This document shows positions 1 to 64,000 of a stretch of 64,000 nt of DNA, in pieces. A model generated the notes under the pieces. It searched no databases. It was not told the origin of the DNA and saw only the letters and a program-made list of their open reading frames with translations. How positions within the stretch are numbered: the first letter of the stretch is position 1; every line of letters starts with the position of its first letter. The translations under genes were made by a program, and so were the position numbers. The stretch is from Vicugna vicugna (lineage: Eukaryota), in NCBI GenBank assembly GCA_013265495.1, contig MU060707.1:2023247-2087246 (forward strand), given 5' to 3'.

Positions 1-449
1 GACAACATAATGCCATTTGCAGCAACATGGATGCTCCTGGAGAATGTCATTCTAAGTGAAGTAAGCCAGAAAGAGAAAGAAAAATACCATATGAGATCGC
101 TCATATGTGGAATCTAAAAAACAAAAACAAACAAACAAACAAAAACAAAGAATAAATACAGGACAGAAATAGACTCAAGGACAGAGAATACAAACTTGTG
201 GTTACCAGGGGGGTAGAGGGTGGGAAGGGATAGACTGGGATTTCAAAATTGTAGAATAGATAAACAAGATTACACTGTATAGCACAGGGAAATATACACA
301 AAATGTTATGATAAATCACAGAGAAAAAAATGTGACAATGAGTGTGTATATGTCCATGAATGACTGAAAAATTGTGCTGAACACTGGAATTTGACACAAC
401 ATTGTGAAATGATTATAAATCAATAAAAAATGTTAAAAAAATTAAAATA
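1..449 (+). mobile_element. LINE-1 3' end (ORF2 C-terminus, 3' UTR, A-rich tail), young camelid-type; truncated by the window edge
   Basis: Frame 1 reads DNIMPFAATWMLLENVILSEVSQKEKEKYHMRSLICGI-stop (1-117); AATAAA at 422 and an A-rich tail to about 449. Confidence 0.92.
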
Positions 450-1404
450 AATGGAGGGGGAATAAAGCGAGGAGAATCCATGGGTTCCTCTGAATTAGGT
501 GACAGGACCTTCCTCCCAGACAGATGCATATGGAGTCTGAGATCCCCTTGACCTTGGAGCCCCAGCTGCCGGCCCTGCTGCACTCTCTGAGGCTGTGCAC
601 GCAGAGGCTGACCCTCTGTCCCGAAGCAGCAAAGATGCTTGCTGGGCTCATGGCAAGTCCCCAGGGCCACCACCTTGCAGCGAGGAGAGGGGCCGCTGAG
701 TGGCTTTCCCAAAGAGAGGGACCCCAGCTGTGAGCATCCGGTCTTGGGCACTCCCTCATTCACCCTCTGCCCAGCCAGTGAACGGTCACTTCTGTGGCTT
801 TGTGACAACCCTAAGGGTGGAGAACCAATAGAGAATTTGGGAGGGAGATCCACAGACATCCGCCAACTAACAGCTGGCACCGCCATCTGCCTCTGCGAGG
901 GATACGTCACGAGTCGCTGCAGCCACAGGAGGGAGCTCAGGGTGGAGGTCAGGAGGGAGGTGCTCTGTGTTCTGGGAAAACTGGCAGAACAGGCCTTCAG
1001 ACAGAGATTTTCAGGAGGAGGTTTTATGAGCCCGGATTCTTGCGTCGAGAAAAGCCCCGCAGCCGTTGCCGTGTGCAGCTCGTGGCTCGCAGCCTGCCTC
1101 CGTGTAAGCGTGCTTGGCGGCAGCGCCCGGTCACTGAAACCGCGTGTAGTAGCGGCCCTCCTTGCTCCGTCTTCGCAGCCGTTCTCCGGGGCGATCTGAG
1201 AGGCTGTCTCCCGGGCTGCCGTCCTCGTTTTGCCCCCAGTAAACCTGAACTCCAGCTGTCACGTTGTCATGTGTTTCCGGTCGGCACTTCCAAGAACCTG
1301 TGCTTGTTTGTTTTCCGCCCAGCCTGGTTGTTCCTCTCCCAGAGCTGGGACTAGGGTGAGGCGAGCGAGCCTCTGTCCTGGGAGCAAATGACTGAAAACC
1401 GCAG

Positions 1405-1505
1405 TCATCAAGATAAATAATACTTAATGCAATATTTCTAAAAAGTCAAAATGAATGCAAAAAGCCCATGATGCACGAATTATCAGCATTTTCAAGAAAG
1501 ACAGG
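1405..1505. mobile_element. Possible hAT DNA transposon fragment
   Basis: taatacttaatgcaatatttctaaaaagtcaaaatgaatgcaaaaagcccatgatg resembles a recalled hAT-Tip100-class internal segment. Confidence 0.3.
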
Positions 1506-3346
1506 AGCTGGTTGGGGGTGAGCGGGAGGCGAGTGAGGTGAGTCTTACAGGTGTGGGGTCAGATCCTGAGACAAGGTTTTCCACCCACGTTCTCTGAAAA
1601 GCAGCCTTTGGCACCCGGTGGCCACTCTCCCTGCTTTCATTCTTCTTCCTAAACCTTTATTACCCTCTGTCATTCCCTCACGTGTTTGTTTATTTATGGA
1701 GTGTGTGTGAGGGGCGATGCATTTCAAAAAATGAGGCCAGATGAGGGCATGCAGCCAGGCCAAGGAGCAAATCCTTCCTCTCTGCTGCGCATCCTTCCCC
1801 TAGACTGGATGCCAGTAAAGGAGTGCCGTGTCAGAATAAACGCAGCGTGTGGTTTTAAGTCTCTTGATGTCTGTCAGTGTTTCACATCAATATTTCAGCT
1901 AAGGATGTGAAGAGTATCTCCTCTCTCCAGAGGGGGTCTTGGATGCCACTTACCGAGCGCCCTCAGCCACGTGCGGTGAGAGCTTCTGGAAAGGCTGGGC
2001 GGCAGGTGGGCAAATGAGGAGGTGAGTCAACAGACGACTGTCCAGCAGTGGCCAGCAGCCAGGGGCATGGGGTAGGGGGACCTGGGAGCCGTGCAAAGGT
2101 GTTTCCACGAAGAAGACCCTTCCTCCTCCTCCACCTCATCAAGCGCCCTGCTGCTCCAGCTGAACAACCTGTCAGGCTTCTTCTCCCACATCCAGGTGAC
2201 CCCATCTCAGAGGATGTCTCTACCTGGGTTTCACCTCCCTGCTGCCACTCTCCCGAGCCCCAACCTCATCCTGCCCCACCTGGACATCAGCCTGCTGCCT
2301 GGCTTCCCCATCAGAAGCATCCAGCCTCCTATTCAATTCTCTGCAGTCTCCTCCAGGGTGGTTTTTCATGTGCTGCGGAATCGAAGCACCCATGATCTCT
2401 CCTTTTGGGGGTGCCAGCCCCTCAGATCCTCTGCTTCTCGCTGTGACTATCGGTTGCTGGCTTTCTGATGCCAAGACGAAGATCAACACACTCAGCCCTT
2501 CCATCCCTGGTATCTGGTGACACACCTGCTAGGGCTTTTATCAGAACCGAAAACCGGACGAATTGTTCCAAATTCAGACCTTCTCTTTTCTTGGCTCCCA
2601 AGCAAGCCAAAAGGGAGAGAGAAATGCAGTGAGACTGGGTGACGGGAGCCACTGGAGAAGAGGGTAGCCCAAAGGGCGGTGGAACTTGCAGGTGTCTGAA
2701 CAGTTTGAATAAACACCGTTAGCGACGTGCCATTTTCTTTTAGGCCAAAAGTAGGGTTGTCCTTTCGTAAATACTCCCAGGCGAGTGACTGTGATGGATG
2801 GATGCTGTGGTTGTAATAAGTGTACTCATTTTACTCAGCGGGTGCTGCCAAGGCACTTGGTAAATAAAACAATGTTTATAAACCATCCATTAAAAAGTCA
2901 GAAAGAAATCTGGGGAGATGTTCACATCAGTTTCCAGGAACTTCAGGTGAAGAGTTCTGAATGAAGAAAGCTTACCATGAGCACTGTGACATGTTTTCCC
3001 TTTTCAATCACAATTAACACATCCTGTGTCGCTGGCTCCCAGAATGGTATTTAATTTATGGCTCAGAAGATTTGAGCTTGTGACTTCCATCATCATTTGT
3101 CTTTCGAACTATTTCAAATAGGAAAATGTTGCTGTCTCAGAATCTTCCAGTTCCAAGTGGTTCCACACTGAACCTGCCTCATTGACCCCCTCTGAACTTT
3201 CCGGTATCCCAACATCCCAGCAAGTGACTCAGCCAGGTAGGGAGAAAGAACTGCCTTGTTTTTTTTCTTTTAACCATATCTTTTCATGCATCCTGTTATT
3301 TTATTTTCAGAGCAGTATGATGAGCTATCAAGTTCAGGATTTACAC

Positions 3347-3727
3347 TTTCATGAGTTGAACTGTGTTCCCTGTGCCAGAAAGATATGCTGAGTTCCTAAG
3401 CCTTGGTACCTGTGAATGTGACCTTAATTGGAAATAAAGTCTTTGCAGATGTAATCAGGCTAAGATACAGTCATTAGGTGGCCCTAATCCAATATGACGG
3501 GGGTCCTTTTAAGAAGAAGAGACAGACACACATAGGGAGAAGGCAACTGATGCCAAGGATCACAGGCACCACCGGAAGCTGGAGAGGCGGGAAAGGATTC
3601 TCCCCAGAGTCTCTGCAGAGGGAGCCTGGCTCTGCTGATGCCTTGATCTCAGACACTAGCCTCCAGAACTGGGAGGGAATAGATTTCTGTTGTGCTGTCT
3701 TTGTTAGGGCAGCCGTGGGACACCATC
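3347..3727 (+). mobile_element. MaLR LTR (MLT1B/C-like)
   Basis: gaatgtgaccttaattggaaataaagtctttgcagatgtaat ... ctccagaactgggagggaatagatttctgttg. Confidence 0.85.
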
Positions 3728-4199
3728 TAGTCTCCTTTCAGCTTGCTCTTTTTGTGACTATTGTGGTTCACTGGTCCCTTCAGCTTCTCCCCAGTCCCCC
3801 AGCCCTCCTCTTCTTCCCAGTCCCCTCATCTCAGTCAGATTCCAGGTGTTAACATATCCTAAACTCTTCTCCTCCCATTCCTTCTTCACAGCTTTGGGCC
3901 AGCAGCATCTGTGGCTTCCATCACTAAACACAGGGTACCATATTCACATGGGCACCACGCTGCTGGCATCTCACTCTCCACCAAGTGTTTTTCAAGTGTC
4001 CTCTAACCTCACCATCTACTCATCGCTCTCAGGAGATGCCTGCGGTGGATGCATTGATGTCCCACCTGTAGTCCCTTCAGTAGCCCATGCACCCGTCCCC
4101 TAGCTGCTATCAGTGTGACCGATAAAACCTCACCGCTGCTTCCTTCTCCAAAGAACTTTCTTCAACCAACAGGAGCATCCTGCCTGGCAGACCACCAAC

Positions 4200-4555
4200 C
4201 CCCAGACCCAGCGGATGATTGTATGATACTCAGGTACAAACAGCAGGTGACTTTGCTTGAAGGTGGAAGAGCAGGTGGATATACAGTAGTGATTCCCTCA
4301 TTTAATGCCCCAAGATGTTACCCAAGAAACCATATACTGGGAAAAAGTGACAGTTATACATTTCAAGGGCTGTTGGATACGGCATCTGTGTTGACGCTGA
4401 TATCCAGGGACCCAAAGCATTGTTAAGCCCCCTCCACCATTAACATAAGCCATATGAGAATCAGGTAGGCAATGTAGTTCTGGCTCAGGTATGTCACACA
4501 GGGGGTGCAGTGAGTCAACAGAGCCACCTGTGGTCATTTCCTTGATCCTCAATGT
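4200..4555 (+). mobile_element. Degenerate ERVL gag-end/protease fragment
   Basis: Reads LGKSDSYTFQGLLDTASVLTLISRDPKHC, then frameshifted YENQVGNVVLAQVCHT. This parallels the HERV-L protease as I recall it (WGKGNNQTFRGLLDTGSELTLIPGDPK...YGGQVINGVLAQV). Confidence 0.8.
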
Positions 4556-4560
4556 TTTTA

Positions 4561-4800
4561 GCTTTGAAGATGAGGAAGGGCCCGTGAGCCAAGGAGTGCA
4601 GGCAGTCCTGAGAAGCTGTAAGAGGCAAGCAAGGGACCGTCCCCTAGAGCCTCCAGAAAGGCACGCACCCTACTGACACCTTGATTTTGGCCCCAAGACA
4701 CCGGTGTCAGATTTCTGACCTCTGGAAATATAAGACAATAAGTTGGCATTTAAGCCACTGAGTTTGTGGTAATTTATTACAGCAGCCACAGGAAATATAG
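4561..4800 (+). mobile_element. MaLR LTR 3' half (MLT1D-like)
   Basis: gctttgaagatgaggaagggcccgtgagccaagg ... cactgagtttgtggtaatttattacagcagccacaggaaat. Confidence 0.85.
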
Positions 4801-5989
4801 TCCTTGTAACTATTTGCTGAATGAATTAATGAATAAACGAATGAGAGAAGACGATCTGAAGTCCCTCTGCTGGCTGGTCCCTATGATTCCTCTGGGTCGG
4901 TTTAGGGCTGGGTGCCCAGCATGGGCCCGGCTGCACCAGCGCGGTCTGAAGGAGTGAGCAACTCCCCTCCCCGCTCTGTGTCTGCCTCTCAGACTCCCAG
5001 GGGACTCACGAGCTTGCTGAAAGGCACCCGTGTGGCGCTTGGCTCGGGTGGAACTGGCTAGAGATGAAAATGCTTCACGGGACACACCTGCCCTCCAACC
5101 ACGCGCTGTCTGACCTGTGCCTTCCGTCACAGGAGTGTTTGTTTCCCTGAAGTTAAGGCACATTCGTCTCAACTCAGCCCTCCCTTTCTGTTTTTTTGTT
5201 TGTTTGTTTCTAACATCATCCTGGACACACTCTGGGCTGTAAGACGTGCAAAGAACATCTGGAGTTTTTAAAGGATGTGCAATCTTTTTCACTGACGTCC
5301 CTGTGTCATCCCACTGGGTTCACGCTACCACCTCCAGTGTTTTAATGTCCTCGCTCAACAGATGACGGAACTGAACCGTCATTTACTTGTTTATTAGCTC
5401 CTTTTTTCCCTCACTTACTCATGAACCCCTTAATAAACACTGCTGAGGGCTGACTGCCTGCACTTGACCTTGTGTTCAGAACATCGCACACTCCTGCTGC
5501 TGCCTGGATGTATCCCAAGTTCTGAGGAGGGAAAACATGAAACCATGCACCTCTTACCATCAGTGCGAAAGCTCATCCTTGGTGGAGAGAAGACTGGAAC
5601 TCTGGCATCCTAGCCCTCCCCACTGAGCACCCCCAAACACAAGACAGCTACTTACCACCTCTTGTCTCGCACTAGGACGTGGTGCCAGAACTCCCAGAAA
5701 GAGACCTTCTCAGTTCATGGTCACTTAGGAGCACAATTCAAGCCACACACCAGCCGGTGAAGCTCCCGCGGCGGGACGTTCTGTCCTACCTCCCAGGAGG
5801 AGCTGGCCTCTTGAGAAGTTCCCATGTGCTTCAGGCTTTACGGCCTGTTTTTCCAGTCTGTCCACTAGAGTCCCGCTGCCGTGTTAGGGCTCCTTCCGGA
5901 TTTGAGTGTAATCCTCCTCCCTCCACGGTGGTGAGAAGTTAATTCCTTTATGACGAACCCAGGGTCTCTCAGCCTAGCCACAATTGCCT

Positions 5990-6175
5990 TTTACACTGGA
6001 AAACTCTGTGCATCGTGGCACGGTTAACAGCGTCCCTGGCCCCTCTGCTCACTCGATGCCACTGGCCACTTTGCACACCCATCCCCGACTCCAACCCCTC
6101 TCCCCCAACCCCATTATAACCAAAAATGTCTCCAGACACTGCTCAGTGTCTCCCGAGGGCCAAAATCACCCCAGG
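5990..6175 (-). mobile_element. MER20 hAT MITE
   Basis: cagcgtccctggcccctct...ccaaaaatgtctccagacact...caaaatcacccc. Confidence 0.8.
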
Positions 6176-6951
6176 GCTATGCCCATCTCTGCGCCTCTAT
6201 CTCTGTTGGACCAGGTGATCCGTATTCTCCCTTAGACTGAAAATCCTGCTTCTGTAACACTCATTCTCTAGTCATAGTTTCCCAAAGAAGAACGGGAGTG
6301 AGATGTTTTATTTATGACTGTATTGAACAGGAGGTCAGTTTTCCCAATGGCCATGCATTGAGGTTCTCCAGTACAACAGAACCACAGGAGGACTCAGCTC
6401 ATGTGATTTGTGCAGGTGTAAGTCCACAGTCCACAGGGCAGGCTGGCGGGCTGGAGCCCCAGACAGACTTGCAGTCCACGTCCCAAGGCAGCCCACTGCT
6501 GAATTCCCTCTTGCTCCAAGGAGGTCAGTCTTCTGTTTCTCAAGGCCCACCTGCAATATGGAGGGTAAGGCTTTGCCCAAAGTCTGAGGATTTCAGTGTT
6601 AATCTCACCCAACAAACACCTTAGAAGAAACATCCAGAATAACGTTTGACTGAATATCTGGGCGCTGTGGCCCAACCTAGTGGACACACAGAATGAGTCA
6701 CATCAGGCAGTGATGGGTGAATTCGCTCATGGCAAAGAGAGGGACGATGCCCTTGAGCGCACCTGGAATTTAGGGCCAGGCTTCCATGGTTATGCCTGAA
6801 AGGTCAGTGTTATAGGAGCCATCGGTGGTTCCCAGCCCTGGTCATTACAATTGCCTGGGGAGGCTTGAAATATGCAGGTGTCAGATCTACCTTTGGGAGT
6901 CCAATCCAGTTGGTCTGAGGCTGGGCTCAGCCATCAGTGTGCTGTCAGAGC

Positions 6952-7030
6952 GGGTAGGGATGTAGCTCAGTGGTAGGGCATGTTCTTGGTAGCACAAGGT
7001 CCTGGGTTCCATCCTCAGTGCCTCTGTTAA
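6952..7030 (+). mobile_element. tRNA-derived camelid SINE (Vic-1-like)
   Basis: gggtagggatgtagctcagtggtag (A box) ... gtcctgggttccatcctcagt (B box); no tRNA acceptor stem. Confidence 0.8.
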
Positions 7031-7384
7031 GGGAAAAGATAAAGGGACCCTCAGATATTCCCAGTGCACAGACAGGGTTGGAAGCCTCTGGGCTGAATGA
7101 ACTCTGACCCTTCCCCCAGGACCAACAAGGTGTGTCGGGTTTGAATCCCACTTCCCTTCGAGGGAATTATGAGATGCTGGGACAGCCGTTGTACCTCCCT
7201 GAGGCTGCTGGTTATGTTAGGAGATACTTGGAAAGCACCCAGCACAGTCTCAGGAGACATAGCAGGTGTCATACGTCAGCACACGTCTGCTCCACCACCC
7301 AGCTCGAGCTTAACAACCTGGCTGCCCCGCTCTGTCACTTTTGGCTAAGTTCCTGTTAAAATATAATAATAACCATGCTTTCTC

Positions 7385-8210
7385 TAACACGGATCAAGTT
7401 TTGAGACAGATGCTGTGCTCCCAGTAGGCATTATCTAACCCTCACAATAGTCGTATGAAGAAGATTCGGTGGTGGTTCTGTTAGAGCAGGCAGACAGCTA
7501 GATGTGAGCAGAGAAAGGGGGCTCAGGCCAAACGGCAGGAACTGGGCAGAAAGGAGGGGCACGGGCTGAATGCAGGAAACCATGCGTCATGTAAACAATA
7601 GGGGTCGCTGGGCAGAGAAAGAGAAGCAGGAAGCTCTGGGCTGATAAGCGGTCACACATTTTGGGGGGTGACAAGCAGTCTGAGGCCAATAAAGAAAGGT
7701 TGGAAAAGGCAGGAATCTCCGGTGTCTGAGTGTAATCTTTTGCTCATTATGCCCTCATTTTGATAAAATAAGCCTTGCAGATTAGAAGCACCCATCATGC
7801 ACTCATGCCGTGACACTTCCGATCCAGACTAAATAAGGACAAAAATCCCTCCTCCTTTCGGAAAGGAACAGTTGGGATGAAAATCAGGAAATACAACCCC
7901 AAACCCTTCCCTCCCCAGTGAGTATTCTGCCCAATCGTTTTGACACTCTGTGTAACCAACTTGCAAAGAAACACCGGGCAGCTGCTCACCGGGTCTGCCC
8001 GCTCTCCCCTTGAGAGTGTACTGTACATCCCTTCATAAATCCCCACTTCACTTTCTTAACCTAAGAGTCTCATCTCTGAATTCTTTCTGCGATGGGACAA
8101 GAACCTAGTCACCAGCAACAGTACCAGGTTCAAATGAGGAAAATGAGGCACAGAGAGTTTAGGCCATTTTCCCAAGGTGGAAGCAAACCATCTGAGATTT
8201 ATCTGACTCA
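7385..8210 (-). mobile_element. MIR split in two (about 7385-7478 and 8121-8210) by an LTR insertion
   Basis: atctaaccctcacaatagtcgtatgaag | LTR | aaatgaggaaaatgaggcacagagagtttaggccattttcccaaggt is contiguous MIR once the LTR is removed. Confidence 0.65.
7479..8120 (+). mobile_element. Solo ERV LTR (ERV1-like), long variant, 642 bp
   Basis: Termini TGTTAGAGCAGG...CCAGCAACA; 4-bp flanks GTTC/GTAC; a second family member lies at 60848-61131. Confidence 0.85.
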
Positions 8211-8324
8211 GCAGGTTAAAGCTTTTAAGGAACTTGCCCCAGGAGGTGTAAATCAGGGTTACGGCCACAGGGAAGAAGGAAACAAACAAAAGTGCCACAG
8301 TGTCCACATGCTGCCACTGTGTAC

Positions 8325-8640
8325 CTAGAAAACCTAAGCAAATAGAAATAAAAATTCTTAGAATTAATTTGGGAATTTTGCAAAGGCAAAATTATTAATT
8401 ATTTAATTAATTAGCAGAAATCATCTATGAAAATCACAATAGGAACAAAACATGGAATACCTAGGGATCAGTTTGGTAAGAAAGATGAGTTCCGTGAATG
8501 ACTACAACTATCAAACTATATTAAGGGGTATTAAAGAAGGTTGATTCGACCTTTGGAAGGAGATGGTCTGGGCAGATGGTAAACAGCATAAAAATGTCAA
8601 TTCTTTGCAGATTGGTTATAGGTTAAACCTATTCCTTTCT
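8325..8640 (+). mobile_element. Old L1 ORF2 fragment
   Basis: ctagaaaacctaag...aatacctagggatcagtt...aaaatgtcaattctttgcagattggttatagg. Confidence 0.65.
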
Positions 8641-10387
8641 TTTTTTGAGTCAAAATGAAGTATTGAGGTATAATTTCTGCAATTCAAAGATTTCAGAGTG
8701 CAATCCATAAAGTGCCTTCTGAACTCACGATGAATTCCAGTATCTCAGAAATAAAGAGTGAGTCCTCCGGGGCACTTGAGTGAGTTCCAGGTTTCATTTC
8801 AGACACGGCCGCCTAAGCAGAGAGATTCCTTCTGTTTGGCTGTGCATGGGCACACTCAGATCCAAACCAATTTATGTAAAACAAAAATTGCTACACAGTT
8901 TAAAAAATTTTTAATTGTGAAATATACTATAGGTTTAGAAATATCTTTACTATATAATATATACACACATACATATATATAGTTTTTTTAAATAATTGAA
9001 TGAACACCCGTGAGGCCACCTGGGCAGACTCTTAAGGAAGCCCTATGATCTGGGTTTTGTGTCCTTGTGTGACCCATTGCCTTGAGTTTGGTAGAACCTA
9101 TAACCTGCTTCTAGATATATGAGATACAGCAAAATATAAAACAGCTTCCTAATTTATCAGGAGCTCACCCCGACACTCCCAAGACTAAGAAATGCATATA
9201 TGGCAAAACAGAAACAATAAATAGATTAAAAATGATCAGCCTTGTTAATGCCAGTTGAATTGCGGTGCTGTATCGGCCAAGTGTGATTTGGAGCTCGGAT
9301 GAGTCATGGCATCCACAGTCGAGTGGAATGAGACAGGTACATGCTCACTGTGGAGAGGAACGCAAGTCAGTAGAATGTGGCTGGAGAGCAGTCTGGCAAA
9401 ACAGTCCCTATGTCTTAAAAGCATGCATAGGCTTTGTTGGGGTTATTCATTTTTAATAACCTGTCCAAAGGCAGCCATCCTCGAGGCAATGGCTGATGTT
9501 AAAACATGTGTATCAAGATGTTTGGTTGGGCCAACACTGGAAATCTGAAACCAGCCCCAAACACGGAGGGCAGGGAGAGACCCAAGAAAAAAGCAGACCA
9601 GATTGGTAGGTGGCAGGTTCAATGAGCAAGAAAACTTACGAGGCATCTCTTCCAACAATTACGGGAATGATTACATAAATTACGCTCTATCCATCCACTT
9701 GTTGAATAAGATGCAGATATTGAGATGATGTTTTCTTGTAGCTTTTAATGACAAAGATAAACTCTTCTGGCTGTAAGTTAAAATGAGCGGAAGACTGGGA
9801 TCCTTAGCAGCCTCTTCCTGCCAAACAACAGCCGTTCTTCAGCGGAGCTGGAGCGATCGGGGTTAAACCCTAGTGGCACCGCCTATTTGCGCTGATCCTT
9901 CTGAGCCTCAGGTGCGCTCCTACTTTGTTTTTAGAATCCGATGATATCACAGAAGCAAAACAGCCTTGCCTATTCTAGACACTCAACGAGTGTCACCTGC
10001 CTCCTTTTTCAGTTAATAATGCTGAACACGCGGATTACGACCCAGGGAAAGAAGATGGAACCAAAAATCGTTTACAGACTGATCACAAGTTTAAAATACC
10101 TATTTGTCCACTTAGAGTTAGAAAGATAGAAAGAGTTGGTTTTAATTTTTAATTAAAAAAAAAAGCAGAGAAGACTTATCTGTTTGTATTTTCACGAGAG
10201 CGAGGCTTCTGTCTGGGATAGAGGCCGTGACAATCTTGTTCACATGATCCCAGCACCCGACCTTAACAGATGAGAGAACTCACATCAATCTTACTCCCTA
10301 GTGACAGTAAAAATCTTGTTGTGCTCCAACCCAGATGGGAAGTGGGGTGTGGTATGTTCTGGGGGATGACAATGGCCCCTCCCTTAT

Positions 10388-10520
10388 CATCCACACCGCC
10401 TACATCACTGGTGGTCAACCTTCAGTGCGCACCACCGACATTGGGGTTGCAAAATGCAGATTCCTTGGCGCCTGTAATGAGATTCTGATTTGGTAGGTCT
10501 GGAATGAGGCTGGAAATGTG
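10388..10520. mobile_element. MER5A-like hAT MITE fragment
   Basis: aaaatgcagattccttgg...gagattctgatttggtaggtctggaatgaggc. Confidence 0.6.
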
Positions 10521-10669
10521 TGTGTGTGAAATATGTAGCAACGTTTGTAAATCGTAAGCACAGGGCTCAGTGCATATTTACATATCTACACATATGTGGT
10601 CTGTCTGTCTACCATAGTATGCCACTTACCTGGTGCTCTCCATATAGGTACATAGCTATGTGTTTTCCA

Positions 10670-11180
10670 CATACATATATACCTGCATAACCTCTATTCA
10701 GATCAGGATACAGAGCAGTCCCAACACCCCAAACGCCCTTTCCTAACCAGTAACTGCCGCTCCACTCCACCTCCGATGGCAGATCACCAGTATTCTAACT
10801 TCTGTTGACACAGATTAGCCTGCGCTGAAACTTCCTATGAAGGGAACCACATGGTACTCTTCTGTGTCTAGGTTATCCTGTTCAGCATCATGTGTGTGAG
10901 AAGAATCCCGCGCTGTTGTCTGTGTCAGGAGTTCATTGACTTCTATTGTTGAATGTGGATAAACCACAATTTATTCCCCTGTTCTCCTGCTGAGGGGCAG
11001 CTGCGTGGATCCCAGTTTGGGGCGTTTGTGAACAGCGCTGCTCAACTGTCCTAATCCAGTCTTTTGTGGAACACACATGCTCTGTGCTCTTGTCTACACT
11101 TAGGAGTGGGGTTGAGAGACTCGAGGGTGAGTTTGGGTTTAATTCTGGGAGACACTGCCACACAGTGGAATCCACAATTT
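10670..11180 (-). mobile_element. Old L1M 3' end
   Basis: tcttctgtgtctaggttatcctgttcagcatcatg...accacaatttattc...ccagtttggggcgtttgtgaacagcgctgct. Confidence 0.75.
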
Positions 11181-12469
11181 TATCTGGTATTGTTGATGCG
11201 GCTGGTCTTGGACCACACTTTGAGAAATACTGTTTCTCTGAAAGCCCGATTTTGCAAACAAACATATGCCCTTCATCTCCCCTTTCCTCGGGGCACAAGG
11301 TGGGATGAGCTTGCTGACACTGAGACACCAGCTAGGTGATCTGGGGAACAGGTGAGAATGAGAAATTAAATGAATACCATCCCTGAGCATCACTTTGGGA
11401 CAAATCTTTGCCATTTACTCTTTTGCCTGTTGGAAAGAAGCTGAGAACAGGGAAACTTTGATAAGTTGGGAAGGTGAGAAGCCAGGTCCCTGTGCCTCAC
11501 CAGCCAAGCCCTCTCCCACCCCAACCATGAACCTGAATAGTGTCCATTCATCTGCCGGTAAAAAGGCATCTGCTGGGGACCTCGAGTTATCCCTGTGGGG
11601 AGCGACTGACTGTCTTCTGTCATCTTAAACGAGATCATTGCACAGGCGTTTCCTCAGTCCTGGCGGCCAGCCCCTGCTCTTAACAAAGGCATGGCTTGCA
11701 GGTGATGAAAGAGAAGGCGTTCCTCCTGCTGGGCTCAGTGGGTTTGACGACAAATACCAACCATCCTCTTCACGTGACTCTGGCTGTTTTAACATAGACC
11801 CAGGCAGCCCCTCCGAGGTCAGAAAGCCAGGAACCAAGGCATCCTGCTGGCAGAGTGTGGAAGGAGGGCCATCCTGGTGAGTTGACCATGCTTGGCTTCC
11901 TTGGTCCCTCCGCCTGTTCCTTCTCTCCGTTTTCCTTCCCTGTTCCCGTGTTTCCCGCGGGTTGGCTCTGTGATCGCAAGCTGCTCTCTGCTGTTCTTAG
12001 CACAGCACTCCAACCAGGGACTCAGGCACCAGAGCAGTAGGCTGGCTCCCGAAATGGGAAAAGGGCTTCCACGTGGAGTCGGTGAGAAAGGAACTAGGCT
12101 CTGTACATCCGGGATCTCATGAAGCCGGAAGAGGGAGTTGGAATCCTCCCCACCCCCATCCCAACTGGATCTGATGTCCTCCACCATCACCCTCCTGCCC
12201 TGAAATCCCTGGTCTAAACTCCCCTCCAACAAACTGTAAGTGCCGCGAAACAAGACAAACCACGTCTGTCTTACCTCACGGCTGTGTGTGTTACCTGGAA
12301 CATAACAGACGACCAGTGATTATTTACTTGAATAAATGTGTGAGCAAATGATTGAGTGGACTTTGAATTAATGAATGAATGAAGTGAAGAAACCATGTGA
12401 TTCGTATTCTTTTTAAGATCACAGAGTTGTAAAGCTCTTCTACGTAAGAACAACATCCTAGCTCTTTCA

Positions 12470-12665
12470 AAGTACAAAAGGGACTCTCTTGTCCGAATTG
12501 GCCATGTCTGGAGATATTTTTAGTTGTCACAACTGGGGCAGGGACGGCTACCGGCATCTGGTGTGTCGAGGCTAGGGCCACTGCCAAGCGTCCTGAAATG
12601 CACAGAATAGTTCACAGCAACAAGGACTTGCCCTGTCCCAGTGGTTAATGGTGCCGAGGCTGACG
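12470..12665 (+). mobile_element. MER20 hAT MITE
   Basis: atgtctggagatatttttagttgtcacaactgggg...ggcatctggtgtgtcgaggctaggg...aatggtgccgaggctga. Confidence 0.85.
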
Positions 12666-13114
12666 GTGCTGAGGAAGGGGTCTGTCCAAGGGCTGGCGCT
12701 GACATCGCTTGCTACAAATCTGCTCCAGTTAAAAGAGATTGAAAAACTGAGGTGGACAGGGACCACTTAGAGAAGATTTTACAAGTTATATCAGCATAAT
12801 AAAATGTGAAATTACTGCTTTTAAAGATTATCTTACCCAGTGGTTGTCAAACTGCTTTCAGTACAACTATTTCTATAAATAAAACCTTACACAGAATCTC
12901 AATTTATGAAAGTGTTAAGCAGGATATTTATTAGTTAAAATAGTATGCTCTAAGCTCAAACATATAGTCAGTGTAGTTTAAAAGTGCAGTTTAAAAACAC
13001 AAGTTAAACTCTAGATTGAGCACTGAAGCCTTATATCATGTTTATATCACATGTGGCTGAAGTTTTTTTTTTTTAATATTATTATGAAACTTGCTCTTCT
13101 AAAAAAAATTTGAT

Positions 13115-13209
13115 TCTTTTTGTTGTTAGTGGAAGTACTGGGGATTGAACCCAGGACCTCATGCATGCTGAGCATGTGCCCCACCACTGAGCTATATACC
13201 CCTTACCCC
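13115..13209 (-). mobile_element. tRNA-derived camelid SINE (Vic-1-like)
   Basis: Minus strand reads ggtatatagctcagtggtggggcacatgctcagcatgcatgaggtcctgggttcaatccccagtac. Confidence 0.88.
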
Positions 13210-13214
13210 TTGGG

Positions 13215-13720
13215 TGGAGTTTTATATTGGTCTCAGTAATTTCAGTAATCAAACGTTTCTTCATTTTGTTTTAATTGCAGAGTTTGAGAAAAACCTTGGT
13301 TCGTGCCAAAGAATTTTAATGTAATAGAGCACAAAAAGTTCATTGATGATGGTTTTGGATTCTACTTTGCAGTTAACCTTTAAGAAATTTCCACTTGTTG
13401 AGTTTTGGTGTCGTGTCAAAGATGAATAGCCACAATTCTCCAAAAACGCTTTTCAAATCCTTGCCCCCTTTCCAACTGTGTATCTGTGCGAGGCCACGTT
13501 TTCTTCAGATACTTCAACTAAAAGATGTATTTCATAGGTTGGGAAAACCAGACATTAAAGAGATTTTCCAAAATATAAAGCAATAGCAATATCATGCTTC
13601 CACTATTTTTTTTTTAAGATTTTGGAAAATATATTTTTCTTAAAGGTGTGCTAGCTTATAATGGGTTTGTAATCGTTAACTTTCAATTATACATTAATAA
13701 CCATGTTTTTCTTGGTCCTC
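13215..13720 (+). mobile_element. Charlie1-like hAT transposon 3' part
   Basis: Reads EFWCRVKDE*PQFSKNAFQILAPFPTVYLCEATFSS, the hAT C-terminal dimerisation motif, with an in-frame stop. Confidence 0.85.
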
Positions 13721-15079
13721 AATTTCTAGTACAGTACATGTCGAGAGAGAGAATCCACATAAAGTAATCAAAAGCTCTTCGGGGTTTTTAGTAATTATCG
13801 AGTGTAAAGAGACCACAGGTCACTGCTCTGGTTTACATCACAAAGGGGCACCCGGGGCTCAGAGGTCCAGGCAGGTGACATGAAGCTCTAACACGTCCAG
13901 GGTCACACACACACTGGGCGCATTCATATAAGTCAGGACCCAAGACCCGCTTTCCAGCATAGGAATCACCTGGAGAAATATTTTCATGCCTGAGAGTATG
14001 TTGCTTTGGGGATCAACACAATTACGTTAGCCTGGCGGCCAGTTACGACGAGCACTAAACACGGAAATTGTTGTTTGCAGCAGGGACTCAATCCCAGCAC
14101 ATCCTCTTTCCTGCACATGGACGCACAGATGCGCTTTTCAAAAACTGATCAAACTGTTCAGATGCACGTTATCTACATGGTCATTTCAGGGCGGTGCTCT
14201 GATCAAAACTGACTTTGTTATATACGCCAAAGGGGGCCCATACGGGTCAACAGTCTTCTAGCTGAACTTCATCTTACCAACAAAGAGGAAGGCTTGGAGA
14301 GGCTGGTCCTTGCCCCGAGGTCACACGGTGGAGCGGCAGAGCTGGGATGGAATCTGAGATCCCTTAGTCCAGCTTTCTCCCCGCGTTGCCTCTCGAGGAT
14401 CAGAACAAGTCTGTTCAGCCTGGAGCTGGCAGACCAGAAGGACAGGTGTGTGCTGCCCCCTCAAGGTGTTGGTCCTTGCCAGGCATTGCTGATGGATTTC
14501 AAATGGAGGAACAGTTCCAAGTCCAGCAAGGCCCTGAATCCTTAATCACCGTCCCAGACAATAGGAGCAGCAGGTCTGCAAGAGAAAATGACACCACCGG
14601 TGCACAAAGCTATCGCCCCTGCCTTGCGTGGAGTCCTGAGGGTACTAGGTCCCAGCTGGGTCACTCCTGCAGGCGCAGCTTCCTCCTCCTCGAACCAGGA
14701 CTGTGACCTGGGACTTAGGCTGTGAACGCAGACCCTCAGAAAACTGTTAGCTCAGACGTGGCTTTTTACTTCCATGCTTGGCTTTCTGTTTTAAAGTCTG
14801 TGAGTACAAAGGCTCCTCCTTGAACTGAGTAGGGTCTTGGGTGTACCCAAGTTCTGCTGTAAAACGCCTGATTACGTGAGTGAAGGGACTGAGGGAGGGA
14901 GGGGAGGTGGCCCCGGGCAGGCTGGTGAGCACCCTCCTCTCCCCCCACCCCCATAGCCCTTCACCAGATGAAAGCCTTGTTTTAAATCCCGAGCCTGGCA
15001 TCTTCTCTCATAGTTGTGGTCACTGTATACACATCATGCAGTGACTTACTCCTTAGTCATGTATTTTGAAAACTTTCCC

Positions 15080-15420
15080 ACATGTGGACACATAATTCCA
15101 TTAAAAAAAAACATACCAAGCATCAGACATATTTACACATCTTTTTGTTTGGCATTTGCCATGGTTAAAATTTTATGGTGGCTTTTCCCTTCTTCAATGC
15201 AGACTTTAAGTCAAGTGTACCAATATTTTCCTCCCCAACCATTTATGTCATTCTTAGAAACACATTTGTGTGACTATACAAGGACCCATGCTTTCCTTCC
15301 AGTACTCAAATTCCATTGTTTAAAATTCAAAACTTGAATCAACTTTTAGATCTTGGATCTGGTGTAAGGATAGACAAGCTATCCTACTTTTTTCAGATTG
15401 TTATCCACTTTTACCGTCTG
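15080..15420 (-). mobile_element. Old L1 ORF2 fragment
   Basis: AT-rich; tttagatcttggatctggtgtaaggatag...ttttcagattgttatccacttt resembles antisense L1M. Confidence 0.55.
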
Positions 15421-15952
15421 AGTAGTAATTCCTGCATTATGTGAAAGGTACCTGACCCTGGAACAAATCAGTCCTGGACTTTGTGTCCTGCGGTGGCCCC
15501 AGCTTTAAATATTAGACTAACATTTCATTCTTTTCCTTTTTTAGCCCTTTTTTTTTTTTTAATACAAGAGCTGTAGAAGCAATATGAGAACAGAAGGGGG
15601 AGACTTTCCATTGGGACTGCAAATTTATGGACAACTTTATGATGTCTTTCTAGCCAAGAATAAGACAACCTTTCCATTATTAATTTGGATGCTTGGGAAT
15701 TTTGTTTTTTTCAACATCAAAATGTGCGTTATTCCTTACTTTTGATGGCAGTACCAGAGGGGTCATGAGCTGCCACAGAACTTGAGAGTCAGGTGGGATC
15801 TAGACAGAGAAGTGGAGTGAGGTGGCCAAGGTCACACTGTGACTGGGCAGGAGGGAGGCGAGTGGGCTCCCAGAGTCTGCAGCTTCCAACGTCCCCCCTG
15901 TCCCACGTGTCCCCAACACGAAGTCAGCAACCCACAGTGAGGAGAAAAGATA

Positions 15953-15958
15953 TTTAAT
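15953..15958 (-). terminator. Further distal poly(A) signal ATTAAA
   Basis: Plus-strand tttaat; downstream TCTTTTCTCC...TGTGGGTTG. Confidence 0.4.
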
Positions 15959-16094
15959 TAGTTCTTGGTCTAATCTCTTAAAGCGCTCAAAGTGTTTTCA
16001 CAAGTGCAAGGGGAGGGACAGCTCTCAGCCAACAATTTACCAGTGATTCCGACACACGCAAAGAAACTCCAAGTCACCGTGCTTTATACTTACT

Positions 16095-16100
16095 TTTAAT
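16095..16100 (-). terminator. Distal poly(A) signal ATTAAA
   Basis: Plus-strand tttaat; followed about 30-45 nt downstream by GU-rich GTTTCTTTGCGTGTGT. Confidence 0.65.
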
Positions 16101-16627
16101 TTCTGCACTGGAAAAGAAAAGGAAGGTGTAAATGAGGACAGGTTAGTTTACAGTGACTCCATCTTTGCCTTTAAATTAATCTTTGCTCTGGGAGGCAGAG
16201 GGGGAAAGAAAGACAGAAAGACATCAAAGCACAAGAGTCAAACAGTACCAAGAGGCCTCGTCTGGCTACCGAGGGATCCAAAAGCCTGGAGGCAGCGCCG
16301 TAAACACTGACAGGCATCAGGTAGAATACATTAAAAAAAAAACAAAACCCAAAACAGAACAAATCCCACAACTCCATTCTTAAAATCAAGCACAAAAACG
16401 GACAGTGAAATGCAGGTTGTGTGTGTCCCCCGGGCAGGAACCGAGCGCCATCTGCTCACAGCGCCGGCCCTGCGCCCCCTTCCCGCAGGCGCGGACACCA
16501 GAAGGGACCGGCAGGCGGGGAGCGGGATGAGTCTGTGTGCTTTGGAGGCTCTGCCTCTGGAATGTTCTGCGCGGCTGAGCAGGGCGGTGGGTTTGAGTCA
16601 CGCGCTACACGTTGTTGAAGTGCTCAC

Positions 16628-16633
16628 TTTATT
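16628..16633 (-). terminator. Proximal poly(A) signal AATAAA
   Basis: Plus-strand tttatt, about 240 nt downstream of the stop codon. Confidence 0.6.
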
Positions 16634-16873
16634 TTCCATGTGCAAACTGTCACCGTCTAAAGCTTTCAGAAGGACGTGTACAGACAGGGTCGCCCTGCGG
16701 GCCGCGGGCGCTCAGGAGGCGGGGCCCTCCCTCCCGGGGGCGGGGCCGGGGCGGTCACAAGGCGAGGCCCCGCCCTCCTGGGGGCGGGGCGGGGGCGGAC
16801 AGAGAGAGAGAGGCGTCACTGTTCAGCTGCGTTCAACTCGAGTCCCTGATTCGGTCAGTTCGAGGAGGGCTCC

Positions 16874-16980
16874 TCAGTAGGAGATTGTCCACTCTTTGAC
16901 AGAGGCGTCGTGGGACGTCGTGACCAGCGTGTGCTCGTCCAGCCAGGCCAGGCTGCTGACGTGGTGCAGGCGGTGCGCAT
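16874..16980 (-). CDS. WDR1: WDR1 exon 15 coding part (107 nt including TGA)
   Basis: cag|ATGCGCACCGC...TCCTACTGA; [35 protein letters not shown]-stop. Confidence 0.98.
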
Positions 16981-19900
16981 CTGGGGAGAAAGGAAGCGCT
17001 TTAGGCAGGACCCACAAACTCTGCTCCTAGGGACACCTTGGATCGGAAGATGGGACACCCTGGGCCAGATCATCCGCAGGGCCCCAAGAAACCAAACACG
17101 ATCCTGGTTAACCAGATACCATCCCTCTTCCCAGTGGGGAGAGTTTGGGTGATGGGGCGGGAGCAGGTGTTCTCAGCTCTGGAACCAGTGACACTCTGGT
17201 CCCAGCAGCATCCTGGCTGGAGCTCCCGGGTACCAGCACCGTCAGAGACAGAACTGCCCCTCCCCTCCCCAGAGTAAAAAACTTTCTATGCATAAAGCAA
17301 CAACATACGAACAATGCACGAACAGGACACAGCATATCTATGTATTAAAATGGGGCGACGGTGTGGGGAGAGTAACAGTTCAGTGGCAGAGTGCATGCTT
17401 AGCACACACGAGGTCCTCAGTCCCCAGACCTCCAGTAAAAAAAAATGGGGCGACAATGAATAAAATGTTGAGAAACACAAGACTGGGGGTCCCAAGCACA
17501 GAGCACCCTAACCTCAGGCCAGTGCAGTCCTGTGACCTGTGACCCCTCAGCCTGGACTTCCCACCCTCTGCCCTGTGAACTCTTGCTGCACCTTGAACTT
17601 GCTCAAGTCTTACCACAAAACTGCTGCTTTCCACGTAGACCAGGACGGCCCATCTGAGTCTGTTCTGCTCCCGCCTCTGTCCTGAACTGGCCGCCCGCCC
17701 GCATGGTGCCAGCTCGCTGGGGCCCTCCCCTACCTCTGCAGCATGCACGGGAAAACGCTCTGGAGGGCTGACACTGGACTGTTTTTAAATAGGATAGGAT
17801 CCCATTTATGGTTAACACAAAAGGCTGCCTGCCGGATAGAGAATGGATGAGAAGGGACCGGACCCCATGTAGTGGGGTGGTAGGCAGCAACCCGGGGACA
17901 GGAGGATCTGAGATCTACCCGGGGACGAGTGTGGTCCCACTCAGGGCCGCGAGCCACCTGTGGCCACGGAGCCCTTGCAGTGAGCTACTGTCACATGTGA
18001 AAATACTATATTGAGTTAAATAAAATTTACTGTTAAGAATAATTCCACTGGTTTCTTTTTAAAACGTAACTGCTAGAAAAATGCCAAGTCCACACATAGT
18101 CACGTTATACTTTTATGGGAAGCTGCTGTCCTGGAGACCGAGAAGCTGGTCATGAGTTTAGACTGAGGGGCTGGGGTGGGTGGGGAAAGGGCAGTGCTGT
18201 GGTCTGACTGTCGGTGTCCCCACCGAAATTCCTAAATTGAAAACCTAATGTCCACGGCAATGGTGTGGGAGGTGGGGCCTTCGGGACGAGCCTAGGTGAC
18301 AAATGGGATTAGCGCTTTTATAATAGAGACTCCTTCCATCATGTGAGGACACTTGCTAAGAAGTCTGTGACCTGGAAGGGGACCCTCCCCGGCCATCCGG
18401 GAACCAGATCCTTGACTTTAGCCTCCAGATCCATAAGGAGATTTCTGTGCTTTATGAGCTGCCCAGTGTGGGCATTTTGATAGGAGCCTGAACACACTAA
18501 GGCAGAAGGCGGTGTCAGGAAAAGCCCTTTGCTCAGCGGGTACCCCGGGTATGCAGACCACCTGCTCTCATGCTGGACACACGGGCGCCCTCGGTCCCTC
18601 TGCATATCCACATGGACCAGCAGAGCTGATGTTTGCTGGAGACCCAGGCCGCCACGAAGCCACCCCCGCAAAGCACAGAAGGGACCATGGGGCCTGAGAA
18701 CGCCACTCTGGAGCTGTCTGGGGAGCCGAGGCAGGCGCACGACTCACCTTGGATCTTGACCCTGGTCTCAGGGTCACTGAGGGTCCACACGTACACCATC
18801 ATGTCCATGCCACCTGAGGCAAAGTGCTCGTTGTCTGGAGACCAGGCCAGGCAGACGATCTTTGCATGGTGTCCATAAAAGACGTTGTTCTCCTGGATGT
18901 GGGTTGAAATCAGGCAGGTGGTCAGGGTTCAGGCAGAGTCAGTGGGCGTCACCTCCTCTAACCCTCCCGGTGACAGTAACGAGAGCCAGCACGCACGGAA
19001 TACTCTGTGCCAGGCTCCTGAAACCCTCACCACCTCACTGGCTCATTGTAACCACCCCCGGGTGCCCGCTGTGCGGAGGCACAGAAAGGTGCAACCAGAG
19101 ATCAAGCAGCAGCCCACAGGCCCCCAGAGCTGCCCTCGCAGCCTGTATCACATGGGCTTCACGTGCCCGCTCGCCTGCGGAGCTCCGGGCCTAGTAAGGG
19201 GACAGATGGAAACGCAGGAATGCAGGCAAGGAGGTCCTGCCTGGCGTGGACGGCGCTCCGTGCATGTGTGAGCGGGATGGAGGTGGGCGCCTCTCCCCGC
19301 AGACACACACCTCCTCACCCCGGAGCCTGGGGGTGGGCCTGCAGACGGGGGGCGGCCCCCATGCGTGGCTGTGTCTAAGGTGTGTCCCAGCCTCAAAGCA
19401 GCGTCTTACCAAAGGGGGTGGGTATGGAGAAGTCACACTTTCTAACTTAAGCTTTAGGAACGCTTCTACTGCAAAGCATTTGTCTTGTTCTTAATTCCTA
19501 GATTCACCACGACTTTCTTTTTCACATATGCCTCTTCCATCTCCTGTTCTACTCCTGCAGGTTACTCAGCCTGTTACATGCATTTATCACTTAAAATGTG
19601 ATAAATGCAGAATTTGAGAACTGTGCTACGGAGGTGGAAGGGAATCTCCTGGGAGGTCAGAGGTTCATGATGATGGAGGTGTGGACGGGAGGTGCGGGCA
19701 CAGGGATGTGTATACTTCCGTCCACGTCTGTCTTTCGTTTTATGTAAACTTTATAGACAAAGATAAAACTAAGGAACCACCGAACTCTAATTAATAATAT
19801 GTAAGCTGAAGTGTTAATGGAGAAACGTACAGATGCCTATAATTGGCTTTAAATGCACCCAAAATTAGATTCTTAGATGGATAACGTGACATAGTAAATG

Positions 19901-22900
19901 GTCAAGGTAGCATCCACGTGGTAAATCCTTTTGACTCTGCTGTCAATTTCAAACTGTCCTAAGTGTCCAAGGACTAGAGGACTGTCCACCTGTCTCGTGT
20001 CACACCAGCTCTCCCACATCCAGCAGGGACCAAGTCCCTCCAGAGTGCAGTCTCATTGGTGAAACGGGGCTACTGCTGCCTGGCACGAGTGCCTGGTGCC
20101 GACATGGGACACTTGCCCCTCACATGCCAGCGCCCTCACCATACTGCTCGGAGTGGGATGAGCTTCCAGGGCCTCTGAGGCTGTTCCTCCCAGGACCCAC
20201 CTCTGAGTGCTCACAGTTTACAGGACTTTAACAGCAATGTGACTTGGGAAAAATCTAGTCTAAGCCCTTTGACAAAGAGAAAAATCAGGTCCGGAAAGTC
20301 ACGTGGTCAGGCCAACGAGGCCCCTCCCTTTTTGGCAACTATTCTACCTGGAGGATGGAGGAGCCCGCCGGCTGCCGGACGGGGAGTCTTCTGGGCCCTC
20401 ATCACTCACATTCTTGGAGCAATAAAGCCGCATGTGTCCTGTGCATCTGCCACCTACAATGCCCAGGGTGGGGACAGAGGGTGACCTGCCCACTCACCGA
20501 GTAGCCATCAGCAACGCTGAAGACCGTGACCACCTTGCTGGCATCGCAGACGGCGAGGAAGGCGCCGTCATTGGAATACGCCACATCGGTCACGGGGCCC
20601 TTGGCTTCCAGGAGCTTGCCCTCATCCTTCAGCGTGGTGCCCAGGATGGAGTACAGGCGGACGTTCCCATCCTGCAGGACACAGGGGCAGCGGGTCACTC
20701 GCCTGACGGGTGTGCGTGCACACACGCACACACACACCTTCCTGATATCCTTCTTTTTGGAGAGAGGGTCCAGGGTACCAGAAATAAACAGTACTTCCCC
20801 CAGCACTGTCCCTGCTCGGCCCCTGTGCCAGGAGAGAGGCTCCTCCTTCCTCACGGCACCAGAGAGCACCTCCTACAGCCCTGCAGCAGTCCTCACGGCT
20901 TAGCATGTGGGCAGAATTACAGTACACTACGTTCAATTGCTTTAAAATTATATTTAAATTAATTGCATTAAAATGCAGGGTCCCAGGCACCCCTAATTCT
21001 GATTCTGCCTCTCTGGGTGATCAGGACTCTGGGTCTTCCACAAATATTCCAGGAGGTTCTAGTGCAGGTGTTCACAGGCAAACTTTGAGAAGCATCTGTT
21101 CACAAGAGAGCTCTCCAGGAAGGCCCCTAAGGTGGCCGTCCCCTCCGCCTGTGCCCTGTGCCCCACAACCCTTCGCTAACCCGGCAGGGCCCCTCAGGCA
21201 GCAGGCTCCTCTCTCTGCTCCGCGCAGCCCGTCTCCTAGCAAACCCCGTCCTCGTGGCGTCCAGGCACCTCTCCTTGGGAGGCCTCCCTGCTCTTTCAGG
21301 AGCCTGCCCTCAGCCCACCGGCCGTCCCCAGCCCCAGGGCCCTCGGGTCAGGGATGCCCAACGGACGTTCAGTTGCCTGAGCTGGACTCCCCTCAGCTGG
21401 AGCACGTAGGGGGCTTCCGGCATCTGTGCTGACCTTCGGGAAACCCTACTAAGATGGACGCACCTCGGGCACCTCCCCTCCAGGGCAGGGAGCCCCTTGA
21501 TTTTCTGCCCCCAGAGCCCTGCTCAGGGCCTGGAAGTTTAACACACACTGCATGAACTGACGAAGGTGGAGTGACTGAGAAGGAACGGGGGTGACGGGGT
21601 GGGTCCCTCTGGGGGCAGCTGAGCTGTCAGCATGCCCAACAGTCACAAGGTCCCCCGGCTGCATCTCGATGCGCTCGGGCCCCGCCTCTAACACTGGAGG
21701 AACGGTGAGGCCAGCCCCAGGCCGGGGCTCTGAGCAGAGTCCTCGAGGTCGGTGACAAGCCCACTCAGTGCCACACGCAGCAGGAGTCTGGGCTTGAGGC
21801 CGTGTGAGGAGGGGACAACATTCGAGGGGAGAAGGCTGTGCTCACAGACGGCAGAGGAGACATCTCCAGGCCCCAGAGCACAGACATCTGCCATCAGGTG
21901 GCCTGAGTGACGGGACGGCTACTTGCTGGAACTCTGTAACGCCAACAAAGTAAGTGGAGACCGGTGTGTGTGGGACAAGGGGACACGCGGTGTAAACACG
22001 GACATGCATGTGTGTGCCTGACTAAGACACACGGGCCCAGGGCTGAGGACACCCGGGAAGGTGAAACTGCCAATACCTGGAGGCACCGGCTGAGGCGAGG
22101 GACCATCAGGCCATCTCTATCTCTTTTTTAAGAAGAAAAGCAAAGGTCTAACGGGCAGGGTGTGGCCGTACGGCGGGGACAGGGCTGGAACCCCACATCT
22201 GACCCTGAGCCCCCACCCAGGGCCCTGGCTGAGAGCTGCCTTCTAGAAGGCGGAGGTGTGTCAAAAACACCCAGACAGGAAAGAGCAGGTGACAGAGGAG
22301 CTGCCCAGGACCGTGGGCGACAGGAAGCCAGACTCCAGCGAAACCAGGAAACCCTGAGGCTGACACCTCACCTCCCAGGTGCGAGGATTCTCAGGCCGCC
22401 CTCCTCCCTGTGCCCCCGAGCCCGGCTGAGGACGAGCCCAGCTTGGAGCCAGCTCTTTTCCCAGGTGCCTCACCCATGAGCTCCCAACTGCTCACAGGGC
22501 TAATGCCCAGGGCAAGCGTCCCTGCCCGAGTCCCCGAGCACAGCCCACCCCGCTGCCAGGACCCTTGGTCTCCCAGGACGCCGCTGCATCACCCAGGGGT
22601 GTGGGGGGATTCTCGTTCAGGCAGCAGGAGGCGCCCCGGCTGGCTGCCACGCCCTCCCACTGCCCCAGGGCAGAGGGCGTGAGGCAGGGCCTTACCGCGC
22701 CCCCGATGGCCACCGTCTCGCCGCCGGGATGCACCGCCACCACTTCAGGCTCGTAGCCGAGGTTGTCGATGCTGAAGCACTTCCTCTGGTCCTTCAGCAG
22801 GACGATCTAGGAAACACACGGGCAGCCGTTAGAGGCGCAGAGGCCCCGGGATGGATGGTTCAGGCCTGGGCTGGGCACTGTCCTGAAACTTTCGGGGGTG

Positions 22901-25900
22901 GCATGGGGTAGGGAAGGGCAGCACCGGGGCTCAGCCACCATAAGTGGGATCAGCCCTGGCCCTGTGACCCTGTGGTGTCACACAGGGTCTGTCATCTGTC
23001 AACCATGCCAGCGACAGTTCCTCGTCACAGCGTCGGAATAAACACTGGCTGTATCACCATCATCACTGTCACGGCTACATAATGACGCTGCTGTCACCAC
23101 CAGCACTGAGTTCCTGGAAAGCCATCCGACACCTGAGCTTTCATTTCTCCAACTGCACAGTGAGCGTAATAAACGAGCTTTGCTGAGCAGAGTTCTTATG
23201 GGTTCAAGAAGACACAGCACTTCAGGGTGACAGGGCTCAAAGCCGACACTAGAAACGAACAGGACAGGCTAGACTTCCAAGTTCTCAGGTCCAAAGGAAT
23301 ACCTTTTACAATCCGGACCTGCAGTGTGTGAGTCCCCACGGCCTGGGACAGTGCCGGTGCCCCTTCTACAGAGAAAACTGGGGCCCCTGGCTGCTGACTC
23401 CAGCAGGTGGACGGCAGCGTGGGGATTCCCAGATTCTCAGAGGCCCTCTGCTCTCTGCCAGCCTCCAGCCCCGGCAGGGAGGGAAGGACAGACAGACGGC
23501 TCCCCGCCAAGTGGCCTGGAGGCATCTGCTACCCCTCCCCAAGCCCCAGCCAGCACCTGCCTTGGTTTCCTCCTACTTGACTCGGCAGGACAGAGAACTC
23601 AGGCGGGCAGAGCGCCCCGGTGTCCAGGCACCACAGAAAGGCCCTGGTCCTGGCTCAGCCACCTAGAACCGTCCTGAGCCTCCTCCTCCCAGGGGTTAAG
23701 AACCCAGTGGCGCCTACCCACCCCGAAGATGGAATTCAGTGCTCAGGGGAAATACAGTCTCTAATGAAAGCAAACAAAAACCGCAGCTAGAGTCCACCGA
23801 GTGTGAGCCACTAGGCTTGCCACGCATGGTGTCCCCAGGTTGGCAGGCTCACCTCCGGGCAGATAGGAGAAAATGAGGCACAGGGCATTGTCCACGGGCT
23901 GACACCCCACAGCTCTCAGAGCTGAGCTGGAGCTCACGTCCAGGCGGCAGGACCCCAAATCTCTGCTCTGGCCACCACGCTGTGCCTTCCGCCCTCTGGC
24001 ACACAGCCCAGGACCCCCCAGGACGGGGGACCCCACACTGTCCCCACCCCTGCTGCTCCTCACCACGCCTCCCGGTTCTAACTCACTGGACTGACCAGAC
24101 AGCTTGGCCTCCACTTGTGACGACTATGGCTTCATCCCACTGTATCCCCGCTCAGGCCACCAGCTGCCCCAGCCCCCTGACCCTGCACCGCCCGGGGGTG
24201 TACTGTGGGCTGTGTTGTGGGACTGGGGAGGCGGCAGCACCCTCACTGAGGTCTCTTACTGACACTGCACCTGGAGAGACATTCACTCCATCAACTGCCC
24301 AGCTCAGGCAGGGCCCTTACACACCTATACCTGACAGACAAAGGCTGCGGGCAACTGCCCAGATCTGCCAAAGAGGAGAGACTGGAGCGTGGCTGCTCCC
24401 TGACCTACGATCACGGGCCCCTTCCAGCACATTCTGAAGCAAAGGGGAGTTCTACAGAAGCCCTCTCCCTAGAGCGGCAGTCAGGGCGCCCTAGGGAACT
24501 GGGGGAGCTACGGCCTGTCACAGAACCATCACCACACCTGACCCCAACGGCCCCAGACTCCTTGGAATCTGTGGGGCCCAGGGGAGAACCCTGCCTGTGC
24601 TGGCCCCTCCCAAGCAGAGCACCAGGTGGCCCCTCTCTGAACGTCCTCGTGTGAGCCTGGCGACGGCTTCAGAGGACAGCCTGTCCCGACCGCAGCTCCG
24701 TGGACAGGAGACTGAGGCTCGTGGTCGGGAGAAGGCAGGGCCAGGAACTCGGAGCCCCAGCTCCCATCCTCTCCCCGACAAAGGCCAGGTGCTCAGATAC
24801 CAGGCTGAGAGCGCCCACTTCACGGAGCTGCAGCCCACTCTGCCTGCCCTTCTAGAAGGTCAACTTTCAGTCTCTCCTCCACCGGCTAGGATGCTCCGGG
24901 CTGCTGATTGATTCCTTTTGTACCCCCACTGACCATCAAGGCTGTCAGCAGTAATTGCTTGGCAGGAAGTTGGTGTTATCTAGGACACACAGGAATCCTT
25001 TTTCCCCGAAGCAATTAAGTTCAGAGAACGGAGGAGGGGTGGCGGATCCGGGTGACAGCTCTCTGTGGCAGGTTTGCCACTCGTGCCAACGGGGGCTCTG
25101 TCACACCTGCCTTCTCTGATCTGCACGCTGGGGCGCCCAGGTCTGCTGACAGACGGTGTTCACAATGGAGCACAGTCTTGTGTAAAGTGGGTCAGGCTGG
25201 GGTCTCAGTCAAGGGCGATCTGTCCCAGAAATTCCAAGAGATGGGTGTAGAGACCTTACTGCCTTGAATGAGAACCAGGCTGCAAAGCTGGAACCCCGAG
25301 CCCTATTCTGGGTGCTACCCTCCCCAGCCATCACGTGGCCTCGCGAAGTCACGGTCACACTAAGCCTCAGCCCGCTTGCTTGTGAAGACGGTTCAAGTCG
25401 CCCAAAACGTACTTTCTCCTAATCCTCCCCGGGAGCTGCAAGGGATGAGGACACAAGCTCAGAGAGGGTGAGGAAAATGCCTGAGGTCACACAGCTCACA
25501 GGCTGCAGGGCTCGGATCTGAACACGAGAGACAGCAGGGCCACCCTGGCTGTGCCTCTCGTGGGCCTCCTGGGTGGTGGACATGCAGCTCGAGTGTGGAC
25601 CCTGACCCAGCTTCAAATCCCAGCTCTGCCTTTGCTGGACGCAGACCCTGGGCAGCTCAGCCTCTGAGCCTTGGTTTCCTCCCTAGTAAGACGGGGACGG
25701 CGCCGTGCCTAACTGACAGGACTGTCCATGCTTGGTGAATCCCCATGAAGCCCACAGTCTGGTGCAAGCAGGGCTCAGTAGAAATGGGGTTAAAGGGGGT
25801 GAGAGGGAAGTGGGGACCAGACAAATGCAGCTCGGACCTGCTCTCCCACCTCTTCCTCCAGCCAAACCCCAGCAGGAGCAGTACCTGCCCGATGCACACG

Positions 25901-28900
25901 ACCACGGCGTAGCCCCCGGGGCCGACGGCCACACACTTCGGCTGGACGTCCAGCTTCACAACTCCCTGTCCGCTGCAGAGAGAAGGGAAGTCGTTACTTC
26001 AGTCTCAGCGTGGGCAGTGTGGGTGTAAACACTCACTGCAGAACCACGGCAATCTGGGTGACTGAGAAGGAAATTCCACTGCAATCTCTCCTGAGGGAGC
26101 CCTGGCTAAAGCACGGGAGGGGTAAGAAATGACTCAGACTCTGGGAGAGAGAAGAGGAGTCACGAAGGGGCTGTGATGATGGGAAGGGGGGGGGAGAAGT
26201 CAAGGGAGTACTTTCTGTTCCGCTCATCAGTGACAAGGGCCCACTTCATCACTGCCCTGTCATGGCTTTTGTCCCCACGTGTGTCAGCCAGACCCCTCAG
26301 CATTCTCTGGGTACAGGCAGAATTGGGTTCTGCCCCTCCCCCGACTCCTGTGGAATAACCAGTCTCCTCCGCAGAGTAATTAAAAAGTAAACCCTGTATT
26401 TTTTATGTGTAAAAACTGTTATCTTTACTTTTGGCTAAAACTATGAATGCATCCTAGAAAAATCTGTACATGGAAAAATTTGAAAATGGTAAACTGAGAA
26501 AAATTTCACATAACTGGGCCACGTGTGGAGTCCCTGAGGCTCAGTGAATGGGCCCTGTGACAAAGTGATCAGGCGTGGCTTTGCCCTGGGTCCTCTCATC
26601 AGCTGAGGCTCAGGATGGTGGCACGGCCCCTGGGCAGGACTACACGAGGAATGTGCTAACGCCGGGGGCTCACTACAGGCAGCACGGAGAGGACACCAGG
26701 GCCTGGACACCTGGGTCCTGGGGTGGCTTCTGCACTCACAGGGAGGTTTGTCTGACTCTCAACGCCTAGTCTGCCCAGGACAGGTGAGGCGCATGGACAT
26801 GCTGGTGTGACCGTGCCCGAGATGTCCTCCAGGAGCCGTGTCCAGTGAGATGTCCAGCAGGACACGGGGGTCTACACACAGGACAGAGCGAGGATGGAGC
26901 TCACGGTGAGACCAGGCCTGTCCCGTTCTAGCCGGCATCCCAGGAACCCTGCATCTGGCTGAGGTCTGTGCGGGCCGCCTGGACTCTGACCGGGCTCCCG
27001 GCCGAAGGCCTTGCATTAGGAGAGCGAGTGCTCAGGGCAAGAGGTGCGCGGAGCAGAGAACACCGTCACTGGCAGTAAGGGCTACAGGCCAAGGGTCCCA
27101 TGGGGCTGAGGCGCATCCGGACCCCGGGCAGCTCTCACCTGTAGTCCCGCAGTGTGAGGCTGGTGTACCGCACCGTGTCATCCATGCTGCAGCTCACCAG
27201 CTGCCCGGACTCGTCCACCGTCATCCTGGACACCTGGTTCGTGTGGCCCTTCCCGGCGAAGGAGTCGTTCTCCCCTGTCTCCGAATCCCAGTAATGTGGG
27301 GCGGAGGGTTAAGGAAGAGTCCGGCCTCCGAGAGGCAGTGCTTGTCCCCTGGGGAGGCCAGGGCCAGTGCCACGTCCCAGGCAGCACATTAGGGACAGGG
27401 ACTGGGCACTGGGCTTGAGGGGGATGGCTTGAGGACGTCCGGGTCCAGATTTCAGAGAGCCGACCTTCTGGTAAACCAGCAAGAAGGCCTAACACATGTC
27501 AGCAGGCTTCTTATAACCCAGCGTGCCCACTCAGCCCGCTCATCTACAGAACAGGACCCAGGAGGTCACAGGACTGTGAGGACTGTGATGACGGACTCAG
27601 CTCTGTCTGAGATGGGGCTCAGCAGGAAGCTGCTGTCCCCTGGGGCCCCGTGTAACTGAGCCCACGCTTCCCCTGCTCTTTCTAGCCTGCGATCCAGCCC
27701 ATGGCTGTGCCACCAGGTAGATGGCCCTGGGCTGACCCACCTGGGCAGGCCAGATTGGGGGCTGCTGGCGCGGGGCACTCCGGTGAGGTGGGCTGTACGT
27801 TACGAGACTTTCCTTTTACACCAATAGTCGATGACTCATTTCCAGTGCAGACTGTCCACCTAGGAAGCTATGTGCATGTTCCACTGCTAACACATTCTCA
27901 AGGGAAGGCCCAGCTCGGTGCTATAGGAGGTTAATGCCATAGTGCGCTGACACCGGGGTTGGGCACAAGGGGGCGGTGTCAAGTGGGGAGCGGCACTGGG
28001 GCAGCTGAGGGCGGCAGGACTGGGGAGGCCTGCACGCTGCTCCAGTGCCTCCTGTGCCCAACTATAGTGCAGGCTTGGGCAAGATGCCCCTGCTGTCCCT
28101 CCATCTCCTTACACCTGAAGGGGTGGACGGTGACTTGTCTGCCCTCCTCCCTTGGGGTTGAGGGGAGGCCTTCCCAGTGAGGAAGCCCTGCAGAGACAAG
28201 GCAGGGCTGCGGAGGTGGGAGAAGTCCGGGGTTTGGGACAGACCAGGAACCAGGCTGACGAGGGAGGGCAGGCCCCTCAGGCAGCACCAGTGCCCCTCCT
28301 TGGGGGACGGCAGAACCAAGCAGCCACAAGGCCCCGCTGAGGCTAGCCCCTCAGACAACTGCTCCATCGCTTGCCATCCTGGGAGGAGGGGTCACTGGCT
28401 CCAGGCCTCCAATGCCAGAACGGGGTTGGTTGTAGGGGTGCCAGGAGACATTACAGAGGGACCAAACAGCACCTCACAGGGAAGGGAAGCTCAGTTCCAC
28501 ACAGATCTGCTGCCGCCAGGAGGTGCGATGTTGGCGAAGGTGCCCTAGCCATCTGAGTTTCACTTTGCCCATTTTTAAAACAAGGGGACTCTACCAAAAG
28601 GCTCTAAGTCCATTGGATTTTAACACATTGATTCTGCTGCTTGTGAGAGGGGCGAGGCCGGCAGCAGGCCCCGCGCGGGGAGAGGCAGCTCCAGTTCAGG
28701 GAAGCTTGGCCACACAAGTGACCCATCAGGTCAAGGTCAGGGCCCAGAGCTGGAGGCCCCGTGTGTGGGCCTGGCGGCACCTCTCAGCAGCCAGGACTGG
28801 GCAGGAGTCCTGTCGCCACCTGGCTGGCCTCGCTTCTGGCACCGTGGGAACAGGAAACTCCCGCCTCTCCTGCCAGGGGCCCGGGAGCCAGCCCTGTGAG

Positions 28901-31900
28901 TCAAAGGATATTAATGTGTCCGTCGTGGCTCCCAGAGTAGATATACGACTTGCCGCCGTTTTTATGCACCGTCAGGCACTGGATGGATTTGCTGTGACCC
29001 TATGGAGGAGACAGACGGGCGGGTGAGCTGAGGACACGCCATCCTGCCTGTGACTGTCAACCGCTCTCCCCTGGGTGAGGGGGAGGGAGAGGCCCTCAAT
29101 GCCGCAGCCGCAGTGGGCCTGAAACACCGCCCACCAGCCTCCTGAGCTGACTGACCACCTGACAAACCAGTGACATTCGGACCCTTCCCTCCGAGGCACT
29201 CAACCCCAACCCGGGTGGGGACACTAACTGAAGCCCCAGCAGCAGAGCGTCCAGCCTGCGCAGCCTGACCCAGGCAGCTTCCGCCCTAGAAGGCAATGCT
29301 GCTCACACCCGCGGAGGAAGCGCCCCACCCAGGGCTGACCCTCGACAGCGGTGAAGCAGTGGTGCCCGGGTGCTGGCGGGAGGCGGCGGCGGTGGGGAGC
29401 CTCTGGGCCCCGGGGGCCGGAGTACTAGGAGCGGCTCACGGCTTGTCCTCTACCCAGAAGCACAGCTCGCGACTCCAGCATGTGTCTTCCGAGAAAGGTC
29501 ACGCAGTTCTCAGAGACTGGAGAACCAGTAAATGGACCCAAAGTCCCTTCCATAGGACAGCAATGCACCAGCCCTGCTACTTAGAGCCAGGTCCTCAGAG
29601 CAGCGTCGATCCCATCTAGAGTCTTGTCCCTCACAGCCCGGGGACTCAGAACTGCTCTCAACAAGCAGCCTGGTGACTTGTGCACGCCCCCTGCCTGGGG
29701 CGGCAGCCTCACCTGGAACTTGTGAGAAATGCGAGCTCTTGCACATCCCACAGGTGAGCCCTCTGAGTACAGGGGCCCAGCCCAGCTGCCATCTTCTAAC
29801 AAGCGGGCCCTCTCACGTGATTCTGATGCACCCACAGGCTTGAGCCAGAATCACCTGGGAGACTCTTACAAGTACCAGCCTCTAAGAGCCCTCCCGGCAG
29901 GCTCTGATGGGATCCTGCTGGGGCCGGCCAGGCAGCAAGCCTGTTTTGGAAGCTCCCTACTGGTCTGAACACGTGCCAGGGCCAGGAACTGCTATTCCAA
30001 CCCCAGCCTGTGCCTGGGCTCACGCACTGCCGACCTCAGCACCAAACACCTGAGGATTCACGTGCACGCGGCAGGAGAGCTGGGAAGGGTTTCTCTGACA
30101 ACTGCGAACGCCCACGGGGGTCCTGAGATGACCTGGGGAAGGAACCGGAGCCTGGCCAGCAGTGCCCATGCCACTGGCAGCAGTGAGTGGTCAGGCCCAG
30201 GCCTCCCTCGCTCCCAGGGTGGCTCCAGTCCGGGTGCCAACAATCCGGGCTCCACGTCGGACGGCCACCAGGCCCACTGTCGGAGAGGCCCATGGGAAGC
30301 TGCTTTCGTAGAAAGACAGAATGGGCTGACAGCAATGCCTGAATCTCTAGAGGAATCTTCCTCCATCGCATGGAGGCCCAGTGAAGCGACTGTCCAGGGG
30401 ACCCCTCCCAGCTCCGCCAGCTCTGTGCCAGGATGCACACACCTCCACTTTATCCTCATCACACTGGGCTGGCAGTCTGTCCGGTAGGTGGTCCCCACGC
30501 CCCCATCCTCAGGGCCAAATCAAGTGAACCTTCATGGGAGCGGAGGTGCAGGACGGGCACTGAGGGCCAGTGTGGCTCCTGTACTGGACCGCCCCCCACC
30601 CCCGTCAGCAGCACCCCACCTCGACAGGACGCGGCAGGCACCAGGCCCCGCTGGACCTTGTGAGCCAGTCACAGAGTTAAGGAGGCTGAGGCCTGGCTCA
30701 GCCTCTTCTTCCCAGGGCAATTGTCCCAGCCCCTGGCCTACACAAACCCTACAAAGCCCAGACACCCTCCGGAGCCTGTCCGCACAGCCCTGAAGCAGCT
30801 GAGTGAGCAGGGCTGCAGGTCTGGCCTGAGAGGGCTCATGGCGGGGAGGGGATGACATGCAGCTCTGCTGTGGAAAGACCCCCCTTGAGAGCACAGCTCA
30901 GAATCCTTAGTCAGGGTCACCCTCAAGCTCCACCTACTTCTCCAAGTTCATTTCCTTCCACTCCCCACCACCCCCTCATGCCTTACCTGCTCTAACCACA
31001 CAGCACAAGGGCCTCACACTCATTCCCACATTCCAATCCCACACATCGTCAAGGTCCAGCTCCGAGGCCTGCTGGACCCCCACGTCTGTGGCGATGCCCC
31101 ACCACCTGCCCTGTCCTGGGACTCAGTCTGTTCCCGGTCCTGCCTCACCAGCGAGGACGGAGCTGGTGAACTCCCAGCTGAGGGAGGCAGACCTCCTAGG
31201 GACAAACGACCCTGACAGCAGGGGCGAGGGCCACTGCCCTGGACCTCAGGCCCTGAACACCAGCTTTACAGCAGCTCCGGGGGAACTTGGCATCTGGCCT
31301 CCCACCTCTGCTAAACTCACATCCCCAAAGCAACCAGCATCCTGCTGTTCCCAAGACCCCCAGGGCGGAGCCCCTTCTCCACAATGGGGCGCACACTTCC
31401 CTCCCGGCCAGGACCTGCCGGCAGAGCCGCTCCTGGGAATGGCCTCACCTTGATGACCCGCAGGGGTTTGCTGGGGTTGTTTTTGTCCAGGTAGTTGATG
31501 TAGCCAGACAAGGAGATGCTGAGGAGGTGGTCCTTCTGCCATAAGCAGCCCAGCTGCTGGTCCAGAACGTTGGAGCCCATGGTAAACGTGTTGACGACAG
31601 AGTTCATACTGACGTCCCAAATTTTAGAGGTTTTGTCTCCAGAAGCAGAAAGCAAGTGGGAGCCATCAGGACTCCAGCTGATCTACTCAAACAAAATGGT
31701 GATCAGGTCAGAGCACTGTTGGGGGAAGAGACCTCAGAAAGCAGCTGGTCCACAGATCCCCTTTCTGAGCGGGGAGAACCAGGAGGTGATGGAATACGCC
31801 AGGGCAAGGACAAGAAGAGGGTCCTGGCCACTGGCCTCTCCAGGCCACATCACCCTGTTCCATGTGGCCTACCAGCACTCCACCACTGCCCCTACTTCCA

Positions 31901-34900
31901 ACCCCGCGTCGCAAGCTTCCAACTTCAACCCATGTACGGATGATGGCAGACAGGCCCGATCACACCAGAGGACCCCACAGACACAAACCCATACGTACGG
32001 CATAGATGCCGCCGTCGTGAGCCTTGCTTCCTCCCAGCGCGCACACCTTCTCTCCCGTCTTTCCGTCGTAGATGTAGATCTTTCAAGAAATACAGATACA
32101 CGTGGGTCACGGGGACATGTGATCGCTCTCGGCTGTCAGCACGCTCACTGAGCTCTCCCTATTAATAACTGCTCCATCATCAAGAGTTGGGGACTGTGAC
32201 TCTTACAATAAAGATTTAATGTAAATTAGTGTTAAAAGATGAGTTTTGAGCTCCTTTAAAAGGATCTACCATGCTTTGATGACACAGCTCCTCAATGGAG
32301 CTGCATCCCGAGATGGGGGGGAAAGAGGGAGACTTCTAAGTTCTGCACATTGAGACCAGTTTCCTAAGTCCATCTGCTCTGAACTCACAGAGGATACGAG
32401 ATGAACCCCCACCTCCACGGCCCTCAGCCCTCACCTGGCCGTCAGCGCTGGCTGTGGCAAATCTGTTCCCGTCGGGGGAGAATCGCACGCAGTTGACGAA
32501 GCGGCTGTGGTCCTGCAGGAAACGAGACAGTTACCCACCGTCGACAGGCAAGTTCAGCAAGGCTCTCCGTGAAGTATGCAGCCCATGCCCACCATTAGTG
32601 CGGACCACCAGTCCCCGGGAGGCTTTGGAGCTTATTAACACAAGTGCTAAGCAGACTCGCTGGGAGGTCCGACCCAGCCTGCCCACCTTGGCCAGGCGCA
32701 TCTCTGCCTGGGGGGGCCTCCCTCCGCTGTGGCGGGCCCCCTGATCTCTGCAGACAGAAATGGCCCACCTCCCTCCGGCCCCAGAGGAGCTCAAGCCCAA
32801 ACTTCCTCTGCTTAGTGAGGCTGGGAACAGGAGGCTCTTCCCCGAGCCCCTAGGGCCTGGCCCCAACCCAGCACACAGCAGGCATTTGGTGGGCATTTGC
32901 TGAACCAACTGAGGTTTGTAAAGAAGTTAAACAGCAGTTATGACCTTCATGGGAAGAGTCTGAGTGACTCAGGAGACATGGCCTCCAGGAGCGATTCTGT
33001 CATCCAAGTAAGCAAATGACCTCACTCTTTCCTCAGTCAAGAAGGGTTTGCCTCAGAGAATGACCCTTTGAAAAACCCGTAAGCCACCCACAGGACCCCA
33101 GCCCTTCTCCCTCCTCAGCTGCAAGCACACGCTGAGCGTTAGTTACCAACTCTCCTCCGTGCACGGGGTTAGTTGCCTCTAAGGATACGAACACACAACC
33201 TGCAAGAAAGGCAACTCGACTCAACGCATCACCTGCCCCCATCGACCCTCCAAACAAATCCCTGGCAATTTTAAACTGCGAGCTGCTGGCGTGGAAGGGA
33301 CGGCGTGTGTTTGATCATGTGATGGGCTGAGCTGTGTCCTGAAGAAATAGGCTGAAACCCCAGGTACCTGTGATGTGACCTTACGGGAAAGAGGGTCTCT
33401 GCACACGCAGTCAAGTTAAGATGAGCTCCTCAGGGTGGGCCCTAAGCCAACACCCTGGTGTCCTTCTGGGGAGAGGGAGACGTGGACTCGCTGCAGACAC
33501 AGGGAGACACCACGTGAAGATGGAGGCAGAGACTGACTGGGTGACGCTCCCACGGCCACGAACGGCCAGTTTTGCCTTCTTAGTGTCCTGTGTCTGCTCA
33601 GTCTGCTTCTCAGGCCCACCTTTCCTGCTCCGAGGCTTGTGTTCTGAGCTGGGAGACAACTGCTTCCCAGCAGGCACGCAAACCGCCAAAATGAATGAAA
33701 GTGAAGATGAATCAACTTTCCCAGCAGGAATCCGTCAGGCCCTCTGACTGTTGTTCCTCCGTGACTGTCACTCACCTGTCATCCTCCCACCTCCAGGGGC
33801 CCCCTTTTCTTTTTTTTTAAATTCAGGAGACAACAAGGCCCAGAGAGGCTGGGTTGTGAGAACACAGGTCTCCAGTTTCTCGTCAAGAGCTCTGGACCCC
33901 ACCGTGCTGGCTCTGGGCCCTGGACAGAAGGCAGGCAGGCCGGGCGAGGAGCCACCCAGAGGTCAGATCCTTAACTCTTCAGGCCGAGTGCCACTGCTCT
34001 GCTGTCCCTACACCTGTAAGGGAGCCAGCTGCACATCGAGGCCCACGTCCCTCTGTCCCTGTCAGCCCCGGGCTGGTTCAGACCCAGTGGTAGGAGGATT
34101 TCTGGGGCCAAGCCCCCCAGGCTTCTCTCAGTCCTCCCAGAACTGCCCCGCGGGGAGGACAGGCAGGCAGGAACAACTCGTTCTGGATGAGCTCAAAGGA
34201 AAAGCTCTTCAGTGACAAAACCACAGTCGCAATCCTGGACATCTGCCCAAATGTCTGGTCCTCTCGTGTCTGACCTCTGCTGGCTCACCGTCCCTGGTTC
34301 CAGTTTCCTCCACTGTGAGGTGGACGCGGGAGGGGGCTGGGACCAGCTCCCCACCCTGGTGCCTGAGACTGATGGAGACCCGGCCAGACTTCCCCCCAAG
34401 AACCAGGATGCCGAGAGCTCACAGCAGTGGAGCAGACCTCAGGGCCAAATGGGGGCGATGGGGTGTGTCAGTGGGGGGTGACTGCTCTTTACTGGGCATG
34501 AGGATACACTGGGAACCAGAGGGACACCCAGCCACCGTGCAATTCTCATTTGCCAAACTCCTGTTTCTCTGGTCCCCGAGAGGAGAGCAGGAGCACCCCC
34601 CACACAGCCCAGCTCAGAGGTCGGAGTACCCGTCGGTGCTGCTGCCCCTCCCCTTCCCCGACTGCCTGCCCCTCTCAGCTCTGATGCTTCAGGGACATCA
34701 CACATGTGGACACCATCTGTCCATCTTCCCACTGGGTGCAGACCGGACAGGGCACAGGCCCCCCCGGGGACTGGGCGCTGTGGCTTCAGAAAGTCTTCCT
34801 GGTCCGCTTTTCCTGCAACTCAAGCCAAGAGCCCAAATGGACAGGAGACTGATGTTTGGTCCTGAAATAGCCCATTTAAAGGGAGGAACAGTGAGCAGCC

Positions 34901-37900
34901 CATTAACCAAAAAAGTGTGGGCTAAAAATAGCCCACACTGCAGGGAGGTGAGGCCAGAGTACAGAAGAGGACTGGGTGTGGGGGAACATCATGGGCGCTT
35001 TGGACGATTGAGTCCCTATCCTTCCCTCTCTCCCTTCCACCCTAGAAAGGCTCTGGCCACCCCCTGGGGTGAAGGGCCCGGGTGCCTGGTCCCCTCCAAC
35101 ACACCGCAGCGCTGGCGGGACTGTGCTAGTGGATCTGCCCGGAACCTCCCCACTGTCATTACCTCCCCACACCCTGTTATTACCCATCCCCCACATCGTT
35201 ACCTCCCCAATCCTGGCATTACTTCCCATCATTCCCCGCTCCCCACACCATCACTGCCCCCCCTCCCCTCCCCCCACCACTGAGAAATCGGAGCTGGGAA
35301 CAATTAGCTAATAAGTAGGTAATGCACCAGGGTCCACGTCACTGACAGGGACAGAGCGCCACTGGGCTCCAGGGCCTGACCAGCGGGTCAGCTCAGGTGT
35401 CCCCTGGGAGCCCTCCCTGGTTCCAGCAGCCTCAGCTGTGTCCTGCCTGTATGATGGCTACCCTCAGCCTGGACGCCCTGTGCCTACCTGCCTCGTTCCC
35501 TCGTCACAGGCTCGTGGAGGGACACACGGTTCAGATGACCATGACCACTGCCCCCTCCCTCCCTCCACGGTCAGCACCCTGAAACTGGGTTTCCACCCTG
35601 CCCTGAAATGCTGCCCCTCCCTGCTTCAGTCCACTGCCCCTGCCCAAACCCTGCTCCTCCGCACTCCGAGAAACCTTCCTGTAAAGTGCCTGGGGAGCAG
35701 CCCCGCACTCCTCGCCCTTCAAGAACCACACCCCCTCCTCCCGTCACCCTGGACAGATCTGCCCAGTTACCACTTTCCTCTGCAGAGAGAGGACCTGATG
35801 AAGGGATAAAAGGTTCATTCTAACCCTCCTTTGGCCACTGACTGTCCACGTCAGCTTGGCTGTCAGCTCAGGGGGATACCGGGGAGATGAGGGGCAGAGG
35901 GGAGCAGACCCGCCCTGCCGACCTCCCGGCACGGCCATCGATCACTAACGCACACACCACTCTCTGAAAGCCAACACAAGGGGGAAAGGTGGCTAAGGAT
36001 GACGCCAAGCCATCTGTGTGCCCAGCCCAGGGCCAGTACAAGGCGGGCACCTGATACACACTTGAACTCCAACTTCTGCTTTCAGTCATGAATAAAGACA
36101 CAGGACAAAGGGAAAAACAACCACTAGAAAACCTTGCACATTAGAGCTCAAGTTCTGCTTAACTGTCTGAGTGGGTGATACTTCCAGTAACTTCCAAGCT
36201 GTGCTCACCTCCACCATGCAGAGCCACAGCGATGAGTGAGGCACGAGGGCGCCGCGCCGCGCGGTGCCCCTGGGCAGAGGGAAGACCCGGAGGCCCCTCT
36301 GCGGCCAGGTGCGCTCGCTTGCCCTCAGAGGCCTGGGCAGACGCTGCAGCTCGACATGCAGGTCCGGGTGAATGAGGCCCTGACGCTTGCTGCTCTGAGC
36401 AATCATCCCATCAGACACGCGCTATCCCGTGGACCGTGGACACAGCCCTCAGAGGTGCTCACTATGGGAGCAGTGTCCCCGGTCATAGGAGCAGCCGACA
36501 TGCTCACCCGACAGAGGAGGAAGCAGACGCCTAAGAGGCAGAGAAGTCCGCCCGAGGCCATAGCGGCCCAGGTGCACACGGGCAGGTGAGTGGGAGACGC
36601 TCAGCGGGGCCGTCATCACACCTCCAGGTGCCGCCACAGGGGTGTGCTGGGCAGGAAGAAACCCCCATAGGAGAGGCAGAAATAGGCAAGGTCCCTCCTG
36701 CCCCCTTCTTTTCAGGCCACTCTTAGGGCCTCAAAGGGCAACCTAAACTCCTGGGCACAGCCGGTCTCCTGTGACCCTGGGGTCACTTCCCAGGGGGGAC
36801 GGGGCCTATTCTGCCCACAGTTCCTACAGCCTCTCAGCCCATTTCTAGTTCAGGCAAACTAGGACTAATGCCAGATCAGGGGCCTGGGCAGGAACCGGGA
36901 TGGTACAGCTGAAATTGGGCATGACTAAGCCTTGTCTACACTCTCGCTCTGCCAACACGAGAAGCTGGTTTGAACCAACAAACTGATGAACAAGAAAGAA
37001 AAGCACCGAGACCCCCCTACTCAGGCCAGCAGGGGGACGGCGGCCAGTCCCGTCTGCATCTGAGACACTGCTGCCCTCCTGCCTGGTCCGAGCCGCCTTA
37101 CAGCTGCTCTGGCAGGTACTGAAATTTGGAACACGACTAACTCCTTTTTTGAGGCAGCAACTTGAACTCGACTCCTCTGTGCTGCTCACTTGCTTACCCC
37201 TCCCTCTACAGCCCTAAATGTGGCCCAGAGGACGGTGGCAGAAGCTGGAACTGGGTGGATGGGGACCCTGCACATTACAGCCTTGCTCTGGGGTGGTGAG
37301 GGCCGTGCAGATGCATAAGGAAAAGGCCAATCTCATCTTACAAGGTGCTACAGGTGGGTGTGGGGGGCCCTCCTGTCCTTCCTACTCCAGGCCAACTGAG
37401 CCTGTTGGAATCTTTCAAAGATGTTCGGCAACGCCTCACAGCTGCTCAGACATCCACCAGCATCTCTCCGTCTTCCCCACAACTCTGCGGTCCAGTGGGG
37501 GAGGGCCATCCCCACCCTGTTTCCCTGGGGGCCCAGAGGCACAACCAGCCTGAGGGCTGCACAGCCAGCCAGCTACAGCGCTGGCCTGTCACCCAACGTC
37601 CCCCATTCTCAGTCCACAGCCCCTGATCTCTGCTGGGTCCCTACCCTGGAAGACTTCAGGATGAGCTGTGTGCCCATCCTCGAGACAGGTGCCAGCCAGG
37701 CCAGCGTCTCTACGTGACACACTTGGGCCGGGGCCGCAGGGTAGGGGCAGTGTTCTCAGGTTAGAAAGAAAAATGGAAAGAAAAGGAACCTTCTAGCCAA
37801 GTCCCCGAGTCAGCCCCCAGAGAAGACTGGCAGGGTGGTAGAGCACAGGTCCGGGCCAACTCCGGACTTGAGTCCTGGCTCCAGTCACCTGCCACTGAGG

Positions 37901-40900
37901 CGCTCTGTGCTGGGTTTAATCCATACCAGCGAAGAGGAAATGATCCCTCCTTGCTCTCAGGGCAGGAAATGGAGCCCCGCCCACCCAGAGCCCAGATAAC
38001 AGCCAAGAGGAACCAAACAGACCTGGGGTGAGGTGGGGAGGGGAAGGGGCACAGGGAGAGGGAGATGGGGAGAGGGACTAGGACAGTCTCTTGCTGCCAC
38101 AGAAATCGCTGTCTCCCTCCTCCCTCCCCTGGGCCCAGCGCAGGATGCCCAGACTTGACTCAGCATTACTCACAGTACCTCATCCTGCTTAGGAAAAGGC
38201 TGACCTTGAACCACGCCTCCCACAGAGTGCCACCACCCACCCAGAGCAGCAGCCCTAGGAGCCCGCCTCCGGGAGGGAGGTGCAGGGCACTAGGGAGGGG
38301 CTCCGGGCTGCACCGCCCACCGGCCCTGCTGGGTGGCCCCTGGAGGAAATCAAACCTGTTTCATCACCAGTAGAGAACCTGGGGAGCTCCTCTGCACCTG
38401 AGCCGAGGAGATCTGTCTGGAAGAGCTGCCCACAGCCGAGTCCTGCTCTCTGGGGAACCGCTGAGGACTGCCACTGCCTTTCCGGCCACACCTTGCCCAC
38501 TGCTTATGATTCACTGTGTTGTCATCAAAGTTAACAAGGCTTCTCACTCAGTGAGCCACTAACGTTCCTGGGACAAGGCCCCAGACCTCGGCAAATCCCA
38601 GCTCAGCCACCTCCAGGGCACACAGCCGGCCGTAAAGCACCACATGCTCTCCACACAGCCACCGGTACTGGCTGCCTCTCTGGTGTTTTCACAAGAGAAT
38701 CGGGAGGGGGAGGTTCGGAACCACAGCCACCCTGGGACTCGAGTGCCGGCTGTCCCCTTCCAGGTACCCTCCCTTCCACACGCTAGCCTCAGACCACGGG
38801 GCAGGAAACCAGCATCGTGGGCTACCGTGGACCTGCAGGTGCTATGTATAGCTCAAATTCATGGTTACATTGCTCTCCTGCCCATATCCCCACACCCATC
38901 ATGCAGATGGGAAAAGTGAGGCGTAGAGAGGTTCAGAACCTTGTCCCAGTCAGGAAGCATGTGCAGAGCTGGCACTGAGACCCCAAAGCCATTTACACCC
39001 AAAGCCTGTGACTCTCCAGGCAAAGCGGCTAACTCTCCTCACTGTGTGTCACTTCACAGGTGTCACCTGCCCTCATCACCTCTCTCAGGGAGGTACCAGA
39101 GGGGCAGATACAGATATCCCTGGAAACTCACCTCCTCTGACATTTTGGTGGCTCAGGGGATCTCAAGCTGGTACAATCAGAAGGCAGACTGTTACGTGGC
39201 CTGGGCTCCCCTTTCTAACAAGGCACTTCCAGACCAGGACGCTTACCCAGTCACCCGATGTCAGAGATGCGTCACCACCCCTAGCCACCTACCCAGCCAT
39301 CCCAGGATTGACGGTGTGCAGTTGGGACCTTCTGCCATCAGCATCTAACAGGTCTAGACTCCGCCGGCTTCAGGTAAACCACAAAATCCACCCAAAAACC
39401 ACCCTATAGAGAGAAGCCCACTTACGCCAATTGTGAACTTGAACTTGAATGGTGGCCCCTCAAAGAACGCGGCACAGTTGTCATCGCTGCCAGTCACCAG
39501 GCGGTACGGCCGGCTCTGCTTGATGTCCACGCTGTTGATGACTTTGTTGTGTCCTGTGATCTCGCCCACGGAAGAGCCACTGTCCCACAGGAAGACGGCT
39601 CCGAACCTTCACGCAATGAGAAGAGTCACAGGAAAGAAAAAATCAGTCCCAGGAAGGTCACTAAGACGCAGGCAGTGGTGCTGGCAGCGCAGCCCTGCTC
39701 ACATCCGTGCTCCGTGCACGCTGCCCCAAGTGCGCAGGATTTTCTAACAAACAGGAGCCATCCCAAGTGCTTCTGGGAAGGGACTAGACGTCTGTGTCTT
39801 AGGTCCAGACCCAGTGAGCCTCCCACGTGAAGGTGCCTTAAAAGCACCTGCCAGGGAACAGCTCTAGGGCTTTGTCAGTTTCACAACAGTTTTACTGGCA
39901 GGGGGGTGGGGTGCACAAGGAAACACACAGTTACCCTTCCCTACTAGAAAGGAGACGCTGCCTTGTTCTCGGCTGGCAGTCAATGAAAATGTATTGTTTT
40001 GGTTACTCTTTGTAACTGAATGAAACAGGAATTAGGATCAACAGGAATGACTTGAAAAACTATGGAAGAATTAATTAGTACTGATCAGAACACACATTAG
40101 GATCCTCTGAGTAAGTTCCTACCAAGTTCAAGTGCTTGATGGCAGCAGAGGTGCCAGGGAGGGACCCTGACTGCACTTGGAATAAGGAACCCTGGGCCAT
40201 GGTACTGACCCTGCTGGTCCCTGGACCCAAGTGCAGCAGCCCGCTACGGCCCCTACCCAGGGTCCATGTGCCCCGCTCCTTAGTGAGGTGACTGTAGGGC
40301 TGTGCCCAGCTAAGGAACACACCAGCCCCCCCGGGCACCTGCTGGGAGGGACCCCAATATTGCTTAGAAGCCGCATCACTTTCAGCTCCCCCTTTCCTGC
40401 TGCCTGGAATGTGGGCACGCCAGCTGGGGTTCTAGGAGGCAAAGGGCCAAGGATATCAGATAAGAGAAGGTGCCTGGGCCAGGGACAAACCCTGGGGCTC
40501 TCTGCTGTTACACGTGGTTTTCCGTCACGCGGTGCTGAGGCCAGCCCTAAAGGAGACCCGGTTCCCACAGGATGAACACACACCAGACCAAGCCACACTG
40601 ATGTCACTGCGCCCTACCCACCAGGGGCGCCCAGGAAACAAAGCAAAGCAAGGGACAGGGCAGGAGGGGCCGGGCCAGAGACTCACTTCTCCCTTCCTTC
40701 CCCGACCACTGCGATCCTCTTACTGTCTTCCGTCCAAGCAATGTCCTTGATCTTCCCAGCGAAAGGCTGATACTCATACTTCAAGAGATGCTCCTTCTGC
40801 GTGGTATCCCAGATCCTCAGCTTCCCAGATATGTCTGCGGACACAACGGGGCAGTGAGGCCACGTTCACTACTGGGCCAGGGCCGCGTGGGCAAAGACAA

Positions 40901-43900
40901 ATTCACGCAGCACCGCCCAGGGTGTGCAGGCTTGCTGGAGACGGCTGGGGCCACAGCTGGGAGGAGGTGCGTGTTCTCAGGTCACTGTCAATCAGAGCCT
41001 GCTGCCTCCGTGAGGACCAGTATGGGGGCCTCTGCATTTTCCCGGTCATCACGGCGATCACAAGCCCTGAGTGTGCCACCTGGACACACGGTGGCAACGC
41101 TCAGGGAGCAGTTTGCTTTAGGACTGTATTCCTTTCCTTGTAGGGGGATCAGGCAAATTCCTTACATTCGGGAACTGAAGTTGTCATCTGCAAAGACCTG
41201 ATGGCACTAGTGATGCTGCCTCTCCTGCGCAGGGGCTGCAGAAACCGGGAGAAACGAGGGGTGCCAATGAGCCTGTGCCTGGGGGGCCTGGGGCATGCTG
41301 TGCCTTGCAAGGTGGCCCTCTGCCTCCGCAGGGTCTGCAGGCTCTTTCCCCCTGTCCCCCAGCCCCATGGCCGCACCTCAGGCAACGAGCAGCCCCGTTC
41401 GGTAGAGCGAGGCATCACCCCACAACTCGAGGCTGAGCCGAGAATGAGACCCTCTGGTGAGGCTCCACCCAGCACCGTGGGCGTTGCAAGGAGTCGTACT
41501 ACAGACAACTTGACACCAGGCCTGTTCTCACCGTAGCATTTGCAGCAGATTAGTAATAAATTAACACGCCCTCTCCTCCCTGCTGCCATCCGTCACCCAG
41601 CTCCACACACCAGCCCCCACACGTGCTTCCCAAACGCGCATCGACTTCCCCAAACGAGCAGGAAAAGTGGAACATTGTACACTAACTCTCGAGGCTAAAA
41701 CCTCAGCGCTGCGTGGCTCTGAGGCAAGTCCCCCAGCAGGTAAGCTTGCACTATCTCCAGGACCCCGGCCAGCGGGGCACTGAACACAAACTCTACAGCC
41801 AGTCCTGGTGGGAACGGCTTCCATCGCCCGTTCAGGCCCAGCCAACGGGGGGACGCCGGCTGCAGAGGCTGCCCTTGCCCTGCGAGGCTCTGTGGGCCTC
41901 AAACAGCACCGACAGCCCCAGCCACAGAGGGGATAATGAACACCAGGGGGCTGCTGTGACGATAAATGAGTCAACACACATAGTCTTAGACGAGCCCCTA
42001 GTGCACCGTGGGCTCCTGCAATGACTCAGTCTCAACCAGTCAGTGAACTAAGGCTCTGCAGGAGGCCACTGGAGGCGCACCCCTGTGGGCGAACACGGGC
42101 TCAGGGTCTGCCGTGGAACAGATGAGAAGAGACACCAGCAACCTTGTGAACAGGGCTAATGAGGGCGCCCCGGGGGCCCTGGTCTCTCTGGACGAGGTCC
42201 AGCCAGACCGCCTGGCATGCTGCCCGAGGCAAGTTCCAAAGCTGACCGCAGCCAGTTAAGCCCTCGGCTGAACAAACAGGCCGGCAGGGAAAGGAGAGGA
42301 AGCAGCAGAAGCGGGCGCCGGAAGAGGAGCACCGTGTGTGCAGGAAGGACACGGGTGCTCACGCGTGTGCACACGCTCACACACATGCTGGGCTGTGTGG
42401 TCCCCGTGCTCAGGCCAGTCCAGGGCGCTACAGGGAGTCATGGAGAATACAGCGTCTGCAGCACAAGGCCGAGGGTGCCCTGCTCAGACACCCCAGGGCC
42501 GCTCTCCCAGCTCCCCTGGCTCAGCAGGCAACCTGCTCCCCTCACCCTGCTGAGCTCAGGCCCCCTCCAGGCCTGGACTCACAGTCAGTTCTCCCACTAC
42601 CTCCCCCGCTCAGGCCATCAGCCTCTTCTGTTGGGTCCTGCTTGTTCATCTAATTCTTTTCAGAAGCAGCTGGGGCTGGAAAGAGACAGTGGCCCCATCT
42701 GACGAGGGCAGCCCTGACCAGGGGCCCCCGGGGGGCAGCAGGCACCTGCTGGCAGACAACAAACGTACACACGTCCACTCGTCCACTCGCTTGTGGGACA
42801 CAGGACCACGGAGAAAAGCACTGCGGTGCAAGGGGACAGACAGAGTGATGGTGGGGAAGGGGCTCCCTCCACAAGGCCTGCTCCTACCACTGGGGACACG
42901 TCTCCCCTCCAGACAACAAGCTGCACTGAGGGGAGTGACTGTGCGTGGGGAGCCTGCCCCCCACTCCTCCTGTAGAGCATCACTGGGGTCGGGGAGCCAG
43001 GTGGGCTTTGTGGTGCCCGTGGAGGCCTCGCCTCACATCCGCTCTGCAGTCTGGTCTCTCCTCCCTTGGTCCTCACCACAGGGACCCTCATATTCTTCTC
43101 CTCGGGGCATGGGGCGCCTATTCAGGAACCCCCCCCGCTGTGCAACCGGGGCGTGCTGCTGCCCGAGGGCCACCTGGGAACCACTGCTTGGGTGCCCAGG
43201 GGGCTGAGTGTGGCGCATGGCAGCTGCCAGCACCAAATTATCGGAGGAAGATGCCCTAGAAAGGGAAACTGGGCCTGAAATGGCTCTGCCCTGAGAACCA
43301 TCACACAGGATGGAGGGCCCCCAAGGGCAGAGACTGCTGTCTTGTTCTGGGCTGGGGTCCAACTCCAGGTGCGGGTTCCTCACACAGCCCTTCTGGAAGG
43401 TTTGCTCATTCAGCAGAATGTGGACCAGCGAGACTCAGAGGGATCTAGGGAGCCCGCAGAGGGCTGGAACCCCGTCTGGGAGTGAGGGCAGGCTTCCCGA
43501 GGTCCTCAGGACCCCTACACCGGGTACGTCACGTGCCAGGTACCCCACTTAGCCGGAGGGCACAGCACCTTCCCAGCCTCGCTCCTTCTCTACGTGCTAC
43601 ACTATTTTTATTTTTAGCCCGGGGCCCAGATCTCTGCAGGAAATGTTTTGTGTCTTTGCTCGATTCAAAGCACCAGCATGCTAGAAACATAAAGCACATC
43701 GCACAAGACCTGTACCAAACTCCCTGAGTTCCTGCTCCACGTCGGTGCCCGTACGAGCGGCCAGGAAAGGTCAGACCGAGCCTCCTCGTGCGTGCACCGC
43801 CCTCTGCGGCGGTCTCTGCACCGCCGGGCCCCACTGCTTCCCGTCTGGTTAAACGTCCCTCCCGGGGCCCAGAGGGCAGGCCTGGGCTTGTGGGTGACTC

Positions 43901-46900
43901 AGCAGCTGGGCTGTGGCCCCAAGCGCCAGGCGGGGACGCTATGCCAACCACATTTCTCCGTAAGACACAGTTTTCAGAGGCACTAGGGCCAAATCACGGG
44001 GCTTTAAATGAAGAGGCATTTTGCTGGCAAGCAGGGCTGGCGGAGGTTGGGGGGGAATCACAGGGCTCAAGTAAATCATAGGATATAAATAAATTAGAGC
44101 AAGTTTTACAGAAGTTGTCAGAGTAGGTCTAAACACAAAAATCATTAAGTGCCCACTAGGTGCCAGCTCCTGGCCGAGCCCTTCACACACAACCCAGGGT
44201 GGCCGGCGTCAGCCAGCATGCCTGTCGTCCTGGCGTGTCTGGGCGTTCAGTGACCCGCCACGGTGCCCTGCAGTGCCCACCCATGCAAGGGCTGCCCCAA
44301 GGATCTTACGTGCATTACCGCACTGGGTCCTCCCCAACCGACCTGGCAGCTACTAGCAGGCCCAGTTTACAGAAGAGAAAATGAAGGCCCAGGGAGGTGA
44401 GTTCTTTTAGGAAGGCTACGCAGCTGGTAAGGGGCAGGCAGCGAGGGCAGTGTAGACAAATGGCCACCAGTGTGTATGATCCCGGCCGTCCCTCACTGGC
44501 CACTTAGTTCCTCCAGCAATGCGCTCATTTCTGTCGCCGACAAAGCCCACGTCAGCTCATCCACCTGGCCCTTCCTGGGGCCTGAGCCCAGGCTGGACGC
44601 TGAGCGTGAGCGAATGAACGAGTAACGAACGAATGAATGTGGGTCATGGGTTCAGCCACTCTAATGTCTGTGCCTCCCTCTCTCATCTGTGAACAGTAAA
44701 AGAGCAACCTCCAAGGATTAGGAGAATAAAGTATCCTGCAACATGAAGACCTTTATGTCTCTCCTCTTACCCGGCCTCCCACGGGGCCACACAAAAGCCC
44801 GGCTGCAGGCAGCACAGGCCCAGACCACAAATAGAGCAGGACGCTTGCCTGAGGCCAGCGTTTTGCTCAACACAGGGAAAGGAGCAGCAAATAAAGGTGA
44901 TGCAAGACAAAGCCACAGGTCAGAAGTGCGCGCGCGCGCGCGCACACACACACACATAATGGGCTCAACTACATCATGATACAGCCACCCAGAGGCCTCC
45001 GGCCAACCTCATGTGAGCATTTCTGGTGACCTCCCAGTCGGAACCAGCTGGAATACTGCCAACTGCAAAACTCTGGAAAGGGACTTTTTGGTGGCTTATA
45101 CTTTCCTTGTCCCCAAGTGAAGCTAACCACACTGGTTCCACCCATCAGCCCTGCCCCCCACCCTCCTTGACTCACTTCCCTCTTCCTCCCTCCTCTTCCC
45201 CTTCCCCTCCCAGGCCAGGAGCCCAGCTTGGTCCCAGGACTGGGGGTGGGGGCCACACCACATGCACCCAGGAGCCACGCAGGCAGACAGGTACCTCCAG
45301 AGGCGATGTAGAATCCGCTGGGCGCGTACTTGGCCACCACCACCTGATGGGCGTGCTCGGTGTAGATGTCAGCGATGGCCGGGTTCTGCAGGGAGGAGAC
45401 CCCGAATGAACACAAGGGACACAGAAGCAGTCACACTGCTGTCCGTTCTCCTGGATTCACAGATTTGGGCGGGAAAATCACACACACACTGAAGTCAAAA
45501 CCTCCATAAAGAAAACCCCAGAAGAACACTTACCTGCCGCACTTACCTTCTCTGCATGATAGAATTCTAGGTAACTTTAACGCTTTCTCTTTAGTCTATG
45601 ATTATAAAATCCAAACTGATTTTCTTTCCTTTGTTTTTCTGTACTTGCCAGAGTACAAATAGGTATTTGTGAAACATACAAAGGAAATAAAAGTTTCATT
45701 GGAAAAAAAATTTTGACTCTGATTTTCTCCTACTTGTGAGAAGCTGCCCGTTGCTGCCACATTCTCAGCGTCGGCTGTTCTCCAGCCCCCACCACAGCAC
45801 GTCTCCCTATTCAGCCCCGGGCTGCCAGGCAGCGTATGACCCGAACCAAAGCCTCTGGCTCGGAGGTGCAGGAACAGGGCTGGGCAGGCAGCCGGGAGCT
45901 GCTTCTTGTCAAAATCGTGTTTGGGAAACGATCTTTCAGAGCACAAATCCAAGGCTGGCCGGGCTCTGCAGCAAGAGGGGGGCCAACGTCTGGGACCAGG
46001 AGCATCCTTAACACTCAGCAGTGAGGTTTTAATGTGTAATTTACTCAAATTACAAATCAGGGTGTTCCCCCGACCCCCTACACACACAACCAAGTGCGAA
46101 CCACTTGCTGAGAGCCTCTCCACGTCTCCACAGCCAAGCCTTCTGTTGGGAGGGAAGAACGACCCAGCCATCTAATCCCTGATACCCGCTGGCAGCTCTC
46201 TACCCAGCAAGTGCTCTCGCCGGAGGCAGCGGACACAGTAGGTCCCCGCCCGCACTCTACCAGCCACCCTCAGGATCCCCTGCCCCTCTCCTTGAACCCC
46301 TGTACTCTTTGCAGCCTCCCAGCCTCAGGATCCCCTATCCCACCAGACTGAGCCCAGAGAGGCGTGCCACCCTCCTGCCGCTCCTGCAGGCCCGTGTGTC
46401 CGTAATACTGTGCCCTCGCACACCTCCCCCAACCTGCTCACGCTGGCCGATCTGGCCTGGAGCCCTCTGCCTGAAGCCTCCTGTGCTGGCCACTTCTCTC
46501 CCCTGTGCTTCCAAAACATTCACCACGTCCCTACTGACCCTTGTGTCCCTCTCCTCCAGCTTTTCTTTGACCTGCTCCCTGTGCCTTTACCTCTTTATCT
46601 ATCACAGCACTTGGCAAAAAACAGGTGCTCAATAAATGCTATCTTGGAGAAAAAAGGTTTAGAGTCCTTTTACCCCTAGGACTTAACACTCAGCATCACA
46701 TGATACAGGAGGCACTTAATATATGGGGTTTGTCAATTAATCTGTCTCAGAATAAACATTTGCTCATGAAATTAGAAACACAAGCACCCAGAGATGTTCT
46801 GAATGACAAAGCAGCACACGAAAAGGCACTCAACGCCACCAGCCCTCTGGAAAACGCAAATCAGAACTCAATGGGAAACCTTCATAGACCCACTAAAGTC

Positions 46901-49900
46901 AGTAAAACTAAGACACTGCCGTCACCAAACGTTGGTGAGGATGGGGCGAGGGTGGGGTGAGGTCTAGAGTTCTCATACGCTGCTGGTGGGAATGCAAAAT
47001 GATCCAGCTGGAAAAGTTTGGCTGGTTATTTATAAAGTCAACACTATGCCTAGACAAGAGCCCAGCAACCCCACTGCCCGGTGTTTGTCCAAGAGAAATA
47101 AACGCACTTGTCCATAAAAAGACACGTGCAGGAAGGGTCACAACAGCCCCAACGTATTCAAATTCAAACACTCCTTCGTACGCGAATGTTCTCACATACA
47201 CAACTTCCCTCACAAAGAAGCTGCCAAAAGTGGTCTGTGATCAGGCCACCACCACCAAGGTCCTTGCTCAGCCCGACCGAGGGCTCCACCCTGGGTGCAG
47301 AGCTGGGCACTGCCTTTAAAGGGTGGGCTCCCCAGGGCCCTGGGTGGGGGTTTAGGGCAGGGGGATGACCGAAGATGAGTCAGCCGCAGCCCTGGGAGAA
47401 GGTTCTGCCCCTTAAAAATCCTTCCCCTAAATGGTCAGGGTGGGTGAAACCCCAGCATGGTCCCCAGCTGGCTTGGCACCGGAATCCTGGTCTGGAGGAG
47501 ACAGTGCTCTGTCTGGATCCCCAGTACAACTGGGGGCAAGTTTTCCAGGCTGAACACAATGAAAACAACACACTCGAGTCAGCAGCAACCTCCCCTCGCC
47601 ACTCTGCACACAAGGACGCTGCTACTTGAGCCAGAAATGCCGCCTTCCTGTCCCCAATGTGTCCCGCTGCAGGCCAAGCTCATCCCAGACCAGCCGGGTC
47701 CAGACCGCACTGGACTCAGATCCTCACAAGGGGCGATCGCTCTCCTATCCAGAGACTCACCCCTACCTCCGTTCTCGAAGGAGGAGAACAGGATTGGCAG
47801 GGAGCAGTTTACTGGGGGAAATGCTTGGGAACAGCATGATGAGACAGAGACGGAAGGAAGCCAGCTCAGGGAGTAGCAGGGAGCAGAGGGGGCACCTTCA
47901 GAACTGCGCTGGGGTGTCTCCCTGAGGGTTGGAGGCAGGGGCACCGCTCCCCTGGGATTTCCTTCCTACACTGCCACTATCAAGGGACAAGAGACTTCAG
48001 GCAGAAACCGGGAGGAAGCCCTGGCATCTGAGGCCTGTGGGTGCCTAGTGGGCGTGGGCAGAGGCTGACAGAGCCGGATAAAATCTCCTGTAGTCTTGCC
48101 CAAGACCCCAGGCCAGTCCCAGCCCTGCCCATCAGCCTGTGTCCCAGGCCCATTCCTACCTCGTCTTCCCACCCTGGCCAGATTCCATCCAGGTCCTCCT
48201 GTCCCTCCTGGGACTGTGACACTATCGTTTTAACTGATCTCTCTGCTGTCCGCCAATCTACCAGTCTCTCTGTCCCAACTCTGATCAGGTCCTTCAGGGG
48301 CTGGTTCAGGGCCCTGGAGTGCAGGTACCTGGGCCCAAACGTTCCCACCTCCCACCTGTGCATGGGCGGGGGCCTCCACAGACTAGCAAACTCAGCAATC
48401 TGCCCCACGCCTTTTGGCTCTCTGCCCTGCCCCTGAGGAGACTCGCGACCACGCAGAAGGGAGAGTCACTTGAAGAGCCCCACAAGGCTCTTTCACATTC
48501 CTTTGTCCTCTCAGGCTCAGGCACAGAGATGGGGTCAGAGGTCATGACAGCACTCTCCAGGGATGGTTAAGGGATGGCCCAGGTCACAGGGTATGGCAGC
48601 TTGCCACAGCAGGCCCGGCCCACTGTGAACTCAACGGACACGTCAGGGGTCGGGCAGGGGACTGACCGGTGAAGCTGTGGGGCCCAGCATGGACGGAGGC
48701 GTCCATGCTCTCCTGGAGCTGCGGAAGGTCCCCTCCCGCCTCCAGGGAAGGCCCTGGGTTTCCTCCAGCCTCCACCTTCTGGGAGGATTAGGTTTCTAGG
48801 GCACCGGCTTTCCAGACACACCCAGTTCCTGAAAGCAGGCACTGGTAGCTGGACCTGAGGCGTGAACACAGTTTGCAGGGCCCTCTGTCCACTGGCGACC
48901 AGGGCCCAACTCGAGTGAGTGAGAGTCACCGGCTGCCAAGCCACCCCAGTGTCTGCGCTTCCAGAGCAGGTCTGAGCCCGGAGGCTCCCCCGACCACGGT
49001 GCCTCAGGGGACGCTGAGGACCTCGGTCCCTCCACTCCTGCACCTACTCCTGGCTGGCCCGCGGATCCAGCAGTGAACCAACGACTCCACGCAATGGCGA
49101 CAGACCACCAACGCAGGAACGGTGGGGACCGCCCTGCGCAGCCTTCAAGGCTCCTTTCCACCCAGAGGAATGTGGCCCTAACCTACAGTCCATCTCTCAT
49201 CACGCCCTTGTCCCTCCTCCATCGAAGTACGATGTTGTGACATTCCTCCCTTTATCTGCCTCAGTCTGGAACACTTTCCCTACCTCTGGGTCACAGATAA
49301 CCTTATAATTATCTTTCAACGCTCAGGCAAAGTCTGCCTCCTCCAAAACGCCTTCCCTGATGCTCCCAGATGGGAATGAGCTCTCCCAGCCCACTGCCCT
49401 TATTCCTGTCGCTCCTGTATTGCAAGGTATTCTCACACCCACAGAGCCCCTCAGCAAGCAGGCCCCACGGAGGGCAGGGCCCAGGCCGATCCGCCTCTGC
49501 AGCCTACGAACATCCCAAAAGACCGGCGCATGTCAGACCCTGAGAGCCACAGCACCCAGACAGCCTAGTGGGCCCTTTAGCTGATTCTCTCTGAAACCTC
49601 AAAACGCCCCCTAAAAGAAGGTAACCTCAGGACCCCGTTTTACAGGCAAAGAAATTGGGCAGAGACACGGACTGACGTGCTGAAGGTCCCCAGGCTGGTA
49701 AGTGGTGGTGCTGGGACCTGAACTCAGCTGAGAACCTTCACTCCTCTTGCTTTTACTCACCCACAGCGGGTACCACTGTCAGCCTTAACTCAGGGAACAG
49801 AGGGCGGCACCAGCCACAGCTACCACCTGGGAACCGTGTGGAAAGGACCGAGTGGTTCAGCGGCAGGGCCAGGCGGCCGCGCCCAGAACGGCTTCCCTTC

Positions 49901-52900
49901 TGCCCCCAGCTCAGCACTCCCCACCGCCTCCCACCAATGAAGCAAGCCCAGCCCTAAAACAGGGGACCACGAGGGCTCCCCATGGGACACCCACTGGACA
50001 CAGGACGCTGCCACCTCCCTCCCTGTCTCCCCTTTCTCTGCCTGCCCAGGGCTGCCCAAGGCCTTCTGAGCAGGCACAAGGGGAGACTTTGGGGGCGACT
50101 GCCTAGGTTCGGGTCACAGCACCCCCTGGGACTTCAGTGTCCTTGTGCCTAAACAGAGAAAGTAGCCACTCAACAGGGCAGTCGTGAGGACCAAGGCAAA
50201 ACGTGCACCATCAGGTACCAGGCGACCCTCCATGGACACCTGTGAACTAACCCGGGTAATAGTATCATTCTCCCCACCCCCACAGCTGTGGACACTGAAC
50301 TGGCCAAGTGCTCGGCCACTGCCCGACACAAAATGTGCTCCACAAAAACCAGGTATGATGCTAGGGGCAGAGCCCGGGGCTGGTGCTGGGCGGGAACCGG
50401 CTGGTGCTCCGGGAGCAAGCCTGGGACACCTATGCTGAGAGGTGCACATCGAGTCTGTGGCAGAGGGGCCGCGCTTTTCTAGGAAGACCCTGCACAGCAG
50501 AGATGAGACCTGTGTTGGAAGCTACAAGCAAGCCGACCGAAGCTGGGGTGCAGGTCCATGCGGGGCATCAGCACCTTGGCCAGGGAGATGTCACCACTGA
50601 GACTTCGGAGAAGAGGAAAGGGCCCTTTCAACTTCAGGGTCTCCTCGCCAACTGTGGTGAGGCCCATTAGGGGATGGGGTGGGGATCTGGGTGAGCAGGG
50701 TCAACTGCTACAGTGCAACCAGGAACAGGACCACCTCTTCACTGGCCTCATGAGGCCGCAATCTTTTCTTTCACTTCAAAGGTGGCTTTTATATCCCTCC
50801 CCTAGGAGGGTAAGAAATGTACCAAAATGACCCCGAGCATCCATAACAGTGCTGAGAGAACACAAGTTAAACTTCTTCCAACCTCCACGCACGTGTTCCC
50901 TGTCTAGACTCTCCCCATCTCTGCTGTCTCAATTGCCTTCCTGGAGAACTCTTACTCACCCTCCAAAACCCAATTCAAAAGTGCCCTTTCTCCAGAAGCC
51001 TTCCCTGCAGCTCTGTGGCACAGCTGATCCTTCCGTCTTGTTCCTAAAGCACTCAGGACACTCCTAAGTGCTTAGTTGAGTGCATTAGAACCTTACCTAC
51101 CAGCGTTCTGCAGTTGCTACTACCGACACTTTGGGCTGGATAACGCTTTGCTGGAGGACAGCCCTGAACGTTGTAGGATGTTTGGCAACATCCCTGGCCT
51201 CTACCCACTAGATACCAGTAGCACAAAAACATCTGCAGACATTGCCAACTATCTCAGTGGGGTGGGGGAGGGGAGGGACTGCCTCACTAGATCTCATCTC
51301 GGGCGCCGTGGCCGTGGGCAGGGCCCGGCAGGATGAGGAATGTGTGTGGGAAACACTGAGAACCAAGGGTGCCAGGTGACGATGTGGGCATCCTTGAGCA
51401 GCTTCCTAACTGGTCTCCCTGCCTCACACCTTCCACACCCCCTCTCTACTGACCTGACCTCACTGTGCATCTGCTCAATATTTTCCTGGTGCTGGTGGCC
51501 TCGGGGCAGGGCTAGGCTGTTCCAGGGCTGCCTGACCCCCAGCACCAGGGCCCCCCACCCTCTCCTGCCTGCTCATCACTCCCCTCACCCCAGTACTCCA
51601 GCCACGAAACTCCACAACCTGTGTGGGACCCTCTGGCTGCCCCTGCTCCGCCTGACTGGTCCCTTCCCAGCCCCCAGCTCCTCAGACCCCCCCACCTCCG
51701 CGTGAGAACGCCTCTCGGCCTGTCTCCTCCTCTCAGCATCAGTCCCGGTTGCCCTGCAAGACTGTCTTGGTGAGGACAGGCTTTTGTCAAGATGTCTCTG
51801 GAACCTGGCGTAGGCTTCGCTACAAAGCAGATGCTTGATAAATACTTATAACAAGATTAACTTGGGCTCAAACACAGGAGGGGGAGAAGGGAGGTGGGAG
51901 AGAAATGACAAGTGCCTGCCTGGAGCCTGCAGACACTCAGGGAGCACCACCACGACAGCTAAAGCACCAGAGGGTCACTGGCCCCAGAACCAGTGAGGCC
52001 CGTGCCCACCACTCAGGCCCCACACAGCTTGGGGGGTCTTCTCGGAGCCTCAGCTTCCTCACTTGTTAAAGGTCAGACCACAGGCCCTGAGCTGTCTCCT
52101 GGCCCTTGACCCCACATGTGTGCTGCCTGGGCCTTAATCAAACATGCCACTTCCTTCTGTCACCCTGGGGCCCATTTCACCCCCGCCCAGGGCGGCAGGC
52201 TCCGCGCAGGTGGGGCCGGTGTGTCTGCCCTGGGCCTGTGGCAGGGACTTGGAGGCATGTGCAATGGGACAGAAGGGAAGAGGTCAGTCCTTCTCCAGCC
52301 ATCTGTCCCTTCACGTACACACCCCCGCCCCCACCTGTAGGGGAGGCACAGGTTGTCCTTCCGCCCATGACAGGCAGATCATTCCACATGAAACTCAGTG
52401 CTCAAGTTCAACATCCCCCAACCTGGTTGATACCTTGTTCAAGGAGATGAGCCCACTGTGCTGAGCTTGGAAGCAGCAACGTCTAACTGCTGCAAACACT
52501 GGGCTCCGAATTTAACTTCAGATGTAGCATTTTTTTTTTCAAATATACATATATTTTAGTTCTGGAATCTAGAGACTGAGTATTTTAAAAAGCAACTCCA
52601 AACTTGCTCTTGCAGCAAATCTGCTGGCTGCTTCTGGCAGCTTGGAGGGGCCTATGGTAGGAGAATTATTTACCAAAGCTATTCTCCGGGGAAGTAGTCC
52701 TGGGCAGTTTAGAACGAGAGGCTCCTTCACAGCGACTGGGAGGAACCTTCCCAGACTTGGGGGCGGGTGGCGGCCAGGGATGACGCGGGCCTCAAGGGAA
52801 GACTGTATCAGGTTCCTTCCTTCTGGAACACCTTTTTGGTCAGCCACATCACTGCATGCTTTTAACTCTGGAGAGAATTTCCTCTCCAAGGTGGGGCAAT

Positions 52901-55900
52901 CTTTTTTCTTTTTTCTATAAGCTTAAGAACTGCTGCACTGCTGGGTTCGCAAAACAACTTTTAAGGCAACAAAACAAATGACAGCGGTGGCTCCAAATGG
53001 GAAGTCAGTAAGGGTCTGCTTGGTGTGAAAAAAGGTGACTGCCACAAAACTTAAGTCCAGCAGCCTGACCTGGGCCCAGCCTTTTTCACTTCCACGCAGT
53101 AAAAGCTTCAGTGGCTGCTCACTGTCTCCACCGCACAGCCCAGCTTTCAAGGCCTTTCAATCAACAAATGACTTACTGAGCAACTACTTGGTGCCAGGCA
53201 CCGCGCTAGGTCAGGATGTAGCAGGTCAGGTAGCAGGTGGCTGCTCTGCTCGCTGGCCAGCTCCCTGTGTGCCGTGAGCACCGAGGGGCAGGGAAAGCCA
53301 GGATAGGGTGCTGTTTAGGAGGGGCCACAGCCACAAGGAGATGTCTAAACAGAAACCTAAAGGAAAAGGGGAGTGAGCCATGAAGCTACTTGAGGAAAGA
53401 ATATAGAGCGAAGGCCGCAGCAAAGCCCTTGTCCTGAGACCGACCTGCGGCATGTTCTAGGGAGAGCTCGGACACCCGGGAGCCCGGAGCCGGTGGGAGG
53501 AGGGGGGCCGTTGAGGTCAGATCGGAGGTGCGCGGCGGGATGGCGAGGCCCTCTCAGCCTCGGTCAGGGAGAGCAGAGGAGCGCCCCAATCTCGTATTTT
53601 CATGTAACAGCAGACTGGAGGAGAGCCAGGGTGGAAGCAGGGACACTTGTTTGGCTTTTCGCTTTTGCAAACCAGGTGAGAGGGCGGTGGCTTGGATGAG
53701 GGTGAAAGTGGAAGCAGTGAAGCCCTGCGAGATTCAGAAGCCCTTTGCAGACTCACCAGGATTCACTGAAGAACTAAGTGAAGCACGGAAGAGCAGGGGG
53801 ACCAGTGAGAAGTCCATGGTTGGGGCCCGAACAGCTCAAGGCATGGTGTTGCCATTAGGGGGAAGGACATGGGGGAAACCCAGATGTGGCCTGGGCATGC
53901 TGAGAACGAGCTGCCAATCAGATATCTGTTGGACACGCCTCCATCTAGTCCCAACCTCTCTTTCCTGTCTCTCCCTACTCCCTGAACCTGTATTCCAACC
54001 AGACTGTATTCCTTCCTATTTCCGGAATGTTCATGAGGAATCACGTCTTTTTCCCAGGGGCACTGTGCCCTAATAAACATTGCACCCACCTTTACTCAAG
54101 CACCAAGGGTTCACCCCCAACTAACAAAAGCCTAAATGCCTGACGTGTGCCCAAAGCAGGGAGGGAGGAACAATTAGCAGCACCTTGATGCTGCCCTGGC
54201 CCGGCAGGAACTTACAAACAGATAGGAGAGAAAGCAGATGCGCCCTGGAAAGAGAAGGGTAAACTCTGGGGTACTGATAATGAAAAGCTCAGAAGGACTA
54301 GAGAGGGTTCCCCAAGTCAGGGAGTGCCTCCAGCAAAGAGGGTGCTTGTCGGTGGCTGCAAACAGCTTCTCCTTTGGAAACAGCTCCAGTTAGTGGCTGT
54401 CTTCGTCTCACTGGGCCTGACCCCTCTTCCAAGCAACACGCCCACTGCGGGGGTCAAAGGGGATGCTGCAGGTAAGGGCCTTTCGTGATACTAGACACAC
54501 AGCAGGTCTTCATGTGGGGCCTCTGGTCTGGAAGTGAGCGCAGCCGGCCACGACGTGCGTGCGCCTTGTGAGGGGCAAGCCCACGTGCTCCCTCTACTGC
54601 CCCGTGTCCCCGAGGCTGCACGTGCCCACTGTATTTGACAGACTACTAGTGAGTCTCTGCCTGGGGCCCTCACAACTTTTATTTCCTCAGTATCTCAGCA
54701 CCTCCCTGGAGACCTCCAGATCTTTACTATCTGTGTCCCTGGTGATGTTCTCCCTGTTCTGCGGGAGGCAGGACCAGCTTTCTAGGAATCCGTGTCTAGC
54801 AGAGGAGCTGTTAGCACCTTCAAAGCAGTCACACTCACCCACCCCCTCAAGTGAGGTGCCGGGCAATCCTGGGAAGGGCAGAAACTGCCACGTGGAGCTC
54901 CGTCTTTCCGCAGAGGGACGATAGTGGCTGGCTGGCTTCACCAGAGATGGGGGCAGAGCCAGCACATGCAGACCACAGAGCCTTCTCCTCTCACAGGCAA
55001 GGAAACTGAGGGGCCCTTCACTCCCTCAGCCAGCTCTGAGGTTCCTGAGAGCAAAGACGTCTCAGAAGCGACAATTCCAGTCCCCCAAAGGTAAGAACGC
55101 ACAACACACGTGGATTTAAGTTGACATCCCCGGGGAGCGTCGCCAGTCAAAATTATCCACCTACATACTTTGCACAAGGCTCAGTCTCAAGCTCAGAACC
55201 GCCCCCCCCCACACCCTGAGTTGGGCATGTTGGTACCTCCGGCTTCCATCCCCCACTCCACCACTCAGGCTAGGGAAGGCAGAAGAAAGATTTCAGTGTG
55301 CAATCCCCGCAGCAGCGAGACTGACAGGCAGACTGGGTCATTTCAATAATTACAGGGAAGTGACAAAATTTTTGAGGATTTCCCAAGGAATGGTCTCTAG
55401 AAGCCTTCTCAGCCTGGGTACAGGATGCCTGAGCAAATATTCATGGGTATAAACGGGTTCCTGATTTTGCCCTGGGACTCAGATCTGCAGGGGGATGATC
55501 AGGCTGGAGTGCAGAGGCCTGGGTGTGAGTCTGGGCTCTGCCACACCGAGACCTTGGATGTTAAATGATTAAACGTAAGTGCCATTTACCAAGTAAGTGC
55601 TGGCTATGTGCCAAGCATGCTGGGCTGCAGGGACGCATCTCACTCCATGGGCCTTGGCAGCCAGGGTATGTGGGGGCAGTCACATGTTAACGCCTCCATT
55701 TTACAGATGAGGAAACGGGCTCAGAGACGCCCAAATAACCAACCATCCCAAGGTCAAGCAGCCGCTGACCGGGTCTGTCTGATCTCTCAAACTCAGAGCC
55801 TTATTCTCACCAACTGAACTAATGTGAGCCTCAGTTTCCCCACGGAAAGAGAATTGGGCCCGGATACATTTGAAACTCTCTTCCTGGGCTTCCGAGGTGT

Positions 55901-56637
55901 GGTCCCAAGGCTGAGGGGGTGTGGCGTCCTCTCCCCAGGCCGCTGGGCCGGAGGTGAGGGGGTGGAAGGGGAGGGAGAATAAACCACACTGCTGCGCCCA
56001 GGGAAGGAACAGTCGTCTGGTGGGGGGAAGGGGGTGGGTACTCACGTCGATGTTCCTTAGGATGACGCACTTTCCATTGGTGTAAAGAAAATTGTTGCCC
56101 TTGGGGTCACCGCCGATGATTTTGGAGACACCCCTCTCCACCTGGGGGAGGCTGGCGAACACCTTCTCTGCAGAGACACAAATGCAGCAGGGCATATGAG
56201 GGGCAGCCCCTGCCTCGGCCCTCGCCAGGCTGAGGTCGGAAGGGAGGGAATGGGGGAAAGGAGAGGGGCCCTGGACCGGTCTTAGCCGGTCACCTGTTGC
56301 CTCCACCCGGAGGGGCGGCCGCCACTTTAAAGGAGCGCCGAGGACCGCGCGACTTCCTGGTCCGCGGTCCCCACCAGGCCGTTCAGGGATGCGGGGGCTC
56401 CGCCGGGCCCGGACTGCATCGCCAACTTTGGGGCGCCCCTCCGGCCGGGGATCGCCGCCCAGAGCTCCCGAGGGCGGCGGGGCGCTCACCGGCCGGCGCC
56501 GGCACCCCTCCCCCGCGCTCGGGGACCCCGCTGGGCCGCCCGCGCCCAGGGCCCGGCCGATGGCCGAGGGGGCCGGGCTGGGCAGGCGCCCACCCCGGGG
56601 GCACCGGGCCGCGGCACTTACTGATCTCGTACGGCAT
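16874..56637 (-). CDS. WDR1: WD repeat-containing protein 1 (AIP1), 15 coding exons, 606 aa; span of the spliced CDS
   Basis: Exon lengths 16+122+91+148+181+78+81+234+88+157+88+111+174+145+107 = 1821 nt. The spliced translation runs [29 protein letters not shown]...[12 protein letters not shown]-stop and matches mammalian WDR1 throughout with no frameshift or internal stop. There are 13 GT-AG introns and one AT-AC intron. Confidence 0.99.
17361..17445 (+). mobile_element. Vic-1-like SINE with a 13-bp target-site duplication, in WDR1 intron 14
   Basis: AAAATGGGGCGAC at 17347-17359 and 17442-17454 flanks a tRNA-like body and A-tail. Confidence 0.9.
18195..18504 (+). mobile_element. MaLR solo LTR (MLT1A-like) in intron 14
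   Basis: tgctgtggtctgactgtcggtgtcccc...ggaggtggggccttcggga...aacacactaaggca. Confidence 0.82.
18748..18892 (-). CDS. WDR1: WDR1 exon 14 (145 nt)
   Basis: cag|GAGAACAAC...ATCCAAG|gtgagt; [48 protein letters not shown]. Confidence 0.98.
19580..19960 (+). mobile_element. Old L1MC-like 3' end in intron 13
   Basis: aattaataatatgtaagctgaagtgttaatggagaaacgtacagatgcc...ttgactctgctgtcaatttc. Confidence 0.55.
20498..20671 (-). CDS. WDR1: WDR1 exon 13 (174 nt)
   Basis: cag|GATGGGAAC...TACTCG|gtgagt; [35 protein letters not shown]...ADGYS. Confidence 0.98.
22696..22806 (-). CDS. WDR1: WDR1 exon 12 (111 nt)
   Basis: tag|ATCGTCCTG...GGCGCG|gtaagg; [37 protein letters not shown]. Confidence 0.98.
25595..25725 (+). 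mobile_element. MIR
   Basis: ttcaaatcccagctctgcc...cctctgagccttggtttcctc. Confidence 0.65.
25885..25972 (-). CDS. WDR1: WDR1 exon 11 (88 nt)
   Basis: cag|CGGACAGGG...GGGCAG|gtactg; [29 protein letters not shown]. Confidence 0.98.
27139..27295 (-). CDS. WDR1: WDR1 exon 10 (157 nt), begins after a U12 AC acceptor
   Basis: ttccttaaccctccgccccac|ATTACTGGGAT...GACTACAG|gtgaga; [29 protein letters not shown]...RDY. Confidence 0.97.
27296..28911 (-). other. WDR1: WDR1 intron 9, U12-type (minor spliceosome) AT-AC intron, 1616 nt
   Basis: Donor ATATCCTTTG at 28911-28902; branch motif TTCCTTAAC at 27316-27308; terminal AC at 27297-27296; no pyrimidine tract ending in AG at this junction. Confidence 0.96.
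28912..28999 (-). CDS. WDR1: WDR1 exon 9 (88 nt), ends at a U12 AT donor
   Basis: tag|GGTCACAGC...CACATTA|atatcctttg; [29 protein letters not shown]. Confidence 0.97.
29790..29965. mobile_element. MER5-like hAT MITE remnant
   Basis: ttctaacaagc...gtgattctgatgca...cagaatcacctgggag. Confidence 0.5.
31449..31682 (-). CDS. WDR1: WDR1 exon 8 (234 nt)
   Basis: tag|ATCAGCTGG...ATCAAG|gtgagg; [25 protein letters not shown]...[11 protein letters not shown]. Confidence 0.98.
31999..32079 (-). CDS. WDR1: WDR1 exon 7 (81 nt)
   Basis: aag|ATCTACATC...TATGCC|gtacgt; [27 protein letters not shown]. Confidence 0.98.
32435..32512 (-). CDS. WDR1: WDR1 exon 6 (78 nt)
   Basis: cag|GACCACAGC...GGCCAG|gtgagg; [26 protein letters not shown]. 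Confidence 0.98.
33318..33570 (+). mobile_element. MaLR LTR 5' part (MLT1B-like) in intron 5
   Basis: tgtgatgggctgagctgtgtcc...caagttaagatgag...ccacgtgaagatggaggcagagact. Confidence 0.8.
35145..35280. repeat. Degenerate C-rich low-complexity tandem repeat
   Basis: Recurrent (c/t)attacc(t)cccca-like units. Confidence 0.5.
39426..39606 (-). CDS. WDR1: WDR1 exon 5 (181 nt)
   Basis: aag|GTTCGGAGCC...ACAATTGGC|gtaagt; [36 protein letters not shown]...KFTIG. Confidence 0.98.
40687..40834 (-). CDS. WDR1: WDR1 exon 4 (148 nt)
   Basis: cag|ACATATCTGGG...AGGGAGAA|gtgagt; [49 protein letters not shown]. Confidence 0.98.
44926..44957. repeat. Compound microsatellite (CG)7(CA)7 within a 32-bp alternating purine-pyrimidine tract
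   Basis: gtgcgcgcgcgcgcgcgcacacacacacacat. Confidence 0.95.
45295..45385 (-). CDS. WDR1: WDR1 exon 3 (91 nt)
   Basis: cag|AACCCGGCC...TCTGGAG|gtacct; [30 protein letters not shown]. Confidence 0.98.
46790..47200 (+). mobile_element. Old L1M ORF2 3' fragment in intron 2
   Basis: aaacgttggtgaggatg...ctcatacgctgctggtgggaatgcaaaatg...ccagcaaccccactgcccggtgtttgtccaagagaaat. Confidence 0.8.
51125..51250 (-). mobile_element. MER20 fragment
   Basis: gtaggatgtttggcaacatccctggcctctacccactagataccagtagcac. Confidence 0.85.
53150..53780 (-). mobile_element. L2 3' end remnant
   Basis: ttcaatcaacaaatgacttactgagcaactacttggtgccaggcac tail, followed by L2-like purine-rich body. Confidence 0.65.
55670..55770 (-). 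mobile_element. MIR core
   Basis: ccattttacagatgaggaaacgggctcagagac...cccaaggtca. Confidence 0.75.
56046..56167 (-). CDS. WDR1: WDR1 exon 2 (122 nt)
   Basis: cag|AGAAGGTGTTC...AACATCGAC|gtgagt; [13 protein letters not shown]...VILRNID. Confidence 0.98.
56622..56637 (-). CDS. WDR1: WDR1 exon 1 coding part (MPYEI)
   Basis: ATGCCGTACGAGATCA followed by donor GTAAGT. Confidence 0.97.
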
Positions 56638-56879
56638 CCTTGCCCACTTGTTACCGCGCCGCGCTCGCCGAGAGCCTCCGGGGCCGCGCGCGCCGCGAAT
56701 CAGACCTGGCCGAGGCCGAGCCGGGAACAGGGGCCGAAAGGCGGCGCCGGGCGTGCCGGGCGCGGAGGGGGCGGTCCGAGGCCGGGTCTCCGAGGCCGGC
56801 TCGCGCCCTGCCCTGCGCGCTGCCGCTGCGGACGCGCCGAACCCGGAAGCGCGGCCCCGCGCGCGGCTCGCCCCCAGCT

Positions 56880-56897
56880 TTGACCATATATAGTCAA
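56880..56897. promoter_or_regulatory. Near-palindrome TTGACCATATATAGTCAA with CArG-like core CCATATATAG (56884-56893) that reads TATATAT on the gene strand
   Basis: One mismatch to CC(A/T)6GG; about 250 nt upstream of the ATG; the only clear AT-rich spot in the island core. Confidence 0.6.
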
Positions 56898-57001
56898 GCA
56901 CTCAGCTCGGCGGCTGCGGCCCCGGGGAGCCTGCGCGGACCTGGTCGCGCCCCTCCCCCGCGCCCCACCCCCCGCAGGGCCCCGCCCAGAACGCCCCGCC
57001 T

Positions 57002-57013
57002 CCGGAAGTGACG
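57002..57013 (+). promoter_or_regulatory. ETS-CRE composite motif CCGGAAGTGACG
   Basis: ETS core CCGGAAGT overlapping the CRE half-site TGACG, inside the promoter island. Confidence 0.55.
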
Positions 57014-60000
57014 CCACACACGGCCCTGTGAAAAAGGCGGCGCGGGTTGCTCTTCGCGTTAGAATGATCCAGGGAGCCGGTGGGTGAGGTTGGGTGGTTT
57101 GTCAGGGAATGGACGGGTGGGCTGCTGAAGGATGTTTTTTGCTGAAGTTTTGGGGCCGCTGAAGGCAGCAGCGTTTTTTTTCCTGCCTGTGTTTTCGTAG
57201 TGGGCGTTCCCGGGCTGCCAGCCTTGGCCGAGCTGGGCGCCTGCTGTTTGCAGAAGCTGTGAGGCGCCCGTTGGGTTTTGCAAACATAGGGGAGTGCTTT
57301 TCTTGCTCTTTTTTGAAGTGTGACTAATTGGAAATTACCCTTCCTCGAAAAAAGCTGCTGGCAGCAGGAACTTTTAGGGGCCTCGCTCGACCCCAGCTCT
57401 CTCAAAACTTCCTTTTAGAAAGCTGAGAAGCCAAGAAGAGCAAAGGGGGTGGGGGGAGTGGAGGTTCTAAGAAAACTAGGGCTCGCTTCCTAACGAGGAA
57501 AGCAGAAGGAAAAGGGAACTTCTCTTGTAAGATAAAGGCAGCTGCTCCTTGCAAGGGGAAAGCTAGGGCTCTGAGTGTTAGCTGGAACCTCACCTTTCTG
57601 CGGGGGTGCTGTCTTTCTCTCTGAGGTGGAGAGGGGGAAGGGGGGAATACAGGAACGTACAAAGCACCTGAAGCCCAAACTAGAAAACCGTGGAGTGACC
57701 CTTGACTTTAAATCTCTAACCTTCTGGGAAAGTTTCTTGGTTCTATTTTCAAACGCACCTCTTGTGTCCTTAACCTAGAAATACTGCAGGGCCCTGAAGA
57801 CGCACCTGGGTTAACACAGGTGTTTCCTATCTGGTCTGGCTCATACACCTACCCTCCCCCACCTTCACCTAGATCTGCTCTCCAGATTGCACCCTGTTCC
57901 TTTTAAGTCGAAAAGCAAATCTTTTCCTCAGCTTAAAACCTACAGGAGCCCCAAGTCTCGAAGTCCAAGTTAAAGTCAGTAAGATGGCCCGCTGGGCCCT
58001 GTGTGATGGGTCTCAGGGTTACGTGAGGCTCCGTCTTACCCTCCTCTGCCTTCAGCTGTCCTTGCCCGCTTGCTTTCTGCAGCACACTGGCTTCCCTGGT
58101 GCTCCAGGAATTCCCCCAGCTTGCTCTTGCTCCCAAGGCCTCTGTGACATCTCTTCACTGCCTCCAAGTACTCTTCAAAAGTACTTCTGGGCTCGTCACT
58201 TCTTTAATGAAAGTCACGTACCCTGACCACCTTATTTTCAAACACAACCTCCTAGGCCTTTCCTGATACTGCAGCTTTTCTGTTTTTGTCTGGAGTGTGT
58301 CCCTGGCACGTGGTAAATGCTGAAATGGGTGACCCCGTGCCCCACGTGCACTCCCCCATCAAACAATGTAGTTCTGTGACGTCTAAGGGACCCTCGAAAT
58401 GTTAAGTCTTTGTTCATAAGGGTGAAATTTCTAAAGCAGAAATGCAAAACAAGCTGTCTACAAGTGGTGGCTGTAATTCTGAGAAACCAGGATTTGGTTA
58501 TTGACCTTAATGGGACTAGGATTAGATGCAGGTGTGACAATTTACGTTCACCCCTAAGGCGTTTATGTAACGGAGGGACCAACACGCTATTGCAAGCTAA
58601 TAACCCTCGTGTGTGCGTGAAGCCTTAGACTCACTGGAGACTGAAGTTACTTAAAACTAAGTCCCAAACCCCTGGCAGAGTGCTAGGCTCTGGCTCTTAG
58701 TTTAGGAGGAAGTCATGTTGGTTTGGGGGTGGGGACACTGCTGTTGGCTCTAAAAATCATAGCACTTCTATAGACAAGTGACTTGGCAGGAAGTTGTGGG
58801 GGTTGGAAGGAGAGGGATGCGGGGCGGGGGTCCTTCCCTGGGTTGTCTCGGGGTGGTCCCAGCCGTAAGGGCTCAGTGATGCTTGAGTGGTATCAGCTGT
58901 GGCTAGTGTGTTTCCAGCTCCTCGGGTTCTCTTACTCCCCACCCACGCCTTTGTACAACCGCCTAACATGTGCCCCCCGTCTATGTTGGGGACCCTGAAA
59001 AGACTGTTCCGCAGTGAACACTAATGTCTGTCAGCCCAGCCACTTCTGAGCCCCTTACTTCTGTAACTGCCTCCTGGCACCTCTGGAATGTCCCAGAGAT
59101 GCCCATTGAGACCACCCAAAGCCCGAATGAGACCAAACAGTTTCTTTCCTCCCCTCTGTAAGATTGCTCCTCTGGGATGTCCTTCCTACAGTGACCCCAT
59201 TTCTCTAACTGCCAGAAACCTCACTCACCCATCCTCGCCCACATTCAATCCTTCAAATATAGTCTCTTTGAATGCCCACATCTCTGGAATCTCACTGTCC
59301 CACACCCTGGGCCTCTATCAAGGTAGAGCCCAACATCCCCCCCAGGCCTGTAAGGCCCGGGGCACCCAGACCCAGCCTGGCTCTCAAGCTGCCGTTTCCC
59401 TGGGTCGTTCTGCTTGGGCCAGTAGGGATGCCACCAGGGCCTTCGAGCTCTGTCTCTCTGCCGTGCCTGCCTTGGGGCTTCTGTACCTGTTTCCTGGCCC
59501 TCCCTGACACCCCAGTTCAAGGCCAGTCCATTCAACTGAATTCGGACACTAAGTTTAGGCAATACTTAACCTAGCAGGCGTAGCATCAAGTGTTAATCCA
59601 ATTTGCCAACCCTGCTCCGTTGTAAACATCACAACAGGAACCATGTTTTTCCAATGCTTAGTGAAGGGCCCACTAGACAAGTGCAACGAATCTGCTGGCC
59701 TGCATCCCAGACGGAATGAGTATCACCTGAATTTGCGCTGAATTCCGAATTGTGTAAAATAGTGTCTCTTTAAAACACACTTCTTGGGGCAACTCCTTAA
59801 ATCTTGAGGAAAATTCCTGGGCTGGTTTTGGGTAAACTGGTTGCAGCTAGTGAATTGGGTAACTCGGAGGAAATCTTTAGAATCCCTCTAGGTGTGTGTG
59901 TTTCAGAAGCCTTCACCTCTCGGTTCTGCCAAGGGCTCAAGAAGTGCAGCTCTGTGGGAATCCGCCTCATCCCAAGCGTGCTTAGCCTCAGAGCCCTTGT

Positions 60001-60496
60001 TTCCTCCTCCATAAACTGGGGACGTAGCCAGGAGACGTGTGAGGCTGCTGTCTCGGCACCTTCGGGGAGGACAGAAAGGAGCGACGGGGCAGGTGTTCTG
60101 AACTTCCCACTTGCTCACTTTCAACCCTTGTGTTCTCAAGTCCAGGCTCCAGAAAGGGGTCTCTCCTGTTTGAGTGCATCAGGCCCCTGCCAAAGTGCTC
60201 TGTGCCAGGTACTGGCATGAGCAACAGGGAACGCGGTGGGCGCTACTCCCTCCAGGAGCTCAGGCTTGGACGAGTTCGCCTCCTGGGAAGGAATGCCGGG
60301 ATGCCCTGTACAGTGGGGGGACCTCCCATCACTGGCCCTGCCCCCTGAGAATCTTGTCTTTTTTGGGTCCTCTGAGGCTTGTAAACAGGCTCAGGGTAAG
60401 CCACGCCCAAGAAGCAGCTCTAAAGTGTCCAGAGAAATTGCCTCTCCAGCTCTCCTAGCTCAACCTAGCCTTACTGCCCTCACCTCCAGTCTGAAC

Positions 60497-60715
60497 AGAC
60501 CCTCACTTCCAAATTCCCAGAAAATCTAGCCCAGGTGGGATTAAGGGTTCCTTTGATGCCAAACCAGTTTCATTCGCCTGATGAGCACAGCAAGCTAGAG
60601 AAGACCCTGACTTCCAAATTCCCAGAAAATCTAGCTCAGGCAGGATCAAGGGTCCCTCTCCCAAATCAGTTTCATTTGCCTGATGGGCACAGCAAGCTAA
60701 AGGCTGAGACCCTGA
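60497..60715. repeat. Diverged 105-bp tandem duplication (two units plus the start of a third)
   Basis: agaccct(c/g)acttccaaattcccagaaaatctagc starts at 60497 and 60602; agaccctga recurs at 60707. Confidence 0.9.
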
Positions 60716-60847
60716 GGTTTGCTGCAGAGAAAAGGCATGTGAGGCAGCTAGCAAGACAGGAGAGCAAACCTCAGATCTGAGTAGTGGAAGGCAAGGGGCT
60801 TGGGATATTGATGGGTGAAGATTTGGAGGTGCAGGGGAAGGTGCTAG

Positions 60848-61131
60848 TGTTGCTGGTGACTAGGTTCTTGTCCCATTGCAGAAAGAATTCAGAGAACTCA
60901 AGGGAAGAGTGGGCAGGCTCAGGTGAGCAGCTGCCCCGAGTTTCTTTGGCAAGTCAGTTAGGGTGTAAAAATTAATGGGCAGAATATTCATTAGGGAGGG
61001 AAGGATTTGGGGCCCTGCTTTTGTGTAGGGTTTCCTGCATTCGGCCCGTGCCCCTCCTTTTTGACCAATTCCTGCCTTTGGCCTGCATCCCCCTTTCTCT
61101 GCTCATGTCGAGCTATCTGCCTGCTGTAACA
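60848..61131 (-). mobile_element. Solo ERV LTR (ERV1-like), short 284-bp variant of the 7479-8120 family
   Basis: Minus strand TGTTACAGCAGG...CCAGCAACA; 4-bp flanks CTAG/CTGG. Confidence 0.85.
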
Positions 61132-61882
61132 CTGGGAGTCAGGGAAAGGTGAGGTAATCACTGCTCTGCGCACATATCTGAGTTCAACTTCATAGGACGC
61201 GCGTTTAGAAAACGCCAGCTTTAGCATGATCCGAGGATGGAGTTTTTGGCCTCCCAAGTCTGTCTTCACTCCAGTCTGGTCAGCACTTCGGTCATCCTTG
61301 GCCGTTGCAGACACGGAAATTCTCCATCTCCGTGCACTAAGCACAGGGTCTATCCAAGCCCCAATCCTGCGGAGCTGGCTTGAGCTCCGAATCCAAATAA
61401 CTGAGGATCTCTAGGTGCCACAGCTTTCGAGAAATCCATCCTGGCTTCTGACAACACCTGCTCTGGACCAGTGCACCTGACTCCCTGGGGCATCACTGCT
61501 GGCGCTTCCAAACCCACTCCCTGCTACACTGGTCTTCTCGCTAGTCCTCCTCAAATGTGAAGAGGCCAAGTTCCTGTACCCAAAGCACAGGAAACAGGAA
61601 GCAGAGTTTTTAACCTGTAGAACTCTTGCCTTTTCATGTCCATAGGAGAGGGACCTGGGTGAGCTGGAGAGTTTCTCTGTCCTCAGGTCAGGGAGGAGCG
61701 ATCTAACCAGTAGATCAGTCTAGGGAACTGGCCAGCCGTAGTCTGACCCTTGGGTTCTGCTTGCATGCTGAGAACAGGTGTTCTCTGCCCTCTTCAGATG
61801 GTCGGGTATTTCCACCTGGATGTTCCCATCCCTAGAGCAAGGGGTGTGCTGTCCAGGTCTGCGCGGGGCTGGGAAGGTAGGC

Positions 61883-62300
61883 TGGTGTGCTGGGCTGCTG
61901 TAACAGGGTACCACAAGCTGAATGACTTAAACAGTTCTCGAGTCTGGGAGGCTGAAGTCTGAGATCAAGGCAGTGGGACTGAGTTGATTCCTTCTGAAGG
62001 GTGTGAGGAAGAATCCGCTCCTGCCCCTCTCCCAGCTTCCGGGGGCTTCCTGGCCATCACTGGCTTGTGGAAGCATCGCTCTGATCTCTGCCTTCATGTT
62101 TGCATGGCGTTTCCCTGAGTGTCTGTACCAATTTCTTCCTGAAGAACATCATTTATACTAGATGAAGGTGCACTTGATTCCGCTATGACCTCATGCTGAC
62201 TGACTACAGCTGCAATAGCCATATTTCCAAATCATCTTATCCTAAGGTACTGTGGTTAGGACCTGAATGTGACTGGGGTCGCCCAGGTCAACCCCTAACA
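61883..62300 (-). mobile_element. MaLR LTR (MLT1C-like)
   Basis: gggctgctgtaacagggtaccacaag...gaagtctgagatcaagg...tatttccaaat...tcaacccctaaca. Confidence 0.85.
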
Positions 62301-63379
62301 GCAGGTGAGACTGGGCCTGCCCGTCTGTCATCCTCCTTCCCAAGCCCAGAGCCCTAATCCCTGGCCACTGAGCCCTCTTGGAGGGAAAGGACACACGATG
62401 TTGGAGTTGCAGACGCCCACTGACAGTGAAGGTAGCATTTACTCTATAGGTTTACCACCCATTCTGGAATACTCGACTTTGGGGCAAACTCCCAACCAGG
62501 GTACCGACTGAGGCCAGGTGCCCTGCCAAGGTGTCCTCAAAGACATGATTGCAAAGGTTACTCCCCAGCCCACTCCCAGGTCTGACTTCCATTTGAAAAC
62601 TCTCAAATACAGCTTAGAACGAATAGCAGCCTTTAAAACAGCCACTGGAACATTTGTCATATCCGGGGCTGCACAGTGTCTTGTGCTGCCTGTGCGGTTG
62701 TGGGCTCAGTTCCTCAGCCTGGCGGGCGTGGCTGTGAAGTTCTTCCATGTCCATGTGCAGGTGGAGGGTGGCAGGGGCCACAGACGGCTCTGCCTCAGTG
62801 CCCCCGGCTTGGGTCTGGGCCTGGGGAAGGCCCAGGCTCCTTGTCCCTGGTTGGGGAGGGGAGCGCGAGTCCCTACCAGTGGCACTGTTGGGACTGAATA
62901 GTAAGACCTCTGTATGCAGACAGCTTGAACCCTGTTGCGAGGTTGTCAAGTCAATAGATCCAAAGGGATTGCAGAAAGTGAGGCTGGAGAGAAGTCAGAC
63001 TCTGAGGTCAAAGTTAATGGACCAGGTAGCACCACTAATGTACATCTGGGAGGGGTTGGCATCTGGTTTCAATTTCGAACGAGGCTTGCTGTCTCCTCCA
63101 GGCATGTCTGTTCCATTGAAGCCCCATGTATCTTTGGGCTGTGGTTCTTAAGAGGTTGGTGCATTTGTGTCCCTATAAGATTGCCAAAATTGAAGAATCT
63201 GTAGATCTCCATTGTGATGTGCACAGTGGAGATCTACAGATACGTGGGGGAGAGTGTGGGTCCTTGAGAAACTTAACCCCGTGGGATGGAGACACAGGTC
63301 AGGCAGCATGACTGCTGCACACTCAGCATCTGCCTGGCATGTTGTGGATGTTGAAGAGAATGATTCTCAATGACTGCAC

Positions 63380-63680
63380 CACTGGAAACCAACAGGAAGA
63401 GGTCACTTAACTCCAAAAGGGGTGGAATCAAGGGAAATACAATGTTGTTCCTGATAACATCTAAAACTTGGGAAGTTGTGAGCACTTTTCATCCCAGGCC
63501 GGGCCACTGCATAGGTGGCCATTGGATGATGCCACTTTTCTGTGTCACAATAATTCAGTACTGGTTCACAAAAGGAACCAATTCTCTTTATGGCTATTTC
63601 AACCCTCCCTTGGGTTCCCCACCCCCACCACTGCACTATGTAGTATCAAAATACTAGAGTATCGTCCTTGACCATGGGTG
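63380..63680 (+). mobile_element. Very degenerate ERVL reverse-transcriptase-like remnant
   Basis: VHKRNQFS and GYFNPP in adjacent frames loosely resemble HERV-L RT VHK..QKQFAF...QGYINSP. Confidence 0.4.
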
Positions 63681-64000
63681 GTATTAAGCCAACATATCTG
63701 GATGTTTCAGAAAACAAAATGTGGACTATGTCAAGTCATAGAATCATGCTTAGTTGAAAGACACGTGAGTCCACTGCTATAATGATGTGCATTGAAGTTA
63801 GACACACGGAGAATACTCCTGGGCCTGGTGCACACTAGGTTTTCTATCTTTATAAAACTTGAGTGCATTGTAGGAAAGAAACATAGTCCTGCTCAGACGC
63901 AGTTGTTAGAAATGCATAACTTGGAGAATAGAAGCATCTTGTGTGTCACGGAGCTGGAGGTGTTACAGAAATGTGGGCATGAGGTCCCTCACTTTCCTAA

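Follow-up and report, generated by a model that had tools for sequence, protein, structure and literature searches.

WDR1 intron 9 in Vicugna vicugna: a predicted U12-type AT-AC intron already known from human and mouse

The ninth intron of WDR1 (AIP1), as read in the window, a 64-kb stretch of Vicugna vicugna DNA, is with a probability of roughly 95% a U12-dependent AT-AC intron, an assignment made from the sequence of the window and of its orthologues. As the initial annotation had proposed, it occupies positions 27296-28911, where the motifs, the reading frame, the uniqueness of the motifs, and their conservation all agree, and its number holds too, the intron being the ninth of 14 in the rebuilt gene. 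Its identity as a U12-type AT-AC intron is already known and not new: the expectation that it had been catalogued in human and mouse was borne out by a lookup in MIDB (PMC6717393, Tables S1/S2).

Host gene and anatomy of the intron

The exon map was built by tblastn with dog and hoatzin proteins followed by a splice-site scan, with the GT-AG sites of introns 1, 13, and 14 being set manually. The assembled coding sequence of 1821 nt carries a single, terminal stop codon, and 13 of its introns are GT-AG, intron 9 alone being AT-AC. On protein comparison, the host gene is WDR1/AIP1. The exon 10 product is identical to the WDR1 chain of PDB 9qfq (9qfq_P, "WD repeat-containing protein 1") at 49 of 51 residues, two being different, while in comparisons with full-length eutherian WDR1 proteins the complete product shows 18-30 differing residues and is about as distant from cattle as from dolphin, macaque, and dog. 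The best 120 matches of the homologue search were all vertebrate. A representative search with exon 10 was dominated by multi-WD-repeat proteins, and clusters of AIP1 from arthropods, plants, and fungi were shown by an Atlas search.

The features are as follows, a slash marking an exon-intron boundary:

16874..56637, minus strand: WDR1 (AIP1) coding sequence from ATG to stop codon, 606 aa in 15 exons
28912..28999, minus strand: exon 9, 88 nt, including the first base of the Asn codon
27296..28911, minus strand: intron 9, 1616 nt, phase 1, AT-AC, predicted U12-type
28903..28911, minus strand: predicted U12-type 5' splice site ATATCCTTT, intron +1..+9
27308..27316, minus strand: predicted U12-type branch-point sequence TTCCTTAAC, 9/9 match to TTCCTTRAY
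27296..27297, minus strand: 3' terminal dinucleotide AC, acceptor CAC/AT
27139..27295, minus strand: exon 10, 157 nt, followed by a normal CAG/GTGAG donor

Read on the minus strand, exon 9 ends in GGACACATTA at 28912 (...CACATTA), the intron opens with ATATCCTTTG at 28911 and closes with CCCCAC at 27296, and exon 10 begins with ATTACTGGG at 27295. Joining 28912 to 27295 yields ...SHDGHINYWDSETG..., the same as in WDR1 of other mammals, the intron interrupting the Asn codon as A/AT (phase 1), and the spliced product agrees with bovine WDR1 (NP_001039811.1 / Q2KJH4) over the exon 9-10 junction. The branch motif TTCCTTAAC is followed by 10 nt and then AC, ending 12 nt before the 3' end of the intron, with candidate branch adenosines at 27309/27310 (-14/-15); the spacing of N12 plus AC given in the initial annotation is thus corrected to N10 plus AC, that is, 12 nt when AC is counted. 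No tandem repeats were found in the intron 9 region, and an Rfam scan of the 64-kb window returned nothing relevant, its only two hits being tRNA-like.

Boundaries and the reading frame

The placement of the boundaries was examined with a scan in which any dinucleotides were allowed and each placement was scored against the hoatzin protein. At intron 9, only three equivalent placements were obtained, none of them GT-AG, whereas GT-AG was among the best placements at 11 of 12 other introns, the twelfth being intron 13, for which anchoring failed. The three placements reflect a junction ambiguity of 2 nt, because the AT at intron +1+2 is repeated as the AT at exon 10 +1+2, and they give one and the same mRNA. 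The sequence DGHINYWD is reproduced only by 28911/27296 or by these slides of 1-2 nt.

Could the true boundaries be other GT-AG or GC-AG sites, the AT-AC ends having arisen from forcing the frame? Other boundaries at this intron are indeed used by 24 of the 122 public WDR1 models examined (about 20%), all of them wrong at the junction. These deviant models translate either the U12 donor (AAT ATC CTT, read as N-I-L) or the branch site (TTC CTT AAC, read as F-L-N) and are mutually inconsistent, whereas the remaining 98, together with the bovine protein, read DGHIN-YWD. Moreover, with the donor searched over -45/+60 nt and the acceptor over -80/+45 nt, no combination of GT and AG preserves the frame, and every GC-AG option in these ranges deletes 13-22 conserved residues, so that such alternative boundaries are highly improbable. 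The earlier claim that only AT-AC ends restore the frame accordingly stands within these ranges, the GC-AG options there coming at the cost of the residues just mentioned.

The 7-mer CACATTA, to which the initial annotation had drawn attention as a possible trap for GT-AG-only annotators, is present once at each junction (28918..28912 and 27298..27292). It was rejected as a source of junction ambiguity, the two copies lying in different registers (all exonic at the first, CAC/ATTA at the second), and taking the copies as boundaries would shift the frame. Annotators are misled at this intron, as the 24 models attest, but not through the 7-mer.

Class of the intron and its conservation

The donor matches RTATCCTTT at 9/9 positions directly adjoining the exon end, and the branch site, near the 3' splice site, matches its own consensus just as fully; the remaining 13 WDR1 introns reach no more than 5/9 for the donor and 7/9 for the branch site. 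Both RTATCCTTT and TTCCTTAAC occur once in the 64 kb with both strands searched, against 0.39 expected for each, and further donor-like 8-mers in the window all lie deep within introns. Coincidental motifs in a pseudogene or an unspliced copy would be the least credible reading of all: the two 9-mers coincide precisely with the limits of the reading-frame gap, seven other vertebrates have the intron as well, and a pseudogene is refuted by the 15 exons, which together give a complete 606-aa frame, and by the canonical splice sites of the 13 other introns.

Being the ends of both U2- and U12-type introns, AT and AC alone do not separate the classes, and the internal motifs have to decide. U2-dependent AT-AC introns, which would be removed by the major spliceosome despite their unusual ends, are documented (Wu & Krainer 1997; Dietrich et al. 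1997; both cited in PMC6717393), and they share their ends with WDR1 intron 9. They are, however, without the ATATCCTT donor and the TCCTTRAY near the 3' end, both of which are present here: at the donor stands ATATCCTTT, the complete U12 consensus and not a U1-type site, and the branch motif is perfect and ends 12 nt from the 3' end. Both motifs are also preserved between fish and mammals, in contrast to the freely varying remainder of the intron, and the human and mouse orthologues are classed as minor by the PWM criteria of MIDB. A U2-dependent AT-AC intron is therefore very unlikely, and the U12-dependent assignment is preferred. U12 introns of the GT-AG subtype, which make up about 72% of minor introns against about 22-24% for the rarer AT-AC subtype (PMC6717393), agree with WDR1 intron 9 in the consensus of donor and branch site and would share its spliceosome.

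The human minor intron of WDR1 is recorded at chr4:10083179-10084442 (ENST00000499869), with 5'SS TTAATATCCTTT, BPS TTTTCCTTAACC, and PWM scores of 98.2/97.5, and that of mouse Wdr1 at chr5:38535341-38537138 (ENSMUST00000005234), with PWM scores of 96.7/86.7 (PMC6717393, Tables S1/S2). Like the human intron, that of the window is AT-AC with the branch core TTCCTTAACC, and its three last exon bases plus ATATCCTTT equal the human 12-mer, for which the MIDB score is 98.2. The branch-site 12-mer of the window, TCTTCCTTAACC, departs by a single flanking base from the human one, to which the score of 97.5 belongs, and the intron is longer (1616 nt versus 1264 nt). The orthologous AT-AC intron 9 of mouse shows TCA/ATATCCTTT at the 5'SS and TTCTCCTTAATC as the BPS and measures 1798 nt. 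An optimum of 11-13 nt between the U12 branch point and the 3' splice site is given in the methods of PMC6717393.

The orthologous intron, A/ATATCCTTT ... CAC/AT, was also found in hoatzin, skink, bilby, rat, Apodemus (field mouse), spotted gar, and tilapia, in all seven at phase 1 in the Asn codon of DGHIN/YWD, so that position, phase, and class are kept in these species besides the human and mouse entries of MIDB. Its shortest form measures 308 nt and its longest about 2000 nt, while the donor ATATCCTTT is invariant in all eight, with conservation ending at +9, and equivalent branch motifs in the other species stop 10-13 nt short of the 3' end. As judged from these genomic sequences, bony vertebrates share the position, phase, and motifs of this intron.

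By the accepted scheme of minor splicing, the donor ATATCCTTT would be paired with the U11 snRNP and later with U6atac, while the U12 snRNP would pair with TTCCTTAAC and leave a branch adenosine bulged at a distance of 13-14 nt from the 3' end; splicing would then use the nearby AC as its 3' site. The remaining introns of the gene, 13 ordinary GT-AG ones, would be removed by the major spliceosome.

The redears allele and wider implications

According to two secondary descriptions, the hypomorphic mouse Wdr1 allele redears (rd) is a T>A change at base +2 of intron 9, the T of ATATCC, in line with the statement of the initial annotation that the second base of this donor is hit; redears as so described is a U12 donor mutation. 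Exon 9 ends in ATATCA in Apodemus, ATATTA in rat, and ACATTA in the window, so that Apodemus, unlike the window, almost repeats the donor 6 nt upstream of it. This murine ATATCA may account for the 6-bp deletion of redears; more speculatively, the allele may be hypomorphic because the minor spliceosome slips to this cryptic donor. Among the genomes read, the cryptic ATATCA donor was present in Apodemus only, and the same +2 change in the window species would then probably be more severe.

The gene, an actin regulator, is associated with disease (autoinflammation, thrombocytopenia). The idea, raised in the initial annotation, that intron 9 could be a rate-limiting step tying actin turnover to minor splicing is speculative. 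An unlikely and frankly speculative extension is that WDR1 output is limited by minor-spliceosome activity via its single AT-AC intron. If true, defects in U4atac, U6atac, ZRSR2, or RNPC3 would lower AIP1, and this drop would add to neutrophil, platelet, and pyrin-inflammasome phenotypes resembling WDR1 deficiency.

A search of the open literature retrieved no paper whose text contained both "Wdr1" and "AT-AC", and the link between the two may hence merit explicit statement. The finding amounts to correctly annotating, in a further mammal, a minor intron that was already known. Annotation pipelines must permit AT-AC at intron 9, or else WDR1 will be corrupted, and variants at its donor, branch site, and AC acceptor should be judged by U12 rather than GT-AG rules.

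Boundaries of WDR1 intron 9

WDR1 was mapped by tblastn with a dog (P0024) and a hoatzin (P0042) protein taken from a representative search, with boundaries then refined, and comprises 15 exons from 56637 to 16874 on the minus strand (CDS 1821 nt). The 606-residue product carries one stop, which is terminal, and in comparison with full-length WDR1 proteins of eutherians shows 18-30 residue differences; exon 10 shares 49 of 51 residues with “WD repeat-containing protein 1” (PDB chain 9qfq_P, residues 353-403). Of the 14 introns of the rebuilt gene, the AT-AC intron is number nine, as in the initial annotation. Downstream of WDR1 lie two tRNA-like elements, 6955-7027 (+) and 13129-13201 (-), which Rfam scores as tRNA at 31.1 and 47.9 bits; ARAGORN gives one an odd anticodon and calls the other tRNA-Ala(AGC). 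As these scores are low compared with real tRNA genes, both are probably tRNA-derived SINEs.

The elements of the junction are as follows, with boundaries marked by a slash.

28999..28900, minus strand: exon 9/donor region, ccatag/GGTCACAGC...GGACACATTA/ATATCCTTTGACTC
28911..27296, minus strand: intron 9, 1616 nt
27320..27285, minus strand: acceptor region, ACTCTTCCTTAACCCTCCGCCCCAC/ATTACTGGGATTCGG
27316..27308, minus strand: branch-site motif TTCCTTAAC, followed by 10 bases and then AC

Joining 28912 to 27295 yields a single open frame of 81 residues on the minus strand, with exon 10 then ending at an ordinary CAG/GTGAG donor (27139/27138). The intron is in phase 1, since the Asn codon is divided A/AT. 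All GT-AG, GC-AG, and AT-AC pairs were enumerated around the donor (-45/+60 nt) and the acceptor (-80/+45 nt): in these ranges none of the GT-AG pairs keeps the frame, and the GC-AG choices cost 13-22 conserved residues. A boundary scan blind to dinucleotides, using the highest similarity to the hoatzin protein as its criterion, returned only the placements 28911/27296, 28910/27295, and 28909/27294, none being GT-AG and only the first being AT-AC; all three specify one mRNA, as intron 9 and exon 10 both open with the two bases AT. In each of introns 2-8 and 10-12, a GT-AG placement was among the best; intron 13 was not anchored by the scan, and introns 1, 13, and 14 were set as GT-AG by hand. 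Both approaches agree with the earlier claim that AT-AC ends are needed to restore the frame.

Given that some AT-AC introns are U2-dependent (PMC6717393), the internal motifs are decisive for class. Intron 9 matches the U12 donor consensus RTATCCTTT and the branch-site consensus TTCCTTRAY at 9/9 positions each, against a best of 5/9 and 7/9, respectively, among the other 13 WDR1 introns. The branch motif ends 12 nt from the 3' end, close to the optimum distance of 11-13 nt in the Minor Intron Database (MIDB) methods (PMC6717393), with the candidate branch adenosine at -14 or -15; the motif proposed initially therefore stands, but its spacing is N10-AC rather than N12-AC. Over both strands of the 64 kb together, there is a single RTATCCTTT and a single TTCCTTAAC (expected 0.39 each), the remaining donor-like 8-mers on the minus strand lying only deep within introns 4 and 5. 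Decoy minor-splice-site motifs were seen on the minus strand at 40449-40456 (ATATCCTTGG, intron 4), 33181-33188 (GTATCCTTAG, intron 5), and 30676-30683 (TCCTTAAC, intron 8, with an AC 16 nt further on); these introns are ordinary, none of the decoys is at an exon end, and their number approximates chance expectation.

Conservation and earlier cataloguing

The WDR1 loci of hoatzin, spotted gar, blue-tongued skink, bilby, Nile tilapia, rat, and the field mouse Apodemus speciosus were compared. In all seven, the intron falls in the same codon, the Asn of DGHIN/YWD, in phase 1, starts A/ATATCCTTT and finishes CAC/AT, and contains a branch-site-like motif (TTCCTTAAT, CCCCTTAAC, TTCCTTATC, TCCCTTAAA, TTCCTTAAC, or TCTCCTTAAT) ending 10-13 nt before the 3' end. 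The intron is shortest in gar (308 nt) and longest in Apodemus (~2000 nt), and donor identity ends exactly at +9, the pattern expected if only snRNA-recognised motifs are constrained. All 14 detectable exons were mapped in bilby, with the AT-AC junction between exons 9 and 10. The initial observation is confirmed and its interpretation supported: intron 9 is a genuine AT-AC intron of the U12 type, and it is conserved throughout bony vertebrates.

The intron is already catalogued, as had been anticipated: Table S1 of the MIDB paper (PMC6717393) gives the human orthologue as chr4:10083179-10084442 (1264 nt) and the mouse one as chr5:38535341-38537138 (1798 nt), and Table S2 classes the intron as a conserved minor intron, with 5'SS TTAATATCCTTT and BPS TTTTCCTTAACC in human (scores 98.2/97.5) and TCAATATCCTTT and TTCTCCTTAATC in mouse (96.7/86.7). 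The 5'SS 12-mer of the window is identical to the human one. Neither human nor mouse has the intron length or the branch-site flank of the window, which therefore belongs to a further eutherian. AT-AC introns make up ~22-24% of minor introns (PMC6717393). WDR1 is also among the U12-intron genes of a 2025 preprint (PMC12637451); in the open-access library searched, no paper has both “Wdr1” and “AT-AC” in its text.

Splicing and the redears allele

Following the established minor-splicing model, U11 and then U6atac would pair with the donor ATATCCTTT, U12 would pair with TTCCTTAAC, and the nearby AC would be picked as the 3' end by distance. The suggestion that intron 9 is rate-limiting for actin turnover found no support here. 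WDR1 expression is high across all tissues of MIDB Table S3, and the sole recorded mouse Wdr1 retention value (Table S5) is exactly 1, in thymus alone (PMC6717393), which looks like an artefact of junction placement rather than biology. Almost every tissue column shown of Table S7 likewise gives a value of exactly 1.0 for alternative 5'SS and 3'SS use in mouse Wdr1 (PMC6717393); in our interpretation, this may reflect a 1-2 nt junction slide by the read aligner, which the AT/AT ambiguity (28909-28911 / 27294-27296) would permit.

Two secondary descriptions (PMC5023164, PMC6698799) give redears, the hypomorphic mouse Wdr1 allele, as a T>A change at the second base of intron 9, and one of them reports a transcript that lacks 6 bp in frame, together with some normal splicing. 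Since the MIDB mouse donor reads TCA/ATATCCTTT, the mutation hits the T of the U12 donor; the site given in the initial annotation is thereby verified second-hand. In Apodemus, exon 9 ends GGACATATCA/ATATCCTTT (L007:22720-22745), its final three exon bases matching the mouse 12-mer, so that ATATCA forms a near-copy of the donor 6 nt upstream. The rat has ATATTA at this hexamer (L006:24365-24390), and the window species, in contrast to Apodemus, has ACATTA and no fallback near-donor. If mouse resembles Apodemus, the redears deletion could represent slippage of the minor spliceosome to the upstream ATATCA: the mutant would read ATATCA/AAATCC, and slippage would remove exactly six bases to give G-H-Y-W.

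Public WDR1 protein models

The dog UniProt model A0A8I3RQX4 (P0024, 754 aa) has a ~150-residue Arg/Pro/Gly-rich N-terminal extension, the alignment of which with the GC-rich exon 1-intron 1 region (56046-56637) suggests intron 1 read-through and not real protein. Two rodent models (P0278 and P0280, 579 aa) are 27 residues short, matching the 81-nt exon 7 (32079-31999), and therefore may be an isoform or model with exon 7 skipped.

An alignment of 122 public WDR1 proteins shows DGHxN-xWD at the intron 9 junction in 98 and a different reading in the other 24. The deviant models, mostly from fish and UniRef- or Ensembl-derived, continue as HIN-IL... in 18 of 24 cases, which is the U12 donor AAT ATC CTT translated; others carry the branch site translated, as SLIFASH or, in fragments, as FLN...PH, or lose residues. 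The deviant models are among P0172-P0267, P0097, and P0116, and the window sites concerned are 28903-28911 and 27296-27316. The predicted errors of annotators lacking AT-AC are borne out (24/122), though not the 7-mer CACATTA as their cause.
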